Positions 1 to 64,000 of a stretch of DNA of 64,000 nucleotides are shown here, piece after piece. The stretch lies in the NCBI GenBank assembly GCA_965220745.1, contig CBDCQT010000005.1:96001-160000 (forward strand), in the 5' to 3' direction. The notes beneath the pieces are model-generated. The model was given only the letters and a program-made list of their open reading frames with translations. It was not told the DNA's origin and made no database searches. Position numbers and translations under genes: made by a program. How positions within the stretch are numbered: the stretch's first letter is position 1; each line of letters opens with the position of its first letter. This DNA is from Alphaproteobacteria bacterium. GTDB taxonomy: Bacteria > Pseudomonadota > Alphaproteobacteria > UBA828.

Positions 1-916
<916 letters not shown>

Positions 917-957
917 CGCGCTTATGTTCGTCCGCTCCGGCCCCGCGGCACGGGGCC

Positions 958-1947
958 TTAGGGCGAGGCTTCCGCGCTGTGTGCCGAGAGCGTCATCGCA
1001 TCCCTGCGACGCAGCAGATCCGCGACCACCGATGCGGCAATGACCGCCGGCTGTTTCGACGTAACGCCGTCGATGCCGATGGGGCAGACCAACCGTTCGA
1101 TATCGTCGCCCGCCAGGCCCGCCTGCCGCATGCGGCTGATAAAGCGGGCCTTCTTCGACGCCGAGCCGATCAGGCCGACATAGCCGAACCGCCTTGCCCT
1201 GAGCGCGGCGAGGACCACGTCGAAGTCGAGCGCATGGCTGTGAGACATCACCAGCACGAAAGCACCGTCGGGCACACCGTCCAGCTCGGCCGCCGGTTCC
1301 GTCGCCACCACGACCCGCACGTCGCCCGGCACGATGGCAGGAAATTCGTTCTTCCGAGGATCGATCCACACCACACTGAAGTCGAGCGGCGCAAGCGCGA
1401 TGATCAAAGCGCGGCCGACATGGCCGGCGCCGATGAGCGCCAGAACCTGCTTACGTGTCCCGAAGCGCTCCAGCAGACGTCCGTCCGCCGCAAGCAGGCT
1501 GTCTTCGCCGCCCGGCAGATCGCGCTCCAGAATGGTCCGCTCCACGCACCGCTCGGTGATGCGGCCCTCGGTGGTGAAAAGTCCGGCCTTTTCGGCCTCG
1601 GCGAGCGCCTGCACCTCGGAGGCCCGCCCGGGTGTGAACACTTCCAGGAGGATGCGCACCGAGCCGCCGCAACACTGGCCAAGATCGGGGCCGAGCGCCA
1701 TTCGGGACAGACCCACCGGCGGAGCCTCCCCGCCTGCCCCGCCCTTCGCCAAGGCCGCGCGGGCGCGCTCGATCGCCTGCCATTCCAGCGTGCCGCCGCC
1801 GATCGTGCCGGCGAAGGTGCCGTCCTCCAGCACGACCATGCGCGCGCCGGGTTCGCGCGGTGCCGAGCCCTTGGCATCGACGATGCTGACCATGGCGCAG
1901 TTCTGCTCTTCGCGGAGCGCGCGGCCGATGGTCGCCCAGGTCTTCAT
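958..1947 (-). CDS. xdhC: Xanthine dehydrogenase accessory protein XdhC
   Basis: Motifs GSAPREPGARM, GTIGGGTLE, LGQCCGG, GAGHVG, GLIGSASK and CPIG; adjacent to xdhB. Confidence 0.93.
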   Translation of the reverse strand: MKTWATIGRALREEQNCAMVSIVDAKGSAPREPGARMVVLEDGTFAGTIGGGTLEWQAIERARAALAKGGAGGEAPPVGLSRMALGPDLGQCCGGSVRILLEVFTPGRASEVQALAEAEKAGLFTTEGRITERCVERTILERDLPGGEDSLLAADGRLLERFGTRKQVLALIGAGHVGRALIIALAPLDFSVVWIDPRKNEFPAIVPGDVRVVVATEPAAELDGVPDGAFVLVMSHSHALDFDVVLAALRARRFGYVGLIGSASKKARFISRMRQAGLAGDDIERLVCPIGIDGVTSKQPAVIAASVVADLLRRRDAMTLSAHSAEASP

Positions 1948-1956
1948 CGCTTCGCC

Positions 1957-4290
1957 TCACGCATCCCGCATGGAGCGGATCGCGCGGGTGATCGCTTCCG
2001 GCGTCGCCGGCGCGTCGAGCGCGGGCACCCGCCCCGGATTGAGGCTGGCGATGGCGTTCGAGATCGCCGAGAACACCGAGATCGCCAGCATCAGGGGCGG
2101 CTCGCCGACCGCTTTCGAGCGGTAGATGGTCGGCTCCCTGTTGCCCTTGGATTTCCACAGCGCGACCCTGAAGTCCTCCGGCACATCGCTCGCGACCGGT
2201 ATCTTGTAGGTGGAGGGCGCGTGGGTCGTGAGCCGGCCCTTCGCATCGAACACCAGCTCTTCGGTGGTGAGCCAGCCCATGCCCTGCACGAAGCCGCCTT
2301 CGATCTGGCCGATGTCGATCGCGGGATTGAGCGAGTTGCCGACATCGTGGAGCAGGTCCACGCGGTCTACCCGCATCTCTCCGGTCAGCGTATCGATCGT
2401 CACCTCCGAGCAGGCGGCGCCGTAGGCGAAATAGAGGAATGGCCGGCCGCTCGCCGAGGCACGGTCCCAAGTGATCTTCGGCGTCGCGAAGTAACCGGTC
2501 GAAGACAGCGAGACCCGTTCGAGGAAGCAAGTCTTCGCCAGATCAGCGAAGGGGATGCCCTGCTTGCCGACCGTGACCGTGCCGTCGGCGAAGCGGACCT
2601 CCGCCTTGGACACCTGGTAGAGCCGGCCAGCCAGAGCGGCCATACGGTCCTTGATCGTGGCGGCTGCCCGCTTCGCCGCCATGCCGTTCAGATCGGAGCC
2701 GGACGACGCGGCTGTGGGGGTGGTGTTGGGCACCATGTCGGTCTTCGTCGCGGTGATCTTCACGTGCGCGAAGTCGATGCCGAATTCCTCCGCCACGACC
2801 TGCGCGACCTTGGTGTGGAGCCCCTGGCCCATCTCGGTGCCGCCGTGGTTCACCAGCACGGAACCATCGGTATAGACGTGCACCAGCGCGCCCGCCTGGT
2901 TCAGGTGCTTCAGCGTGAAGGCGATCCCGAACTTCACGGGCGTGAGGGACATCCCCTTCCTGAGAAAGCGGTTGGCCTCGTTGAAGGCCGCGATGCCCTT
3001 GCGTCGTTCCCGGTAATCGCTCGTCTTCTCCAGCTCGCGCACCAGCCGCGGCAGGATGTTGTCGCCCACCTTCATGCCGTAGGGCGTAATGTCCCGCCCG
3101 CGGCCGTAGAGATTGCGCTTGCGCACGTCCAGCGGGTCCAGGCCGAGCCGGCAGGCGATATCGTCCATCATCCGCTCGGCGAGCATCATGCCCTGCGGCC
3201 CGCCGAACCCCCTGAACGCCGTGTTCGAGACCGTGTCGGTCTTGACCCGCCGCGAGAGGATCCGCGCGCTCGGGTAGTAGTAGGCGTTGTCGGCGTGGAA
3301 CATGGCCCGGTCGCAGACGGCCATGGAGAGATCGGCCGAGTAGCCGCAGCGGGCGTTGAGCGCGCCGTCGACCGCCACCAGTCTGCCACGCTCGTCGCAG
3401 CCATAGCTGTAATCGACCCTGAAATCGTGGCGCTTGCCGGTCATGATCATGTCGTCGTCGCGGTCGAGGCGGAGCTTGGCGGCCGAGCCGGTTACGCTGG
3501 CTGCGAGCGCGGCGAGGCAGGCCCATTGCGCCGCCTGGCTTTCCTTGCCGCCGAAGGCGCCGCCCATGCGCCGGCATTCGCACACCACCTCCGAATCCGG
3601 CTTGCCCAGCATGGCCGCCACGAGGTGCTGGATTTCCGAGGGATGCTGCGTCGACGAGACAACGTGCATCGCACCGCCCTCGCCGGGCAGCGCCAGGGCG
3701 ACTTGCCCCTCGAGATAGAAGTGCTCCTGACCGCCGACGTGGAGTGAGCCCGACCCCGTGTGCGTGGTTTGTTTCATCTCCGCCTGCGGCTCGCCGCGCA
3801 GGAACTGATAGTCGGGGAGGATAGTCTCGCCCGAGGCAAGGCCAGCCTCGACCGAGACACGGGGCGTCTCTTCCTCGACCGCGATGCGTGCCAGTCGGGA
3901 GGCGCGCCGCGCCTCGTCCCGGCTGCGCGCCGCCACCGCGAAGACCACTTGGCCGTGAAACGCGATGCGGCCGTCGGCGAGGATCGGGTCGTCGCCGAAG
4001 ACCGGGCTGCAGTCGTTCTTGCCGGGGATGTCGGCGGCGGTCAGCACCGCCACGACGCCTGGCGCGGCGCGCACCGCATCGAGGTCGAGCGCGGTGATCC
4101 GGCCGCGGGCGGCATGGTTGGCATATCCGGGCGCGATGTGCACCAGCGCCGCCGGCTCGGGAACGTCGTCGATGAACCGCGCCGTGCCCTGGACGTGCCC
4201 GCGCGCGCTGTCGTGGGCGAGCGCCCGCCCGACCGAGCCGTGGCCCTCCGCGGTCGCAGTCCGGACCGCTTGCGCAGCCTCAGGCGGCAC
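1957..4290 (-). CDS. xdhB: Xanthine dehydrogenase molybdopterin-binding subunit
   Basis: Motifs HDSARGHV, GGQEHFYLE, RRMGGAFGGKE, AFRGFGGPQG, GQIEGGFVQG and SKAVGEPP. Start placed at GTG 4290, overlapping the xdhA end, rather than the ORF-track start at 4464. Confidence 0.95.
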   Translation of the reverse strand: MPPEAAQAVRTATAEGHGSVGRALAHDSARGHVQGTARFIDDVPEPAALVHIAPGYANHAARGRITALDLDAVRAAPGVVAVLTAADIPGKNDCSPVFGDDPILADGRIAFHGQVVFAVAARSRDEARRASRLARIAVEEETPRVSVEAGLASGETILPDYQFLRGEPQAEMKQTTHTGSGSLHVGGQEHFYLEGQVALALPGEGGAMHVVSSTQHPSEIQHLVAAMLGKPDSEVVCECRRMGGAFGGKESQAAQWACLAALAASVTGSAAKLRLDRDDDMIMTGKRHDFRVDYSYGCDERGRLVAVDGALNARCGYSADLSMAVCDRAMFHADNAYYYPSARILSRRVKTDTVSNTAFRGFGGPQGMMLAERMMDDIACRLGLDPLDVRKRNLYGRGRDITPYGMKVGDNILPRLVRELEKTSDYRERRKGIAAFNEANRFLRKGMSLTPVKFGIAFTLKHLNQAGALVHVYTDGSVLVNHGGTEMGQGLHTKVAQVVAEEFGIDFAHVKITATKTDMVPNTTPTAASSGSDLNGMAAKRAAATIKDRMAALAGRLYQVSKAEVRFADGTVTVGKQGIPFADLAKTCFLERVSLSSTGYFATPKITWDRASASGRPFLYFAYGAACSEVTIDTLTGEMRVDRVDLLHDVGNSLNPAIDIGQIEGGFVQGMGWLTTEELVFDAKGRLTTHAPSTYKIPVASDVPEDFRVALWKSKGNREPTIYRSKAVGEPPLMLAISVFSAISNAIASLNPGRVPALDAPATPEAITRAIRSMRDA

Positions 4291-5767
4291 GCTCGGTGTC
4301 CTCCGGCCGCAGGCCCAGAAGCCGGGTAGCGGCGCTCGCCTCGCCGCCCGCCTCGTGCAGGGCCTTGCGCAGCAGCGCCTGCGCCGTCTCCAGCCGATAC
4401 CCGGCGCTCGCCCGCATGTCGTCGATGGGCTGATAGTCGGATGCCAGGGCCTCGCAGGCGGCATCCCAGTTGTGCGGGCTCTCTAGCCGCACGCCCCCGA
4501 GGGCGGCTTCCGTCGCGGCTGCCCGCTTCGGCGTGGCCGCCATGCCGCCAAAGGCGACGCGCGCGTGCGTGATGCGGCCCGTCTCCACGGTGAACCTGAA
4601 CGCGCCCAGGACGGCGGAAATGTCCTGATCGAAGCGTTTGGAGATCTTGTAGCAGCGGAAGATCTCGCCGGTCTTGAGCCTCGGCACGTCGATCCCGGTC
4701 ACGAATTCGCCTGGGGCCCGGTCCTGCTTGCCGTAGTCGACGAAGAAGTCCTCGAGCGGCATGGACCGCATCGCCTCACCCCGGCGCAGATGCAGCGTCG
4801 TGCCGAGCGCGATCAGCGCGGGCATCGAATCGCCGATGGGGGAGCCGTTGGCGATGTTCCCGCCAAGCGTTCCCACCGCGCGGACCTGCTTGCCGCCGAA
4901 ACGACGCAACAGCTCGACGAGGTCGGGATCGATCGCCGCCATGGCGGGTTCCGCCTGTGCATGAGTGACGCCCGCTCCAAAATAGAAGCCCTGCTCGGTC
5001 TCGCGCATCTCCGCCAGGCCGGCCACCCTTCCCAGGAGGATGACCTTCGGCAGGGCCCGAAGCTGCTTGGTGATCCACAGGCCGACATCCGTGGCGCCCG
5101 CGACCAGCGTGGCGTCGGGATGCCGTGCGTAGAGGCGGGCGAGCGCATCGACCGTGGCCGGTGCCGCCAGGAACCCCGTCGCCTCGTCACCGATGAAGAG
5201 GCCCTCGCCATCGTCGAGCGCCGCCAAGCGTTCGACGGTGGCGGCACGGTGCGCCGCGAACGCGTCGCGCGGCGCTCCGGCGCATGCTTCCAGCGCCGCA
5301 TCGACGATGGGCCGGTAGCCGGTGCAGCGGCACAGATTGCCGGCGAGCGTGTCGTTCACCGCCTGCCGGTCCGCGCGCCCGCCGGTGTGGTAGAGCGTGA
5401 AGAGACTCATCACGATGCCCGGCGTGCAGAAGCCGCACTGGCTGCCGTGGTGCCTGAGCACAGCGTCCTGCACCGGGTGCAGTGCGCCGTCCAGCCCCAC
5501 CAGGTCCTCGACGGCGACCAGCTCCTTGCCGTCGATCATGCCCAACAGGCAGATGCAGGCGTTGACCGGCGCGTACTCCAGCCTGCCGTCCTGCAGGGTG
5601 CCGAGCGCCACGGTGCAGGCGCCGCAGTCGCCCTCGGCGCAGCCTTCCTTGGTGCCGCAGGCATCGCGGCGCAGCCGCAGGTAATCGAGCAGGGTCTCGT
5701 TCGCGCCCACATCGGTCAGCGAGACGACCTCGCCACGGTGGAGAAACCGGACCGACGAGCGCGTCAT
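4280..5767 (-). CDS. xdhA: Xanthine dehydrogenase small subunit (2Fe-2S + FAD)
   Basis: Motifs GTKEGCAEGDCGAC, QCGFCTPG, GNLCRCTGY, AGATDVGL and KISKRFDQDIS. Confidence 0.95.
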   Translation of the reverse strand: MTRSSVRFLHRGEVVSLTDVGANETLLDYLRLRRDACGTKEGCAEGDCGACTVALGTLQDGRLEYAPVNACICLLGMIDGKELVAVEDLVGLDGALHPVQDAVLRHHGSQCGFCTPGIVMSLFTLYHTGGRADRQAVNDTLAGNLCRCTGYRPIVDAALEACAGAPRDAFAAHRAATVERLAALDDGEGLFIGDEATGFLAAPATVDALARLYARHPDATLVAGATDVGLWITKQLRALPKVILLGRVAGLAEMRETEQGFYFGAGVTHAQAEPAMAAIDPDLVELLRRFGGKQVRAVGTLGGNIANGSPIGDSMPALIALGTTLHLRRGEAMRSMPLEDFFVDYGKQDRAPGEFVTGIDVPRLKTGEIFRCYKISKRFDQDISAVLGAFRFTVETGRITHARVAFGGMAATPKRAAATEAALGGVRLESPHNWDAACEALASDYQPIDDMRASAGYRLETAQALLRKALHEAGGEASAATRLLGLRPEDTERAA

Positions 5768-5770
5768 GCG

Positions 5771-6124
5771 TCAGCTGCCGCGATAGGTGGAATAGCCATA
5801 GGCGGAAAGTAGCAGCGGGACGTGGTAGTGGCCTTGCGGATCCGCGACACCGAAGCGCACTGGCACGACGTCGAGGAACGGCGGTTCGGGAAGCGACCCG
5901 CCCGTGCGCCTTCGATAATCGCCCGCCATGAAGCGCAATTCGTAGGTGCCGGCGGCAAATGCGTCGCCTTCCAGCAACGGGGCCTCGACCCGGCCGTCGT
6001 CGTTCGTCACGACGGTCTTGAGTCGCTCCGCCGCCGCACCGTCCAGGCGCCAGAGCTCCACCGTCAACCCATTCGCCGGCGTGCCCAGCGTCAAATCAAG
6101 GACATGTGTCGTCAACCGCCCGAT
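5771..6124 (-). CDS. uraH: 5-hydroxyisourate hydrolase (transthyretin-like)
   Basis: N-terminal LTTHVLD and C-terminal [19 protein letters not shown] signature. The start is either TTG 6115 or ATC 6124 (see findings). Confidence 0.93.
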
Positions 6125-6189
6125 CGGTCTTCACTCCTTGGCTGTCGAAGGCCGCTTTGTCGTTTCTTCAAAACAACCGGCGATTGTCT

Positions 6190-6225
6190 ACGAAATTTTG
6201 AGATCGCAAAAGAACGGTATTTCGT
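6190..6225. promoter_or_regulatory. Putative operator upstream of the uraH-xdh operon
   Basis: AT-rich patch with near-palindrome TTTTGagatcgCAAAA (6196-6211) inside the inverted repeat ACGAAAT (6190-6196) / ATTTCGT (6219-6225). Confidence 0.4.
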
Positions 6226-6350
6226 GAATTGGCACTCGGGATGGACTGCTAAGCCGCTGCTCTGCGGTCAGGCCGGCGCCATGCCGTTCTGCCGCTCTCG
6301 ATGCATTCGCTGCCGCCCGCGCCGGCGCGGCGCAGCAATGTCAGCGCGAC

Positions 6351-7373
6351 TCAGGTGGTGACCACGATCTTGCCGCGCTGCACGTTGGATTCCATGTAGC
6401 GATGGGCGTCCACGATCTGCTCGAGCGGGAAGGTCCGGTCGATGATCGGCTTCAACGCGCCCGAGGCCACCTCGTCGTGCACGAAGGCGAAGCAGGCGGC
6501 GCGCTTTTTCGGCAGGCGCATCGTGTCGTACAGGCTGTGGAACTTGAAGAAGAGCCGCTTCGCGAGCATCGGCAGGACGGGGATGTCGATCGCCTCGGTG
6601 CGGAGGTTGCCGTAGTTGACGATGAGCCCATAGGGCTGCGCCGCCGCGACGAGATCGGCAATGAAGGCGCCGCCCACCGGGTCGTAGGCGATGGTGAAGC
6701 CCTGGCCACCGGTGATCTCCTTCACGCGTGTCTCCAGGTCCTCCTCCTCGGTGGCGACGACGTGATCGGCACCCGCGCCGAGCAGGAAATCAGCCTTCTC
6801 GGACCTGCGCGTGGCGGCGATCACCGTGGCCCCGGCATTCTTCGCGATCTGCAGCCCGGCAAGCGCGGCGCTGCTGCTCGCCGCCGTAACCAGCACGATG
6901 TCATCGGACGAGACGCCGGCGTGATCGACCAGCCCGCCCCACGCCGTGCCGTACTGGCACCAGATCGCGCCGGCCTCCACCGCCGAAATGTCGTCGGGAT
7001 TGCGCGCGACGCAGAACGCGGGCACCACCGCGCTCTCGCCGTAGAGGCCGTACTTGTTGACCGAATCGCTGGTCCAGTTGCCCCACTGGTCCCACGAATT
7101 GAAGGGAACGGCACCGGCGCGCTCTCCGACGGAGAGGCCCGAGACGCCGGGGCCCAGCGCATCGACCACGCCGCTCGCCTCGATCCCGATGCGGGAAGGG
7201 AAGGTGGGGTGCGAGACATAGGCGCCGTTGCGAAGCATGATCTCCGCCCGGTTGAGTCCGATCGCCTCGATCTTGAGGCGGACCTCGCCTTCCCCCGGCT
7301 CTTTGAGCGGCTCGTCGCGAACCTCCAGGACCTCCGGGCCGCCGTGTCTGGCAAATCGAACGATGCGTGGCAT
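6351..7373 (-). CDS. MDR-family NAD(P)H:quinone oxidoreductase-like protein
   Basis: Motifs GGPEVL, AIGLNRAE, GIEASGVV, VTAASSS, YDPVGG and GKIVV; no Zn-ligand cysteine cluster. Confidence 0.85.
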   Translation of the reverse strand: MPRIVRFARHGGPEVLEVRDEPLKEPGEGEVRLKIEAIGLNRAEIMLRNGAYVSHPTFPSRIGIEASGVVDALGPGVSGLSVGERAGAVPFNSWDQWGNWTSDSVNKYGLYGESAVVPAFCVARNPDDISAVEAGAIWCQYGTAWGGLVDHAGVSSDDIVLVTAASSSAALAGLQIAKNAGATVIAATRRSEKADFLLGAGADHVVATEEEDLETRVKEITGGQGFTIAYDPVGGAFIADLVAAAQPYGLIVNYGNLRTEAIDIPVLPMLAKRLFFKFHSLYDTMRLPKKRAACFAFVHDEVASGALKPIIDRTFPLEQIVDAHRYMESNVQRGKIVVTT

Positions 7374-7563
7374 GCGATTGACCTCTCCCCGTCTCGGAAA
7401 CTTTGTCGAACGTTTGGATGATAAGGCTTGAGAACGGTCGAGTGGAGCCCTCGCCCGGTCGAAAACGCCCGCACCACGCCCGCGGGCACACGATTTCGAA
7501 AAGGCGCCATAATTCGGTCGAATTCTCGTGCGATGGTCGCCTCAACAGCCGGGGTGACTGCTG

Positions 7564-8391
7564 TTGCGGCTTCTTCACAAGGGACGGTGGTTCGGAGGTC
7601 GCCCGCTCCGCTCTCGGTGGGTGCTCGTCGTGGGCTGCGCCATGGTCCTGATCGGCTCCGTGACGGCGGCCATCCCGGCTGACTCGGTTGAGTCCGACGA
7701 AACGACCTTTCTCCACCCGTCTCCCTGGGAAGCGGTCGACACCGAGGCGCAATTCCTGGCCGACCGCATTCTTCGAAGGGAAGGCGGACTGATGTTGGAC
7801 GACGAGCGCCAGTACGCGCTTCGTCACGAGGTCAAGCAGGCACTGTCGCTTATTCGCCGCGCGTATCCGGCGATGACGAAGGTTCGCGTGCGAGAGGAAT
7901 ACAGGCCGGGGAGGATCATACTTGGCCTCGAGGGTGAGCTAAAAGACAGCGTCGTCGGCCTGTGGAACGGTGAAAACGCGCTTGACCCGCCGCCCACCGG
8001 GCACGCGGCCTTCGATGCCCTCAATGCGAGGTTGGGGCTCAGGGCTGCGGAGGTGCTCCGCGCTGGCGGTTTCGCTTTTCTGGAAGTGGACGAGCGCGTG
8101 GACGTGGTGGAGGCAACTCTTGCCTATCTCTTCATCGACGGCGTCGACTACGCCCGGCCCGAGTGGATGGTAGGGGGTAGCCCCGATGTCGACGCGGCCA
8201 AGGCGCAGGGTACCTGGCACTTCGTCTTTCGCAACGCGTGGGGCGATTGCCCCGCCGGTTGCATCTACAGCGAGCTCTCGTTCTTCACCGTGGCGGAAGG
8301 CGAGGTCCAACGGCTCGAGCCCCCAGAGGCGCGCAGCATGGACCCGTTCGCGGCGCTTCTTGAGGTTAGAGGTTGGCGCTGGCTCGGATAG
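7564..8391 (+). CDS. Hypothetical exported protein with WGDCPAGC motif
   Basis: A 275-aa ORF filling the intergenic gap, with a hydrophobic N-terminal segment (WVLVVGCAMVLIGSVTAA). Start uncertain. Confidence 0.65.
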   Translation: MRLLHKGRWFGGRPLRSRWVLVVGCAMVLIGSVTAAIPADSVESDETTFLHPSPWEAVDTEAQFLADRILRREGGLMLDDERQYALRHEVKQALSLIRRAYPAMTKVRVREEYRPGRIILGLEGELKDSVVGLWNGENALDPPPTGHAAFDALNARLGLRAAEVLRAGGFAFLEVDERVDVVEATLAYLFIDGVDYARPEWMVGGSPDVDAAKAQGTWHFVFRNAWGDCPAGCIYSELSFFTVAEGEVQRLEPPEARSMDPFAALLEVRGWRWLG

Positions 8392-8409
8392 AAGCGGGTC
8401 AGCCGGCGC

Positions 8410-9522
8410 TCAGGCTGCCGGCAGGTCGAAGTTGTAGAAGCGGGCGCAGTTGTTGAAGGTGATGTCCCGCCGCGTCTCCTCGTCGAGATGGCCGAAGACG
8501 CGCTCGATCACCGCCATCGTATTCGGGTACGTACATCGGGCGTGGGGAAAGTCCGAGCCCCACATGATGGTCTTCGGGTCGATCACGTCCAACACCTTGT
8601 CGAGGTAGGGATCGTCGATCAGCCCGTGATAGATCTGGCCCATGTACTCCTCGATCGGCCGCTTGATCTTGGGGATGTCCAGCGCGGGGCCGAAGTCGTC
8701 CTGAATCTGCTTGGCGCGGAACAGCCAGTAGGGCAGCCAGCAGACCTCGTACTCCGAGAGCACGAGCTTCAGATCCTCGAAGCGGTCGAGAACGCCGCCG
8801 AAGATGAACTCGTTGGCGAGCACGGGCCCGGCCTCCGCCAGGACGCCGATGCAAGTGCGCGGCACGTTGATGCGCTCAGGCCCGTGCAGGACAAAGGGGT
8901 CGACCTCGTTTCCGGTGATGATGTGGAGCGTCACCGGCTGGTCCAGCTCCTGCGCGAGCGCCCAGAAGGGATCGTAGTGCTTGTCCTGGAACGGCGGCCA
9001 CTCGGGGCGGGAGTCGCAGTTGATGATCACGCTCTTCAGCCCGCGCTTCGCGGTGCGCTCCAGCTCCTTGCAGGCCCAGTCGATGTCCGCCATGTGGATC
9101 ATCGAGGTGCCGTAGAGCTGCTTCGGCGCGTGGCTGCAGTATTCGGCGAGCCAGTCGTTGAACACGCTGCACAGGTCTTCGACCAGCCGGTCGTCCCGCG
9201 CGCGCATCGCATAGAGCATCCAGGTCGAGTTCACGATCTCGCCGACGACACCGTCCTCTTTCATGCACTCCAGCCGGATCGCGGGGTCGGTGCCTGAGCC
9301 CACGAGCTTCCGCTGCAGCTCCTCGTCGCCCTCGACGATCTCGTCCACGCGCACGTATTCGAAGCCCGTGAAGAAGTGGTCGCCCTCGACGCCGGCATGT
9401 TCGGACACCATGCGCGGCACGGCATCGCCGTAGCGCGTGCCGAGCGGCTTCGACCACAGATCCGCCGGCTCGATGACGTGGGAATCGCCCGAGATAACGG
9501 GCAGTTGTCCGTTAGTCGACAT
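8410..9522 (-). CDS. Amidohydrolase family 2 protein
   Basis: Metal-site motifs ISGDSHVIEP, VTLHI, GGVLDRF and MWGSDFPH. Confidence 0.9.
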   Translation of the reverse strand: MSTNGQLPVISGDSHVIEPADLWSKPLGTRYGDAVPRMVSEHAGVEGDHFFTGFEYVRVDEIVEGDEELQRKLVGSGTDPAIRLECMKEDGVVGEIVNSTWMLYAMRARDDRLVEDLCSVFNDWLAEYCSHAPKQLYGTSMIHMADIDWACKELERTAKRGLKSVIINCDSRPEWPPFQDKHYDPFWALAQELDQPVTLHIITGNEVDPFVLHGPERINVPRTCIGVLAEAGPVLANEFIFGGVLDRFEDLKLVLSEYEVCWLPYWLFRAKQIQDDFGPALDIPKIKRPIEEYMGQIYHGLIDDPYLDKVLDVIDPKTIMWGSDFPHARCTYPNTMAVIERVFGHLDEETRRDITFNNCARFYNFDLPAA

Positions 9523-9552
9523 CGCTAACTTCTGAGCCCTGGTTTTGGAGAG

Positions 9553-10578
9553 CTAGTCTCTCAGCATGAGCAGCAGCTTCTGCCGGTAGTTGTCGGCGAT
9601 CACCGCGAGGATGAGCAGGATGCCGATCACCACTAGCTGCATGTAGGAGCTGATGCGCAGCAGGTTCATGCCGTTCTGCACGAGGATGATGAAGATGGCG
9701 CCGAGCACCACGTTGGGCAGCCGCCCGGTACCGCCGAAGAGGCTGACGCCGCCGATCACGCATGCCGCGATCGAGAGCAGCGGGTACTCCTTGCCGATGT
9801 TGCCCTCGCCGCTTTCCAGCCTTGCCGTGAGCATGATGGCGCCGATGGTCGTGATCGCGGCAGTCACGACGTAGGCCATGAACAGGTAGAAGCGCGTGCT
9901 GATGCCCGAGAGCTGGGAGGCCTTGAGGTTGCCGCCGAGCGCGTAGAGATAGCGCCCCATCCGGGTCCAGTTGAGGAACACGTACATCAGGATGATGAAC
10001 CCGATGGTGATCCAGATCGGGATCGGGACACCGATTCCCCTGCCGTAGCCGAGGACGTTCGCGAAGTTGTCCGGCATGCCGTAGATCGGCGTGCCGCCTG
10101 TGATCATGAGCGCGATGCCGAAGACGATGGACGACATCGCCAACGTCATCATGAAGGGCGGCACGCGGAAGACCGCCACGCCGATGCCGTTGACCACGCC
10201 GATGCCGGTGCCGGCGCCAAAGCCGGCGAGGCAGCCGATGAGAATCGCGGCCGTGGTGGCTTCGCCGCCGTCCCACACGCCCACCATGGTCATGGATGTG
10301 ATGACCGAGACCAGGGCGAACATGACACCCACCGAGAGATCGAGGCCTGCGGTCAGCAGCACGACCATCTGGCCCATGGAGACCATGATCAGGTAGGTGG
10401 ACTGGCGCGCGACCTGCATGAGATTGCGGCCGCTGAAGAAATTGTCTGTGGTAATCGCGAAGACAATGATTGCGATGATGAGGAACCAGGGGAGCACGCC
10501 CGCGCGGACGAAGATGAGCGTCGCAAAATACTCCGCCCTCTCCAACGCCGTCGGACGCTGTTGGGCTACATCGGCCAT
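9553..10578 (-). CDS. ABC transporter permease (RbsC/CUT2 type)
   Basis: Motifs GLDLSVG, GRYLYALGGN and IAACVIGGVSLFGG; multiple TM segments. Start at ATG 10578 after GGGAGAG. Confidence 0.9.
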   Translation of the reverse strand: MADVAQQRPTALERAEYFATLIFVRAGVLPWFLIIAIIVFAITTDNFFSGRNLMQVARQSTYLIMVSMGQMVVLLTAGLDLSVGVMFALVSVITSMTMVGVWDGGEATTAAILIGCLAGFGAGTGIGVVNGIGVAVFRVPPFMMTLAMSSIVFGIALMITGGTPIYGMPDNFANVLGYGRGIGVPIPIWITIGFIILMYVFLNWTRMGRYLYALGGNLKASQLSGISTRFYLFMAYVVTAAITTIGAIMLTARLESGEGNIGKEYPLLSIAACVIGGVSLFGGTGRLPNVVLGAIFIILVQNGMNLLRISSYMQLVVIGILLILAVIADNYRQKLLLMLRD

Positions 10579-10594
10579 AAACTCTCCCTCCGGA

Positions 10595-12169
10595 TCACGC
10601 CTCATCCTCCTTCTCGAAGAAGTGGTGCAACACCGTTTCCTCGGAGATTTCGGATTGATCGAGCTCGGCGCGCAGTTCGCCGCGGTACATCACGTAGGTG
10701 CGGTGTACGAGGTGCAGGATCTCCGGCAGGTCCGAGGAGATCAGGAGCACGCCGGCACCTGCCTCGCAGAGATCGCGGATGAACTCGTAGATCGCCACCC
10801 GCGCGCCGACGTCGACGCCGACCGTCGGCTCGTCGAAGACGAAGAGCTTCACGTCCCGCACCAGTGACTTGCCGACCAGCACCTTCTGCTGGTTGCCGCC
10901 GGAGAAGTGTTCCAGGTCGCGCTCGATGTTGAGCGGCATCAGGTCGAGCTTCTGCGCGATGTCGCGCACGACCTTGCGCTCGTTATTGCGGCGCAGGAAC
11001 AGGCGGTTCGAGAACTTGCCCAGCCCGAGCGAGGGCAGTGACACGTTCTCCCGCACGTTCTGCATCATCACCAGGCCCTCTTGGCGGCGGTCCGAGGGCA
11101 GGTAGTAAAGGCCGCGGTCGAGCATCCTGCGGGTCCCAAGCTTGTTCACGTGCCTGGCCCGGTCGTAGACGACATCGCCGTCGAAGGTGATCTTGCCCGC
11201 CATGATCCGCTCGAGGCCAAAACAGGCGCGGCCCAGGTCGGACTTGCCGGAGCCCACAAGCCCGGCGAGGCCGACCACTTCGCCGCGCCGCACATTGATC
11301 GAGACGTCGTTCACGAAGTGCTTGGCGGTGACGAGGTTCTCGACCTCCAGCAGGGTCTCGGCCGGGTTGCGTTTGATATCCGGGAAGATCTGCTCGATGA
11401 CGCGGCCGGTCATCAGCTCGACGAGCTTCTGATCGGTCGCCTCCTCGACGGGGATCGTGTCGATATGCACCCCGTCGCGCAGCACGGTGATGCGGTCGCC
11501 GATCCGCTTGATCTCGTTCATCCGGTGGGTGATGTAAATGATGCCGATGCCTTCGGCCTTAATCTGCTCGATCAGGCTGAACAGCCGATCGGTCTCGCGT
11601 TCCGTGAGCGAGGCGGTCGGCTCGTCGAAGATCATGATGTTCGGCCGGGTGCGGAAGGCCTTGGCGATCTCCACCATCTGCTGCTCGGCGCGGGAGAGAT
11701 ACATCACCTCGTCGCGCGGCCTGAGCGGGAAGCCCAGGCGGTCCAGCGTCTCGCGCGCCTGCCTGGCGAGCGCCCTCTTGTTGAGGATCGGCCCGCGCGT
11801 CAGCTCGTCGCCGAGGAACAGGTTCTCCTCGACCGTGAGGTGCGGCACCAGAGAGAACTCCTGAAACACGGCGCTCACGCCGAGCTGACGCGCGTGGTGC
11901 ACCGAGTGAATGACGGTCGGCTCGCCGCGCAGGTGGATGGTCCCGCCGGACGGCCTGTGCACGCCGGCAACGATCTGGATCAGCGTCGACTTTCCCGCGC
12001 CGTTCTCGCCGAACAGCACGTGCACCTCGCCGGCTTGCACGTCGAAATTGACGCGATCCAGCGCGAGCGTGCCGGGAAATTGCTTAGAGAGATTTTCTAA
12101 TCTGAGAAGGGTATCCCCGGAGCCCTGAGGCTCCGGGGACTCGTCAAATACTGCTGATGGTTCTGCCAC
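10595..12169 (-). CDS. ABC transporter ATP-binding protein (RbsA-type, duplicated NBD)
   Basis: Motifs GENGAGKS, DEPTASL, SGGNQQK and DEPTVGVDVGA. Confidence 0.92.
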   Translation of the reverse strand: MAEPSAVFDESPEPQGSGDTLLRLENLSKQFPGTLALDRVNFDVQAGEVHVLFGENGAGKSTLIQIVAGVHRPSGGTIHLRGEPTVIHSVHHARQLGVSAVFQEFSLVPHLTVEENLFLGDELTRGPILNKRALARQARETLDRLGFPLRPRDEVMYLSRAEQQMVEIAKAFRTRPNIMIFDEPTASLTERETDRLFSLIEQIKAEGIGIIYITHRMNEIKRIGDRITVLRDGVHIDTIPVEEATDQKLVELMTGRVIEQIFPDIKRNPAETLLEVENLVTAKHFVNDVSINVRRGEVVGLAGLVGSGKSDLGRACFGLERIMAGKITFDGDVVYDRARHVNKLGTRRMLDRGLYYLPSDRRQEGLVMMQNVRENVSLPSLGLGKFSNRLFLRRNNERKVVRDIAQKLDLMPLNIERDLEHFSGGNQQKVLVGKSLVRDVKLFVFDEPTVGVDVGARVAIYEFIRDLCEAGAGVLLISSDLPEILHLVHRTYVMYRGELRAELDQSEISEETVLHHFFEKEDEA

Positions 12170-12216
12170 TGGTGCGGGCCTCCATCAGTCTCTTATCTGT
12201 GGCAATCCGATCACGC

Positions 12217-13395
12217 CTAGTCTGTGCTGAACACGGGTGTCCAGCCCTTGGGCGCAAGCGTCGTGGTGGTGTCGAAGTCCGCGTGATTCTCCGGCGTCAC
12301 CATGATCGCCAGCGGCTGCACATGCTCGATCATCCGGCCGGTGTCGTTGAACTCGGGCCGGCCGCCGGTGGCCGAGGGCTTACCCTCGAGAATGCGGACC
12401 GCCTGGTCGATGGAGATCCGCGCCTGGATGATCATCTGATCGGTCGGCGCCATGGCGACACTGCCGCGGCCGACGAACTGATGCATACCGGGCGTGTAGT
12501 AGTAGGAAACGAGCTTGACTTCGTCCTGCAGACCCAGGTCACGGAGCGCAGCCATGCCGCCCTCGACCGCCGGCGCCACGCCAACGATGTAGTCGAGATC
12601 GACATCGCTACCCGAGGTCTGCGCCTGGATCACGTTCTCGACGAGGCTGAGCTGGGCCTCCTTGCTGGTCTGGGCCCACTTGGTCGAGATGACCTCGGCG
12701 TCGGAGCCGACGACCGCATCGTGACAGCCCTGGTTGCCGGCCACCGACCAGCTGGCTCCGGGCGGGCCCGGGAACCAGGCGATCTTGACGTTGCCGCTGC
12801 CTTCGGGGTGCTGGTCAGCGACCCACTTGCAGGCGATCCGGCCCATGCTGTAGTAGCTCTCCAGCGACTTGGCATCGACCTCGGTGTTGATCCCGTTGAT
12901 CAGGTCGACAACCGGGATGCCCCTGGCACGCAGCTCGTTGACCTGCTTGATGTTGCCCTCTGCCGAGATCGCCGAAAGCACGAGAATCTCGGCGCCGTTC
13001 GCGATGCAGTCCTCGACCTGCGAGAGCTGCTTCTCCAGCTTGTCGTAGCCGCCGGCCTCGATCAGAGAGATCTTCTGGCCGAGGCGCTTGCCTTCCTCGA
13101 TGATCCCGTAGGCCGCGCCGACCCAGTAGGAGTCCACGAGGTGGGGGAAGGACACGCAGATGTGGTGCTTCGCGTCCACCTCATCCGGCATCAGCGGCAC
13201 GTAGTCGACGATCTCGAGATTCTGGTTGGCGGGATCGGTCCAGCATGCCGGATCGCCGTCCGTGCATGACGGGTTGTAAATCTCGACTTGCGCCGGCCAC
13301 CAGACGCCGTCGTCCTCTGCCTGCACGTCGGACGCGGCAAAGCCGGTGATGGCCATGCCCGCCGCGACGGCGGCGCCTAGAGTCAGTTTCCACAT
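12217..13395 (-). CDS. TorT-like periplasmic solute-binding protein (type I fold)
   Basis: Signal peptide; CVSFPHLVDSYW...YG...EAGGY...Q...C and WFPGP segments are characteristic of the TorT family. Confidence 0.75.
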   Translation of the reverse strand: MWKLTLGAAVAAGMAITGFAASDVQAEDDGVWWPAQVEIYNPSCTDGDPACWTDPANQNLEIVDYVPLMPDEVDAKHHICVSFPHLVDSYWVGAAYGIIEEGKRLGQKISLIEAGGYDKLEKQLSQVEDCIANGAEILVLSAISAEGNIKQVNELRARGIPVVDLINGINTEVDAKSLESYYSMGRIACKWVADQHPEGSGNVKIAWFPGPPGASWSVAGNQGCHDAVVGSDAEVISTKWAQTSKEAQLSLVENVIQAQTSGSDVDLDYIVGVAPAVEGGMAALRDLGLQDEVKLVSYYYTPGMHQFVGRGSVAMAPTDQMIIQARISIDQAVRILEGKPSATGGRPEFNDTGRMIEHVQPLAIMVTPENHADFDTTTTLAPKGWTPVFSTD

Positions 13396-13433
13396 GGTCG
13401 TCTCTCCCTCTGGTCATGGACCTGTATCGGCGC

Positions 13434-13459
13434 GGGCGCCGGTACTGTCACCGGCGCCC
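13434..13459. other. 10-bp stem-loop in the leader of the TorT-like gene
   Basis: GGGCGCCGGT-actgtc-ACCGGCGCCC perfect inverted repeat. Confidence 0.5.
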
Positions 13460-13539
13460 ACACAATCACGTCTCCGTGTGGAGGCATATTACGGTCGCGC
13501 GACGAAAGCGCAAATGCCCATTGCCCCCCATTTGGCTGG

Positions 13540-14580
13540 TCAGTGGGTGGGTGCCCGCATGTCCTCCGGCACCACCGCGCCGTTCTCCACGATCAGCTCG
13601 TCGTCGAGCCAGAGCGAGCAGCCCTGCATCGGCAGATCGAGGTGGCAGGGGGTGTCGTTCTCGCCGCCGAACTCGGTGTCAGGGCCCAGCGAGAACAGCA
13701 CGTTGCCGTAGTGCGCGCGGCCGTCCATGCCGATGCCCGGCAGGTCGGGCCGCCAGATGCAGTGGTGGTTCAGTCCCCAGCCAATGTGCGAGACCGCGTA
13801 GGCGCGCGGGTCGTTGTAGCCCTCGATGAAGCCCCGCAGATGGTCGGCGCGGGCGCCGCCCGAGATCTCCGTCACCATGCCATCGCTGATGTCGAAGGCG
13901 ATGCGCTCGCCCGTGAACTCGCGCAGCGGAAACACGATGTCGTCCGCGTCCATCACCACCCGCCCGTTCACGCCTTGCTCGGCAGCGAGCGTGGCCAGGA
14001 AGCCCCCCGGCCAGTGGTCCCAGCGGCCGGGCTCGGTGGTGAAGCCGTATTCCGTCAGGATGAACTTGTCGCCGAGCGTGTAAGTGACGTCCGTGCCGGC
14101 CTCGTTGGTGAAGCGCAGGCTCTGCGCCGCCTTCAGTCTCTGCTCCCCGGCTTCGACGCGCGTGCGCATCTCGGCGGTCGGGAACAGGCGCTCCAGGATC
14201 TCCTCGGGCTCGACGACGAGCAGGATTCGGCTGCCCGCCTCCTGCATCGCGATCTGCTCGTGGGAGAAGAGCAGGAGCATGTGGTCGACGACCATGTCGG
14301 CGTCCTTGCAGGTCTGCATCGCCTCCGGGTGCTTGCTCAGCGCGTTCTGCCCGATGTTGGCGATCCTGACCGCCGGGTCCTCCGCACCGTCCGAGGGGAG
14401 GTGCACGTCGGCCACGTCCGCACCGAGGTCGCGTGCGGCTGCGAGCGACGCCTGCCTATAACTGCCGAGCTGGTCGCCTTCCGAGAGGACGGCCACCGTC
14501 TCCCCCGGCCCCACCTCGCAAAGCTCGAGATTCTTGCGGAACAACTCGGTCAGTCGTGCCTGATCCTGCTGTGTGCCCAT
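13540..14580 (-). CDS. nicX: 2,5-dihydroxypyridine 5,6-dioxygenase-like protein (NicX family, M29 peptidase-like fold)
   Basis: Motifs PGRWDHWPGG, SHIGWGL, GMDGR..YGNVLFSLGP and CHLDLPM..CSL.LD, including the His/His/Asp Fe(II) triad of NicX. Confidence 0.75.
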   Translation of the reverse strand: MGTQQDQARLTELFRKNLELCEVGPGETVAVLSEGDQLGSYRQASLAAARDLGADVADVHLPSDGAEDPAVRIANIGQNALSKHPEAMQTCKDADMVVDHMLLLFSHEQIAMQEAGSRILLVVEPEEILERLFPTAEMRTRVEAGEQRLKAAQSLRFTNEAGTDVTYTLGDKFILTEYGFTTEPGRWDHWPGGFLATLAAEQGVNGRVVMDADDIVFPLREFTGERIAFDISDGMVTEISGGARADHLRGFIEGYNDPRAYAVSHIGWGLNHHCIWRPDLPGIGMDGRAHYGNVLFSLGPDTEFGGENDTPCHLDLPMQGCSLWLDDELIVENGAVVPEDMRAPTH

Positions 14581-14591
14581 GATTCCGGCTC

Positions 14592-15860
14592 CTATTCCGC
14601 CGCGCTCACCAGCGCAGTGTAGCCGCCGTCGCGCGGCTCCCGGTTGCGCGAGGCGCTCTCGCGCAGCGCGTCCTCGCCGTCCTGGCGGCGCCTGTCGCGG
14701 GCCTCGTCGTCCTCGCTCAAGAGCTTGTCGAGATAGTAGTTGAGAAGATGGTGGATGGCGCGCTCCAGCCTCGCGGTCGGCCCCGGCCGGAAGGCGCGCG
14801 AGCCGACCCCGTTCTGCAGCGATTCGAGCATGGCCCGGTCCTCGTTCGCGACTAGCCGGATGAAGTCGGCATAGATCTGGTTCTTCTCCTCGAAGGCGGG
14901 CGCGTCGAAATACTCGTCCGGCAGCTGCGTGTAGATGATGATCCGGGTGGTGCCGTGGTCGATCGGATGCGCCACCCAGGGCTGGATCATGTCGTGCCGG
15001 CCGAAGATGTTCATGGTCGGCCTAATCCAGGTGGTGCAGGCGAACTTGTCGGTCACCTTGCCTTTGAGCCAGGGCATGGTGTCGAAGAGCGTCGCTCCCC
15101 TCGGCGCCATGGTGTAGCTCTCGTAGGCTGCGTTGTAGCCGTTCTTCTGCAGGTTGAAGCGGAAGTCGTTGACCGGGAAGTGGCCGCCAAAGGAATCCTT
15201 GTGGATCACGCCCACGTGGTAGATGTCCATCAGGTTCTCGGGGATGAACTTCCAATTGCAGGGCACGTCGAAGACGTACTTGTCCGACGTGCGCGTGTTC
15301 TCCGGTTGGAGGAAGGCGGCGAACTCCCTGACTCCGTCCTCGTCGAGGCAATCCGCGAGGCCGCGACAATCCGGGTCGAAATTGACGAAGATGTAGCCGC
15401 CCCAGGTGTCGAGATTGACCCGCGGCAGCGCGCAGGTCGAGAAGTCGAAGTTCTCCACCTCCTTGGTGTGCGGCGCGCCCAGCAGCTTGCCCTCCAGGTC
15501 GTAGACCCAGGCGTGATAGGGGCAGCGGAAGCTCTTCAGGTTGCCTTCGCCGGTCGTGACCTCGACGCCCCGGTGCTGGCACACGTTGCTGAAGGCGTTG
15601 AGCCGGCCCGCACCGTCGCGGCAGATCAGGAGCGGCTCGCCGGCGATGCGGATGGCCCGATAGTCGCCTTCGTTCTCGAACTCCTCCACCCGGCCGACGC
15701 AGAGCCACTCCTTCATGAAGATGGCATCGACCTCGTAGTCGAAGATCTCCGGCGCCGTGTAGAGGAAGCCCGGCAGATGCCGCGCTTGGCCGAGGTCCTG
15801 GCGCGTCTTCCTGATCTCTTCGAGAATGCTCTCGTCGAGCGTGATGCCCCGATTCTGCAT
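14592..15860 (-). CDS. Rieske non-heme iron oxygenase alpha subunit (choline monooxygenase/CntA-like group)
   Basis: Rieske ligands CQHRG...CPYHAW; mononuclear Fe motif ENLMDIYHVGVIH and a later ED. Confidence 0.9.
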   Translation of the reverse strand: MQNRGITLDESILEEIRKTRQDLGQARHLPGFLYTAPEIFDYEVDAIFMKEWLCVGRVEEFENEGDYRAIRIAGEPLLICRDGAGRLNAFSNVCQHRGVEVTTGEGNLKSFRCPYHAWVYDLEGKLLGAPHTKEVENFDFSTCALPRVNLDTWGGYIFVNFDPDCRGLADCLDEDGVREFAAFLQPENTRTSDKYVFDVPCNWKFIPENLMDIYHVGVIHKDSFGGHFPVNDFRFNLQKNGYNAAYESYTMAPRGATLFDTMPWLKGKVTDKFACTTWIRPTMNIFGRHDMIQPWVAHPIDHGTTRIIIYTQLPDEYFDAPAFEEKNQIYADFIRLVANEDRAMLESLQNGVGSRAFRPGPTARLERAIHHLLNYYLDKLLSEDDEARDRRRQDGEDALRESASRNREPRDGGYTALVSAAE

Positions 15861-15932
15861 CGCTCAACGTCCCCCCTTGCTATTCAAAGCCGGCAGTATA
15901 GCGGCCCGCCTCCGGCGAGTCCGCAGGCGCCC

Positions 15933-17249
15933 TTACACCGGGCAGCCGGTGAGCAGGCGACCCTCGCCGTCGAAGCGGAGCGCCTCGGCCTCGCCCAGCA
16001 CCTCGCCTGCACCGTTCAGCTCCGCGGCGAGCGGGGGCGAGACCAGGACGGTATCGAGGTGCAGGGTAGAGCGGATGATGCAGAGCCGCGCGTCCGCCCC
16101 GTCGAGGTGCCAGGAGGTGCCGACGGCGGCCTGCAGCGCCGCCTTGTCGGTGGCGAGCACGGCGGGGATCCGCACCCGCTCGGTGAAGGTCGCGGTGCAC
16201 GCGTTCATGTACATGGCGTAGAGGTCGAGGTTGTCGGCGACCTCCTTGGTCGTGTAGTCGGCGTTGCCCACTCCGAGCCCGTTGCCGTGGGTCTCCGGCG
16301 TCAGCCCCAGCACCACCAGCTTGCTGATCACCGGCGCCGGCGGGTTCGGGCGCCCGCGGATGTCGAAGCGCGCGGTGACCGCCGGGTCCATGCCGGTGCC
16401 GGAGATGTTCTTGCCCAGCCTCTCCACCGCGAGCACGTCGATCTGCTCGAAGGGCAGCTTGGGAACGCAGCCCTTGGCGGTCTTCAGCAGGCGGGCGTCG
16501 GTCTCGTAGAAGGCCTCCGGCTCGGCGCCCTCGATGATAGCGGCCTCGCGCGCGGCGTTCTCGACGATGGCGATGCCGTAGGCGACTGGCGCCTCGCGGA
16601 TGGCGATGCTCGCCCATTCGGGCAGTACCTCCATGTAGCCGCGCACGCCGAGGCGGTGCACGAAGCGTGCGCCCTCCGCCTTGCCGAGGCCGATGGCGGT
16701 CATCTTGGTGAGTCCGCTTTCGACCTCCCGGTCGAAGGAGGTGTGGGACTTGACCCGGCCGACCACCAGCACCGCATCGGCCTCGAAGGCGCAGCGGTCG
16801 AAATGGACTGCGACGCCCGCGCTCGTCTCCCCCAGCTGCACCACCTCCATGCTGGCCTCGATGGGGCAGCCCATGGCCTCTTCGGTGAAGCCGAGCTCAG
16901 CCAGCAGCGTCACTTGGCCCGAGGCAATGGCACCGGCGTGGCTGCCCATTGCGGGCACGATGAAGGGGTCGAGCCCGCGGTCTTTGAGCCAGGCGACCGC
17001 CGCCTTGACCACCGCCGGTTTGCTCTTGATGCCCCGGCTGCCGCAGGTGATCGCGACGCGAGAGCCGGCCGCAAGCTCGGTGAGCTGCCGCGACCCATCG
17101 AGCGCGGCGCGCGTTGCGGCGGCGACATCGGGGAGCGCCGGCACATCGGGATGGCGCAGCGCCACCGGCATCACTGGCGGTAGCCGCTCGTTCTCGAACT
17201 GCGGCAGCGCGATGGCGGGGAACGTGGGGCTCGGCGTGTTCAGGGTCAT
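15933..17249 (-). CDS. LarA/DUF2088 (lactate racemase-like) domain protein
   Basis: Motifs VAITCGSRGI, PFIVPAMGSHAGA, RVKSHT and ESGLTKM.AIGLGK..GA. Start placed at ATG 17249. Confidence 0.7.
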   Translation of the reverse strand: MTLNTPSPTFPAIALPQFENERLPPVMPVALRHPDVPALPDVAAATRAALDGSRQLTELAAGSRVAITCGSRGIKSKPAVVKAAVAWLKDRGLDPFIVPAMGSHAGAIASGQVTLLAELGFTEEAMGCPIEASMEVVQLGETSAGVAVHFDRCAFEADAVLVVGRVKSHTSFDREVESGLTKMTAIGLGKAEGARFVHRLGVRGYMEVLPEWASIAIREAPVAYGIAIVENAAREAAIIEGAEPEAFYETDARLLKTAKGCVPKLPFEQIDVLAVERLGKNISGTGMDPAVTARFDIRGRPNPPAPVISKLVVLGLTPETHGNGLGVGNADYTTKEVADNLDLYAMYMNACTATFTERVRIPAVLATDKAALQAAVGTSWHLDGADARLCIIRSTLHLDTVLVSPPLAAELNGAGEVLGEAEALRFDGEGRLLTGCPV

Positions 17250-17298
17250 GGCGGCACGATACACCAGAGGCAGGCTGGGCAGAACGCCGCGTTGTTGC

Positions 17299-17727
17299 TC
17301 AGTGCAGCGGTCCCGGCGGGCGTTCGCTGGTGTCGGGCGTCGGCTGGCGCTGGGCTGCTGGCCCCGCCTGATGATGGACCATGCGCCAGCCGCCCTCTTC
17401 TCGCGCGAAGACGTTGGTGGCGATGAGCCAACCCTGTTGCTCTAGCACCTCGCGACAGATCACGAAGGCGCTCGGGCCGAGCACGAAAGCCCGCGGCCTC
17501 TCGCAGCGGATCTGCGGCGCGCCAGGGCCACCGAGGATCGCGGCCCAGCTCTCCATCACCGCCGCGCGCCCGACCAACGCGTCCCAACCCGGATGGATGC
17601 AGGCGACGGGCGTCTCCTTGGCCCAGAGCGCATCCATGGCCGCGAGGTCGCGGGCGGCGAAGGCCCGGTAGAACTCCTGGTTGGCGGCGAGCACTGCCTC
17701 CTCGTCCGACATCGCCTGCTCCGGCAT
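17299..17727 (-). CDS. SnoaL/NTF2-like protein
   Basis: Motifs ANQEFYRAF, CIHPGW, ATNVF and WRMVHH. Confidence 0.85.
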   Translation of the reverse strand: MPEQAMSDEEAVLAANQEFYRAFAARDLAAMDALWAKETPVACIHPGWDALVGRAAVMESWAAILGGPGAPQIRCERPRAFVLGPSAFVICREVLEQQGWLIATNVFAREEGGWRMVHHQAGPAAQRQPTPDTSERPPGPLH

Positions 17728-17748
17728 GGCCGTTTCCTCCCCTGCCGC

Positions 17749-19389
17749 TCAGCCGCGCAGCGCCTCGTATTGCGCGTTGTAGGCGTCGGGATCGACCGTC
17801 ACGTCGACCAAAACCGGTCCCGCGTGCGCGAATGCTTCCGTCAGCGCCGGCGTCAGCGGCTCGGTGGCGCTCACGCGCCAGCCACGGCAGCCGAGGCCAG
17901 CCGCGACTTGGGCGTGGTCCATCTCACAGAAGCGCACGCCTCGGCTTTCCCGCTGCTGCCGTTGTTGCTTGATGTCGATGAGTGACAGCCGCGAATCGTT
18001 GAACACCACGACCGCGATGCGGCAGCCGAGGCGGGCGGCCGTCGCGAGCTCCGCGAGGCACATGTGCAGGCCGCCGTCGCCGGTCATGGCGATCACCGGG
18101 CGCGTCGGCTCCTCCAGCGCGGACGCGATCGCCGCAGGCAGCGCGAAGCCCATTGTGGAAAGGCCGTTCGACTTCAGCACGTCGTTGGGTTCCTCGGCCT
18201 GCCAAAGCCCCATCGCCGAGAACATGTGGGCGCCGGAGTCGACGGTAAGGCGCGCCCGCGCAGGTGCTGCGTGGCGCACCGCGCTCACAACGTCCTCGGC
18301 CGTGCGCTGGCCCAGGCCGGTCATCGCGAAGCCGGTGCGGAGCCGGCTGCGGAGCGCCGCGATCTCGAGCTCCGACCAGCCCGCCGGCAGCGCGTCTTCC
18401 ATGAGCGCCACGGCGGAGCGGTCGAGGGCACCGGTCAGCGCCGCCGCCGGTGTCGCCGGATAGTAGTAGCCGTCGTGGGCCGCCAGCGCGAGGATCGGCC
18501 CCTCGAAGCGCCACGGGCCGGGCAGCAGCTCCACCGGATCGAGGCCGAAGAAAATGAGCAGATCGGCCCGGTCGAGGCAGCGTGCGTCGGCCGAGGCCCC
18601 GGTGAAGCAGCCGACCACCAGCGGGTCGGCGTCCGCGACCGTGCCCTTGGCCTTGTAGGTGGTCATCACCGGGCAGCCGAGCGACTGCACCAGCACCCTG
18701 AGCGCCGCGCTCGCCGCGCGACCGCGCGCCTCCATGCCGGCGACGATGAGTGGGCGCTGAGCCTGGGCGAGCAACCCCCGCGCCTCGGCCAGCGCGATCA
18801 GGTCGAAGTCCTTGACGGCTTTCGTCGCCGTCCTCCGCCTCCGGGCTTCGGGCGCGGCGGTGCCCGTGGCGGGCGCGGTGGCCGCTGCCGACGTGAGGTC
18901 GAGCTGCACCGGTCCCGCCGGGTGGGCCATGGCGGTTTCGAGCAGCGCAGCGACCTCGCCCAGTCCCTCGCCCGGCTCGGGCCTGGCATAGCCCTTGACC
19001 AGCGGCGCGAAGAGGGCGCGCTGGTCGAAGCGCTGGTGCAGGGCGTGGTGGCCCGACGCCGCCTCCGCCAGTGCATCGGTGACGAGGAGCACGGGTGCCC
19101 GCTCCAGCGCGGCGTAGGCGATGCCGTTGACCGCGCTGGCGGCGCCCGGCCCCACGCCCGTCACCACCACACCGGGCGCGCCGCCGAGCTCGGCGGTGAC
19201 CGCCGCCATCAGGGTGGCGGCGGTCTCGCCGTGGGTGAGCACGAAGTCGATACCTTCCGCCGCGAACGCGTCGATGACATCGAGGCTGCTGGCCCCGCCC
19301 GGCACGCCGAAGGCGCGGCGCACGCCGCGCTCACGGCACGCCGCCGCGAGGCCCTGGGCCAGCGTCTCAGCCATGCGCGTCGCCGCCAT
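17749..19389 (-). CDS. Thiamine diphosphate-binding protein (acetolactate synthase-like superfamily)
   Basis: Motifs FGVPGG, HGE (catalytic Glu), GPG, MGFALPAA and GDGG...N. Confidence 0.88.
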   Translation of the reverse strand: MAATRMAETLAQGLAAACRERGVRRAFGVPGGASSLDVIDAFAAEGIDFVLTHGETAATLMAAVTAELGGAPGVVVTGVGPGAASAVNGIAYAALERAPVLLVTDALAEAASGHHALHQRFDQRALFAPLVKGYARPEPGEGLGEVAALLETAMAHPAGPVQLDLTSAAATAPATGTAAPEARRRRTATKAVKDFDLIALAEARGLLAQAQRPLIVAGMEARGRAASAALRVLVQSLGCPVMTTYKAKGTVADADPLVVGCFTGASADARCLDRADLLIFFGLDPVELLPGPWRFEGPILALAAHDGYYYPATPAAALTGALDRSAVALMEDALPAGWSELEIAALRSRLRTGFAMTGLGQRTAEDVVSAVRHAAPARARLTVDSGAHMFSAMGLWQAEEPNDVLKSNGLSTMGFALPAAIASALEEPTRPVIAMTGDGGLHMCLAELATAARLGCRIAVVVFNDSRLSLIDIKQQRQQRESRGVRFCEMDHAQVAAGLGCRGWRVSATEPLTPALTEAFAHAGPVLVDVTVDPDAYNAQYEALRG

Positions 19390-19423
19390 GCGGTCCGCCG
19401 CTGTTGTCCCTCAGGCCACGCCG

Positions 19424-20467
19424 CTACGGGATCAGCACCGCGCGACCCTTGACCGTCCCGGCATGGAGGTCGTGCAGCGCCTGGTTGGCATCGGCGAGCG
19501 CGTATTCGCGGGTCGCGAGCGTCACCAGCCCCCGGTCGGCGAGCGCCATGAGCTCCACCAGCTCGGCATAGGTGCCCACCAGGTTGCCGACGATGGTCTT
19601 CTCCGAGACGATCATGTCGATCGCCGGGATCTGGACGCGCCCGCCGTAGCCAACGATGTAGTAGAAGCCGTCGTTGCGGGTCATGGCGAGGCCCTTGTCG
19701 ATGGCATCGCCTTCGCCGACGAAGTCGATCACCGCCTCCGCGCCGTGCCCGCCGGTAAGCGAGAGCACCTCATCCACCGCGCCGTCACCCCCGCGCACCA
19801 CGTGGTGAGCACCACATTCCTTGGCGAGCCCGAGCGCCAGGTCGGAATAGTCGATCACGATAATCTCGGCCGCGCACAGCGCCGCCAGCGACTGGATGCC
19901 GATGTGGCCGAGCCCGCCGGCGCCGATGATCACGGCGTACTCGCCCGGCACCAGGTGGCCGGCGGCTTTCTTGGCGACGCGGTAGGCGGTGAGGCCTGCG
20001 TCGGTGTAGGGCGCCACGTCCTTGGGCGCGAGGCTCTGGGGCAGCTTGATCAGCGCCCGCTCCCCGGTGTGCAGGTAGTCGGCATAGCCGCCCGCCGCGT
20101 TGATGCCGGGAAAGCTGCTCTCGCCCGCGTGCATGTCGTTGCCGCGCCGGCAGGCAAGACAATGGCCGCTGGTCACCAGCGGGTGGCAGATCACCGGATC
20201 GCCGACCTCGACGCTCTCCACGCCGCTGCCGACCTCCTCAACCCAGCCCGCGTTCTCGTGGCCCATGATGTGGGGGAAGGCCACATCCACATGCCCCTTC
20301 CACACGCCCTCGATGATGTGGAGGTCGGTGCGGCAGACACCCGCGCCGCCGATGCGGACGATCACGTCCGTGGGCTTCGTGATCTTGGGATCGTCCACCT
20401 CCTCGTAGGTCACGAACTCGGGGCTGGTGAGAGCCTCGTCGTAGCCGTGGAGCGTCGCTGCCTTCAT
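19424..20467 (-). CDS. Zn-dependent NAD(P)-linked alcohol dehydrogenase
   Basis: Motifs GVCRTDLH, GHENAG, CLAC and GAGGLGH. Confidence 0.9.
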   Translation of the reverse strand: MKAATLHGYDEALTSPEFVTYEEVDDPKITKPTDVIVRIGGAGVCRTDLHIIEGVWKGHVDVAFPHIMGHENAGWVEEVGSGVESVEVGDPVICHPLVTSGHCLACRRGNDMHAGESSFPGINAAGGYADYLHTGERALIKLPQSLAPKDVAPYTDAGLTAYRVAKKAAGHLVPGEYAVIIGAGGLGHIGIQSLAALCAAEIIVIDYSDLALGLAKECGAHHVVRGGDGAVDEVLSLTGGHGAEAVIDFVGEGDAIDKGLAMTRNDGFYYIVGYGGRVQIPAIDMIVSEKTIVGNLVGTYAELVELMALADRGLVTLATREYALADANQALHDLHAGTVKGRAVLIP

Positions 20468-20488
20468 GGGGTTCCTCCGGTGATTGGT

Positions 20489-21544
20489 TCAGTTCAGTCG
20501 TTGTCCGGTCTCGGGGTCGAACAGGTGGACGGCGCCCGCGCGAGGGCCGAGCGCCAGCGTCTCGCCTTCGTGGACCGCCGTGTGGCGCGGCAGGCGGACG
20601 GTAAGCTCCTGGCCCTCGTCGGTGGTGCAGAAGACCAGCGTGTCCGCGCCCATGGGCTCGACCAGCGTGACCAGCGCGCGCAGCCTGCCTTGGTCTGCCG
20701 AGCCGTCGGGCAGCAGGTCCTCGGGCCGGATGCCGACGGTGACCGGGCCGCTCGCCGTGCCGGCCGCGGCCGTCTCGGTCTCGCCGACGCGCACGATGCC
20801 GTCCGCGGCGGTGCCCTGCAGGAAGTTCATCGCCGGCGAGCCGATGAAGCCCGCGACGAACTCGTTGACCGGCCGCTCGTAGAGCTCGTCGGGGTCGCCG
20901 ATCTGCTCGATCCGCCCGTCGCGCAGCACCACCACGCGGTCCGCCAGCGTCATGGCCTCCACCTGATCGTGGGTGACGTAGACCGAGGTGCGCCGCATCT
21001 CCTGGTGCAGCCGCTTGATCACCGTGCGCAGGCGCACGCGCAGCTCGGCGTCCAGGTTGGAGAGCGGCTCGTCGAACAGGAAGATGCGGGGGTCCCGCAC
21101 CAGCGCGCGGCCGATGGCGACCCGCTGACGCTGGCCGCCCGACATCTGGCGCGGGCGGCGGCGCAGCAGCTCGGTAATCTCCAGCCGCTCAGCGACCTCG
21201 CGCACCTTGCGGTCCACGGTCTTGCGGTCGACCCCGCGAATGCGCTGGTTGAAGGCGAGATTGTCGAACACGTTCATGTGCGGGTAGAGCGCGTGGCTCT
21301 GGAACACCATCGCCACGTCGCGGTCCTTGGGCGCGATGCCGGCCATGTCCTTGCCGTCGATGGAGACCGAGCCCTCGCTCTGGCGCTCCAGCCCGGCGAC
21401 GATCCTGAGCAGCGTGGACTTGCCGCTGCCGGAGGGACCCACCAGCACCACGAACTCGTTGTCGTGGACCGTGAGGTCGATCTCCTGCAGCGCCGCGACC
21501 GGGCCGAAGCGCTTGAAGACGCCGCTGACTACGACTTCCGCCAC
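20489..21544 (-). CDS. ABC transporter ATP-binding protein (MalK/UgpC type)
   Basis: Motifs [24 protein letters not shown] and YVTHDQ; C-terminal TOBE-like region; GTG start. Confidence 0.92.
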   Translation of the reverse strand: MAEVVVSGVFKRFGPVAALQEIDLTVHDNEFVVLVGPSGSGKSTLLRIVAGLERQSEGSVSIDGKDMAGIAPKDRDVAMVFQSHALYPHMNVFDNLAFNQRIRGVDRKTVDRKVREVAERLEITELLRRRPRQMSGGQRQRVAIGRALVRDPRIFLFDEPLSNLDAELRVRLRTVIKRLHQEMRRTSVYVTHDQVEAMTLADRVVVLRDGRIEQIGDPDELYERPVNEFVAGFIGSPAMNFLQGTAADGIVRVGETETAAAGTASGPVTVGIRPEDLLPDGSADQGRLRALVTLVEPMGADTLVFCTTDEGQELTVRLPRHTAVHEGETLALGPRAGAVHLFDPETGQRLN

Positions 21545-21548
21545 GGGC

Positions 21549-22457
21549 CTACTCCCGGATCACGCCGGCGAGCGTGCCGCGCGCCAGGTAGCGCTCCAGC
21601 ACGAACGCGATGATGACCAGCGGCAGCACCGAGACCAGCGCGGACGCGCTCAGACTCCACCACGGCACCTTGTTGGAATTGAGGATCACGATGGTGGGCG
21701 GCAGCAGCTGCACCTTGGCGAAGGTGAGCGTGAGCGCGAAGAAGAAGTCGCTCCACGAGAAGATGATGCAGAGCAGCGTCGCCACCACCATGCCCGGCGC
21801 GCAGTTGGGCAGGATGATCCGGTAGAACGCCTGGATCGGGTTGCAGCCGTCGATCAGCGCCGCCTCGTCCAGCTCGATGGGCACGGTGTTGAAGAAGTCC
21901 ACCATCACCCAGACCACGATGGGCAGCAGCATCGCCACGTAGACCAGGATCAGCCCGAGGTGGGTGTCGAGCAGGCCGGTGAAGCGCAGCAGCAGGAAGT
22001 AGGGGATCGCCAGCACAGCCGGCGGCATGATGCGCTGGGAGATGAAGAAGAAGGTGATGTCGTTGTTGCCCAAGGGGCCTGCGCGGAAGGTGAAGCGCGA
22101 GAGCCCGTAGGCCGCGAGCGTGCCGAGGAAGAGCGCGATCGAGGTCGAGATCAGGCTCACCACCAGGCTCGAGAGGTAGGGCCCCTGCATGCTGATCCCT
22201 CCCGAGCTGGTATCGCGGAAGAGCGCGGTCCAGCCGTCCACCGTGGGCTCGTATTCGAGGAAGGGGATGTAGGTCGCGCCGCCCACCACGCCGGGGTCGC
22301 TCTTGAACGAGGTGGAAAGCGCCCAGAGGAAGGGCGCCACCACGAAGATCGCCCAGGCGATCAGCGCGGCGTACTTGAGCACGCGGTAGAGGTCCGCCTT
22401 GAACCCGCTCATGGCGATGCCGCGCACGCGCTCCCGCGCTGGCTCGTGCGCGCTCAT
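21549..22457 (-). CDS. Carbohydrate ABC transporter permease (CUT1, MalG-like)
   Basis: EAA loop ELDEAALIDG. ATG 22457 overlaps the upstream stop (ATGA). Confidence 0.88.
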   Translation of the reverse strand: MSAHEPARERVRGIAMSGFKADLYRVLKYAALIAWAIFVVAPFLWALSTSFKSDPGVVGGATYIPFLEYEPTVDGWTALFRDTSSGGISMQGPYLSSLVVSLISTSIALFLGTLAAYGLSRFTFRAGPLGNNDITFFFISQRIMPPAVLAIPYFLLLRFTGLLDTHLGLILVYVAMLLPIVVWVMVDFFNTVPIELDEAALIDGCNPIQAFYRIILPNCAPGMVVATLLCIIFSWSDFFFALTLTFAKVQLLPPTIVILNSNKVPWWSLSASALVSVLPLVIIAFVLERYLARGTLAGVIRE

Positions 22458-23338
22458 ACCCGCACCGGCCCCTGCCGCCCGATCATGAGCCGGCTCAGGC
22501 TGCGGGCGAAGATGGTGAGCGCGATGATCATGATCGCGAGATAGATGATCGAGAGCGAGGCGGTGTAGCCGATCTGAAATTCGCGCAGGCCCCTGATATA
22601 GAGCAGATAGCTTGTGGTCTCGGTGGACGAGCCGGGGCCGCCGGAGGTGAGCGCGTAGATCGTCTCCATCAGCTTGGAGGATTCGATCAGGCGGATGATC
22701 AGCGCGCCCAGCGTGATCGGCGCCATCAGCGGGAAGGTGACGTGGACGAAGGTCCGGATCGGCCCGGCGCCGTCGATCTGGGCCGCCTCGTAGGGCTCGC
22801 GCGGCAGCGACATGAGCCCCGCCAGCAGCAGGATGAACATGAAGGAGGTCCACTGCCAGACGTCGATGATGACCACCGCGGCGAAGGCGGGGCCGGACTT
22901 GCTCAGCCACGGCACACCTGGGATGCCGAACCAGCTCAGCACGTCGTTCAGCGGCCCCAGGGTCTCGTGAAAGATCGTGCGCCAGACCACCGCCATCACC
23001 ACCGGGGTCACGCACATCGGCACGATGAAGAGCACGCGGAAGAAGCGACCGGCGCGCACGTCCTTCCACAGCATGAGCGCCAGCGCGAAGCCCAGCAGGT
23101 ATTCGAAGACGACGCAGAAGAGCACCATCAGGTAGAGGGTGCCCATGGAATCCCAGAAGCGCCCGTCGGTGATGGCGCGGGCGTAGTTGTCCCAGCCGAT
23201 GTAGTCGAGCTCGGGGAAGTTCACGTCCCAGCCGGAGAGGCTGAGGCGCACGGTGTAGATCAGCGGAAAGATGATGATCGCGACCAGCGCGAGCAGCGCC
23301 GGAAGCAGAAAGATGTGCTTGTAGCGCGAGTCCAGCAT
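22454..23338 (-). CDS. Carbohydrate ABC transporter permease (CUT1, MalF-like)
   Basis: Motifs DVWQWT, YEAAQIDGA and LTSGGPG. Confidence 0.9.
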   Translation of the reverse strand: MLDSRYKHIFLLPALLALVAIIIFPLIYTVRLSLSGWDVNFPELDYIGWDNYARAITDGRFWDSMGTLYLMVLFCVVFEYLLGFALALMLWKDVRAGRFFRVLFIVPMCVTPVVMAVVWRTIFHETLGPLNDVLSWFGIPGVPWLSKSGPAFAAVVIIDVWQWTSFMFILLLAGLMSLPREPYEAAQIDGAGPIRTFVHVTFPLMAPITLGALIIRLIESSKLMETIYALTSGGPGSSTETTSYLLYIRGLREFQIGYTASLSIIYLAIMIIALTIFARSLSRLMIGRQGPVRV

Positions 23339-23353
23339 GGCCGTGCGAAGAAC

Positions 23354-23379
23354 GACCGGCGGGCTTCAGCCCGCCGGTC
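23354..23379. other. Stem-loop between binding-protein and permease genes (mRNA stabiliser or partial terminator)
   Basis: GACCGGCGGGCT-tc-AGCCCGCCGGTC perfect inverted repeat. Confidence 0.6.
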
Positions 23380-23420
23380 TCTTCAAGCGAGGTCTAATGC
23401 TATTCCGGATTCCGCCGGTC

Positions 23421-24989
23421 CTATTGGACCTGATCCAGCGAGACGTTGTCCTCGAGCGCGACCACGTTCTTGTATGCCTCGCGGATCGCGTCGACGCCGA
23501 TCCGGTCGGCGATGCGGGTCCATTCCTCGGCGACCTCGTCGAGCGCGGCCTGGGCCGTCATCTCGCCCGCCATCGCCTTGGCGACGCCCGCCATCATGGC
23601 GGTGTAGAACTGGTTGACGCCGGGCACGCGCAGGTCGAAGACCCGGTTGGTGCTCGTGTCCATGCCCCGCAGCATGTCGGTAAAGCTCACCGCCACCGCG
23701 CGGTCCCAGCCGGCTTCCTGCTCCCAGTAGTCGGGATCCATGTGGCTGGTGCGGAAGGGATTGACGCCGAAGCGGCCGATCAGCAGGTCGTGGTTGGTGT
23801 TGGCGTAGTTCGAGAAGAAGCAGAACCAGTCGAACGCCATCTCCTGCTCTTCGCTGTACCTGGAGACGCCGGCGCCCCAGCCCCAGGTCACGTAAGGCGC
23901 GACCGAGGGGGTCTCGAACTCGTCCCACTGGCCGCTGACCCGGTTCCACACCTTGTGCGAGCCCATGGAGGGGCCGTACTGGGTGCCGACGCGGATCTTG
24001 TTGCGGATCGGCGAATCCGGTTGCATCGCCTGGATGAAGGCATCGTCCCAGGTGACGCTCATCAGCGACTCACCGCCGCCCCAGGAGAAGATCTCGTCGC
24101 CGATGCCGAAGTTGATTCCGCCGGGCGGCATGTAGCGGAGCGCGTCCATCCACATCTCCAGCCCCTTGACGAAGCCCGGATTGTTGACCTGCGGGGTCAT
24201 GGTCTCGAGATCGAACCAGAAGCCGCCGGTGACGTTCGGGTTCTTGGCGTAGGAGGCCACGCGGGTGATGAAGTTGGCGAAGGCCACGTCGTCGCGCTTG
24301 ACGATCTCGGTCGAGCCGTACTCAAGCTCGCCGTCGCCGTCCCAGTCCCAGCCGCTGAAGAAGGTGGCGACCTCGGCGTACTCCTCCCAGGTCGTCGGAA
24401 TGGCGAGATCGCGGCCGTACTCGGCCTTGAACTTGGCCTGATTCTCGGCGTCCTCGAAGGGCGGCAGGATGTACTTGAAGTAGTTCCGGTCGCCGTCGAA
24501 GGTGTACTGCAGGCGCTCGCCGTTCCAGCTGGCGACACCCTGATAGGCCGGCGTGATGTCCTTCATCTCGTCGGTGTCGAGATACTTCTGGGGCACGGCT
24601 GCCAGGTGCGGTGCCCAGTCGCCGATCCAGTAGGAGCCGCCATAGACGATGTCATAGACGTGCTGGCCGGTCTGGAACGGGATCATCACCTTCTGATAGA
24701 GCTCGCCGAAGGGGGCGTGCACGACGTTGACCGTGCCGCCGGTCAGCTCCTCGAACTGCTTGGAGTGCAGCGCCACCGGCTCGCCCATCACGGGCACGGC
24801 GTGGGTCAGGATGGTGATCTCGTGCCCGGTGTAGTCCTTCGCGTCGGTGGACGCGTAAGAGCAGATGCCCGGATGGTCTTCCTTGATCCCGTACTTCGCG
24901 ACGTAGTCGGTCTCGGCGAAGGCGGGCATGGTCAAGGCCACGCCGACCGTGCCGAGCACGCCGGCCGCCAGAACAGTTCTCGGATGCAT
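23421..24989 (-). CDS. Extracellular solute-binding protein (family 1)
   Basis: Signal peptide ending AFA; motifs FEELTG, PTTWEEY and DLRVPG. GGGAG RBS upstream of ATG 24995/24989. Confidence 0.88.
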   Translation of the reverse strand: MHPRTVLAAGVLGTVGVALTMPAFAETDYVAKYGIKEDHPGICSYASTDAKDYTGHEITILTHAVPVMGEPVALHSKQFEELTGGTVNVVHAPFGELYQKVMIPFQTGQHVYDIVYGGSYWIGDWAPHLAAVPQKYLDTDEMKDITPAYQGVASWNGERLQYTFDGDRNYFKYILPPFEDAENQAKFKAEYGRDLAIPTTWEEYAEVATFFSGWDWDGDGELEYGSTEIVKRDDVAFANFITRVASYAKNPNVTGGFWFDLETMTPQVNNPGFVKGLEMWMDALRYMPPGGINFGIGDEIFSWGGGESLMSVTWDDAFIQAMQPDSPIRNKIRVGTQYGPSMGSHKVWNRVSGQWDEFETPSVAPYVTWGWGAGVSRYSEEQEMAFDWFCFFSNYANTNHDLLIGRFGVNPFRTSHMDPDYWEQEAGWDRAVAVSFTDMLRGMDTSTNRVFDLRVPGVNQFYTAMMAGVAKAMAGEMTAQAALDEVAEEWTRIADRIGVDAIREAYKNVVALEDNVSLDQVQ

Positions 24990-25275
24990 TGTCATCTCCC
25001 TGAGTGGCTTGCGGAACGCCGCACGGCGCCGTTGCCGCGCCGACGTCGGCTCACGGCCGGCGAGTATGCGACATCGCCCGCGGGCCAAGCAAGGAGTGGC
25101 CCGCCGCGCAGCGTGCCGGGCCGTAGGCCCGGACGGCGCGACTGCGCCGCGCGCGTAGCGCGTAGCCAAGCGAGCGGAGCGAGCGCCCGGCGCCTGAGGG
25201 AAATGAACGAGTCGGGAGGGAGACAGGGGGAGGTGGGAATCGTGACGCGGTGATCCGTACAGGTCGGCTTTGGCG

Positions 25276-26940
25276 CTAAATCTTACCCTCGACCGCGGCC
25301 TCGATCAGGTAGGGGGCGCCCGAGGCGAGGCCGTCCTTCACCGCCTGGGCCAGCTCGTCGGGCTCGGTGACGCGGGTGCCGGCGACGCCCATCCCGGCTG
25401 CCATCTCGACGAAGCCCAGAGGCGGATCGACCAGGTCCATCTGTACGTAGGGGTGGTTGGAGCCCACTCCGAAGCGCTTCCGGTAGATGTCGAGGTTGTG
25501 CTTGAGGATGCGGTATTCGGCGTTGGCAAGGATGACGAAGACGATGGGCAGACGGTGGTGCGCGGCGGTCCAGAGCGCCTGGATGCTGTACATCGCCGAG
25601 CCGTCGCCCGAGAGGCAGACCATCGGGCGCTCCGGCATCGCCAGATTGACGCCGAGCGCGCCGGCGATCCCCTGGCCGATGCCGCCGCCGCGGCCGCAGA
25701 AATAATCGCCATGGCCGCCGAAGCTGAAGGCCTTGGGAATCTCGGGGCTGCCGGTGATCGCCTCCTCGACGATCACCACGTCCTCCGGCACCGCCGCCGC
25801 CAGCGCCTCGAGCATGATCGGCACCGGCATGGGCCGCCGCTCGCGGATGGCGTCGAGGCGGGCGCGGCGATCCGCCCTCTCCTCCTCGTGGAGCGCGGCG
25901 AAGCGCTGGTTCCGCTCCGTTGCGGCGGCGCCATAGGCGTCCGAGCCGTCCGCCTCTACCTGCGCGCGGAGCGCCTCCAGCGCCGGCTTGAGACCGGCGA
26001 TCAGGCCCGCATCGAGGCCGTGGTTGCGGGCGAGCCGTTCGGTCGACTCTTCGATATGCAGCACCTTGGCACCGGGCGGGAACGGCCCGCTGGGCGCGTA
26101 CCACACCTCCTCGAAGAAGGGGCCGCCCACCATGAGCACCGCGTCCGCCCCGCCGAAGGTCTTCGCGATGGTGGCGGCGTCGGTGGGGATGCGCCCGCGG
26201 TAGTTGGGGTGCATGTTGGGCACCGGCTGGTGCTGGTGGATCAGCTCGGTCCAGATGCCGGCGCCGGTCGCCTCGGCGAGCGCGACGAGCGCCTCGCCCG
26301 CGCCGGTGCGCGCGACATCGTCGCCGATCATGATGGCGGGCTCGCTCGCGGCCAGCAAGAGCCGGGTCATGGCGGCGACGCCGTCTGGGTCCGGCGGGGG
26401 CGCGCGGTAGAGCGGGCCGGCGGCACGGGCCTCGACCTCGGTCTGCTGCTCCATCACGTTGATGGGCAGCGCGACGAAGACCGGGCCGGACGGCGCATCG
26501 TGCGCGATCTTGAAGGCGCGCCGCACGATCGGCGCGATCTCGTCCGCGCTCTCGGCCTGCACGCTCCACTTCACCACCGGCGCCGCCATGGCCACGAGGT
26601 CGTGGCCGAGGATGGGATCGCGCAGGCGAAGCCGCGTGTCCTGCTGGCCGGCGGTGATCACCATGGGCGAGTTGGTGCGGAGCGCGCCGAAGATCATGCC
26701 GATGGCGTTGCCGAGGCCGGGCGCCACGTGCAGGTTCACCACGCCGGCGCGGCCGCAGGCCTGGGCGTAGTAGCTCGCGGCCCCGATGGCGACGCCCTCG
26801 TGCAGCGCGAGCACGTACTCGATCCCCTGATAGCGCGCGAGGCTGTCGATCAGCGGGCTCTCGGTGGTGCCGGGGTTGCCGAACATGTGCTGGACCCCGT
26901 GCGCCAGCAGGCTCTCCATGAAGACGTCGCGCCCGTACAT
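25276..26940 (-). CDS. Benzoylformate decarboxylase-like ThDP enzyme
   Basis: Motifs FGNPGTTE, LHE, NLHVAPGLGNA, AGQQD and GDGSAMYSIQALWTAA. Confidence 0.85.
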   Translation of the reverse strand: MYGRDVFMESLLAHGVQHMFGNPGTTESPLIDSLARYQGIEYVLALHEGVAIGAASYYAQACGRAGVVNLHVAPGLGNAIGMIFGALRTNSPMVITAGQQDTRLRLRDPILGHDLVAMAAPVVKWSVQAESADEIAPIVRRAFKIAHDAPSGPVFVALPINVMEQQTEVEARAAGPLYRAPPPDPDGVAAMTRLLLAASEPAIMIGDDVARTGAGEALVALAEATGAGIWTELIHQHQPVPNMHPNYRGRIPTDAATIAKTFGGADAVLMVGGPFFEEVWYAPSGPFPPGAKVLHIEESTERLARNHGLDAGLIAGLKPALEALRAQVEADGSDAYGAAATERNQRFAALHEEERADRRARLDAIRERRPMPVPIMLEALAAAVPEDVVIVEEAITGSPEIPKAFSFGGHGDYFCGRGGGIGQGIAGALGVNLAMPERPMVCLSGDGSAMYSIQALWTAAHHRLPIVFVILANAEYRILKHNLDIYRKRFGVGSNHPYVQMDLVDPPLGFVEMAAGMGVAGTRVTEPDELAQAVKDGLASGAPYLIEAAVEGKI

Positions 26941-27040
26941 GTCTCTCGTCCGTTGCTGGGAAACCGCCCGCTGCGGCCGGAGCCGCTCAGGCGCGCATCC
27001 TGCCAGAAACCGCGCCGCCCGGCACCCCGCCTCGCCGCGC

Positions 27041-28822
27041 TCAGAGCGTAGCGCGGAGGAGGCGGGTGCGCTCCTCGTCCACCATGATGTCGATGCCGTT
27101 GGCGGCGCGGACCAGGGCGACCCTGTAGACGCTCAAGGCGCGCTCGATGCTGAGCCAGCCGCGGGCGACATCCTCGGCGACGGCGGCCGGGTCGCGGGCC
27201 GTAGGCTCGCCGTAGCCGCCGCCGGCGACGGTGCGGTAGTGCATCGCCTCGCCGGGCGCGAGCCGCTCCTCGTGGAAGGAGGGGAGGGTGCGGAAGGCCC
27301 CGTCCGCCTCGCGCTTGCGGTTCAGCGAGGGGGCGCCCGCCGCGCCGCCCAGCACGCCCTGCGCCGGGTTCAGGTCGCCGTCGCTGCAATAGAAGACCGA
27401 GACCGGGCCTGCGAGCGAGCGATAGGCGCCCTGCGTCGCTGGCGCACCGTTCCAGCGCCCCGCGCCCATGGTGTCGGGAGCGATGCGGCGCTCCTCCATC
27501 AGGATCGGGTACTGGGCCTCGTCGATCTCGATCGAATCGATCACCAGCACGCCGCCGCCGTCCGGCGCCTCGTAGGTGAGCCAGCCGTCGTGGCCGTGGG
27601 TGCCGGGGCCGCCGGAGAGTCCGACGCAGAACTGGTTCACGTAGGGCACCGGCGCGCCGTCCCGGTCGTCCATGCCGGAGACCACGCCGAGGCCTGCGGA
27701 CATGTTGCCGCCGCCTTCCGCAAGCCCGTGGGGCGCGCCGATCTGCGCGAAGCAGCACTGCACGGCGTTGATGAGGCGGTCGTTGACGTTGGTGGTGGCG
27801 ACCGAGGTGCCGGCCGGGAAGGTCGGCCGCCCCACCACGCAGCCGTCCCTGAGCTTCACCTTGATGCGGCTCGCGCTGCCCTCGTTGTGCGGGATGGTCG
27901 GGTCGAGGTTGTAGAAGACGCCGATCCGGCACGAGCCTGCGGCGCAGGCCTCCGAGAGGTTGACCCCGCCGGGCACACAGTCCGGGTTGTCGCGGAGGTC
28001 CACGGTGATGACCCCTTCCTCCGGCTCGATGGTGACCTCGGCGGTGACCGGGATGCCATCCTCGGCGACGCCGGGGATCGGGTCGTGGCTGCAGGTGTAG
28101 CGCCAGGTGCCGGCCGGCAACTCGCGGATCGCTGCCTCCGCCCGGCGCGAACCGTAGTCCATCCAGGCTTCCACGAAGGCGCGCACGATCTCGATGCCGT
28201 AGTGCGCGACCAGCGCCTTCAGCCTGCGCTCGCCGATGCGGCAGGCGCCCACTTGCGCGCGGTAGTCGCCGTACCAGACGTGCGGCGCGCGGATCTTCTG
28301 CAGGCCGATGCGCACGATGTCGGCCTTGTCCTCCCGGTTCTCCTGAATGCGCACGCAGGGGAAGTGCACGCCCTCCTGATAGAGTGTCGCGGCATAGGGC
28401 AGGTAGGTGGTGGGCTCCGGCGCGCCGACATCGGCGTGGTGCGAGCGCGAGAGCACCCAGAACAGCGGCTCGCCGTCGGCGAAGACCGGCACGCAGAGCG
28501 TCATGTCCGCGTGGTGGGTGACGCCGTGATAGGGGCTGTTGTTGAAGAAGGCATCGCCCTCCTTCACGTCGTCGAAGAGCTCGGTGATCGGCCGGGTCGT
28601 GAGCTCCAGCGCGCTGACGTGGATCGGCATCGCCTCCTCGACGCAGATGAGGCGGTGGTCGTAGGTGAGGATGCCGCAGGACATGTCGCGCGCGTTGGTG
28701 ATGACCGCCGAGCGCGACGCGCGCATCACCGTGTTGCTCATCTCGCGGATGATCGCCTCCAGCCGGCGCGAGAGCACCGCCATGAGCAGCGGATCGAAGC
28801 GCTCGTCCGTCGTTTCTGCCAT
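27041..28822 (-). CDS. Hydantoinase B/oxoprolinase family protein
   Basis: Motifs EM..TVMRASRS, NSPYHGVTHHAD, HHADVG, GAGRWNG and GGGYGEP. Start placed at ATG 28822. Confidence 0.9.
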   Translation of the reverse strand: MAETTDERFDPLLMAVLSRRLEAIIREMSNTVMRASRSAVITNARDMSCGILTYDHRLICVEEAMPIHVSALELTTRPITELFDDVKEGDAFFNNSPYHGVTHHADMTLCVPVFADGEPLFWVLSRSHHADVGAPEPTTYLPYAATLYQEGVHFPCVRIQENREDKADIVRIGLQKIRAPHVWYGDYRAQVGACRIGERRLKALVAHYGIEIVRAFVEAWMDYGSRRAEAAIRELPAGTWRYTCSHDPIPGVAEDGIPVTAEVTIEPEEGVITVDLRDNPDCVPGGVNLSEACAAGSCRIGVFYNLDPTIPHNEGSASRIKVKLRDGCVVGRPTFPAGTSVATTNVNDRLINAVQCCFAQIGAPHGLAEGGGNMSAGLGVVSGMDDRDGAPVPYVNQFCVGLSGGPGTHGHDGWLTYEAPDGGGVLVIDSIEIDEAQYPILMEERRIAPDTMGAGRWNGAPATQGAYRSLAGPVSVFYCSDGDLNPAQGVLGGAAGAPSLNRKREADGAFRTLPSFHEERLAPGEAMHYRTVAGGGYGEPTARDPAAVAEDVARGWLSIERALSVYRVALVRAANGIDIMVDEERTRLLRATL

Positions 28823-28832
28823 GCCGGTGCCC

Positions 28833-30893
28833 TCAGCCGCTGGTGTCGATGTGGAAGTTGCCGCCCGCATCCGCGCGCGCCCGCTGGCCCGCGAGCAGCA
28901 GGATGGTGGTCGTGTCGCTGTCGATCAGCGCAGGCCCCGCGATCTCGGCGCCCGCCGCCGGCTCGTTGCCGTCGTAGGCGGGAAGCTGGCGGAAGGCCCG
29001 CTCCTCGCCGAGGTAGACCGCGCGCCGGCCCCGCTCGGGCAAATGCCCGGCGGCTGGCGCGGCGGCCTCACCACTCGCGGCGGGGCCGCTGCCGGTGCCG
29101 ATGGCGCGCACGGTCCAGGTGGTGAACTCGACCTCGCCGTCGTCCTCCCGGATGGTGTGGATGCGCTCGTGCATGGCGTGGAACGCGTCCGAGAGCGCGG
29201 GCACGTCGGCGTCGGTCAGCGCCCCCGCCGCCGGCGCGAAGGGCGCCTCGATCTCCCAGGACTGGTACTTGTAGCGGGCCTGGAAGGCATACTCGTAGCG
29301 GCGGTCCGGCTCCGGCACACCGGCGCGCTCGAGGAAGCGCCGCGCCCGCTCATGGAGCGCCGCCAGCGTGCGGTTGACCGCGTCGAGCGCGAAGTGGCGG
29401 TTGCTGGTGTGGAGGGTCGCGGTCTCCTCGCCCCGGATGTCCGTGACCAGCCCGCCGTAGGCGCTCAGGCCCGCCGCCACCCCCGGCACCATGAAGCGCT
29501 CGATTCCCAGTGCCTGCGCCATCTCGCCGATGTGGCAGGCGGTGGCGCCGCCGCCCGCCACCAGGAAGCTTTCGCGCGGGTCGATGCCCTCGTTGACGGT
29601 GATGTCCTCGATCGCCGCGATCATGTTCTCGTTGCTGGTGACGTGGATCGCGTAGGCCGCCTCGGCCAGCTCCAGCCCGAGCGCGTCAGCCACCGTGGCG
29701 ACGGCCCGGTGCGCGGCGTCGGTATCCAGGGGCAGGCGACCGCCCAGGAAGTAAGCGGGGTCGAGCAGCCCCAGCACCAGGTTGGCGTCGGTCACGGTGG
29801 GTCGCGTGCCGCCGCGGCCATAGGCCGCGGGGCCGGGGTCGGCGCCCGCGCTCACCGGGCCCACGCGTAGCAGGCCGCCGGAATCGACCCAGGCGATGCT
29901 CCCGCCGCCCGCGCCCACCGAGCGCACGTCGATCTTCGGCAGCCCCAGCAGGTCGTCGTTGATCGGCGCCTCGGTGGTGCGGATCAGGCTGCGCGCCCGG
30001 ATCGCCGAGACATCGAAGGTGGTGCCGCCCATGTCGATGACGACGACGTCGGGCTCGTCCGAGAGCGCGAGCGCGGCGATGGGGGCGAGAGTGGGCCCGC
30101 TCATCACCGCGTGGATCGGGCGCGCGGCGATCTCGCCCACCGTCATCATGCCGCCCTGGCAGTTGGCGACCAGCAGCGTGCCGCCGAAGCCCGCCTCGCG
30201 CACCGCGCCTTCCAGCCGGCCGAGATAGGCGGGCACGATGGCGTGCAGCGCGGCGTCGATGGCGGTGGCAATGGTGCGGCGGTACTCGTGCGGGATCGGG
30301 TTGAGCGCGTGGCTGAGGGTGACAGGCGTCTCGGGCCAGAGTTCGCTCACGATCTCGCCGACGCGGCGCTCGTGCGCGGGCTCCACCACCGACCAGAGCA
30401 GACTGACGGCGATGGCATCCACCGGGCAGCGCCTGAAGTGGTCCACGGCCGCGCGCACGTCCTCCTCTGCGAGCGGGGCGATCTCGTTGCCGCGCGCGTC
30501 GATCCGCCCGCGCACCTCGCAGGTGCGGTTGCGAGGGACGAAGGGCCGAGGGTAGTCGAGGCGCCAGTCGAAGGCGCGCTTGCGCGGCGCCTCGCGCAGG
30601 GTCAGCACGTCCGGGTGGCCGGCGGTGCAGATCAGCCCGACCGCGCCGGTGCGCCCCTCCACCAGCGCGTTGGTGGCAACGGTGGTGCCGTGAACGATGC
30701 GCGCGGTCCGGGCGAGGAAGCCGGGCAGGTCGCAGTCGAAGGCCCGGGCGGCGAGCGCCAGCGCGTCCATGAAGCCCTGCTCGAACGCAGGCGGGGTCGA
30801 CGGTGCCTTGACCACCGCGCGCCGACTCCCGTCCGAGACCACGCAGTCGGTGAAGGTCCCGCCTATGTCGATCGAGACCTGAAACTGGCTCAC
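28833..30893 (-). CDS. Hydantoinase A/oxoprolinase family protein (ATP-binding subunit)
   Basis: Motifs DIGGTFTD, HGTTVATNA, DMGGTTFD, GAGGGSIA, SAGADPGP and TVTDANLVLG. GTG start at 30893. Confidence 0.92.
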   Translation of the reverse strand: MSQFQVSIDIGGTFTDCVVSDGSRRAVVKAPSTPPAFEQGFMDALALAARAFDCDLPGFLARTARIVHGTTVATNALVEGRTGAVGLICTAGHPDVLTLREAPRKRAFDWRLDYPRPFVPRNRTCEVRGRIDARGNEIAPLAEEDVRAAVDHFRRCPVDAIAVSLLWSVVEPAHERRVGEIVSELWPETPVTLSHALNPIPHEYRRTIATAIDAALHAIVPAYLGRLEGAVREAGFGGTLLVANCQGGMMTVGEIAARPIHAVMSGPTLAPIAALALSDEPDVVVIDMGGTTFDVSAIRARSLIRTTEAPINDDLLGLPKIDVRSVGAGGGSIAWVDSGGLLRVGPVSAGADPGPAAYGRGGTRPTVTDANLVLGLLDPAYFLGGRLPLDTDAAHRAVATVADALGLELAEAAYAIHVTSNENMIAAIEDITVNEGIDPRESFLVAGGGATACHIGEMAQALGIERFMVPGVAAGLSAYGGLVTDIRGEETATLHTSNRHFALDAVNRTLAALHERARRFLERAGVPEPDRRYEYAFQARYKYQSWEIEAPFAPAAGALTDADVPALSDAFHAMHERIHTIREDDGEVEFTTWTVRAIGTGSGPAASGEAAAPAAGHLPERGRRAVYLGEERAFRQLPAYDGNEPAAGAEIAGPALIDSDTTTILLLAGQRARADAGGNFHIDTSG

Positions 30894-31115
30894 CCGCCCC
30901 CCGCGCCGCTTGCTGGTCCGCGTGCATCCTCGCAACGCGTGCACCGGCGGCGCAAGAGCCGGGCCAGCGGCGGCGTCATCGGCCGCTGCACGCGCCCGCG
31001 CGGGGTGGGGTCGGTGTGCGATCTGTACTATGATCTGCCAATAAATGGGCACAAGCCCAAGGCAGGGTGCGGGCAAAGAAAGCGCCAAATAAGCAAGGCG
31101 CGCTCGGGGGGAGAC

Positions 31116-31907
31116 ATGAGAGCCATCGCGACACTGGCCGTGGCGCTTGCCGCGGCTATCGTCTGGACCGTGGGTTCGGCCAGCGCCTATACCGTGGATT
31201 CGGCTAACGCCTACGTCGTCGATCCTTTCAACCGGGTGATGGAAGTGGTCAAGGCGGCAAACGTGCGGGCCGGCCCGAGCACTGAGTACGACGTGCGCGT
31301 CGTCCTGCACGAAGGCGCGACCGTGCGCGTGACCGGCGCCGTGCTGGGCCGCGACTGGATGCGGGTCGACCTGCGCGGGGACGGCGACGAGTCCTTCATC
31401 TACGCGCCGCTCTTGAGGGAGACCGGGGCCGCGGCAGGCCTTCGGCCCGTCGGCCCCAACTGGTCTGTCACCCAAAACCAGCCTTGCCACGTGTGGAACG
31501 ACGGCCAGCGCGGTCAAGAGCCGTTCATCTGGTGGGGGGACTGTGTGGACGGCAAGGCCACGGGCGAGGGACGGCTCATCTGGCATACCCGCTACGGCAG
31601 GCACGTTTACGAAGGCAACATGGTGGCCGGCAAGCAACACGGACATGGGACCCTGCTGCGCAGCGATGCCGCCCGCTACGAAGGCGAATGGCAGGAAGGC
31701 AAGAGGCACGGGATCGGCATCTACACCTGGGCTGCCGGCCATCGCTACGAGGGCGGCTGGCACGACGACAGGCCTCACGGCTTCGGCACCGCGACGTTTG
31801 CCGATGGCGACGTCCACCAGGGCGAGTGGCGCCGGGGTTGCTACGGGGAGCGGGACGGAATCTGGTCGGCCCTGATCGCCACAGTGGAAGACTGCGGTTT
31901 CAATTAG
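31116..31907 (+). CDS. Secreted SH3-domain + MORN-repeat protein
   Basis: Signal peptide; bacterial SH3 (ANVRAGPSTEY...W); about four MORN repeats (YEGEW..GKRHG.G). GGAG before ATG 31116. Confidence 0.85.
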   Translation: MRAIATLAVALAAAIVWTVGSASAYTVDSANAYVVDPFNRVMEVVKAANVRAGPSTEYDVRVVLHEGATVRVTGAVLGRDWMRVDLRGDGDESFIYAPLLRETGAAAGLRPVGPNWSVTQNQPCHVWNDGQRGQEPFIWWGDCVDGKATGEGRLIWHTRYGRHVYEGNMVAGKQHGHGTLLRSDAARYEGEWQEGKRHGIGIYTWAAGHRYEGGWHDDRPHGFGTATFADGDVHQGEWRRGCYGERDGIWSALIATVEDCGFN

Positions 31908-32013
31908 CGGACCGCCAACACCTCAAGACCTGACGGCAACCGCCGAACGCCTCACTCGCCGGGGGCGAAACCTGCTATGTCAGCGCGCAGGTGACGTTGA
32001 GGCGGGCGGTTGG

Positions 32014-32340
32014 ATGCCGAAGCGACTGAGCGATGCGGAGCGGCGCGGCTTTCGCGAGCAGGGCTACTTCGGGCCGCTCCGCGTTATGAGCGCGGGCGAG
32101 ACACAGCACTACCGCGCGGAGCTGGAACGCTTCGAGCGGCGCTGGCCGGACGAGCGCCACATGCTCGATCAGGGTGCCTCGCTGCTCTGCCCCTGGATCG
32201 ACGAATTCACACGCCTTCCTGGTCTGCTCGACCCGATGGAGGACCTGCTCGGCCCCAACCTTCTGGTCTGGGGCGTCTCGCTCAGGCTCAAGGAGGCGGA
32301 CGGCAGGACCTTCGCCGGTTGGCATCAGGACACCGCCTAA
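32014..32340 (+). pseudogene. Phytanoyl-CoA dioxygenase (PhyH) family gene, 3'-truncated at the island boundary
   Basis: Motifs F..QGY, LLGPNL and GWHQD, then a stop after only 108 aa. The distal His and Arg of the fold are absent. Confidence 0.8.
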
Positions 32341-32458
32341 CGCACCTTCGGTGCTAACATTTTGAAACAGGGTCGTTTTTTCTCTCCATGTTTGTTGCAT
32401 CCGGACGGATCGGGAACTCCGCCGTGCCCCGGCTGCAACCGCAACCGGGAGAGACGGC

Positions 32459-33577
32459 ATGGCCGGAACGACCCTCACCGACGCCCGCGTGCGGGCACTC
32501 AGGCCCCGCAAGACAGCCCGCGATGTCCGGGACGGCAAGCTCAAGGGCTTCGGCATCCGCGTGCTGCCCTCGGGCCGCAAGCGCTTCTTCATACATTGCC
32601 AGCATGAAGGGGAGCGTGTCTGGAAGATCGTCGGCGACGCTGCCGAGATCCGCGTCGACGAGGCGCGCACCTGCGCCCGCGGGATGCTCGCCTCCATCAG
32701 GCGAGGCGAGGGAGTTTCCGGGGCCGGGGAGACGCGCTTAGAGGATTTCGCCGAGACCGTGTTCCTACAATACGAGCGAGTCTGGAAGCGGGGCACGCTG
32801 GCGGTCAACCGGAAGTATTTCAAGCAGCAGATCCTGCCTCACTTCGCCGGCCGCTCGGTCGCCGGGATTGATCGCCGCGAGGTGCGCGACTGGTTCGCCG
32901 CGCTCCGCGCCACCCCTGTCGCCGCCGACAGGTCCATGCCGGTCTTGTCGGTCATCATGCGCGAGGCTGAAGTGGCGGGGCTCAGGCCCGAAGGCTCCAA
33001 CCCCTGCCGGGGCATCCGGCGCTATCGCCGCAAGGGGCGCGAGCGGTTTCTCTCCGACGAGGAGATCCGCCGTCTGTCGGCGCGATTGTCTGCGCTTGCG
33101 GACCGTTTCCCGCTGCAGGTCGCGGCCATCCGCCTTTTGCTGCTGACCGGGTGCCGGAAAGGGGAGGTTCTCGGCCTCCGATGGTCCGACTACCGCGAGG
33201 GACACCTGTTCCTGCGCGATAGCAAGTCCGGTCCGAGAACCGTCTGGCTGTCGCAGCCCGCACGCGACATCCTCGGCGGCCTGGAGCGGGCGGGCCCCTG
33301 GGTGTTCGCGGGCCCGGGTCGAGCCCGACCGCCAGACTCGGGCGCGCTCGACCGTTTCTGGCGCAGGCTCCGCGCCGAGGCCGGATTGACCGACGTGCGT
33401 CTTCACGATCTTCGACACACGCATGCCAGCATCGCGCTCAGGCAGGGCGTGACGGTCCTCGCCATCGGACGCCTGCTCGGTCATGCCAGCCCCGAGACCA
33501 CCCTCAAGTACACGCACCTCGCCGACAGCATGGTCGCCGATGCCGCAGAAATCGTCGGCAAGGCGCTGGGGGAGTAA
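32459..33577 (+). CDS. Tyrosine recombinase/integrase with N-terminal arm-binding domain (copy 1)
   Basis: Arm-domain motif GFGIRV.PSG.K; catalytic TGCRKGE, SKSG, HDLRH, LLGH and TLKY. Confidence 0.93.
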   Translation: MAGTTLTDARVRALRPRKTARDVRDGKLKGFGIRVLPSGRKRFFIHCQHEGERVWKIVGDAAEIRVDEARTCARGMLASIRRGEGVSGAGETRLEDFAETVFLQYERVWKRGTLAVNRKYFKQQILPHFAGRSVAGIDRREVRDWFAALRATPVAADRSMPVLSVIMREAEVAGLRPEGSNPCRGIRRYRRKGRERFLSDEEIRRLSARLSALADRFPLQVAAIRLLLLTGCRKGEVLGLRWSDYREGHLFLRDSKSGPRTVWLSQPARDILGGLERAGPWVFAGPGRARPPDSGALDRFWRRLRAEAGLTDVRLHDLRHTHASIALRQGVTVLAIGRLLGHASPETTLKYTHLADSMVADAAEIVGKALGE

Positions 33578-33580
33578 ACC

Positions 33581-34738
33581 ATGGCAGGACCGAAACGCGT
33601 GCGCCTCACCGACGCCGCCGTGTCTCGCCTGCGGCCTAGTGAGCGGGAATATACCGTGTGGGATACAAAAGTGCGCGGGCTCGGGGTCCGGGTCCGATCC
33701 ACCGGCGGAATGAGCTGGGTCTTCCTGCGGCAAGACGCGAACGGATCGAGACGCGTGTCGCTCGGCCCGGTGGAGACCGCGAGCGTCGCCGAGGCGCGCC
33801 AGGCGTGCCTCGTCCGGCAGGCCGCGCCTGAACCGGAGGACAGGACCGCTCCCAAGCGTGCCGTTCCCCTGTTGCGCGACTTCGTCGCCGGCGAGTGGAA
33901 GGAGGCCAACTTCGACAGATACAAGCCCTCGTCCAAGAGCGGCTTCCGGGCCCTGCTCGACGCCCGCATCCTGCCGGCCTTCGGCTCGAAGCGGCTCGAC
34001 CGCATCGCTCCGACCGAGATCAGGCGCTGGTTCGACGATTTCAGCCGCACCGCCCCCGGCAATGCCAATCACGGTCTTGCTCTCCTGCGGCAGATCCTGA
34101 ACTTCGCCGGCGCCCGCGGCTACCTCGACACCAACCCGGCTCGCGACATACAGAGAAACCGGCGCCCGGTGCTCACCCGCTTTCTGTCGCGCGAGGAAGT
34201 CGGCCGTCTACACCGCGTGCTTGACCGGCAAACCGGGAGGGACCAGCGGCAGCAGGCCGACATCATACGCCTGCTGCTGCTGACCGGATGCCGCAAGGGC
34301 GAGATCGTGCAGCTCCGCTGGTCGGAAGTCGACGACGGCCGCCTGATCCTCCAGGAGAGCAAGACCGGGCGGAGGACGGTTCCCCTTAGCACGAAGGCCC
34401 GTGCGGTTCTGGAGCGTCAGCCGCACGGGACAAGCCCCTTCGTCTTTCCCTCGCCGCGCGATCCGTCGCGGCCGCGCAGCCGCAACCTCGCTCTCTGGTA
34501 CCGGGTGCGGTGCGAGGCCGACATCGAGGACGTGCGCCTTCACGACCTGCGTCATACGGTGGCGAGCCACGCGGTGATGAACGGCGTGCCGGTGCCGGTC
34601 GTGTCCCGGCTGCTCGGCCACTCCAATATACGAATGACGCTGCGCTACGCCCACCTCGGAGACCGCGACATCGAGCGCGCCGCCGAAACGGTCGGACAGG
34701 CGATCGCCGCGATCACGAACGGCCAGGACGAGACTTGA
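33581..34738 (+). CDS. Tyrosine recombinase/integrase with N-terminal arm-binding domain (copy 2)
   Basis: Arm-domain motif VWD...GLGVRV; catalytic TGCRKGE, SKTG, HDLRH, LLGH and TLRY. Starts 3 nt after copy 1. Confidence 0.93.
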   Translation: MAGPKRVRLTDAAVSRLRPSEREYTVWDTKVRGLGVRVRSTGGMSWVFLRQDANGSRRVSLGPVETASVAEARQACLVRQAAPEPEDRTAPKRAVPLLRDFVAGEWKEANFDRYKPSSKSGFRALLDARILPAFGSKRLDRIAPTEIRRWFDDFSRTAPGNANHGLALLRQILNFAGARGYLDTNPARDIQRNRRPVLTRFLSREEVGRLHRVLDRQTGRDQRQQADIIRLLLLTGCRKGEIVQLRWSEVDDGRLILQESKTGRRTVPLSTKARAVLERQPHGTSPFVFPSPRDPSRPRSRNLALWYRVRCEADIEDVRLHDLRHTVASHAVMNGVPVPVVSRLLGHSNIRMTLRYAHLGDRDIERAAETVGQAIAAITNGQDET

Positions 34739-34880
34739 GCATGATCGCCGATGTGATGAATACTCGAAGCAAGCCACGTGGGCGGTGTCAAGAAAGGTCG
34801 TTACCGGCGTCTTTCCGTAGGCAACCATCCGGGGTAGGCCGTCTCTTCGGAACGGGGGAGTTTTGGCAGGGTGAGCCAGC

Positions 34881-35513
34881 TTGAGCGAAGCGAGCTACGT
34901 GCCACCGCCTGCCGACGAACTCATGGCCTGCCTCGACGCCTTGGAGCGGTTTCTTCATGACGACACCCTGCCGCCGCTAATCCATGCCGGCCTCGCACAC
35001 GCACAGTTCGAGGCCATTCATCCGTTTCTCGACGGCAACGGCCGTGTCGGCCGCCTGCTCATCACTCTCCTGCTGGTGCAGCGTGAAGTGCTGCCGTCAC
35101 CGCTCCTCTATCTGAGCGCATATTTCGAGGAGACGCGCGAGGACTACTATACCCGTCTGCTCGCGGTGACGCGGGAGGGGGCGTGGGAGAAGTGGCTCAA
35201 CTATTTCCTGCGCGGCGTCCGACTCCAAGCCGACGACGCAATCGATCGCATGGAGGAGATCGACGGCCTGTTCGAGGATTGGCGGGAAGAGCTGGCTGGC
35301 ATTCAATGCGGGCGACCGGAGAGGGTGCTGCGCCCCTTCGTCGAAAATCCCTATTGGACGGTGGGCGGGATCGCGAAAGAGCTGGATGTGGCCTATACGA
35401 CGGCTCGGCGCGCCATCGACCGGCTGGAGATGGCCGATGTTGTCTCACCCGTCGGAGACGCAAGACGCAACCGCGTCTATTGTGCACGTGAAACGCTCGA
35501 AATTCTGATCGCC
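34881..35513 (+). pseudogene. Fic family protein, N-terminally truncated and 3' end interrupted
   Basis: Intact HPFLDGNGRVGR motif and a C-terminal wHTH-like region. Begins abruptly at the internal YVPPP motif. The ORF reads through a mini-element to 35672. Confidence 0.7.
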
Positions 35514-35605
35514 TGTTGCTCGGCGTGCAATTGTGACCCCCCAGTATCGAGCCACTTCAATAGCTTATCGCGCCATTCGGCGCGCAACCCACGTGCCGAG
35601 CAACA
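35514..35605. mobile_element. 92-bp miniature inverted-repeat element with an IS21-like end
   Basis: Perfect 11-bp terminal inverted repeat TGTTGCTCGGC / GCCGAGCAACA. The left end continues GTGCAATTGTGACCCC, similar to IS21-family ends. Confidence 0.55.
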
Positions 35606-35851
35606 CTTCTTGAGGTCTGGTTGGTCACGCCCACGACATTGCCATGGAGGACGCTTGGCCTGGGGGTCATGAAGCGCGACACGGTTGCCGGGGGCGGCAG
35701 AAGATCGATCATGGGAGGGAGCGAAGCCGCGAAGCAGCGAGCACCCTGTCGCGATGAAGGCGTCGGGCTTTGTAAGCTCGTCCGAGAAGTGGCGAACCCG
35801 ACCGCCGGACTGCTGAACCGGGCCGCGACTGCGGCTGCGCTAATGAGACGG

Positions 35852-37351
35852 TCAACCGGCGGCCAGGTGATGCGCGACGCGCAGTGCTTGTGCAGCGATG
35901 GTGAGAGAGGGGTTTACGGCAGCTGAACTCGGTAGAAAACTGGCATCAACGACGTACAGGTTTGGGTGGTCGAAGCTCCTGCAAAAGGGATCGAGTGCCG
36001 CCTTCGCGGGATCGTTACCCATCCGAACAGTGCCGCACTGATGGGACGGTGCGCCGCTGTCGAAGGGCTTGGTGAGAATGAGCTGGTAACCCGCGCGGCG
36101 AAATATGCGGTGCATGCGATCGACGAGGAGCCCGTGGGCCTTCAGGTTAGTCGGCCGCCAGTCGAGGACGATGTGGCTGCCCTCCAGCAGGACGCGGCTC
36201 TCCGATGACGGCAGATCCTCGCTCATGAGGTACCAATCGAGCGCTCGTCGACAGACCGGACGAAGCGCAAACTCGGGAGCCGGGAATGGAAGATTTGCCG
36301 CCAGTATTGGCGCGGAGACCTTGCCCAGGAGCTGGACATTGCCCAAGGGTACGCCTGCCTCATCATCGGCGAGGTAGAAGTCGTTGATTGCCAACGTCTT
36401 GGCGTGAACCGTGTCGTAACTCTGGCGGACGTCGACAGCAATCATCGCCGTCGCGTTGTGATTCATGAAGTAGCGCCCGACCAGGCCCGCGCTGTTGGCG
36501 ACGCCACCCTGCCCGTTACGCCGGTCTGAGCGCAAGAGAATGACTGCCGAGTTGACGGCGCCAGCCGCGAGGATTGTCGTCCTAGGGCGTATACGGTGCC
36601 CGGTGTTGTTGCGACGATAGACGACGCCGGTGACGTTCTTGCCACGCGGATCGACCTCCAGTCGCTCGACCTTGGCCCCCGTCACAAGGCGCACGTTCGG
36701 GAACTCTAAAGCCCTCGCAAGCGGCCCGGTCTCCGCATCGATCTTCCCGCTGAACGTGTCCGGCACAGCGTCCCACGGCGTGGGGGCCCGCCTGAGCCAC
36801 GCCTTGACGTCGACCGATAGCGGCAGCGGTGCGGGATGCAGACCCTGGCGACGAAGACGCTCGGCCGCGTCCTCTACTTGAGGTTCGTGGGGGACGGGTG
36901 GAAAGGGATAGTCCTCGGAGTGGTACGGCTCGGTCGGGTCGTCGCCAAGCTGGCCGCGCACGCTGAACAATTTCTCGGCCTGGCAATACCACGGCTCGAG
37001 TTCGTCGTAGCCGAACGGCCACGACTCCGTGATCCCCTCCAGGTGGTCGTGCGCCTCGAAATCCTCGGCGCGAAAGCGGTATAAGACCGCGCCGAAGAAT
37101 TTGGAGTTGCCGCCCACATAGTAGTAGTTGCCCGGGTTGAACGGCCTCCCGTTGCCATCGAGCCAGGTCTCATCGGGACGAAACACGCCACGCCTGAAGA
37201 TCGCGGCGAGGTCGCGCGTCTCCGGCGTATCCCTCAGCCGTTCACCGCGTTCCAGAATCACGATTTCGGCACCAGTGGGCGCGAGGCCAAAGGCCGTCGT
37301 CGCGCCGCCGATACCGGAACCGACAATGACGAAGTCCGGTAGACCACCCAC
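35852..37351 (-). CDS. GMC family FAD-dependent oxidoreductase
   Basis: Motifs GSGIGG, VGGNSKF, LAAGAVNS, GRYFMNH, HQCGTVRMG and VNPSLT. Confidence 0.92.
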   Translation of the reverse strand: MGGLPDFVIVGSGIGGATTAFGLAPTGAEIVILERGERLRDTPETRDLAAIFRRGVFRPDETWLDGNGRPFNPGNYYYVGGNSKFFGAVLYRFRAEDFEAHDHLEGITESWPFGYDELEPWYCQAEKLFSVRGQLGDDPTEPYHSEDYPFPPVPHEPQVEDAAERLRRQGLHPAPLPLSVDVKAWLRRAPTPWDAVPDTFSGKIDAETGPLARALEFPNVRLVTGAKVERLEVDPRGKNVTGVVYRRNNTGHRIRPRTTILAAGAVNSAVILLRSDRRNGQGGVANSAGLVGRYFMNHNATAMIAVDVRQSYDTVHAKTLAINDFYLADDEAGVPLGNVQLLGKVSAPILAANLPFPAPEFALRPVCRRALDWYLMSEDLPSSESRVLLEGSHIVLDWRPTNLKAHGLLVDRMHRIFRRAGYQLILTKPFDSGAPSHQCGTVRMGNDPAKAALDPFCRSFDHPNLYVVDASFLPSSAAVNPSLTIAAQALRVAHHLAAG

Positions 37352-37390
37352 GGTCTGTCGCTCACGGTCTCGCCGTGGCTCGATCAGGTC

Positions 37391-38521
37391 CTACGCGACC
37401 GTCGGCCCGTCCACGCGCTCACCGCTGTCAACGTCGAACAGACAGGCATGCGCCATGTTGAAGTAGAGGCGGGTCGGCTCCGTCAGTGAGGCGGAAGTAT
37501 TGGGTCTCAAGCGGCTGACGGTCTCTCTCTCACCCAGTTGGAGAACGCCCAGCGTGTCTGCGCCGGTCGGCTCGATCAGGTCCAGAATGCAGTCGGCGGC
37601 GACAAACAGTCCTTCATCTGTCTCCCTGGGCTGCTCTTCGACAATGTGCTCAGGTCGAATGCCCAGGATCACGCCACGGCCGTTCAACGCCGGGTCGACA
37701 CGCAGACCGCAGGTCAGCTTCAGAGGCTGCTCATTCTCCCGCGTCACGGCCAACTCCCAGCCGCCGTCGGCCCCTTGGCCGAGCGTTGCAGGGATCAAGT
37801 TCATGGGTGGCGAGCCCATGAAGCCGGCGACGAAGACGTTCGCCGGGTTCGAATAGATTTCGTACGGGGTGCCTTGCTGCTGGATGATTCCGCTTTCAAG
37901 CACGCAGATCTGTGTGGCCATGGTCATCGCCTCGATCTGATCGTGAGTCACGTAGACGAATGTTGTCCCTGTTCTCTTGTGTATACGCTTAATTTCGCTA
38001 CGCATCTGAACGCGAAGCTTGGCGTCCAAATTTGAAAGCGGCTCATCGAACAGGAAGACCTTCGGGTCGCGCACCAGCGCCCGGCCCATCGCCACCCGTT
38101 GGCGCTGACCACCGGAGAGCTGACTCGGCTTGCGGCCAAGCAGGTGACCAATCTCCAGGAGCTCGGCGACGCGTTCGACAGCCTTCCGACGCTCGGCCCT
38201 GCGCACGCCCCGCATCTCGAGACCGAAGCTGATGTTCCCAGCGACTGTCATAGTCGGGTAGAGCGCGTAGGACTGGAAGACCATGGCGATGTCGCGGTCC
38301 GCCGGCGCTAGGTCGTTCACGACCCTGTCGTCGATCTCGATCGTGCCTTCGGTGATGTCCTCAAGCCCTGCGATCATGTTGAGCAGGGTCGACTTTCCGC
38401 ACCCCGACGGCCCTACAAGGACCAGGAACTCGCCGTCCCCGACCTCGATGTTGATGTCTTCGAGAACGCGAACGGTTCTGTCGAAGGTCTTACCGACTTG
38501 CTTGATGCTGAGACTGCCCAT
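37391..38521 (-). CDS. Sugar ABC transporter ATP-binding protein (MalK type)
   Basis: Motifs [24 protein letters not shown] and FMGSPPMN. Confidence 0.93.
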
Positions 38522-38571
38522 GATGTCGTCCTAGGGGCTCCGGCTCTCAGCGGATGTCATTTGCACGGTGT

Positions 38572-39444
38572 CTATCCCTTCACTGAGCCGCTCATGAGGC
38601 CGCGCACGAAGAAGCGGCCGGCAAAGATGTAGATGAGCAAGGTGGGAATGGCGGCGATGAATGCGCCGGCAAAGTGCACATTGTATTCCTTCACACCAGT
38701 CGAGGTGTTGACGAGGTTGTTGAGGGCAACCGTCATCGGATAGCTGTCGAAATCAGCGAAGGAGACCCCGAACAGGAAATCGTTCCAAATGTTCGTGAAT
38801 TGCCAGATCACGGAGACGATTATGATCGGGCCCGACGCTGGAAGCATGATCCGAAAGAAAATTCTGAAGAGGCCAGCGCCGTCTACCTTGGCGGCCCTCA
38901 CCAGTTCGTCGGGAAAGGCGATGTAGTAGTTGCGGAAGAACAGCGTGGTGAACCCGAGGCCATAAATCGTGTGCACGAGAATGAGACCCGGAATGGTGCC
39001 GGCCAGATGGAGAACACCGAGCACGCGCGCCATGGGAATGAGCACGATCTGGTAAGGAATGAACACGGCACCCAGAAGCGCGAGAAACACCAGCTTGTGC
39101 CCGCGAAAGGTCCACTTGGTCAGCACGTATCCGTTGATGGCACCGAGCATCGTCGAAATCACGACGGCGGGAACCACCATGAGAATGGTATTGACGAAGT
39201 AGGGGCGCAGTCCGGTGGGGTCGACGCCGACCCGCGCGGTGGACCAGGCCTTCACCCAAGGCTCGACGATCCACTCGTGCGGCAGGCTCATCATTCCGCC
39301 GGCCTGAATCTCGGCCAACGGTTTGACCGAGTTCACCAGCATGACATACATCGGGAGAAGGAACAGAATCGCGAACACGATCAGCGTGAAATATAGAAAA
39401 GTGCGAAGAATACGCTCTTCAGGAGAGCGTCTTCTGCGATTCAT
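38572..39444 (-). CDS. Glucose/mannose-type ABC permease (GtsC-like)
   Basis: Motifs FFRNYY, ELVRAAKVDGA, WQFTNIWNDFLFG and FVRGL..GSVKG. ATGA overlap at 39441-39444. Confidence 0.9.
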   Translation of the reverse strand: MNRRRRSPEERILRTFLYFTLIVFAILFLLPMYVMLVNSVKPLAEIQAGGMMSLPHEWIVEPWVKAWSTARVGVDPTGLRPYFVNTILMVVPAVVISTMLGAINGYVLTKWTFRGHKLVFLALLGAVFIPYQIVLIPMARVLGVLHLAGTIPGLILVHTIYGLGFTTLFFRNYYIAFPDELVRAAKVDGAGLFRIFFRIMLPASGPIIIVSVIWQFTNIWNDFLFGVSFADFDSYPMTVALNNLVNTSTGVKEYNVHFAGAFIAAIPTLLIYIFAGRFFVRGLMSGSVKG

Positions 39445-40319
39445 TTCTTGCCCCCGCGCAACTCCCAATAGATGTAGGGCACCACGAAAACTGCAATGAG
39501 TGCCAGCATGATGATGGCGCTAGAAGCGCCGATGGCCATCTGGTTGCGCGTGAAGGTGTACTGATACATGAAGACCGACGGCAACCAGGAGGAACGGCCG
39601 GGGCCCCCGCTCGTCATGACGACAATAAGGTCGTAGGTGCGAATGGACATATAGATCAGAATGACCAGGACACTGATGAACGTATAGCCAAGCTGAGGAA
39701 TAATGATGCGCGCGTAGAGCTGGAGCTTAGAAGCGCCGTCAACTCGCGCAGCCTTGAGAATTTCAGTATCGATTCCGCGCAGTCCGGCGAGGAACATGGC
39801 CATCACGAAGCCGGTCGTCTGCCAGATTGCGGCGATGGCGATGGTGTAGATCGCGAAATCGCGGTTCTTGATCCAGTCGAAGCTGAAGCTCGCCCAGCCG
39901 GCAGCATGCATGACGCTTTCGAGGCCGACGCCGGGGTCGAGAAACCATTTCCATGCCGTACCCGTCACGATGAAGGAGAGCGCCATCGGATACAGATAGA
40001 TCGAGCGAAAAGTGCCCTCCGCCCGAATCTTCTGATCGATCAGGATGGCCAGGAGCAACCCGAGCGCACAACAGACAACGATGTAAAGGGCGCTGAAGAG
40101 CACGAGGTTGACGAGGGCGATGTCCCACGCCCGCAGCGAGAAGAGCGCTTCATAGTTGCGGAAGCCGACACCGCCGTAGCTGGGCAGGATCTTCGAATCG
40201 GTAAACGAGATGACCAGGGTGAAGGCGATGAAGCCGTAAACCCCGGTGATGACCAGTAGGACGCCGGGCGACAGAACAATCTGGGGCAGACGGGCTTTCA
40301 GGATTGAGCGAACACGCAT
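39441..40319 (-). CDS. Glucose/mannose-type ABC permease (GtsB-like)
   Basis: Motifs IDQKIRAEG, LYPMALSFIVTG.AWKW and AARVDGA. The start may instead be TTG 40355. Confidence 0.9.
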   Translation of the reverse strand: MRVRSILKARLPQIVLSPGVLLVITGVYGFIAFTLVISFTDSKILPSYGGVGFRNYEALFSLRAWDIALVNLVLFSALYIVVCCALGLLLAILIDQKIRAEGTFRSIYLYPMALSFIVTGTAWKWFLDPGVGLESVMHAAGWASFSFDWIKNRDFAIYTIAIAAIWQTTGFVMAMFLAGLRGIDTEILKAARVDGASKLQLYARIIIPQLGYTFISVLVILIYMSIRTYDLIVVMTSGGPGRSSWLPSVFMYQYTFTRNQMAIGASSAIIMLALIAVFVVPYIYWELRGGKK

Positions 40320-40475
40320 CTCAGCCGGCAGCCCCTTCGCCCGCGTAAGGTGCAAGCATTGTGGGCGCTGCGGGTGACGTCAAGGGCGGATGCCACCCCG
40401 CAGCGGGCGGAAAAGCGGGCAAGCCGCCCGCACCGCAAGGAATTGCGGCGCGAGCGATCGGCCCGGTGGCCGTGA

Positions 40476-41726
40476 CTACAGCTTGGCTAGCGCCACCCCT
40501 TCCGCCATTTCTTCGACGGCCTCCTCTGCGTTCAACTCGCCGTTGAAGTAAGCGGTGACCGCGTCGGTAAAGGCGTTCTTCACAGCAGCTCTGTTGGTAT
40601 GGCTCAGTCCTTGCGAACCTACGAGAGTGCCGTTTGCGTTTGCTTCCTTGAGATGGGCAATACCCTTCTTGCCGCAGTCGTCGAATGCCTCGTCGGTGAC
40701 GTCTATTCTGGCCGGCACGGAGCCCTTGACGATGTTGAAGGCGACCTGGAACTCAGGATCCAGGATGGCGGACGCCATCTTGGCCTGCGCCGACTGACGC
40801 TCCTCGCCGACGTCGAACATCGCGAACTGATCGGCGTTGAAGGTCACATGGCCCTGAGTGCCGGGCACACGGAAGCACAGAAAGTCGTCTCCCGGCACCT
40901 TGCCCGCGTTGATGAACTCGCCCTTGGCCCAGTCGCCCATAATCTGGAAGGCAGCCTCGTCGTTGATGACCATGGCCGTCGCCAGGTTCCAGTCACGACC
41001 TGAGAAGTTCTCGTCCACGAGTTCGCGGAGCTGTCCCATGCGCCCCAACGCCTTCAGCATCGTATCGGAGCGGATCGCGTCTTCGTCAAGGTCGATGAAG
41101 ACTTTCTTGTACCATTCTAGGCCGCCGGCCGAGAGGGCGACGGAATCGAACGTGGTGATGTCCTGCCAGTGTTGACCGCCATAGGCGACACCGACGAAGC
41201 CTGCGTCCTTCGCCTTCTGGGCGACCGCGATGAACTCCTCCCAGGTCTCCGGCGGCTCGGTCTGGCCGATCGCGTCGAACACACGCTTCGACGCCCAGAC
41301 CCAGTTGGTGGAGTGCACGTTGACCGGCGCCGAAACCCACTTGCCGTCATGGGTCGCGAAGAATTGAAGTGCCTCCGGAATGAGAGCTGTCCAGTTTTCG
41401 CTTTCGGCGACCTCGTTCAGGTTTCCGAGGGCTCCCTGCTCGGCCCACTCGAGAATGTCATAGCCAAGCATCTGCACGGCGGTCGGCGGATTGCCCGCCG
41501 TGACCCGCGCACGCACGGCCGTCATGGCCGCCTCGCCGCCACCGCCAGCAACGGGCATGTCATTCCAGACGACTCCCTGCGCCTCCAGTTTTTCCTTGAG
41601 AACGGATACCGCGGCGGCCTCGCCGCCCGACGTCCACCAATGAAGCACTTCGACCTCGTCGGCTGCGGTGGCGGCAGCCGGAATCGCCATCGTCGACATG
41701 GCTAGGATGCTGAGGAATCGTTTCAT
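40476..41726 (-). CDS. Glucose-type sugar-binding protein (GtsA-like)
   Basis: Signal peptide; motifs [39 protein letters not shown] and KGSVPAR. Confidence 0.9.
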
Positions 41727-41855
41727 TTTGAGCTCCCTCGTTCGATCTCTGATGCCTGTGCCACGATGATTTCCGCCGTGGCGCGTCAGGTATTGTCGGG
41801 ACCCGGGTTCAGCCCGCTCCCTATGAGGCGAGTTTGCGAGCCAGTTCGGAGAAAC

Positions 41856-41917
41856 TCAATTTCGCAAGGCGTTGAAATATGGCGCAGTATTGCGTACTCT
41901 GTGCGACATAGCGCATA
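41856..41917 (-). promoter_or_regulatory. Conserved regulatory block, copy 1 (upstream of the sugar-binding protein gene)
   Basis: Ends in TGCGAAATTGA on the coding strand; 39 of 62 positions identical, ungapped, to 44898-44959. Confidence 0.65.
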
Positions 41918-41932
41918 AAACTGAGGGTCTAC

Positions 41933-42724
41933 ATGGACGAGGCGACCCGTCGTGTGGCGACCGAGAACATCCGGAGGCTCGTCCGCGCGCGCGGTAACAT
42001 CTCCCAGGTTTGTCGGCGCCTCGGCATCAACAGGCAACAGTTCAACAAGTATCTGACCGGCCAACATCTCCCCTCTCAGCGAAATCTGAACCAGATCTGT
42101 GCGTTCTTCGGCGTGAGTTTCGCCGATCTCATATCTCCGGACATGCAAGTTCCGGAAACGCTTCATCCGTCCGAGTACCTCCAAGGCTACAAAGCGTTCT
42201 CCTCTCTAGGGATGATCCAAGACGTGATCGGGAGGTCCGATCGGCGTCGGTTGCGCCAGTTCGAAGGCGTCTACGAGAAGTATCACTATTCGTCAATCTA
42301 CAGGGGTGACATCGTTCGAGCGGTCACGCAAATCAGCCCTTACGAGGACATCTATGTCTACTCCAATCTTGAGCGTTTCCCAAACAAGGACGATCCAAAG
42401 AAGCACGACTACGTTTTCAAGTATCACGGCATCGTATTTTTTGTTGACGAGAGATTATTCATGATGGACATTGAGAAAGTCCAAAAGAACGAACTTACCT
42501 TTTCAATTTACACCCCTATTGCCCGGAACCCGGTGAGGTTTTTTTTCGGCGTAACTTCGGGTGTTGCCTCTAATCTCTATCGCGAGCCTTATTCGTCGCG
42601 CTCTGTGCTGGACTTCCGAGGAGCCGTGCCGTCGACCAAGGACGCCCTGCGTCGAGCAACCGTTGTGACACCCGACGATCCGTCGATTCCGGCCGAAGCG
42701 CTGGAATACCTGAACAGCCGCTGA
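41933..42724 (+). CDS. XRE-family HTH transcriptional regulator with C-terminal putative sensor domain
   Basis: HTH region ISQVCRRLGINRQQFNKYL.G...PS..NL..IC.FFGV; divergent from the ABC operon. Confidence 0.88.
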   Translation: MDEATRRVATENIRRLVRARGNISQVCRRLGINRQQFNKYLTGQHLPSQRNLNQICAFFGVSFADLISPDMQVPETLHPSEYLQGYKAFSSLGMIQDVIGRSDRRRLRQFEGVYEKYHYSSIYRGDIVRAVTQISPYEDIYVYSNLERFPNKDDPKKHDYVFKYHGIVFFVDERLFMMDIEKVQKNELTFSIYTPIARNPVRFFFGVTSGVASNLYREPYSSRSVLDFRGAVPSTKDALRRATVVTPDDPSIPAEALEYLNSR

Positions 42725-42812
42725 GGAGAGGCGGCTGCCCGCGCGCAGTCGGGGCCGGCGGACGTGGCGGTCGAAGGAAGGCCTGACGTTCGATCCCGGA
42801 CTGCAGCAGTGA

Positions 42813-44615
42813 TCAGAAGTGCTGTTCCAACGCCCGGTTCATGGCGTAGTCCGCCTGCTCCTTCTCGTAGTAGGCGGGCGAGGGGAAATCCCACCAGCCG
42901 GGTGTGAACGGGCCGGCGGCATCACGCGAGGTCATGACCTCGACCAGGGCCGGGCCACCGCAGGCGAGCGCGCTTTCCAGCGCTGGCTTCAGGTCATCGT
43001 CATCGTCGATGCGCCAGCTCTCGACCCCAAACTGCTTTGCGAGGCCGGAGATGTCGGCGCTGTAGGGCTCGCCATTGCCGCCATCCTGGTTGAACTCCGA
43101 TCCGATGTGACGCCCCATGAATTTGCGCTGACCGCCCCTGATCGACATGTAGCCGCTGTTGTTCTGCACCAGGATAACGACGGAGAGATTGTTCATCGCG
43201 GCGACCCCGAGCTCCGGTGCCGACATCATGAAGTCGCCGTCGCCGACAATCGAAACTACTTGCCTGTCTGGGCACGCCAGCTTGGCGCCCAGCGCTGCGG
43301 GCACGGCCCAGCCCATCGGTGAGAACGAGCCCGACGTAAGATGCGTGCGAGGATGGTAGACTGGGAACGCTTGTTTGACGGCTCCTTGGGTGTTTCCCGA
43401 GCCGACGGTGACGATCCCTTCCCGGTCCATAACGTCGCGGAGGACTTTCAGGGGGCGTTGCGACGTGAACGGTGCCTCCGTCGAATCCCGCCGCGGTGCG
43501 AGCATTGCCTCCCATTCGGCTTTGGCGCTCGCGATGTCCCCGAAAAAGGTCTCTCGGCTCGCGAGCGCCTTCGACGACTGAAGATCGGAAATCGATTGCA
43601 CCATCGCCTCGAGCGTCACGCGGGCATCAGCGACGATGCCGACCTCCGTCGGATAATTCTTGCCGATCTCGTGATGATCGAGGTCGATGTGGATCAGCTT
43701 GCCAGGCGGAATGGAGAAGCTGGCACCCTTGCGATAACTGGACGCGGACCAGTCAGTGAAGCGGCAACCCACCGACATCACGACATCGGCGCACGCGGTG
43801 ATGTTGTTGCCGCAGCTTGTTCCCGTCTGTCCGACCGCGCCGATACAAAGCTCGTGATCTTCGCGTATCGCGCCCTTGCCGTTCCATGTGAATGAAACGG
43901 CGGCACCGACCTTCTCGGCAAGTTCGGTAAGCACCTCGCAGGCTCCCGACAGAATTGCACCGCCGCCGGCACAGATCACGGGACGTTTTGCTGAGAGCAA
44001 GAGCTCCACCGCCTTGTCGATCGCTCGAGGGTCAGGATAGCTCACTCCGACCGCCATCCGCTTGTCGAGCGGGTGAACCGTGACATCGGCCGTCTCACAC
44101 TGGAGGTCCATCGGCAACTCGACGTGAACGGGACCGGGACGACCCGACAGCATGGTGTTGAAGGCGCGGTGCATGACGAAGGGGATTTCATCGACGCGCA
44201 TGGGCTTGTAGGAGCGCTTCGTCACCTGCTCGATGATGTGCGGGAACGAGTTTTCATTCTGCCGCTCCAGCTCCTGCATCACGCCGTGGCCCTTCATGTG
44301 CGTGGCTGGGCCACCGTTGATGTAGAACGCCGCCGTTGAGTCCGCGTAGCACGTGGCGAGTCCGATCACGGTGTTGGTCGCGCCCGGCCCGACCGATGTC
44401 GTGCACGCCATCGGCGTCCCGCTGGCTCTGAAGTGTCCGTCCGCCATGTGAATGGCGCTCTGTTCGTGCATGACCTGAATGAACGGAATCTCGCTTCCTT
44501 CTTGAAGGAATGCATCGAGCAGGCTCCAGTTTCCGTGTCCAGGAATGCCTGCGAGGTAAGTGATTCCGTACTCCTTCAGCGCGCGAGCGACGATTTCGCC
44601 ACCGGTTAACTTCAT
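42813..44615 (-). CDS. ThDP-dependent enzyme, IolD-like
   Basis: GIPGHGN (compare IolD GIFGHGN), HEQ, SVGPGATN, GRPGPV and GDGDF. GGAGG RBS before ATG 44615. Confidence 0.85.
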   Translation of the reverse strand: MKLTGGEIVARALKEYGITYLAGIPGHGNWSLLDAFLQEGSEIPFIQVMHEQSAIHMADGHFRASGTPMACTTSVGPGATNTVIGLATCYADSTAAFYINGGPATHMKGHGVMQELERQNENSFPHIIEQVTKRSYKPMRVDEIPFVMHRAFNTMLSGRPGPVHVELPMDLQCETADVTVHPLDKRMAVGVSYPDPRAIDKAVELLLSAKRPVICAGGGAILSGACEVLTELAEKVGAAVSFTWNGKGAIREDHELCIGAVGQTGTSCGNNITACADVVMSVGCRFTDWSASSYRKGASFSIPPGKLIHIDLDHHEIGKNYPTEVGIVADARVTLEAMVQSISDLQSSKALASRETFFGDIASAKAEWEAMLAPRRDSTEAPFTSQRPLKVLRDVMDREGIVTVGSGNTQGAVKQAFPVYHPRTHLTSGSFSPMGWAVPAALGAKLACPDRQVVSIVGDGDFMMSAPELGVAAMNNLSVVILVQNNSGYMSIRGGQRKFMGRHIGSEFNQDGGNGEPYSADISGLAKQFGVESWRIDDDDDLKPALESALACGGPALVEVMTSRDAAGPFTPGWWDFPSPAYYEKEQADYAMNRALEQHF

Positions 44616-44728
44616 GATTTCCTCCGTGTGGCCTTGCGCAAGGCTCGAAGCCGCGAGGGCGACGCCAAGACTGCGCCACACTCAGACAATGCCGATCCTG
44701 ATTAAAGGTCCCCAAGACCGGGATGTTG

Positions 44729-44791
44729 GTCAATTTCGCATCGGCGAATTTCTTATGCGGATTTACGCGAAGACCGCTAAAGTTCGCGTAT
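44729..44791 (-). promoter_or_regulatory. Conserved regulatory block, copy 2 (upstream of the ThDP enzyme gene)
   Basis: TGCGAAATTGAC on the minus strand (44729-44740), preceded by periodic GCG/CGC units. Confidence 0.6.
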
Positions 44792-44897
44792 GTTTCGGAA
44801 AACTTTCTTACCGACTTTGCGACCCGGCTTTCCCCAATGCCGTGTGCCGGCAATCGCGCATGCCGCGGACAACTTCTGTCCCGATGCTCCCAATTAC

Positions 44898-44960
44898 GAC
44901 GCACTATGGCGCGCTTTGTGCGCAAGAGAGCGTCAGAAAACAGGATTGTGCGAAATTGAC
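44898..44960 (+). promoter_or_regulatory. Conserved regulatory block, copy 3 (upstream of the cupin gene)
   Basis: TGCGAAATTGAC at 44949-44960, preceded by periodic GCG/CGC units. Confidence 0.65.
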
Positions 44961-45031
44961 CCAAGATCGTCTTGGGCGACACTCTACGACTGCGGTGGTC
45001 GTCCACCCCACCAGAAACGGGAGAACCCCGA

Positions 45032-45730
45032 ATGCCGTCGGATCGGAATGTATCGCGCGACTTGGCGTTCGCCGACAATCATCTCTCGGCGAAGCTGTTC
45101 AGCGATGTAGACCGTTTGGAAGCTGACGGTATCGTCGTCAACTTGTCTCCGCGAGCAATCCATGTGGACGGCGACGTCCGAACGCTAATCCAACCATGGC
45201 GCTCCACAATCGTGCGAGGAAACCGAATCCTTGAGGCGGAGCGCATCGCGGTCCTACGCATCGAGAGGCTTGAGAACCTTGGCGGCGTCATGTTCCGTGG
45301 CTGGGACTGGTTCGGCGATCTATATGCCGGGTTTCCTAGGCAAACGCCCTTGTACATGTCGCCGGTCGACATGGTCGGTCACACCGAAGAGGATCCTTTG
45401 GCTTTCACGCGGGAGCGCGAGAGTCGCGAGGAGCTCCATCCGTTTGATGTCGCGCTGAAGTGCTGGTGGTCGCCCAACGAGACGGATTGCTTTATTCACA
45501 ACGAGCATCCGTTCCTCGAAGTGCACACCCAGGTGCATGGTATGGGCCGCATGCAGAAGTTCCGCGAACGCGATGCGTCCACACTCTACGAAGACGTTGT
45601 CATGGCGCCAGGCTTCACCCATGAGCCGTTCTGCACAGTGGCGGGTGAGAAGGAATGGGCCTACCCTTGGCACCGCTACTACACGGACACGGAGAGCATC
45701 TGGCTCGCGATCGAATTGCACCCCGTGTGA
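45032..45730 (+). CDS. Cupin-like protein resembling the aldos-2-ulose dehydratase/isomerase (AUDH) cupin domain
   Basis: Motifs DCFIHNEH..LEVH, G.GRMQKF, PG.THEPF, YPWH and IWLAIE. GGGAG RBS before ATG 45032. Family recalled from motif pattern only. Confidence 0.6.
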   Translation: MPSDRNVSRDLAFADNHLSAKLFSDVDRLEADGIVVNLSPRAIHVDGDVRTLIQPWRSTIVRGNRILEAERIAVLRIERLENLGGVMFRGWDWFGDLYAGFPRQTPLYMSPVDMVGHTEEDPLAFTRERESREELHPFDVALKCWWSPNETDCFIHNEHPFLEVHTQVHGMGRMQKFRERDASTLYEDVVMAPGFTHEPFCTVAGEKEWAYPWHRYYTDTESIWLAIELHPV

Positions 45731-45797
45731 TGCGTTGGCGCGTTCCCGAGGATGTCTTGTGACGGCGATCGTTGGCGACCATACACGCCGAGGCCTG
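45729..45797 (+). pseudogene. Possible degenerate IS3-family transposase fragment
   Basis: DALARSRGCLVTAIVGDHTRRGL aligns without gaps to the recalled IS3 core pattern DALADGRRFRILAVVDDFTRECL. Confidence 0.35.
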
Positions 45798-45871
45798 CGC
45801 CGCGCCACGGCTCCTGAAATCACGCCCGCCTGATCCGTCCCGCTGCCCGCCGCTGACTCCGCCCCATCCGC

Positions 45872-45988
45872 TCACGGTCGCTCCGCTCCCGGCAGCGCGA
45901 CCGCCGCGCGCAATCCGCCTTCCGCGCGGTTCGCGAGCATGATGTCTCCCCCGTGGCCGCGCACGATGCTGCGCGCGATGGCAAGCAT
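45872..45988 (-). pseudogene. C-terminal remnant of a sensor histidine kinase (HATPase_c)
   Basis: LAIARSIVRGHGGDIMLANRAEGGLRAAVALP* with no upstream kinase sequence. Confidence 0.75.
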
Positions 45989-46526
45989 GGATGCGAGCAG
46001 GAACCCGGTGGTCCGCGCGATGTTCTCTCCAACGGGTCGGTCTACATCGTCTCTGGTGGACCCGATGGCGACTCTTGAAGGAGCCTGGGCTGCAGCCGAT
46101 TCCTGCATGAGCGATGTAATCGAGATCGCCCGCCAAGACCTCAAGATTGACAAGACAGCGACATTCCCCTGTCGGAATTCGGCTTCTCCCCCGGATGTTG
46201 CACTGCGGTAGGCACTATCCGACATGATTCCCACATTGATCTACTTGTAGTTCGCGGTCGCTTGGACTCCCGGTCAGGGCCGCGCCCCGATCCGTCGGGG
46301 CGACCTCGACTGCGACTTGTGTCCCTGGATTTTGTCGGCTGCAGCCACTATGTGTTTTGTGCATACCGCCTCCGGACCGAGTAGTCGGGCAAGCCTTCTA
46401 CCATGATCTCGAAAGCGAGCTTGCCTTCGTAAGTCCCGACATCATCCATCGCTTCGTCGTCCAGCGAGCCCCCCCAATCGATATGCAAGATCCGTTCGAT
46501 CTCCGCGGAATCCCGCCGCCTTCCAA

Positions 46527-49500
46527 ATGGTAGCCGCCGCTCACACTTCGGAGCGCGGCACGCCCTTCAAACTCCGCTGTCTCTCCATCGACCTTGAGGT
46601 GAGCAAGGACGACGGCCGCATCCACGCCTTCGGCGCCGTGCGCGGAGATACCGACCAAGGGCATTCCGGCAGCGGATCGACAGCGGCTCTTGCGAAGCTC
46701 GACGACATTGCCGACGGCGCGTCCTTCGTTCTCGGCCACAACCTGATCGCCTTTGACCTGCCCCACCTTAGGTCAGCGAAGCCCGACCTGCGGCTGCTGT
46801 CTCTGCCAACGGTGGACACGCTGCGTCTCAGCCCCCTCGCGTTTCCCCGCAATCCCTATCACCACCTGGTCAAGCATTATCAGGACGGCGGCCTCAAACG
46901 AGGCCGGATCAACGACCCCGAACTCGACTCCCGTCTCGCGCTGGAGCTATTCCGCGACCAGCGGAAGGCACTGCGCCGAGCGAAGCCCGACCTGCTTGCG
47001 GCCTGGCATTGGCTGACGACGCCGGAGTTCGGGGGCGTAGACAGCGCTCTCGACGACCTCTTCGCCGAGATACGTGGCGCGCGTCGCCCCACAGACGCCG
47101 AGGCCCGCGCCGCGATGGGCCGCCTGCTTGACGGCTCGGCCTGCGCGACCCACGGACGGGGGGCCGTGGCGGCCGCAGCGAACGCGCACTGGCCGTTCGC
47201 CTACGCGCTGGCGTGGCTCTCGGTGGCCGGCGACAACTCGGTGGTGCCGCCCTGGGTGCGTCACCAGTTTCCGGATACCGGGCGCCTCGTGCACTGGCTC
47301 AGGGATGCGGCTTGTACCGACCCCGCCTGCGGCTGGTGCCGTGAGCGGCACGACGCCCGCAAGGAACTGAGGCGCTGGTTCAATTTCGACAATTTCCGTC
47401 CGGAACCGGAGCACGACGACGGCCGCCCGATGCAGCAGGCCATCGTGGAAGAGGCGATGGCGGGCCGGCACGCGCTCGGCATCCTGCCCACCGGCACGGG
47501 CAAGTCGCTCTGCTACCAGATCCCGGCGCTCTCCCGCTACGACAAGACCGGCGCGCTGACGGTGGTGATCTCGCCCCTGGTCGCGCTCATGGCGGACCAG
47601 GTGGCGGGGCTGGAAGCGCGCGGCATCGACTCCTGCGTGACGGTCAATGGTCTGCTGTCGATGCCCGAGCGAACCAAGGCGCTGGACCGGGTGCGGCTCG
47701 GGGACGCAAGCATGCTGCTCATCTCACCGGAGCAGCTTCGCAGCCGCTCACTGCGCCGGGTTCTGGACCAGCGCGAGATCGGCGGCTGGGTGCTCGACGA
47801 GGCTCACTGCCTGTCGCGCTGGGGCCACGACTTCCGGCCCGACTACCGCTACGTGAGCCGCTTCATCCGCGAGAAGGCCGGCAAAGAGCCGATCCCACCG
47901 CTTCTGTGTCTCACTGCGACCGCCAAGCCGGACGTGAAGGAGGACATTGCGCGGCACTTCCGCGAGAAACTCGGCATCGAGCTCACCATCTTCGATGGCG
48001 GCGCCGAGCGCGATAATCTCGACTTCACGGTGATCCAGACCACGGGCGGCGAGAAGTTCGCCCACATCAGTCAGGTGCTGGAGTCCCATCTGCCGCCGGA
48101 TACCCAGGGCGGCGCCATCGTCTATTGCGCGACGCGCCGGCGCAGCGAGGAGGTGGCGGAGTTCCTGCAACTGAAGGACGTGGCGGCCGAGCACTTCCAC
48201 GCCGGCCTCTCGCCGGAGATCAAGAAGGACGTGCAGCGGCGCTTCATCGGCGGGAAGCTGCGCGCGATCGCGGCGACCAATGCCTTCGGCATGGGCATCG
48301 ACAAGAAGGACGTGCGGCTGGTCATTCATGCGGACATTCCCGGCTCGCTGGAGAACTATCTGCAGGAGGCAGGCCGCGCCGGGCGGGACCGGAAGGCTGC
48401 GCGCTGCGTGCTGCTCTACGCGCCCGACGACGTGGAGCGCCAGTTCGGCATGTCGGCGCGCTCGCGGCTCACCCCACAGGAGATCCAGGGCGTGCTTCGG
48501 GCGCTCCGCAACCTCGACCGGAAGAAGCGCTATGGCGGCGACGTAGTGGCTACCGCCGGCGAAATCCTCGGCGAGGATGAGGAGCACGCCTTTGTCCGCG
48601 ATTCCGCCACCGACGACACCCGCGTGCGCACGGCCATCGCCTGGCTGGAAGAGGCCGAGCTGCTGAGCCGCGAGGAGAACGTGGTCCACGTTTTCCCTTC
48701 CTCGCTGCTGGTGGATTCGGTGGAGGAGGCCCGCGAGAGACTGGCGCGGGCGAACATCGCCGACGCCTATCGCCGCCAGTTGCTGCGCATCGCCACCGAG
48801 ATCATCCAGGCGGGCAAGGACGAGGGAATCACCACCGACGACCTGATGGCGGCCTCCGGGCTATCCCCCGAAGGCGTGCGCGGCGCCCTCTACGACCTCG
48901 AACGCTTCGGCATCGCCACCAACGAGACCGCGATCACTGCGTTCGTCCATGCCGGCATCGAGCGCTCGTCGCAGAAGCGGCTCAAACAAGCTGCAGAACT
49001 GGAGATCGCGCTGATCGCGCTGATGCGCGAAGCCGCGTCGGACCAAGGCAAGGGCGATACCGCCGTGCTGCATCTACGCGTCGCCGCGCAAGCTCTCCAG
49101 GACGCGGAGCTGGCCAATCCGCTGCCGGAGCGGCTCTGGCGCATCGTGCGCGGTATTGCCTACGACGGCCGCGGCGAGGACGGCGCCGCTGGCAGCCTCT
49201 CGGCGCGCAAGCTGGATGCAGAGACGGCGCGGATTACGCTGCGGCGCGAATGGGACAAGCTCGAAGAGACGGCACAGCTTCGGCGCGAGGCCGCCGGGCA
49301 AGTGCTGAAGCACCTGCTCGCCCGCCTACCGAAGGGACGCCAGGGCACCGACCTGCTGGCCGAGACCAGGCTCGGCAAGCTGCTGCAGGCGATCGAGGCC
49401 GACATCGCCCTCAAGGGCAAGGTCAGGTATCCCGAGAAGCTTCTCGACCGCGCGCTGATGTGGCTGCACGAGCTGGAGGTGATCCGCCTCAACAAGGGCC

Positions 49501-51671
49501 TTACGGTGTTCCGCTCGGCCATGACCGTTCGCCTTAAGCGGCGCGAGCAGCACAACTTCGTCAAGGCCGACTTCGAGGAGCTGGCGCGTCACTACGACGG
49601 ACAGGTCCTGCAGGTTCACGTGATGAAGAGCTTCGCCGAACGCGGTCTCGCCTCCATGCGGGACGCGATGGGGCTGGCGATGGACTATTTCACGCTGAAC
49701 GAGGGCGCGTTCCTCGACCGTTGGCTGCCGGGGCAGGACAAGGAGATCGGCCGCCAGACCACGCCCGACTCATGGCGGGTCATCGTCGAGAGCCTGGGCA
49801 ACCGCGACCAGCAAGATATCGTCACCGACACTCGTGAGCAGACCAACGTGCTGGTGCTGGCCGGGCCCGGCTCGGGCAAGACGCGGGTGTTGGTGCATCG
49901 CATCGCCTATCTCGTCCGCGTGCGGCGGGAGAATGCGCGCGGCATTCTCGCGCTCGCCTACAACCGCCACTCGGCAGTCGATATCCGGCGCCGCCTGCAC
50001 GCGCTCATCGGCGACGACGCGCGCGGCGTGACCGTGCTCACCTGCCACGGGCTCGCCATGCGCCTCGCGGGCGCCAGTTTCACCGGCCGGGCGGAGCAGC
50101 CCGACGACGAGGTATTCCGGGATGTGCTGCGCCGTGCGGTGGAGCTGCTGCGCGGCGAGGGCCTGCTGCCGGAAGAGGCGGACGAGCAGAGGGAGCGGCT
50201 TCTGGCCGGGTTCCGCTGGATCCTGGTGGACGAGTATCAGGACATCGGCCCGGTCCAATACGAACTGATCTCCGCCTTGGCCGGGCGCACGCGTGAGGAC
50301 GAGGCCGGCAAGCTCACGCTCTTCGCCGTCGGCGACGACGACCAGAACATCTACGCCTTCAACGGCGCCTCGGTGGAGTTCATCCGCCGCTTCGAGCAGG
50401 ACTACGGACCGAAGCCCCGCTATCTGGTCGGCAACTATCGCTCGACTGGCCACATCATCGCGGCAGCCAACGCTGTGATCGAGCCGGCACAGGACCGGAT
50501 GAAGTCCGGGCATCCCATCCACATCGACAAGGCGCGTGCGAAGGAGCCGCCGGGCGGCGCGTGGGAGGCTCTCGACCCGGTGGGGCGTGGGCGAGTCAGT
50601 ATTCTGCCGGGAGGCCGCGATCCGATCACGCAGGCTCAGGTCGTGATGGGGGAGCTGCTGCGCCTGAAATCCCTGCCGTCTTCCAACCTCGACTGGTCGC
50701 GGAGCGCGGTAATCGCGCGTGAGTGGAAATATCTGGAGCCGGTACGCGCGTTCTGCGAAACGCACGACATCCCGGTGCAGATGGCCAACGAGGAAATCCC
50801 GAATTTCTGGCGCCTGCGGGAGACCCGCAGGTTCGTCGATTGGCTGCGCGCACGGGAGCCCCGCGTCGTCGACGGTGCAGCTCTACACGGGTGGGCCGAG
50901 GCCCGCCCGTCCGGTCCCTGGTACGACCTGCTGCGGCATGCCATTGAGGAGCACACGTTAGAGACCGGCGGCGGAGATGTGCCGGTGAGCCATGTCATCG
51001 AATGGTTGGCCGAGTGGGGTCGGGAGATTCGCCGACGCCAGCACGGGCTTCTGCTGCTGGCCGGCCACCGCGCCAAGGGGCTCGAGTTTGACCATGTCGT
51101 CGTCCTGGACGGCGCCTGGGATCGGGTGGGGCACCGCGAGGACCCGGACGCACCGCGCCGGCTCTATTACGTCGCCATGACCCGCGCGCGGCAGACCCTC
51201 GCGCTCGCGCGCTTCGACGGCGCGCACCCCCTGCAGAACGCGCTGCGCGACCATCCCTCGGTGATGTGGTGCCAGCCGAACGCGCTACCGCCTGCTTCGC
51301 CCGAGCTCCTGTATCGCCACGTGCGGGCCACGCTTGAGGACGTAGACCTCGGCTTCGCCGGGCGCCGGAGCGAGCGTGATCCGATCCACCGCGCCATCGC
51401 CACGCTCAAGCCCGGCGATTCGCTGGAGACGCGCATCACGAAACAGGGGCACTGGGAATTGCTGAGCCCAACGGGCTCGCGGGTGGGGTGCCTTGCCAAG
51501 AGCTTCAAGCCACCCGCCGCCGTGCGCTGCCGCTCCGCAGAGGTACTGGCCGTCATCGGCTGGAGCCGCGGGGCATCGGAGCCCAAGTACCACGACAGCA
51601 TCCGATGCGATGCCTGGGAGGTGGTGGTGCCGGAACTCGTATTCGAGCCCGCGACGCCAATACTTGGATGA
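46527..51671 (+). CDS. Large fusion: DEDD exonuclease-like + RecQ helicase + UvrD-like helicase
   Basis: Exonuclease motifs IDLE, GHNLIAFD and DTL; CxxxxCxxC; RecQ motifs PTGTGKS, DEAHC..WGHDFRPDY, TATA and QEAGRAGRD; UvrD motifs AGPGSGKT, DEYQD, GDDDQ, NYRS, HRAKGLEF and YVAMTRA. Confidence 0.92.
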   Translation: MVAAAHTSERGTPFKLRCLSIDLEVSKDDGRIHAFGAVRGDTDQGHSGSGSTAALAKLDDIADGASFVLGHNLIAFDLPHLRSAKPDLRLLSLPTVDTLRLSPLAFPRNPYHHLVKHYQDGGLKRGRINDPELDSRLALELFRDQRKALRRAKPDLLAAWHWLTTPEFGGVDSALDDLFAEIRGARRPTDAEARAAMGRLLDGSACATHGRGAVAAAANAHWPFAYALAWLSVAGDNSVVPPWVRHQFPDTGRLVHWLRDAACTDPACGWCRERHDARKELRRWFNFDNFRPEPEHDDGRPMQQAIVEEAMAGRHALGILPTGTGKSLCYQIPALSRYDKTGALTVVISPLVALMADQVAGLEARGIDSCVTVNGLLSMPERTKALDRVRLGDASMLLISPEQLRSRSLRRVLDQREIGGWVLDEAHCLSRWGHDFRPDYRYVSRFIREKAGKEPIPPLLCLTATAKPDVKEDIARHFREKLGIELTIFDGGAERDNLDFTVIQTTGGEKFAHISQVLESHLPPDTQGGAIVYCATRRRSEEVAEFLQLKDVAAEHFHAGLSPEIKKDVQRRFIGGKLRAIAATNAFGMGIDKKDVRLVIHADIPGSLENYLQEAGRAGRDRKAARCVLLYAPDDVERQFGMSARSRLTPQEIQGVLRALRNLDRKKRYGGDVVATAGEILGEDEEHAFVRDSATDDTRVRTAIAWLEEAELLSREENVVHVFPSSLLVDSVEEARERLARANIADAYRRQLLRIATEIIQAGKDEGITTDDLMAASGLSPEGVRGALYDLERFGIATNETAITAFVHAGIERSSQKRLKQAAELEIALIALMREAASDQGKGDTAVLHLRVAAQALQDAELANPLPERLWRIVRGIAYDGRGEDGAAGSLSARKLDAETARITLRREWDKLEETAQLRREAAGQVLKHLLARLPKGRQGTDLLAETRLGKLLQAIEADIALKGKVRYPEKLLDRALMWLHELEVIRLNKGLTVFRSAMTVRLKRREQHNFVKADFEELARHYDGQVLQVHVMKSFAERGLASMRDAMGLAMDYFTLNEGAFLDRWLPGQDKEIGRQTTPDSWRVIVESLGNRDQQDIVTDTREQTNVLVLAGPGSGKTRVLVHRIAYLVRVRRENARGILALAYNRHSAVDIRRRLHALIGDDARGVTVLTCHGLAMRLAGASFTGRAEQPDDEVFRDVLRRAVELLRGEGLLPEEADEQRERLLAGFRWILVDEYQDIGPVQYELISALAGRTREDEAGKLTLFAVGDDDQNIYAFNGASVEFIRRFEQDYGPKPRYLVGNYRSTGHIIAAANAVIEPAQDRMKSGHPIHIDKARAKEPPGGAWEALDPVGRGRVSILPGGRDPITQAQVVMGELLRLKSLPSSNLDWSRSAVIAREWKYLEPVRAFCETHDIPVQMANEEIPNFWRLRETRRFVDWLRAREPRVVDGAALHGWAEARPSGPWYDLLRHAIEEHTLETGGGDVPVSHVIEWLAEWGREIRRRQHGLLLLAGHRAKGLEFDHVVVLDGAWDRVGHREDPDAPRRLYYVAMTRARQTLALARFDGAHPLQNALRDHPSVMWCQPNALPPASPELLYRHVRATLEDVDLGFAGRRSERDPIHRAIATLKPGDSLETRITKQGHWELLSPTGSRVGCLAKSFKPPAAVRCRSAEVLAVIGWSRGASEPKYHDSIRCDAWEVVVPELVFEPATPILG

Positions 51672-51696
51672 GAGGTTGTCTTGCTTGACGCGCTGC

Positions 51697-51939
51697 ATGC
51701 CGCTCTGGCGCTCCGCGCGCAGGGAAGCTCGGTTCACGGACGCACATCCGCATGACCTGCGCCACTCGTTCGCAAGCCACGCGGTGCTGCAAGGCCTCCC
51801 GTTGCAGGTCGTCTCCTGCATGCTCGGCCACAGGTGGCCGAGCTTGCCACTGTGGCACGCCCGTGTCGGCGACTGCGAGACCGAAGCAGCAGGAGAATGC
51901 ATCGGGATGGCGATCACAATGGCGTTGGATGGCATTTAA
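51697..51939 (+). pseudogene. Degenerate C-terminal fragment of a tyrosine integrase (paralog of 33581-34738)
   Basis: HDLRHSFASHAV..G.P..VVS.MLGH is collinear with the copy-2 C-terminus; the catalytic Tyr is replaced (PLWH versus TLRY). Confidence 0.8.
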
Positions 51940-52243
51940 TTTGGAGATGCCAAGCGCGGCCGCGAAAGCGTGCCCGGTTGGGCTCATGTAGCAGGCGGTG
52001 GAACTGACGGGTTTCGTGACACGTAGCTTGGTCGCTTGGGTCGCGACGGCCTGCCTGTCTTATGTAAGAGAGGAGAACGCCGGCGCCATCAATCAGTTGG
52101 TCTTGGGCGACTTTGCCGAAGCGGAAGGAGACCGGCGGTCAGCCTTGCCAAGCAAGGTCGCCTCCACCATTGTCGGATCAAGCCACGAGGAACGTGGTGT
52201 CACAATCGCCTAGCTTGGTCCCGGTAACATCAGCGGATGAACC

Positions 52244-53980
52244 TTGGAGAGCTTTCTTGATCTCGGCGAGTGGCTTGTCGTCGCCATCCTTGAATTCGCC
52301 TATCTGCTCACGGGCGATGAAGCTGCGCCAGGATGGGTATCGCTCGGGCTGATAACTCTGCTGGCCGTCTTGTTCGTCTGGCATGGGCATTCCATGCGGC
52401 GATTCCGTCGGGCAGTTGCCGGCGCCCGACAGATACTCAACGTCCAATATGGTCGAAAGATTACGGGCGATCATCTGATAAAAGTTGATCGTGAATTCGA
52501 GCAATTCCAGGCGCGGTCTGGACCGCGAAGCCGTTTGGCAACTGCTTGGAGAGAGTTTAGGGAAACAACCATTACCCCTGAGCGCGACGAAGATGCATTG
52601 GCAAATACGGAGCGCCCAGTAACGTTTTTCAATCGCGAAGAGCTTGGTGTGGATGGCGGAGTATGGAGGTATGTTCCGACGTTCTTTGTCTCTATAGGAC
52701 TGCTTCTAACATTTCTCGGCTTAGTGGCCGCTCTGCACCAAACAGGTCAAATACTGGACGCAGCACCCGCCGACGGCGAAACCACGACCGAAGGATTGAG
52801 GACTCTTCTCAATATTGCTGGCGCAAAATTTATTATGTCGTTGACGGGATTGTTTTGTTCGATTGTTTTCACTATGATGCTACGTTATTCTGGAAAAAGA
52901 ACAGACAAGACACTACACGGATTGTGCGCAGATATAGAGGATGGCTGTGTTTTCTTGAGCGAGCAAAGAGTGATGCGACAAATGTTAGAGCAAGCAAAGG
53001 AGCAAACAAGCCAATTACAATCGTTCAGCACGGAATTGGTAGCGCAGATCGCGAAGCCGCTTCAGGACGACTTGCCGAGGACGATCCGGGAGTCGATCCA
53101 GGAGGCTATCGCACCAGCGATGGAAAAGATATCGGGAAGTACGAGTCAGGGAATCACACGCCTAGCCGGGGACGTAAGCGAGAAGCTTGCGAGTGGAATT
53201 CAGGATTCTGTACAAGCTATGGGCGGTGCCATCGACGAGATTCGCCAGAGTCTTGAAGAAGTCACCAGCCGGTTAGACCAATCAACGAAAACGATCCAGA
53301 CGCTGACGCAAAGCGTTCAGGAGAGCGCGACGAAGGCAGCCGAAGCAAGTGGACGGGAGATCCAATTCTCCGGTCGTCAAGTGGCGGACGCGATGCGTCT
53401 CAACCTTCTGGATCCGGTCAATCACCTAGCCGAGAGGGTCGAGGGTCTCTCTGCCCAGGTCGAGGCGGCCACGGAACAGCTTGAAAAGTATGCGGGCGCT
53501 GTAGGCGGGAGCACCGCCGTCGTGCAATCAGCCAATGAAGAACTCGGGCGATCGACGGAAGCGTTGGTCGAGGCGGCCGATCCTGTACGTGGCGCCGTCG
53601 TCGGGATCGAGGCCGCGAGCCGTTCGATGGGTGATCGGGTGGAGGCGGCTTCCGAGGCTATGCAGTCCACGACGAAGCAGACGGAAGCCATAATGCGTGG
53701 CGCACAAGAGGCAATCGATGCGTCACAGAACGCGGTACAGGAAGGGCTCGACTCCTTCGAGAGCGCTGTGGGGCAATTCAAGGAGATTATTGAGCGCTAT
53801 AAGGAGATTGACCGCAACCTCGGCGACGCCTTCGAAGAGATCGAGGGAGCCGTTCAAGTCAGCATCAGGGAGATCGGGACGTTCCAACGCACAGTGAACG
53901 AGGAATTTGGAAAGGCGCTCAACCGGCTCCAGGCCGTAATCGCCCAAGCCGAACCGTTTACGCCACGCGCAGACGAGTAG
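52244..53980 (+). CDS. zorA: Zorya ZorA (MotA-like TM region + long helical tail)
   Basis: TM motifs VPTFFVSIGLLLTFLGL and AKFIMSLTGLFCSI, then a long MCP-like helical tail; first gene of a four-gene operon. Confidence 0.9.
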   Translation: MESFLDLGEWLVVAILEFAYLLTGDEAAPGWVSLGLITLLAVLFVWHGHSMRRFRRAVAGARQILNVQYGRKITGDHLIKVDREFEQFQARSGPRSRLATAWREFRETTITPERDEDALANTERPVTFFNREELGVDGGVWRYVPTFFVSIGLLLTFLGLVAALHQTGQILDAAPADGETTTEGLRTLLNIAGAKFIMSLTGLFCSIVFTMMLRYSGKRTDKTLHGLCADIEDGCVFLSEQRVMRQMLEQAKEQTSQLQSFSTELVAQIAKPLQDDLPRTIRESIQEAIAPAMEKISGSTSQGITRLAGDVSEKLASGIQDSVQAMGGAIDEIRQSLEEVTSRLDQSTKTIQTLTQSVQESATKAAEASGREIQFSGRQVADAMRLNLLDPVNHLAERVEGLSAQVEAATEQLEKYAGAVGGSTAVVQSANEELGRSTEALVEAADPVRGAVVGIEAASRSMGDRVEAASEAMQSTTKQTEAIMRGAQEAIDASQNAVQEGLDSFESAVGQFKEIIERYKEIDRNLGDAFEEIEGAVQVSIREIGTFQRTVNEEFGKALNRLQAVIAQAEPFTPRADE

Positions 53981-53986
53981 TCCACG

Positions 53987-55246
53987 ATGGCGGCCGTCTT
54001 CCCACGCAATCGGGCCCGCGAGGAGGAAGGCGAATCCGTCTTCGTTTCGATGACGGATCTGACTGTGTCGTTCCTGTTCATAATTCTGATTCTTCTGGCC
54101 TTCTTTGCAACCCAATACAAGCCAGAGGAAACGGTTTCGCGGGACGAGTACGACATTCTCATCGTACAACTCTCCAACGCTCGCGACGCGATTGAGCGGC
54201 TGGAAGAAGAACTCTCAACCGCCCAAGAGTATATCGACGATCTCGAGCAAGAGCGACGCCAATATAAAGCCCGCCTCGTCGAGAGAGGCCGGATAATCTC
54301 TGAGTTGCGTATGGAGATCAGTACGCTAAGGGGAAATCTCGCTCTACTTCGTGCCTCGGAAAACGCGCTACGAGAAAGACTCGAAGAGCTAGCACCGGAT
54401 AGAGCGCCGGAGGGCAGCTTTGAAGATGTATCGGCTGAGCGGGACGCCGCCCATAGGCGTGCAGAGGCACTTGCGGTCGAAATCACTCGCCTGAATGTGG
54501 CCGTCGCAACTCTAGAGAGCGAAATCGCGCGATTGCTGGAACGCATCGCTGAGCTGACAACACCGGACCCTCTTGCTGCCTACCTCGAGAGCGCGGCATC
54601 CGCACGAGCGGACTTGCTGAAACGATTGGCGGAGCGAATTCAAGAGCAACTTCCTGGCATCCGCGTGACGGTCGTGGCCGCCGATGGTGTGATTCGTTTC
54701 CGCGGCGACGACCTGTTTGCGTCCGGGCAATGGCGCGTCCACAGCGGCAGTACGGCCGAGCGGGTCGCGCGGGCGGTAGCGGACGCACTGGCCGATACGC
54801 TTCCCTGCTACACGGTGGGTACCCGCGCTGCGTTCGATACGACATGTAACAGTGCCTTCGCCGCCATCGAGACAATTCAAATCGAAGGTCATACCGACGA
54901 CACACCCCTCAGCATCGGACTTCGAGAGCGAGAGCGGATGCTGGACAACCGTGACCTCTCCGCGCGCCGAGGTGCCGAGACCCTGCGCGCCGCGACCGAT
55001 CGATACCGGCCCGAGCTGCTGGAATTCCGCAATTTGGAGGGACAGCCGGTTCTGTCCTTCGCCGGTTATGGCGCCATGCGGCCCGTCGCTCACGGCGACA
55101 CGTCCACGGCGAAAGCCGCGAACCGGCGGATCGACATCCGATTCATTCTTCAGACCCCGCAGAACCTACGCGAGGTCGAAGAGATACGGTCGCGGCTTGT
55201 AGACAACCACCCGAAGCTGCCTGCGGTCGAGGACATGAGACCCTGA
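53987..55246 (+). CDS. zorB: Zorya ZorB (MotB/OmpA-like)
   Basis: SMTDL (ion-binding Asp) + TM helix; OmpA-like motifs IEGHTD, NRDLSARR, GYG and NRRIDIRF. Confidence 0.92.
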   Translation: MAAVFPRNRAREEEGESVFVSMTDLTVSFLFIILILLAFFATQYKPEETVSRDEYDILIVQLSNARDAIERLEEELSTAQEYIDDLEQERRQYKARLVERGRIISELRMEISTLRGNLALLRASENALRERLEELAPDRAPEGSFEDVSAERDAAHRRAEALAVEITRLNVAVATLESEIARLLERIAELTTPDPLAAYLESAASARADLLKRLAERIQEQLPGIRVTVVAADGVIRFRGDDLFASGQWRVHSGSTAERVARAVADALADTLPCYTVGTRAAFDTTCNSAFAAIETIQIEGHTDDTPLSIGLRERERMLDNRDLSARRGAETLRAATDRYRPELLEFRNLEGQPVLSFAGYGAMRPVAHGDTSTAKAANRRIDIRFILQTPQNLREVEEIRSRLVDNHPKLPAVEDMRP

Positions 55247-56616
55247 TGACTTCGACTTCATTATCAGAGCTCGTGAGAAACCGGCGCCCTATTTCGCTGC
55301 TCCGGATGCCTACGAAGCCCGATCATGTATGCCAAGCGTCCGAGACGATCCACCGCCGCTGGCGAGATACGGAGATCGAAGAGACGAAGGAGAACCCTGA
55401 GGCATTGGCTCTGGAAATGGACCATCGACGCAGAAGGGACGACTGGGAGTGCTTCTATTGGGCGGACGCGACGCGTACCGCACTCGCCTTTCTCGGTACC
55501 GGTCTGTGGCGGGAAAAGCGGTTCGCACTGCTACTTGACTTGCTTCTCAATCAAGTCGGCCCCGGCGGAAACCGCGTCTACACTCGTGCCATGTTCCGCA
55601 AGTACCTCGAAACATTCGATCAACGATCCGCTCTGACACGCCGGTTCGCCGAACGGCTGGCCCGCGCCTTCGAGGATGACGCGTTGCGTGTGGCGGATAT
55701 GCCAATCGGACCATTGGTTCATCACCTCCATGTTTTCGATGTCGATTTCGCCCCCCAGGCGATCGCCGCCCACATGGAGACGCACGCGCCGCCTTTTCGC
55801 GCTTTGCGAGAGGCGGGTGTGGAAGCCCCGCACGGAGATGGGCTCATGCAGCGGGCGCATCGGTTGTTCGTCCAGGCGTTGGCGCCACGGATCAAGAACG
55901 GGGACTTCACCGCCGCCGAAACTCTGCTCGAGTGGCTCAATCCACCCGAGGTCGAGACTTCTCTTCAGGGTGGTGCGGGCGACGCTCTCAATGCTCTCTT
56001 GTTACCGTGGCACACACGTGACCCTGACGAACAGCTCAAGAGCACGATCAAGTCCCGTCTAGTTGATGCTTATGGTGACCCACGCACCGAAACTACAGGT
56101 GCGTGGGCCGCATGCTCAGGTGACGCGCGTCGCGTGATTCTGAAATGGCTGGTAGGCGCGACAATTAGGGTGTTTTTCGACATCGTTACCCGAGCAGATC
56201 GCACGCATATGTGGACTAATCGCAAGAGGCTCTGGATCGATCTTGATGAAGAGGATCGCATCACGGAAGCGTGGTTCGCTCTGAGCCGCGCAGGTGCGAG
56301 TATCGCACGAGATTTGGCCAGAAAGCGGGATGACCCTAGTCTTGAGAAATTCTCTAAAAATGACTCCCGGAATGCAAGTGATCGCAACAAATGCCTGTTA
56401 ATAATGAAGATTGACGGACAGTGGGTGGTTGAAGGATCGCATAATTTTAAAACCCATGTTTTCTCACGCAGAGATCAGTTATCTGTGACGCCGTATGAGC
56501 CTTCGTACACTTGTGAACAATTCCGCGAGATACGAGGGAAGAACGAGCCTAAGCGTTTTGGACATTGGAGCATAAGCGCATGGCGCGATAACGTTTTGAT
56601 GGCGCTCCAAGAATGA
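55246..56616 (+). CDS. zorC: Zorya ZorC (EH-signature domain)
   Basis: Motifs YGDPR, R..W, VVEGSHN and terminal H....W; translationally coupled to zorB (TGATG). Confidence 0.85.
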   Translation: MTSTSLSELVRNRRPISLLRMPTKPDHVCQASETIHRRWRDTEIEETKENPEALALEMDHRRRRDDWECFYWADATRTALAFLGTGLWREKRFALLLDLLLNQVGPGGNRVYTRAMFRKYLETFDQRSALTRRFAERLARAFEDDALRVADMPIGPLVHHLHVFDVDFAPQAIAAHMETHAPPFRALREAGVEAPHGDGLMQRAHRLFVQALAPRIKNGDFTAAETLLEWLNPPEVETSLQGGAGDALNALLLPWHTRDPDEQLKSTIKSRLVDAYGDPRTETTGAWAACSGDARRVILKWLVGATIRVFFDIVTRADRTHMWTNRKRLWIDLDEEDRITEAWFALSRAGASIARDLARKRDDPSLEKFSKNDSRNASDRNKCLLIMKIDGQWVVEGSHNFKTHVFSRRDQLSVTPYEPSYTCEQFREIRGKNEPKRFGHWSISAWRDNVLMALQE

Positions 56617-59600
56617 TCCGGATTAGCCATACCTACGACGACAAGCGCGTTATCTTCACAGCCGAGGGCGCTATGCCCGGTATGCTTGGCCGCTTGTTCG
56701 GAGGGAACAAAGAATCCGGGAACGTCGATGACTGGGTCGCCGGCGACGCCATCAGATGCAGCGCACTCGGGGCGTTGCGCATGTTTGGCGAAGACCATCC
56801 CAGAACGGTAACTGTCGAGACCGACCGTATGGAGGTCGCCCACATCGCCGTTGCGTCGCTTGACTCAAGCCAGGCACGGGCGCTCGGCCTTCCCGGCCGA
56901 CCTCCCTATGTCTTCACCGCCGATACAAGCGGGGTCATCGGCTCGCCCGCTTTTGCGCTGAACACTCGCTGGCTCGACGCTGGCACCCCGATTCCAGCGC
57001 GTCGGCGTGGTGCGTTTTTGGAAACATCCCGTGGTGTGTACCTCATTCCCGAACCGCTCTATTCCGCTACCGAGCTGGCAGACGGCTTTGACGCGGGTGC
57101 TGTCGATCTGCCGGGCCACTGGGCGGCCCTCGCTGACTTCCGGCGCTTACTAGACCCGGAAGCCGCCGGCGCCGATTCCGCCGCCCTCAGCCGCTTCCTC
57201 CAGGACCTACGCATTTACACGGGCGCAGCGCTCTCCTTAGCGCTCACTGGAACACCTGACGACATGGATTTCGACCCAGTGCTCTATGACGTCGAAACTG
57301 CGAACGACGCCGCAGACGAAGGCCGATCGCTGACCGAGAGCGACGGGATGCTCCAGGAAGAGGAACTTCGAATATTTCAGAAGCATGCGAGAATGGGCTT
57401 TCGTGCATTCGCCGCAGCCAAGAGAAGCTATCTGCTCGGCAGGAACACTTACCTCATCGTCGACGAAGATCTCGAAACCGTCCTTCAGATTGTGCGTGAG
57501 AAGCAGCGGGCGGGACCGGGGGAGCGTAGAGCCTTTGCCGCCAACCCGCGCGCGGTCATCATCGAACGCTTGGCCGAGATATCGCGCGCGCGCGGAGACG
57601 GGACGGGGCGAGCGGAGGAGGATGCCGGCGAAGAAGACGCCGAAGCCCGTGCGGCGGCCTTGTTCATCGAGACGCCAGAATATGCAGATCGAGCGATCGG
57701 AATCGGTTTGTGGGAGAAGCCGCAACTCGAGTTTTTGCCGCACGTGCCGAACGTCTGGCTGCCAGAAACCTTCGCATTGGAACTCGGGGGTGTCTGGGTC
57801 CACCTTGATCAAGAGGCCGTGGTGGACCTGCGAAAAAAGGTCGATCAAGCGATCGAAGAGGGCGAGGCGCATGTGGAGCACAAGGGCCAGCGCATCCCCG
57901 CGACGGCCGAAGTGCAAAAGAAACTATCGGACGCCATCGGGACCGAACGGCCTGGCGGCGAGGACGATGACGGCAAAGACGAAACCGCAAAAGGAAAGCA
58001 AGAGGCGCTCGGGAAGATTGTAGTCAACGTTGAGGAAAATTTCGTCGAGGAGAATTGGCCTGCCGATGACATACCGCAACGCCAGGCATTCATCCAGCCT
58101 GAGCAGTCAAAGAAAATTGGTACAACGCTGCTCCCTCATCAACAAATTGCCCTGGAGTGGCAGATCGCGGCGTGGCGGGCTGGTCTCCCCGGTGTGCTGA
58201 ACGCGGACGATCAAGGGCTAGGAAAAACACTCCAAACGCTCGCCTTTCTCGCCTGGCTGCACGGAAATATGGAGAGGGGGCCGTCAGCAAAACGCAAACC
58301 CGTGCTTGTCGTTGCGCCGACAGGGTTGCTCCGAACCTGGGAACACGAGGAGGAGACTCATCTAACGGGAACCCGGCTCGGCATACGTCTCAGAGCCTAT
58401 GGTCCGAACCTGCTCAACCTCAGATCTTCGGGGCTCTCCGGGCACGATACAGACGACGGAAAACCCCGGCTCGGTTTCGAGGAATTGCGCTCTTCGATCG
58501 ACAAGGGGAGGGGCCACAATTGGTGGCTGTTGACCACTTACGAGACGCTCAAAAACTACCAGCATAGTTTTCGACAAATTGACTTCTCGGTCGTCGTCTT
58601 CGACGAAATTCAGAAGATAAAGAACGTCCAGACCCTGGTTTCTCTCGCCGCGCGAAGCGTTAAGGCCGACTTCCGAATTGGCCTCACCGGAACGCCGATC
58701 GAGAACCATGTCGTCGACCTCTGGGCAATCATGGACGCGGTCGTGCCAGGGCGTCTGGGGACATTAAAGGAGTACATCGAGCGCTACCGGATCGTGACCG
58801 AAACCAACATGCCCGAACTGTACGGTCGTCTGTTCATGGAGGTTAGGAGAGATGATAAACGCTACCCGCCGTGTGCTCAGCGGCGCTTCAAGGACGACGA
58901 AATTGAGGACCTTCCACGTAAGCACTACCGCGCATATCCCACCACAATGCCCGAGGCCCAGGCTCAAGCCTACGAAACCGCAAGGCGTCATCTTTTGGAC
59001 GGCGCGCGCGGTGCAGCGCTTAAACTCTTGCACCATGTCCGCGCGGTCTCGCTCCATCCTGAGCCCCCGGAGACTGCACAAGCCGATATGGAGTCCTACT
59101 CTATCCGCTCGGCACGTTTCGAGGCGGTACGGCGTACGCTCGCAAATATCAGAGAGCGAGGTGAGCGAGCACTTATCTATACGGAGGATCGGCGCATGCA
59201 GGCGTTCGTGGCGCAGTGGCTTCGGTCCGAGTTCGGACTTGATGGTGTCTCGATCATCAACGGTGCAACCTCGATCTCGAAGCGCCAGCGCCATGTGAAA
59301 CGTTTTCAGGAGCACATGGAGGCCGATGGCGGTTTTGACGCGATGGTCCTCTCGCCCCGCGCCGCTGGCGTCGGGCTGACTCTGACTGCCGCAACCCATG
59401 TGATCCATCTCAGCCGTTGGTGGAACCCCGCGGTCGAGGAGCAGTGCAACGATCGCGTCTACCGCATCGGCCAAAAGCGCGACGTGACCGTTCATCTCCC
59501 TCTGGCGATACACCCCGGATACCGGGAACGCTCTTTCGATTGCGTGTTGAACGATTTGATGCGGCGCAAGACCTCGCTCGCACGAGCGGCGCTCTGGCCA

Positions 59601-60053
59601 CCGACTGACAACGACTTCGATTTCAACATGCTAATGGCCGGGATCGGCGGCGCCAAACCCGCAGATCTAGCGGAAGTTGACAATCTTGACTGGCGGGGTT
59701 TTGAGAATTGGATCGTGGACCGGGCCAGGGAGAGCGGCGACTGGAGGGTCTCGGAAACGCCAACGACGGGTGACCGGGGTGCAGACGTCGTCTTGAAACA
59801 CTGCCGGCGACGCGATGCGTCCGCACTGGTGCAGGCGAAGTACACCGACAATCGAGAGCGATTGATCGACGAGAGCGCGGTCCGAGAGGTCATACATTCT
59901 GCGGAGCGATACGATGTCCGCGACCCTCAGCTCGTCGTGATCACCAATGCGCGTGGATTTACCGAACGCGCCCGCAACCTTGCGTTAGAAAACGGCGTCA
60001 CGCTCCTTGAGCGCGACCGTCTCGCGCTTTGGCCGGGCCATACTCTTGGCTGA
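56613..60053 (+). CDS. zorD: Zorya ZorD (SNF2 helicase + Mrr-like nuclease)
   Basis: Helicase motifs ADDQGLGKT, DEIQKIKN, TGTPIEN and WWNPAVEEQ..DRVYRIGQ; C-terminal FE...GDRGAD...VQAK; ATGA overlap with zorC. Confidence 0.92.
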   Translation: MIRISHTYDDKRVIFTAEGAMPGMLGRLFGGNKESGNVDDWVAGDAIRCSALGALRMFGEDHPRTVTVETDRMEVAHIAVASLDSSQARALGLPGRPPYVFTADTSGVIGSPAFALNTRWLDAGTPIPARRRGAFLETSRGVYLIPEPLYSATELADGFDAGAVDLPGHWAALADFRRLLDPEAAGADSAALSRFLQDLRIYTGAALSLALTGTPDDMDFDPVLYDVETANDAADEGRSLTESDGMLQEEELRIFQKHARMGFRAFAAAKRSYLLGRNTYLIVDEDLETVLQIVREKQRAGPGERRAFAANPRAVIIERLAEISRARGDGTGRAEEDAGEEDAEARAAALFIETPEYADRAIGIGLWEKPQLEFLPHVPNVWLPETFALELGGVWVHLDQEAVVDLRKKVDQAIEEGEAHVEHKGQRIPATAEVQKKLSDAIGTERPGGEDDDGKDETAKGKQEALGKIVVNVEENFVEENWPADDIPQRQAFIQPEQSKKIGTTLLPHQQIALEWQIAAWRAGLPGVLNADDQGLGKTLQTLAFLAWLHGNMERGPSAKRKPVLVVAPTGLLRTWEHEEETHLTGTRLGIRLRAYGPNLLNLRSSGLSGHDTDDGKPRLGFEELRSSIDKGRGHNWWLLTTYETLKNYQHSFRQIDFSVVVFDEIQKIKNVQTLVSLAARSVKADFRIGLTGTPIENHVVDLWAIMDAVVPGRLGTLKEYIERYRIVTETNMPELYGRLFMEVRRDDKRYPPCAQRRFKDDEIEDLPRKHYRAYPTTMPEAQAQAYETARRHLLDGARGAALKLLHHVRAVSLHPEPPETAQADMESYSIRSARFEAVRRTLANIRERGERALIYTEDRRMQAFVAQWLRSEFGLDGVSIINGATSISKRQRHVKRFQEHMEADGGFDAMVLSPRAAGVGLTLTAATHVIHLSRWWNPAVEEQCNDRVYRIGQKRDVTVHLPLAIHPGYRERSFDCVLNDLMRRKTSLARAALWPPTDNDFDFNMLMAGIGGAKPADLAEVDNLDWRGFENWIVDRARESGDWRVSETPTTGDRGADVVLKHCRRRDASALVQAKYTDNRERLIDESAVREVIHSAERYDVRDPQLVVITNARGFTERARNLALENGVTLLERDRLALWPGHTLG

Positions 60054-60059
60054 CTAGGG

Positions 60060-60350
60060 GTGTCGTCCAGAGGACCACCAACTCGGGCTTGAGTGGCTAA
60101 GTCGCCGATTTCTAGTTCATTGAGGCAGCTGGTTTCGGTCCCGTCTTTACGGGTAAATGGCACCCGCCAAAAAGATCGGTGAGTATCGAGCAGGCGCAGT
60201 CTTTCGCGTTCCACAAGTGGAAGAAGAACAGATACCTGCGCTGCCCAAACCCGTTCACGAGGGTGGTCGCCTGTTTCCAGAATTCTCGGCCGAGGCAGCA
60301 GCGAACGGAGTGCACGCGCCTGCCACACTCGCGCGTTTGCCCGTCCACGG
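60060..60350 (-). pseudogene. Probable frameshifted remnant of a hypothetical gene
   Basis: Protein-like segment RVWAAQVSVLLPLVERERLRLL...ELEIGDL lacks a clean start and runs into antisense zorD. Confidence 0.35.
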
Positions 60351-60396
60351 TCCGAGCGAACGGTTACCACGGATGTAACGCTTCGCGAACCTCATC

Positions 60397-63300
60397 TCAC
60401 TGCCGGGCTGACCGGTTCGTGCCGGTGGTTCTCGAGGTTGCACCAGACCGGGAGGCGGGCACGGCGGAGATGACGCCACCACCAGTCGGCTCGGCTTCCA
60501 GATGCACTCGAAGGTCTGTAGCGATGGTTTCAGGGACTGGTATCCAGGCCACGCCTGGCTCTCCAAGCTCGTCACCAGCGGTTTCGGAGTCTGACGGGCT
60601 GAGCACTGACCTGTGCCCATCAACAGCGTACTTGCCGCCCATCGTGACGTCGAAGATATGCGCGCGACCGTGCACAACGCGGAATCGATGTTCGTCGTAC
60701 GTGCCTGCAATGTACGGAACAACGACATCAAGAAAACAATCTCCGTTTTCGTTGCTCCGAAGTCGTTCGGTTTTGCTGCCGATGCGATCGACGCGTCCCG
60801 TGCGCTGCTCAAGTGTAGCCGGGTTCCACGGTAAATCGTGATGGATGACGTGACGGCACTCACGATGCAGGTCTATGCCTTCTTGGCCGACAGTTGTGAC
60901 AATCAGAACTTCTGGAACGAGCGGGGAATTAAATCCCATGAAGAGCCGGTCGCGCTCGTAACTTGGGACCGCACCTGTTACTCGGGCAACGACTTCTCGA
61001 TTTCTGCTCGCTTCCTGGTACGCGGACACCTGCTCTTCAAGCCCGACTGCCTTCTGGAGCGTTTCCAGATAAGCGTCGAACCTCGCTCGCGCTGACTCGC
61101 CCGACGCGGGCGCTGAATCGTATCGTCTGTGAATCAGCGACGTCCAGTTGTCATCGACCGTGTCGTCCTCGACATGAGGATCTGCGCTTGGATCATTCAG
61201 AATGAACCGGGCGAGAAAACCAGGGGAACGGACCATGCGACGGAGCATCCGCGCCGCCAACGCTCGCAGTCTCGCGGGAAGACTGGCCAGCGCGGCCGAG
61301 TGGTAGCGGGTAAGCAGACTCGGCACTTCAACGTGTGGTTCGCCCAAATATGGGCCCAATGTCGTTTGACCAGCGCGACCCTCGAGCACCTGCTTCCACG
61401 CGGCAACGTCTTCGGGGTTTGAACGATGGCCGGAATTGTCAATATCTTCATCGTCGGGGAGAGCTTCGACCTCGGCGTCGCGAAGAATTCCCTCGATCAC
61501 CTCGCGGCGGCGGGAATGCCAATCCGGAGCGGAGACCATTTGGATCGACGCTGAGATCGTCTCTTCGAGTTGCAGCGGCTTAAGCACCTTTTCGAGCCAC
61601 TCTAGTCCGTGCGCGGAGTGCTCCCACCGCGACAGCAGAGTCTGTTCCGTCGCAGCAAGCACGCGCCGTCGGTCGAAGCGACTTCGGTCGTGGGGCGGAC
61701 CTGCTCGCGCCAGTCGTTCGGCAATTCTTCTGATGTCATTTTCGCGTATCGTGAATCGGCGTGGGAGGCGCCCATTTGGACCTGCAAAAGGGTGGTCTTG
61801 AAACAAAAGGAAAACAGACTGACGGTAGTTGTACAGCCGTCTCTGGAGATTCTTCAGGCGTGTCTCCAGTTGATCCTCGGTGCAGTCGAACGCTGCTGTC
61901 AAAACGTTAGTTGTGTGCGTGTCGATACGGCTGTTTACGGCCGCCTGAATCGATCCGACGGTTGCGACATTGAAGCAGAAAACCAGTGTCTTATCGCTAT
62001 TGCACCAGGCGTGGAAGGCGCGCTCTGCGGTTACGGAGACTTTCGGGTGCTCATGGGTGTCCCCACTGACCGCGTGCTTGACGAAGCCCAGATAGCGCCT
62101 AGCTTCTTCGTTGTTCCCAGGAAGCATTCGTCGTAGTTCCGCGTCCCTGAAGAAGGCGTACGAGCCCCCGAGGTCTGCCCCTAGGCTTGTCGAGCCCCGT
62201 CCCTTCTTCTGCTCCTGTACCGCTCTCATCATCAGATAGTGAACCAATTCAGCGTCCCCACCGACATCCAGACCTGGCTGTGAACGGAGCGCATTCCGGC
62301 GAACACTGGTCCTGCTCCATTCCGGATCCGCCTCGCGTCCCACCCACCAGGCCCGATGGGAGCTGTCGCGGCGGTGCCGCACCATGAAGGGTCTGAGGTT
62401 CCTACTCAGACAGCTGTGGGCCTCGCGTACATTCAGCAATGCAGAGAGAGTGTTCTGCATTCGCGGCGGCAGCGCGTCAGGACCTTTATTCGCATCAATT
62501 GACGTCCAGGTTCGTTCGAGTTCGTTCACGTCACGGGTGTTGACCTCAGCCCAAAACTCTCTGAGCGACTCTCCCGCAGCTTGAGCAGCCTGAACGTCTG
62601 CGCCGAGAGCGCTGACACACTTGGTCAGGAAGTCGGCACGTTCTGGCGGCAGCTGAATGCAACTCCGCAAATTGAGCACCTGGATGAGCTCGTGCGGTCC
62701 AAGTTGGAAAGGAGTGGCAGATAGGCCCAGCAAACGGTCTATCCGCAGTCCCAGCATGTGTACGAATCTTTGCCAGCTTCTCGGATGATTCTTCCAGTTG
62801 TGTATCTCGTCCACTATCACAAGTGGAACGTGATGAGGCACGGTCTGTCCGATTGCGGCTCGGCAAATTTCACGCAGATCTTTCCAGAATGCCGCGTGCT
62901 TCTGATGCCCCTGTCTGACGCGTCTCCAGGACTCCTCCATCCGTCTGCAAAGCAGGGGGTCTGTTGCTTCAAGCCGACGCCACGCCACACGCAGATGAAC
63001 GTCGTCAAAGCCCACTTTGTCGGCGCTCTTCGCGGCCTCCCATGCGGAAGATGATCGTCTCAAGTCCAATGACTCATGTGTTGCGTAGGACCAGTCGGAC
63101 AGCATTGCCAGTCGGTTGTTCAACGAAAGATCGAAGCCATCCATTCGGAGCAGGGTGTGAATTGCTGCCATGCGCGCAGTGTCCGCTTGATGCAATCTTC
63201 CGGACAACGCGGACATCCGTGCGATCACGAGTGTTGGTCTTCGTTTCCTGAGCGCGCGGGCCAGTTCGTGAGGCGTCGATACGGCTTCCACGTCGAAGCT

Positions 63301-63663
63301 CATGTCGGGCGGGGCCACGAGCTGCAGGAACCGTTCGGCTTCTCGCGCCCATTTCTTGAATAAGGCGTGTGCGTGAGGGGTGATGACCAGCACTGGACCG
63401 GAGGAGAGGCCGGCAGATGAACGCTGGTGAAGGACCGACCAGGCTACGCCCAATGCCACAAAGGTCTTTCCGAGCCCGACTTCGTCGGCAAGCAGAACGA
63501 TCTCCCGTCGGCGTTCGTGATCGGAGTCGTACAGACGCAGCAGTACGGCATCGATGGTACGCTCCTGCCGAGCAGCCGCCGCTTCCACTGCAGAAGAGGA
63601 GGCGTTACCAAGCGCAGAGCGAAGTGAGCAGCACAGGTCAAGTCCATGGGGCCGGACGACCAT
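60397..63663 (-). CDS. Large SF2 (SNF2-like) helicase, probable defence component
   Basis: Motifs LADEVGLGKT, VDEIHN, LSATPFQL, FNSP..PEVL..TTVGQEGIDLH and DLPWNP..LEQRTGRVDR. Confidence 0.9.
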   Translation of the reverse strand: MVVRPHGLDLCCSLRSALGNASSSAVEAAAARQERTIDAVLLRLYDSDHERRREIVLLADEVGLGKTFVALGVAWSVLHQRSSAGLSSGPVLVITPHAHALFKKWAREAERFLQLVAPPDMSFDVEAVSTPHELARALRKRRPTLVIARMSALSGRLHQADTARMAAIHTLLRMDGFDLSLNNRLAMLSDWSYATHESLDLRRSSSAWEAAKSADKVGFDDVHLRVAWRRLEATDPLLCRRMEESWRRVRQGHQKHAAFWKDLREICRAAIGQTVPHHVPLVIVDEIHNWKNHPRSWQRFVHMLGLRIDRLLGLSATPFQLGPHELIQVLNLRSCIQLPPERADFLTKCVSALGADVQAAQAAGESLREFWAEVNTRDVNELERTWTSIDANKGPDALPPRMQNTLSALLNVREAHSCLSRNLRPFMVRHRRDSSHRAWWVGREADPEWSRTSVRRNALRSQPGLDVGGDAELVHYLMMRAVQEQKKGRGSTSLGADLGGSYAFFRDAELRRMLPGNNEEARRYLGFVKHAVSGDTHEHPKVSVTAERAFHAWCNSDKTLVFCFNVATVGSIQAAVNSRIDTHTTNVLTAAFDCTEDQLETRLKNLQRRLYNYRQSVFLLFQDHPFAGPNGRLPRRFTIRENDIRRIAERLARAGPPHDRSRFDRRRVLAATEQTLLSRWEHSAHGLEWLEKVLKPLQLEETISASIQMVSAPDWHSRRREVIEGILRDAEVEALPDDEDIDNSGHRSNPEDVAAWKQVLEGRAGQTTLGPYLGEPHVEVPSLLTRYHSAALASLPARLRALAARMLRRMVRSPGFLARFILNDPSADPHVEDDTVDDNWTSLIHRRYDSAPASGESARARFDAYLETLQKAVGLEEQVSAYQEASRNREVVARVTGAVPSYERDRLFMGFNSPLVPEVLIVTTVGQEGIDLHRECRHVIHHDLPWNPATLEQRTGRVDRIGSKTERLRSNENGDCFLDVVVPYIAGTYDEHRFRVVHGRAHIFDVTMGGKYAVDGHRSVLSPSDSETAGDELGEPGVAWIPVPETIATDLRVHLEAEPTGGGVISAVPASRSGATSRTTGTNRSARQ

Positions 63664-63668
63664 GGCTG

Positions 63669-64000
63669 CTACCGGTCCACATCCAGGTATGCGGAAACAA
63701 CCTCCGTGCGGTCGGTCGGTGAAAGCCCGGCAATCAATTCACTGAGCACAGAGGCGACCTCCGCAATTGCCTCATCTCGTAAAGTGTCGGTGATGCAGTC
63801 TGGCAACTCCGGAAGAACTACGGTCTGAAGCAGGCGCTGCAGTTCTGCAACCTGAAATGCTGTTGCAATTGCTGTCTTGGAAGGTCTGCCCGGTTGCGGA
63901 TCGTGATAGGCGCGCAACGCTTCGCGCGCCAGAGCAACGGGTGACCGATGTCCGAGCAGCGCAGCACGCAGTCCCGTCTCGGTCATTCCGGCGTCGGCCA
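63669..64000 (-). CDS. 3' end of the upstream operon partner of the helicase (probably partial)
   Basis: The frame is open to the window edge (..ADAGMTETGL..) and stops 5 nt before the helicase ATG. Confidence 0.65.
   Translation of the reverse strand, partial: ADAGMTETGLRAALLGHRSPVALAREALRAYHDPQPGRPSKTAIATAFQVAELQRLLQTVVLPELPDCITDTLRDEAIAEVASVLSELIAGLSPTDRTEVVSAYLDVDR

Follow-up and report, generated by a model that had tools for sequence, protein, structure and literature searches.

The closest described system is the 1-deoxynojirimycin (DNJ) degradation cluster studied in Pseudomonas fulva ZJU1 (PNAS 2024, PMC11494336). According to the available text of that report, the MFS, GMC, ilvB (ThDP), ThuA, GabP and HisD-like genes are up 85- to about 1000-fold on DNJ and a hypothetical protein gene is up 12-fold, while an HTH regulator gene adjoins the induced genes. 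Deletion of ilvB abolished DNJ degradation; the same text treats IlvB as a binding protein, reports no enzymology for it, and proposes aspartate or fumarate as end products of the breakdown. As far as that text goes, this cluster is the only studied relative of the genes considered here and the sole experimental precedent for their combination.

We analyzed a related set of eight genes in an alphaproteobacterial window (the whole stretch of 64,000 nucleotides), which an earlier note had described as a self-contained cassette with mobile-element scars at both ends. All eight open reading frames are present and intact, and profile matches bear out the families assigned to the GMC protein, the importer, the XRE regulator and the ThDP enzyme (Table 1). 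The cassette is a discrete, transferable unit. The block that carries it is 98% identical to positions 1439402-1449485 of contig C3 in another genome of the genus (G011), where the flanks are unrelated and the counterparts of the eight proteins share 98.4-100% identity. In contigs of an independent run (X5), the match breaks at 35664 and 45744, and the GC content is 0.56-0.64 within the block versus 0.67-0.70 in the flanks. This cassette type is carried by two of the 21 genomes of the genus, and a near-identical block was found in several metagenome runs from sponge, coral-reef and biofilm samples. Of the two mobile-element scars, only the left one was recovered. It comprises the tandem recombinases, whose stretch (32459..34738) is multi-copy in genomes of the genus at 65-90% identity, and a truncated fic gene, the product of which covers positions 148-354 of the 361 in the SoFic profile and lacks the N-terminus. 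No such scar was found in the right flank, where the open reading frames of 45750-46766 have no Pfam match. A search for tRNA genes in 28000-52000 gave none, and no direct repeats were seen flanking the block.

Table 1. Features of the cassette and its left flank, in window coordinates.
Feature	Coordinates	Strand	Basis or remark
Tyrosine recombinase pair, tandem (372 + 385 aa), left flank	32459-33577, 33581-34738	+	Phage_integrase, Arm-DNA-bind_3
fic gene, 5'-truncated, left flank	34881..35672	+	SoFic model
Transferable block	35664..45747	.	10.08 kb; holds all eight genes
GMC-family flavoprotein, 499 aa	35852..37351	-	Pfam GMC_oxred_C 69 bits, GMC_oxred_N 40.2 bits
ABC transporter ATPase, UgpC/MalK type	37391..38521	-	NF008653; Pfam ABC_tran, OB_MalK
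CUT1 ABC permease, GlcU-like	38572..39468	-	BPD_transp_1
CUT1 ABC permease, GlcT-like	39441..40355	-	BPD_transp_1
Periplasmic solute-binding protein (SBP), glucose-binding type	40476..41726	-	SBP_bac_1
Box TCAATTTCGCA copy 1, SBP/regulator intergenic	41856..41866	+	operator-like
XRE-family regulator	41933..42724	+	HTH_26, HTH_3, HTH_31 at residues 17-68
ThDP-dependent enzyme, ALS/IolD superfamily	42813..44681	-	TPP_enzyme_N, M, C
Box copy 2, ThDP/cupin intergenic region	44730..44740	+	operator-like
Box copy 3, inverted vs copy 2	44949..44959	-	operator-like
Stand-alone AUDH bicupin-domain homologue, 232 aa	45032..45730	+	AF2 model, fold and motif alignment

The cassette genes co-occur in 69 alphaproteobacterial loci, and the ThDP enzyme is kept at 68-78% identity in 55 of them. 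Strains with the cluster include Paracoccus denitrificans DSM 413, Sinorhizobium fredii NGR234 and Rhizobium etli CIAT 652. The cassette is nevertheless not self-contained as had been claimed, for the relatives hold further core genes: a HisD-like dehydrogenase, an anhydrofructose-reductase-like (GFO) gene and a TIM-barrel gene. Among 48 full-length loci we counted the regulator in 45, GMC in 45, HisD-like in 41, ThDP in 40, TIM barrel in 33 and GFO in 31. An aspartase-like gene occurs in 14 of the 69 loci, and also in clusters of Priestia and Ensifer canadensis. All four of these additional genes are missing from the window cassette, so the pathway here may be incomplete. The HisD-like gene of this genome lies on a separate contig (C10) beside prophage genes, and searches of the genome at 1e-15 found no GFO or TIM-barrel orthologue.

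One could accordingly suppose that a recent transfer brought in the cassette but left behind the HisD-like, GFO and TIM-barrel genes that go with it, so that this organism would have a stranded or incomplete copy that no longer supports the full pathway. The narrow distribution of the cassette in the genus and the missing orthologues would fit, as would the end of the block, 17 bp past the cupin gene, where in G011 the HisD-like gene follows immediately; moreover, the HisD-like genes of the two genomes share 89% DNA identity against 98% for the block. We consider this unlikely, however, given that the eight frames are intact and nearly unchanged relative to G011, that the three operator-like boxes are intact as well, and that the block recurs in the metagenomes. 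The genome does hold a HisD-like orthologue, with 67% identity to the copy in the Ruegeria cluster, and loci of the Ruegeria type, which have the same gene order, likewise have neither a GFO nor a TIM-barrel gene beside the core.

A core of ThDP, HisD-like and GMC genes is common to the alphaproteobacterial clusters and the P. fulva DNJ cluster. Two plasmid clusters bridge them, one in Priestia (LacI, ThDP, ThuA, MFS, aspA, hisD, GMC) and one in Arthrobacter (hisD, ThDP, GFO, ThuA, amino-acid permease). The window ThDP protein is 64.6% identical to the Priestia copy and 59.7% to the Arthrobacter copy, and the HisD-like protein of this genome 64% and 59%, respectively. In the 596-aa Arthrobacter protein, the positions of four IlvB residues named in the P. 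fulva paper (E253, F258, W364, Q411) are taken by E253, F258, W365 and Q412; the fifth, Q361, falls on K and does not fit. The window protein differs from the others in having C257 in place of F. A putative orthology with the DNJ cluster is indicated by gene content, by the bridging plasmids and by the residue numbers. The aspartase-like genes would fit a ring that contains nitrogen and is broken down to aspartate or fumarate, in line with that paper's proposal. On the other hand, the DNJ-type clusters have ThuA and no cupin, whereas the alphaproteobacterial clusters have the cupin and no ThuA, and therefore the two types may take different substrates. Our preferred reading, to which we give a probability of roughly one half, is a horizontally mobile, XRE-controlled catabolic module for a ring-locked 1-deoxy glucose analogue, most likely a DNJ-type iminosugar.

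For the ThDP enzyme, the likely start codon is an ATG at 44615, with a product of 600 aa. The GDG-X-NN ThDP motif of the enzyme is at residue 480. Every NCBIfam match falls under its curated cut-off. Plain acetolactate synthase was rejected as its identity at 362.4 bits (cut-off 538.35), and so was canonical IolD at 294.6 (cut-off 715). It is still the most IolD-like sequence of a genome in which no protein passes the IolD model, the next one scoring 196. In an iol-like route, IolG, IolD and IolB would have their counterparts in GFO, the ThDP enzyme and the cupin, respectively, and IolE or IolI in the TIM barrel. Such catabolism of a cyclitol or substituted inositol would draw on the resemblance to IolD. 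It would also draw on the TIM barrel of the relatives, which is nearest to IolI (1i60, 3.2e-12), on the match of their GFO product to IolG (98 bits), and on an inositol monophosphatase family gene near one related locus. We regard such a route as very unlikely: the scores of all iol models, those for IolD and IolG included, lie far under the cut-offs, the cupin is AUDH-like and gave no IolB or KduI match in the Pfam search, and the solute-binding protein is of glucose type. To our knowledge, HisD-like, GMC and aspartase-like genes play no part in the known inositol routes.

The importer is of glucose type. The ATPase passes NF008653 (454.6 bits, cut-off 432), and the best NCBIfam matches of the GlcU- and GlcT-like permeases are ABC_arch_GlcU (148 bits) and ABC_arch_GlcT (118 bits), both under the cut-off. 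The solute-binding protein matches 4r2b (1e-157), 8hqq (1e-103), 5dvf and 2b3b (glucose-binding protein) in PDB, 8hqq being, by the available text of its report, the glucose complex of SAR11_0769 (PMC11485210). In an RNA library, near-identical contigs span 40627-41706 within the SBP gene, a weak hint only. The nearest solved relative of the GMC protein is the catalytic subunit of FAD-glucose dehydrogenase (6a2u/8hdd, 1.6e-34), which has a Cys-rich stretch at an aligned position where the cassette protein has none; the large subunit of fructose dehydrogenase (7w2j) is also among the closest. Since the FAD motif begins at residue 6, the protein has no signal peptide; it is a cytoplasmic flavoprotein, likely a sugar-hydroxyl oxidase or dehydrogenase.

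The 232-aa protein encoded at the right end of the block has no sequence match in Pfam (E<=10), NCBIfam or PDB, so that the Pfam search for the cupin of fungal aldos-2-ulose dehydratase (AUDH) that the earlier note had proposed came back empty. Its relationship to the bicupin domain of AUDH, of which it is a stand-alone homologue, is shown by the AF2 model (pLDDT 96.5), by the Pfam matches of its relatives and by a Streptomyces gene pair. Foldseek placed 4a7z and 4a7k on top (TMq 0.64-0.67), with the other listed bicupins at 0.34 or below, and VIA-align superposed 212 residues on AUDH 454-733 (Z 17.1, rmsd 3.2), the next non-AUDH entry being 3fjs (Z 11.5). The residues invariant in the family (W91, H156, E163, H165, G170, G172, Y211, H214, W224) align with AUDH 612-650 and 701-713. 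Pfam AUDH_Cupin is matched by 26 of 50 relatives (best E 2.1e-5), and an Atlas cluster named for AUDH_Cupin has a score of 0.95. On a Streptomyces plasmid, the gene immediately after that of a cupin homologue matches AUDH residues 19-429 (1.4e-76); this is a split AUDH, with the cupin gene beside one for the propeller domain. The cupin domain of AUDH converts ascopyrone M to microthecin. For the 232-aa protein, the likely activity is metal-dependent isomerization or dehydration of a ring intermediate in keto or enol form. That the window cupin fails the Pfam AUDH_Cupin model is counted against the preferred reading.

These relationships raise the possibility, close to the reading of the earlier note, that the compounds scavenged are 1,5-anhydro sugars with an oxygen ring (1,5-anhydroglucitol, 1,5-anhydromannitol, 1,5-anhydrofructose, ascopyrones), to be processed by oxidation to a 2-ulose, isomerization of the enone by the cupin as in AUDH and hydrolysis of the 2,3-dione by the ThDP enzyme. 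Besides the cupin and the glucose-type SBP, this tentative alternative is favored by the GFO gene of the relatives, whose best PDB match is 1,5-anhydro-D-fructose reductase (2glx, 1.7e-39; next 1.3e-15), a name that PGAP-independent annotators also gave to an Arthrobacter neighbor. According to the available text of a 2025 review (PMC12441222), aerobic oxidative breakdown of 1,5-anhydroglucitol has yet to be described, which leaves a gap for such a pathway. However, the similarity of GFO to the reductase is moderate (139 bits) and the gene is absent from window and genome; the aspartase-like genes and amino-acid permeases of related clusters suggest nitrogen; and DNJ is, as far as the available text goes, the sole experimental link for the gene set. 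As to the iminosugar reading, the closest characterised relatives of two partners (AUDH and 1,5-anhydro-D-fructose reductase) act on oxygen rings. The oxygen analogues 1,5-anhydro-D-glucitol and 1,5-anhydro-D-fructose are the next substrate candidate.

A regulator orthologue is found in 63 of the 69 related loci. Residues 75-263 gave no match in the Pfam search; the AF2 model (pLDDT 85.9) shows eight antiparallel strands in residues 112-230, for which structural matches of lipocalin type were weak (E 5e-4, TMt about 0.4), suggesting an unusual C-terminal beta-barrel sensor domain. The shared promoter motif reported before was recovered as the 11-bp box TCAATTTCGCA, of which the window has exactly three exact copies, all within two divergent intergenic regions. 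Allowing at most one mismatch gives four matches, a number reached in 0 of 100 shuffles. The box is kept upstream of cluster genes across relatives: it was found in 51 of the 69 loci, where 75 of 103 matches sit in upstream windows that make up 10.5% of the sequence.

Taken together, the earlier observation is partly confirmed and its interpretation partly supported. Three outcomes had been named as fatal to it, and each turned out otherwise: the cupin is related to AUDH by fold and motifs, the genes co-occur elsewhere, and the ThDP enzyme is neither plain acetolactate synthase nor canonical IolD. Scavenging of anhydrofructose-pathway products is probably not the leading candidate, DNJ being the compound with the precedent in the available text (PMC11494336); the idea was close, as the two kinds of substrate are N and O analogues.

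For the preferred iminosugar module, our analysis contributes gene content, homologies, fold, conservation of neighborhood and box, and mobility, while DNJ induction and the ThDP gene requirement are reported for the related cluster only, in the available text of PMC11494336. The substrate, most likely an iminosugar of plant or microbial origin, and every chemical step are inferred, and import, oxidation, isomerization and ThDP ring opening make the best reading of the overall logic. The compound would enter through the glucose-type ABC transporter, and the cytoplasmic GMC flavoprotein would oxidize a ring hydroxyl to a ketone. The AUDH-like bicupin, as a metal enzyme, would dehydrate or isomerize the keto/enol intermediate in parallel to the AUDH cupin domain, and the ThDP enzyme would cleave a C-C bond of the ring adjacent to the carbonyl, much like IolD and cyclohexane-1,2-dione hydrolase, and so open a ring for which hemiacetal opening is not available. 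The HisD-like dehydrogenase encoded on C10 could then convert the hydroxymethyl or aldehyde to a carboxylate, and aspartate and fumarate metabolism would take up the products. Acting at the TCAATTTCGCA boxes, the regulator is probably a repressor of both divergent promoters, relieved when a ligand binds its beta-barrel domain. Within this module, the cupin, a type of protein so far not studied in bacteria, is the bacterial counterpart of one part of a fungal enzyme, encoded as a protein of its own.

The cassette consists of eight intact open reading frames in a 4.8 Mb alphaproteobacterial genome (G000; the window spans 96001-160000 of its contig C5), which encode a GMC flavoprotein, a CUT1 ABC importer (ATPase, two permeases and SBP, four genes in all), an XRE-family regulator, a ThDP enzyme and a 232-aa protein treated below as a cupin. 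Its GC content is 0.56-0.64, against 0.67-0.70 outside. In a second genome of the same genus (G011), the sequence containing the cassette matches one place at 98% identity, with the window's flanking sequences on both sides placed elsewhere; all eight cassette proteins are 98.4-100% identical between the two genomes. Contig matches from an independent sequencing run end at positions 35664 and 45744 of the window. The cassette thus travels in a discrete, mobile block. Cassette-type cupin genes were found in two of the 21 genomes of the genus, and near-identical copies of the cassette in sponge, coral-reef and biofilm metagenome runs. In one RNA library, near-identical contigs were confined to the SBP gene, the remaining matches being conserved ATPase segments of other organisms, and these contigs do not show transcription of the cassette. 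The earlier note described the block as bounded by mobile-element scars. This description holds for the left flank, where a pair of tyrosine recombinase genes is found along with a truncated copy of fic, but not for the right side, where no such scar was found. The search for island boundaries returned no tRNA genes and no convincing flanking direct repeats. The positions of the block, its surroundings and the related loci are collected in the table.

Positions of the cassette, its surroundings and selected related loci
Feature	Sequence	Position	Remarks
Eight-gene cassette	window	35852-45730	
Block shared with G011	window	35664-45747	
Tandem tyrosine recombinase pair	window	32330-34715	Multi-copy element; more than 40 places listed in same-genus genomes at 65-90% identity, many in genomes G004 and G011; at least two further copies in G000, on contig C12
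XRE-family regulator gene	window	41933-42724	
ThDP enzyme, probable start	window	44615	ATG, giving 600 aa as in annotated homologues
Cupin gene	window	45032-45730 (+)	
Stretch right of the block	window	45750-46766	Nothing recognisable
Helicase-fusion ORF	window	46527-51671	1714 aa; DEAD/Helicase_C module (residues ~300-620) fused to UvrD-type helicase (~1095-1560); 5' part 75-83% conserved in some genomes of the genus
HisD-like gene, locus L075	G000, contig C10	10707-12774	Overlaps start of SDR gene (glucose 1-dehydrogenase or KduD-like subfamily); adjoins prophage genes for capsid and tape-measure proteins
Orphan cupin paralogue	G000, contig C13	140008-140703 (12009-12704 of locus L003)	82% identical, without cluster partners; near seryl-tRNA synthetase and hybrid histidine kinase genes, giving no functional clue
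Variant cluster, locus L084	Rhizobium sp. WYJ-E13 plasmid	2279-18243	Contains ThDP, hisD and GMC genes
Gene after cupin, locus L083	Ensifer canadensis pT173c	12758-13993	Xylose-isomerase-like TIM barrel fused to glyoxalase/VOC domain, 411 aa; followed by aspartase-like gene
Split AUDH, locus L082	Streptomyces sp. NBC_01022 plasmid	10687-16328	Between wecB and acyltransferase plus alpha/beta hydrolase genes; FAD-binding protein and MFS genes upstream

A scan of species-representative genomes returned 69 related loci, all of them alphaproteobacterial or labelled Pseudomonadota. Gene families were counted with identity and coverage thresholds set per family, and loci of at least 20 kb (n=48) were regarded as full-length. 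Among all loci and among the full-length ones, respectively, the regulator is present in 63 and 45, GMC in 56 and 45, ThDP in 55 and 40, the HisD-like protein in 52 and 41, the TIM barrel in 45 and 33, the ATPase in 43 and 34, GFO in 38 and 31, SBP in 37 and 30, a second GMC in 27 and 18, GH3 in 24 and 18, and the aspartase-like protein in 14 and 10. ThDP, HisD-like and GMC genes occur together in 38 of the 48 full-length loci, which bears out the expectation that the neighbourhood is conserved. Six loci have none of the three, being either short contigs or the loci of the orphan paralogue. Which transporter is present differs from locus to locus: two CUT1 types share about 40% identity, Mesorhizobium has an MFS protein and Ensifer canadensis a CUT2 system; therefore the conserved part of the cluster is its enzyme core. 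On the Rhizobium plasmid, the genes directly upstream of a 47.6% identical cupin encode an aminotransferase and a PIG-L deacetylase, which hints at an N-acetylated amino substrate of that variant cluster. Outside the Bacteria, ThDP proteins 42-45% identical to that of the window are encoded on haloarchaeal plasmids (Haloterrigena, Haladaptatus, Natrinema and others).

The window itself contains no HisD-like, GFO or TIM-barrel gene. The HisD-like orthologue of G000 is found on another contig, beside an SDR gene and prophage genes, and is 67% identical to the Ruegeria cluster copy. In G011 the HisD-like gene directly follows the cupin gene, and its DNA is 89% identical to the G000 copy. Given these absences, the cassette copy in G000 might be incomplete and inactive; we regard this as improbable for a copy with eight intact reading frames in a genome that also holds the HisD-like gene.

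The gene core has a published counterpart in Pseudomonas fulva ZJU1, where genes 3029-3037 form a degradation cluster for 1-deoxynojirimycin (DNJ) (Zhang et al., PNAS 2024, PMC11494336). In cells grown on DNJ, a set of adjacent genes is induced that comprises an MFS transporter (3029), a GMC oxidoreductase (3030), a thiamine pyrophosphate-binding protein (3031, ilvB; 1,788 bp, about 1000-fold up), a ThuA-domain protein (3032), a GabP permease (3034), a hypothetical protein (3035, 12-fold up) and a histidinol dehydrogenase (3036, hpsN); genes for a LacI regulator (3033) and a helix-turn-helix regulator (3037) also belong to the set (PMC11494336). Deletion of ilvB abolishes DNJ degradation. On the basis of LC-MS, the authors proposed that DNJ is oxidised and dehydroxylated and that its ring is opened to give aspartate semialdehyde and fumarate; IlvB is treated as a DNJ-binding protein, and the accessible text of the paper offers no enzyme mechanism (PMC11494336). 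Common to this cluster and ours are the GMC protein, an acetolactate synthase (ALS)-like ThDP enzyme, a HisD-family dehydrogenase, an HTH regulator encoded nearby, a hypothetical protein (the P. fulva one being induced) and an importer of its own. However, P. fulva differs in its MFS and GabP importers, its ThuA-domain protein and its LacI regulator, whereas the window combines a CUT1 ABC importer with a cupin and with an XRE regulator that carries a beta-barrel domain, and lacks ThuA. The P. fulva-type core (GMC, ThDP, HisD-like, regulator and importer) is co-located in the relatives and adjacent in G011; in G000 only its HisD-like member is remote, on contig C10.

Two plasmids from Gram-positive bacteria appear, by their sequences, to bridge the P. 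fulva-type gene content to the cluster of the window, the link to P. fulva being made by gene content and residue numbers. The Priestia megaterium plasmid encodes LacI, ThDP, ThuA, MFS, aspA, hisD and GMC; the Arthrobacter sp. plasmid encodes MFS, a GFO annotated as 1,5-anhydro-D-fructose reductase (AFR), hisD, ThDP, a 389-aa GFO, ThuA, an amino-acid permease, GH3, DeoR and HAD. Their ThDP proteins are 64.6% (Priestia) and 59.7% (Arthrobacter) identical to that of the window, and their HisD-like proteins 64% and 59% identical to that of G000. A 388-aa GFO of Mesorhizobium is 71% identical to the Arthrobacter GFO. Of the five residues that the P. fulva paper names in IlvB, four (E253, F258, W364 and Q411) correspond within one position to conserved residues of the 596-aa Arthrobacter ThDP protein; the fifth, Q361, does not coincide, and the window enzyme has Cys where the others have Phe. 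ThuA was not found in G000 or the 69 loci, and the cupin is on neither plasmid (28 plasmid records matched it, these two not among them). The cupin and ThuA thus appear to be alternatives within one conserved module, in which they may replace each other functionally. In the Gram-positive and P. fulva-type clusters, the place of the cupin is taken by ThuA and a 389-aa ThuB-like GFO, reminiscent of the ThuA/ThuB pair for trehalose 3-oxidation. Since the folds of the cupin and ThuA are unrelated, such a swap would be a non-orthologous displacement.

The cupin family comprises 545 proteins at E<=0.001 in a word-indexed search and 184 representatives of 50%-identity clusters in an exhaustive search; none of the 120 proteins listed from the former carries a precomputed Pfam domain. 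The window protein itself retrieved nothing in Pfam, NCBIfam or PDB sequence searches. In an alignment of 50 sequences, W91, H156, E163, H165, G170, G172, Y211, H214 and W224 are invariant, and the set H156, H159, E163, H165 and H214 is invariant or nearly so. An AlphaFold2 model (pLDDT 96.5, pTM 0.92) predicts a bicupin domain with the fold of domain II of fungal aldos-2-ulose dehydratase (AUDH). Foldseek placed the AUDH entries 4a7z and 4a7k first (TMq 0.64-0.67, other listed bicupins at most 0.34), and VIA-align superposed 212 of the 232 residues on AUDH 454-733 (Z 17.1, rmsd 3.2), compared with about 100 residues for the best non-AUDH entry, 3fjs (Z 11.5). In a PDB profile search AUDH ranked third with a non-significant E of 5.5, and this match was used for motif register only: W...HNxH..FxExH..GTGR and YPWH of the cupin are in register with AUDH 612-650 and 701-713, so that H156, H159, E163, H165 and H214, candidates for a His/Glu metal site of the cupin, align with HNH..FCEIH and YPWH of AUDH. 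The Pfam model AUDH_Cupin (PF18637), by which the earlier note proposed to confirm the relationship, misses the window protein at E<=10. Nonetheless 26 of the 50 family members score E<=1 with it (best 2.1e-5), and the Atlas returns a cluster named for AUDH_Cupin (score 0.95); the suggested likeness to AUDH is thus upheld by fold and family, though not by the search proposed for it.

On a Streptomyces plasmid, the gene for a family member with 39% identity stands immediately before one that matches AUDH residues 19-429 at 1.4e-76, corresponding to the VCBS propeller known from AUDH (PMC8023676). In AUDH this propeller forms the N-terminal, seven-bladed dehydratase domain. Judged from these matches, the pair is a split AUDH, and its gene context looks biosynthetic rather than catabolic. 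With the Streptomyces propeller as query, tblastn gave no match at 1e-3 in G000 or the 69 loci; beside a cupin the propeller was found in Streptomyces only. Fold, sequence and gene context, together with the absent propeller, lead us to conclude that the window cupin is a homologue of one AUDH domain and not an AUDH. The comparison with the enzyme of Phanerochaete chrysosporium (4A7K/4A7Y/4A7Z) extends beyond the predicted bicupin fold and the aligned H-N-x-H, F-x-E-x-H, G-T-G-R and Y-P-W-H motifs to a GMC flavoprotein partner, a role that pyranose 2-oxidase, a GMC enzyme, plays for AUDH in the glucosone/cortalcerone route. The differences are considerable, since the window has only the cupin domain (232 versus 900 aa, 14-15% identity), with neither lectin domain nor propeller and below the reach of the Pfam model. 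Its context with a ThDP enzyme is catabolic, whereas AUDH serves antibiotic formation, on the route from glucose through glucosone to cortalcerone (cited in PMC11650716). An orphan paralogue of the cupin (81-82% identical) occurs in four of the 21 genomes of the genus, namely G000 and three others, with further orthologues in two MAGs (L004 and L005).

The ThDP enzyme belongs to the POX/ALS superfamily by its three TPP domains (TPP_enzyme_N, M and C at 95-137 bits) and its GDG-X(25-26)-NN cofactor motif (GDGDF...NN from residue 480). It stays below every curated cut-off, the best being an ALS model (NF004919, 375.7 versus 866). As the earlier note had supposed, it is neither a plain acetolactate synthase (biosynthetic large subunit TIGR00118, 362.4 versus 538.35) nor a canonical IolD (TIGR04377, 294.6 bits versus 715). 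It is nevertheless the most IolD-like sequence in G000: a six-frame search gave 294.3, no sequence of the genome passes 715, and no canonical IolD is present. The GMC protein matches GMC_oxred_C (69 bits) and GMC_oxred_N (40.2 bits) above cut-off and has a GxGxxG motif from residue 10. Among solved structures it comes closest to the catalytic subunits of FAD-glucose dehydrogenase (FAD-GDH) and fructose dehydrogenase (FDH). However, it has no cysteines where FAD-GDH has the CCGNNNCMPIC motif, which we take to bind 3Fe-4S, and neither a signal peptide nor genes for partner subunits were found in the cassette; a subunit of a membrane-bound FAD-GDH/FDH-type complex, with its small and cytochrome subunits, was therefore rejected. 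The SBP matches 4r2b (1e-157) and the SBPs solved with glucose, 8hqq and 2b3b (for 8hqq, PMC11485210).

Two further kinds of metabolism were considered and rejected. In the case of C-glycoside or 3-keto-glycoside cleavage (CarA/CarBC or BT2157-type), the GMC protein does not resemble a pyranose oxidase over its length, and the GFO of the relatives scores only 46-51 bits against the NCBIfam models for levoglucosan dehydrogenase and disaccharide 3-dehydrogenase. Sulfonate metabolism (DHPS, Xsc), prompted by the pair of HisD-like and ThDP proteins, gave 272 bits versus 620 for the Xsc model, and no sulfur-related neighbours were found.

The window contains exactly three copies of the 11-bp box TCAATTTCGCA, one between the SBP and regulator genes and two, in inverted orientation, between the ThDP and cupin genes. 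With at most one mismatch there are four matches, a number reached in none of 100 shuffles, and such a box is kept in 51 of the 69 loci. The promoter motif that was thought to be shared within the cassette is therefore real. Of 103 box matches in the 69 loci, 75 fall within 320-bp windows upstream of cluster genes, which make up 10.5% of the sequence, an enrichment whose binomial p-value overstates the case because the loci are kin. The boxes lie mostly upstream of ThDP, regulator, cupin, GFO, second GMC and TIM-barrel genes. For the regulator, a model built on translations that began at extrapolated positions predicts an eight-stranded up-and-down barrel at residues 112-230, with lipocalin-type matches so weak (E 5e-4) that we claim no family for it. 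An XRE-cupin type was rejected, as there is no Cupin_2 match at E<=10 and the modelled barrel has lipocalin-type matches only. About 48 positions are invariant across 36 orthologues and the C-terminal barrel belongs to no Pfam family, which suggests that the XRE helix-turn-helix is joined to a new sensor domain.

DNJ is the nitrogen analogue of 1,5-anhydroglucitol, and neither can open its ring as a hemiacetal. Myo-inositol catabolism deals with a ring unable to open by itself through a dehydrogenase (IolG), a TIM-barrel dehydratase (IolE), hydrolytic ring cleavage by a ThDP enzyme (IolD) and a cupin isomerase (IolB). By analogy, the gene set fits an inositol-like strategy. Oxidation of a ring hydroxyl would fall to the GMC flavoprotein in this cassette and to GFO or ThuAB elsewhere. 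The keto/enol intermediate would then be dehydrated or isomerised by the AUDH-like cupin, or by the TIM barrel or ThuA in other clusters. The ThDP enzyme would cut the C-C bond next to the carbonyl, the HisD-like enzyme may oxidise a hydroxymethyl or aldehyde group, and a C4 amino acid could be passed to aspartase. We propose, with a probability of about 0.5, that the substrate is a ring-locked 1-deoxy hexose analogue and that an iminosugar is the physiological one. A cyclitol would share the logic of the inositol route, and the best solved match of the relatives' TIM barrel is IolI. However, no member passes the iol cut-offs, the GMC flavoprotein and HisD-like enzyme are extra and the cupin is of another family; we consider a cyclitol very unlikely.

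For the oxygen-ring version of the substrate, an anhydro-sugar, a known system to compare is the AFR route of Sinorhizobium morelense and S. meliloti (2glx, 4koa). AFR 2glx is the best solved relative of the relatives' GFO (1.7e-39, the next match being at 1.3e-15), and the hosts overlap in the Rhizobiaceae. In contrast, the GFO gene is absent from the window and the similarity is moderate. The published route, as far as the accessible text of the source goes, passes through 1,5-anhydromannitol to reach mannose, relies on an unidentified oxygenase and includes no ThDP or cupin step (PMC12441222). We regard an anhydro-sugar as a possible but rather doubtful substrate. One idea is that an aspartase-type lyase would split a carboxymethyl-oxysuccinate ether; the term carboxymethyloxysuccinate was absent from the papers listed in our literature search.

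Returning to the ring-locked analogue with an iminosugar as its physiological form, we tentatively offer a wider reading, although the odds are against its holding in full. The AUDH-like cupin and the ThDP enzyme would carry out an undescribed aerobic ring opening of ring-locked aza- and oxa-sugars (DNJ and 1,5-anhydroglucitol): the flavoprotein would form the ulose, the cupin would convert it to a 2,3-dione or enone, and the ThDP enzyme would cut C2-C3. Horizontal transfer would have carried the module, with either ThuA or the cupin, across Alphaproteobacteria, Pseudomonas, Bacillota and Actinomycetota.

Plants and microbes make iminosugars such as DNJ, which inhibit glycosidases and serve as drug scaffolds. 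1,5-Anhydroglucitol is used as a marker in the clinic, and in two neutropenia syndromes its phosphate has toxic effects. According to the accessible text of a 2025 review, an aerobic oxidative route for 1,5-anhydroglucitol is still undescribed, and a probiotic approach would need such an enzyme (PMC12441222). Our literature search found a single primary study on bacterial genes for DNJ breakdown, with one knock-out and, in its accessible text, no enzymology (PMC11494336). Within its reach, which left subscription journals largely outside, the search found nothing on a bacterial AUDH-cupin homologue, the alphaproteobacterial cluster or the enzymology of DNJ breakdown. The gene core has one published, genetically supported relative, and what is new is the cupin, the type of regulator, the operator and the proposed mechanism. 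The locus shows which enzymes are conserved (a flavoprotein, the AUDH-like cupin or ThuA, a ThDP lyase or hydrolase and a HisD-like dehydrogenase), supplies a regulator with its candidate operator box and points to tractable host strains. Carriers among the matches include Paracoccus denitrificans DSM 413, Sinorhizobium fredii NGR234, Rhizobium etli CIAT 652 and Shinella zoogloeoides. A protein family without annotation is assigned a predicted fold and a likely kind of reaction. If true, the wider reading would provide the first defined enzymes for iminosugar catabolism, as well as the aerobic 1,5-anhydroglucitol-degrading activity that the 2025 review calls undescribed (PMC12441222).
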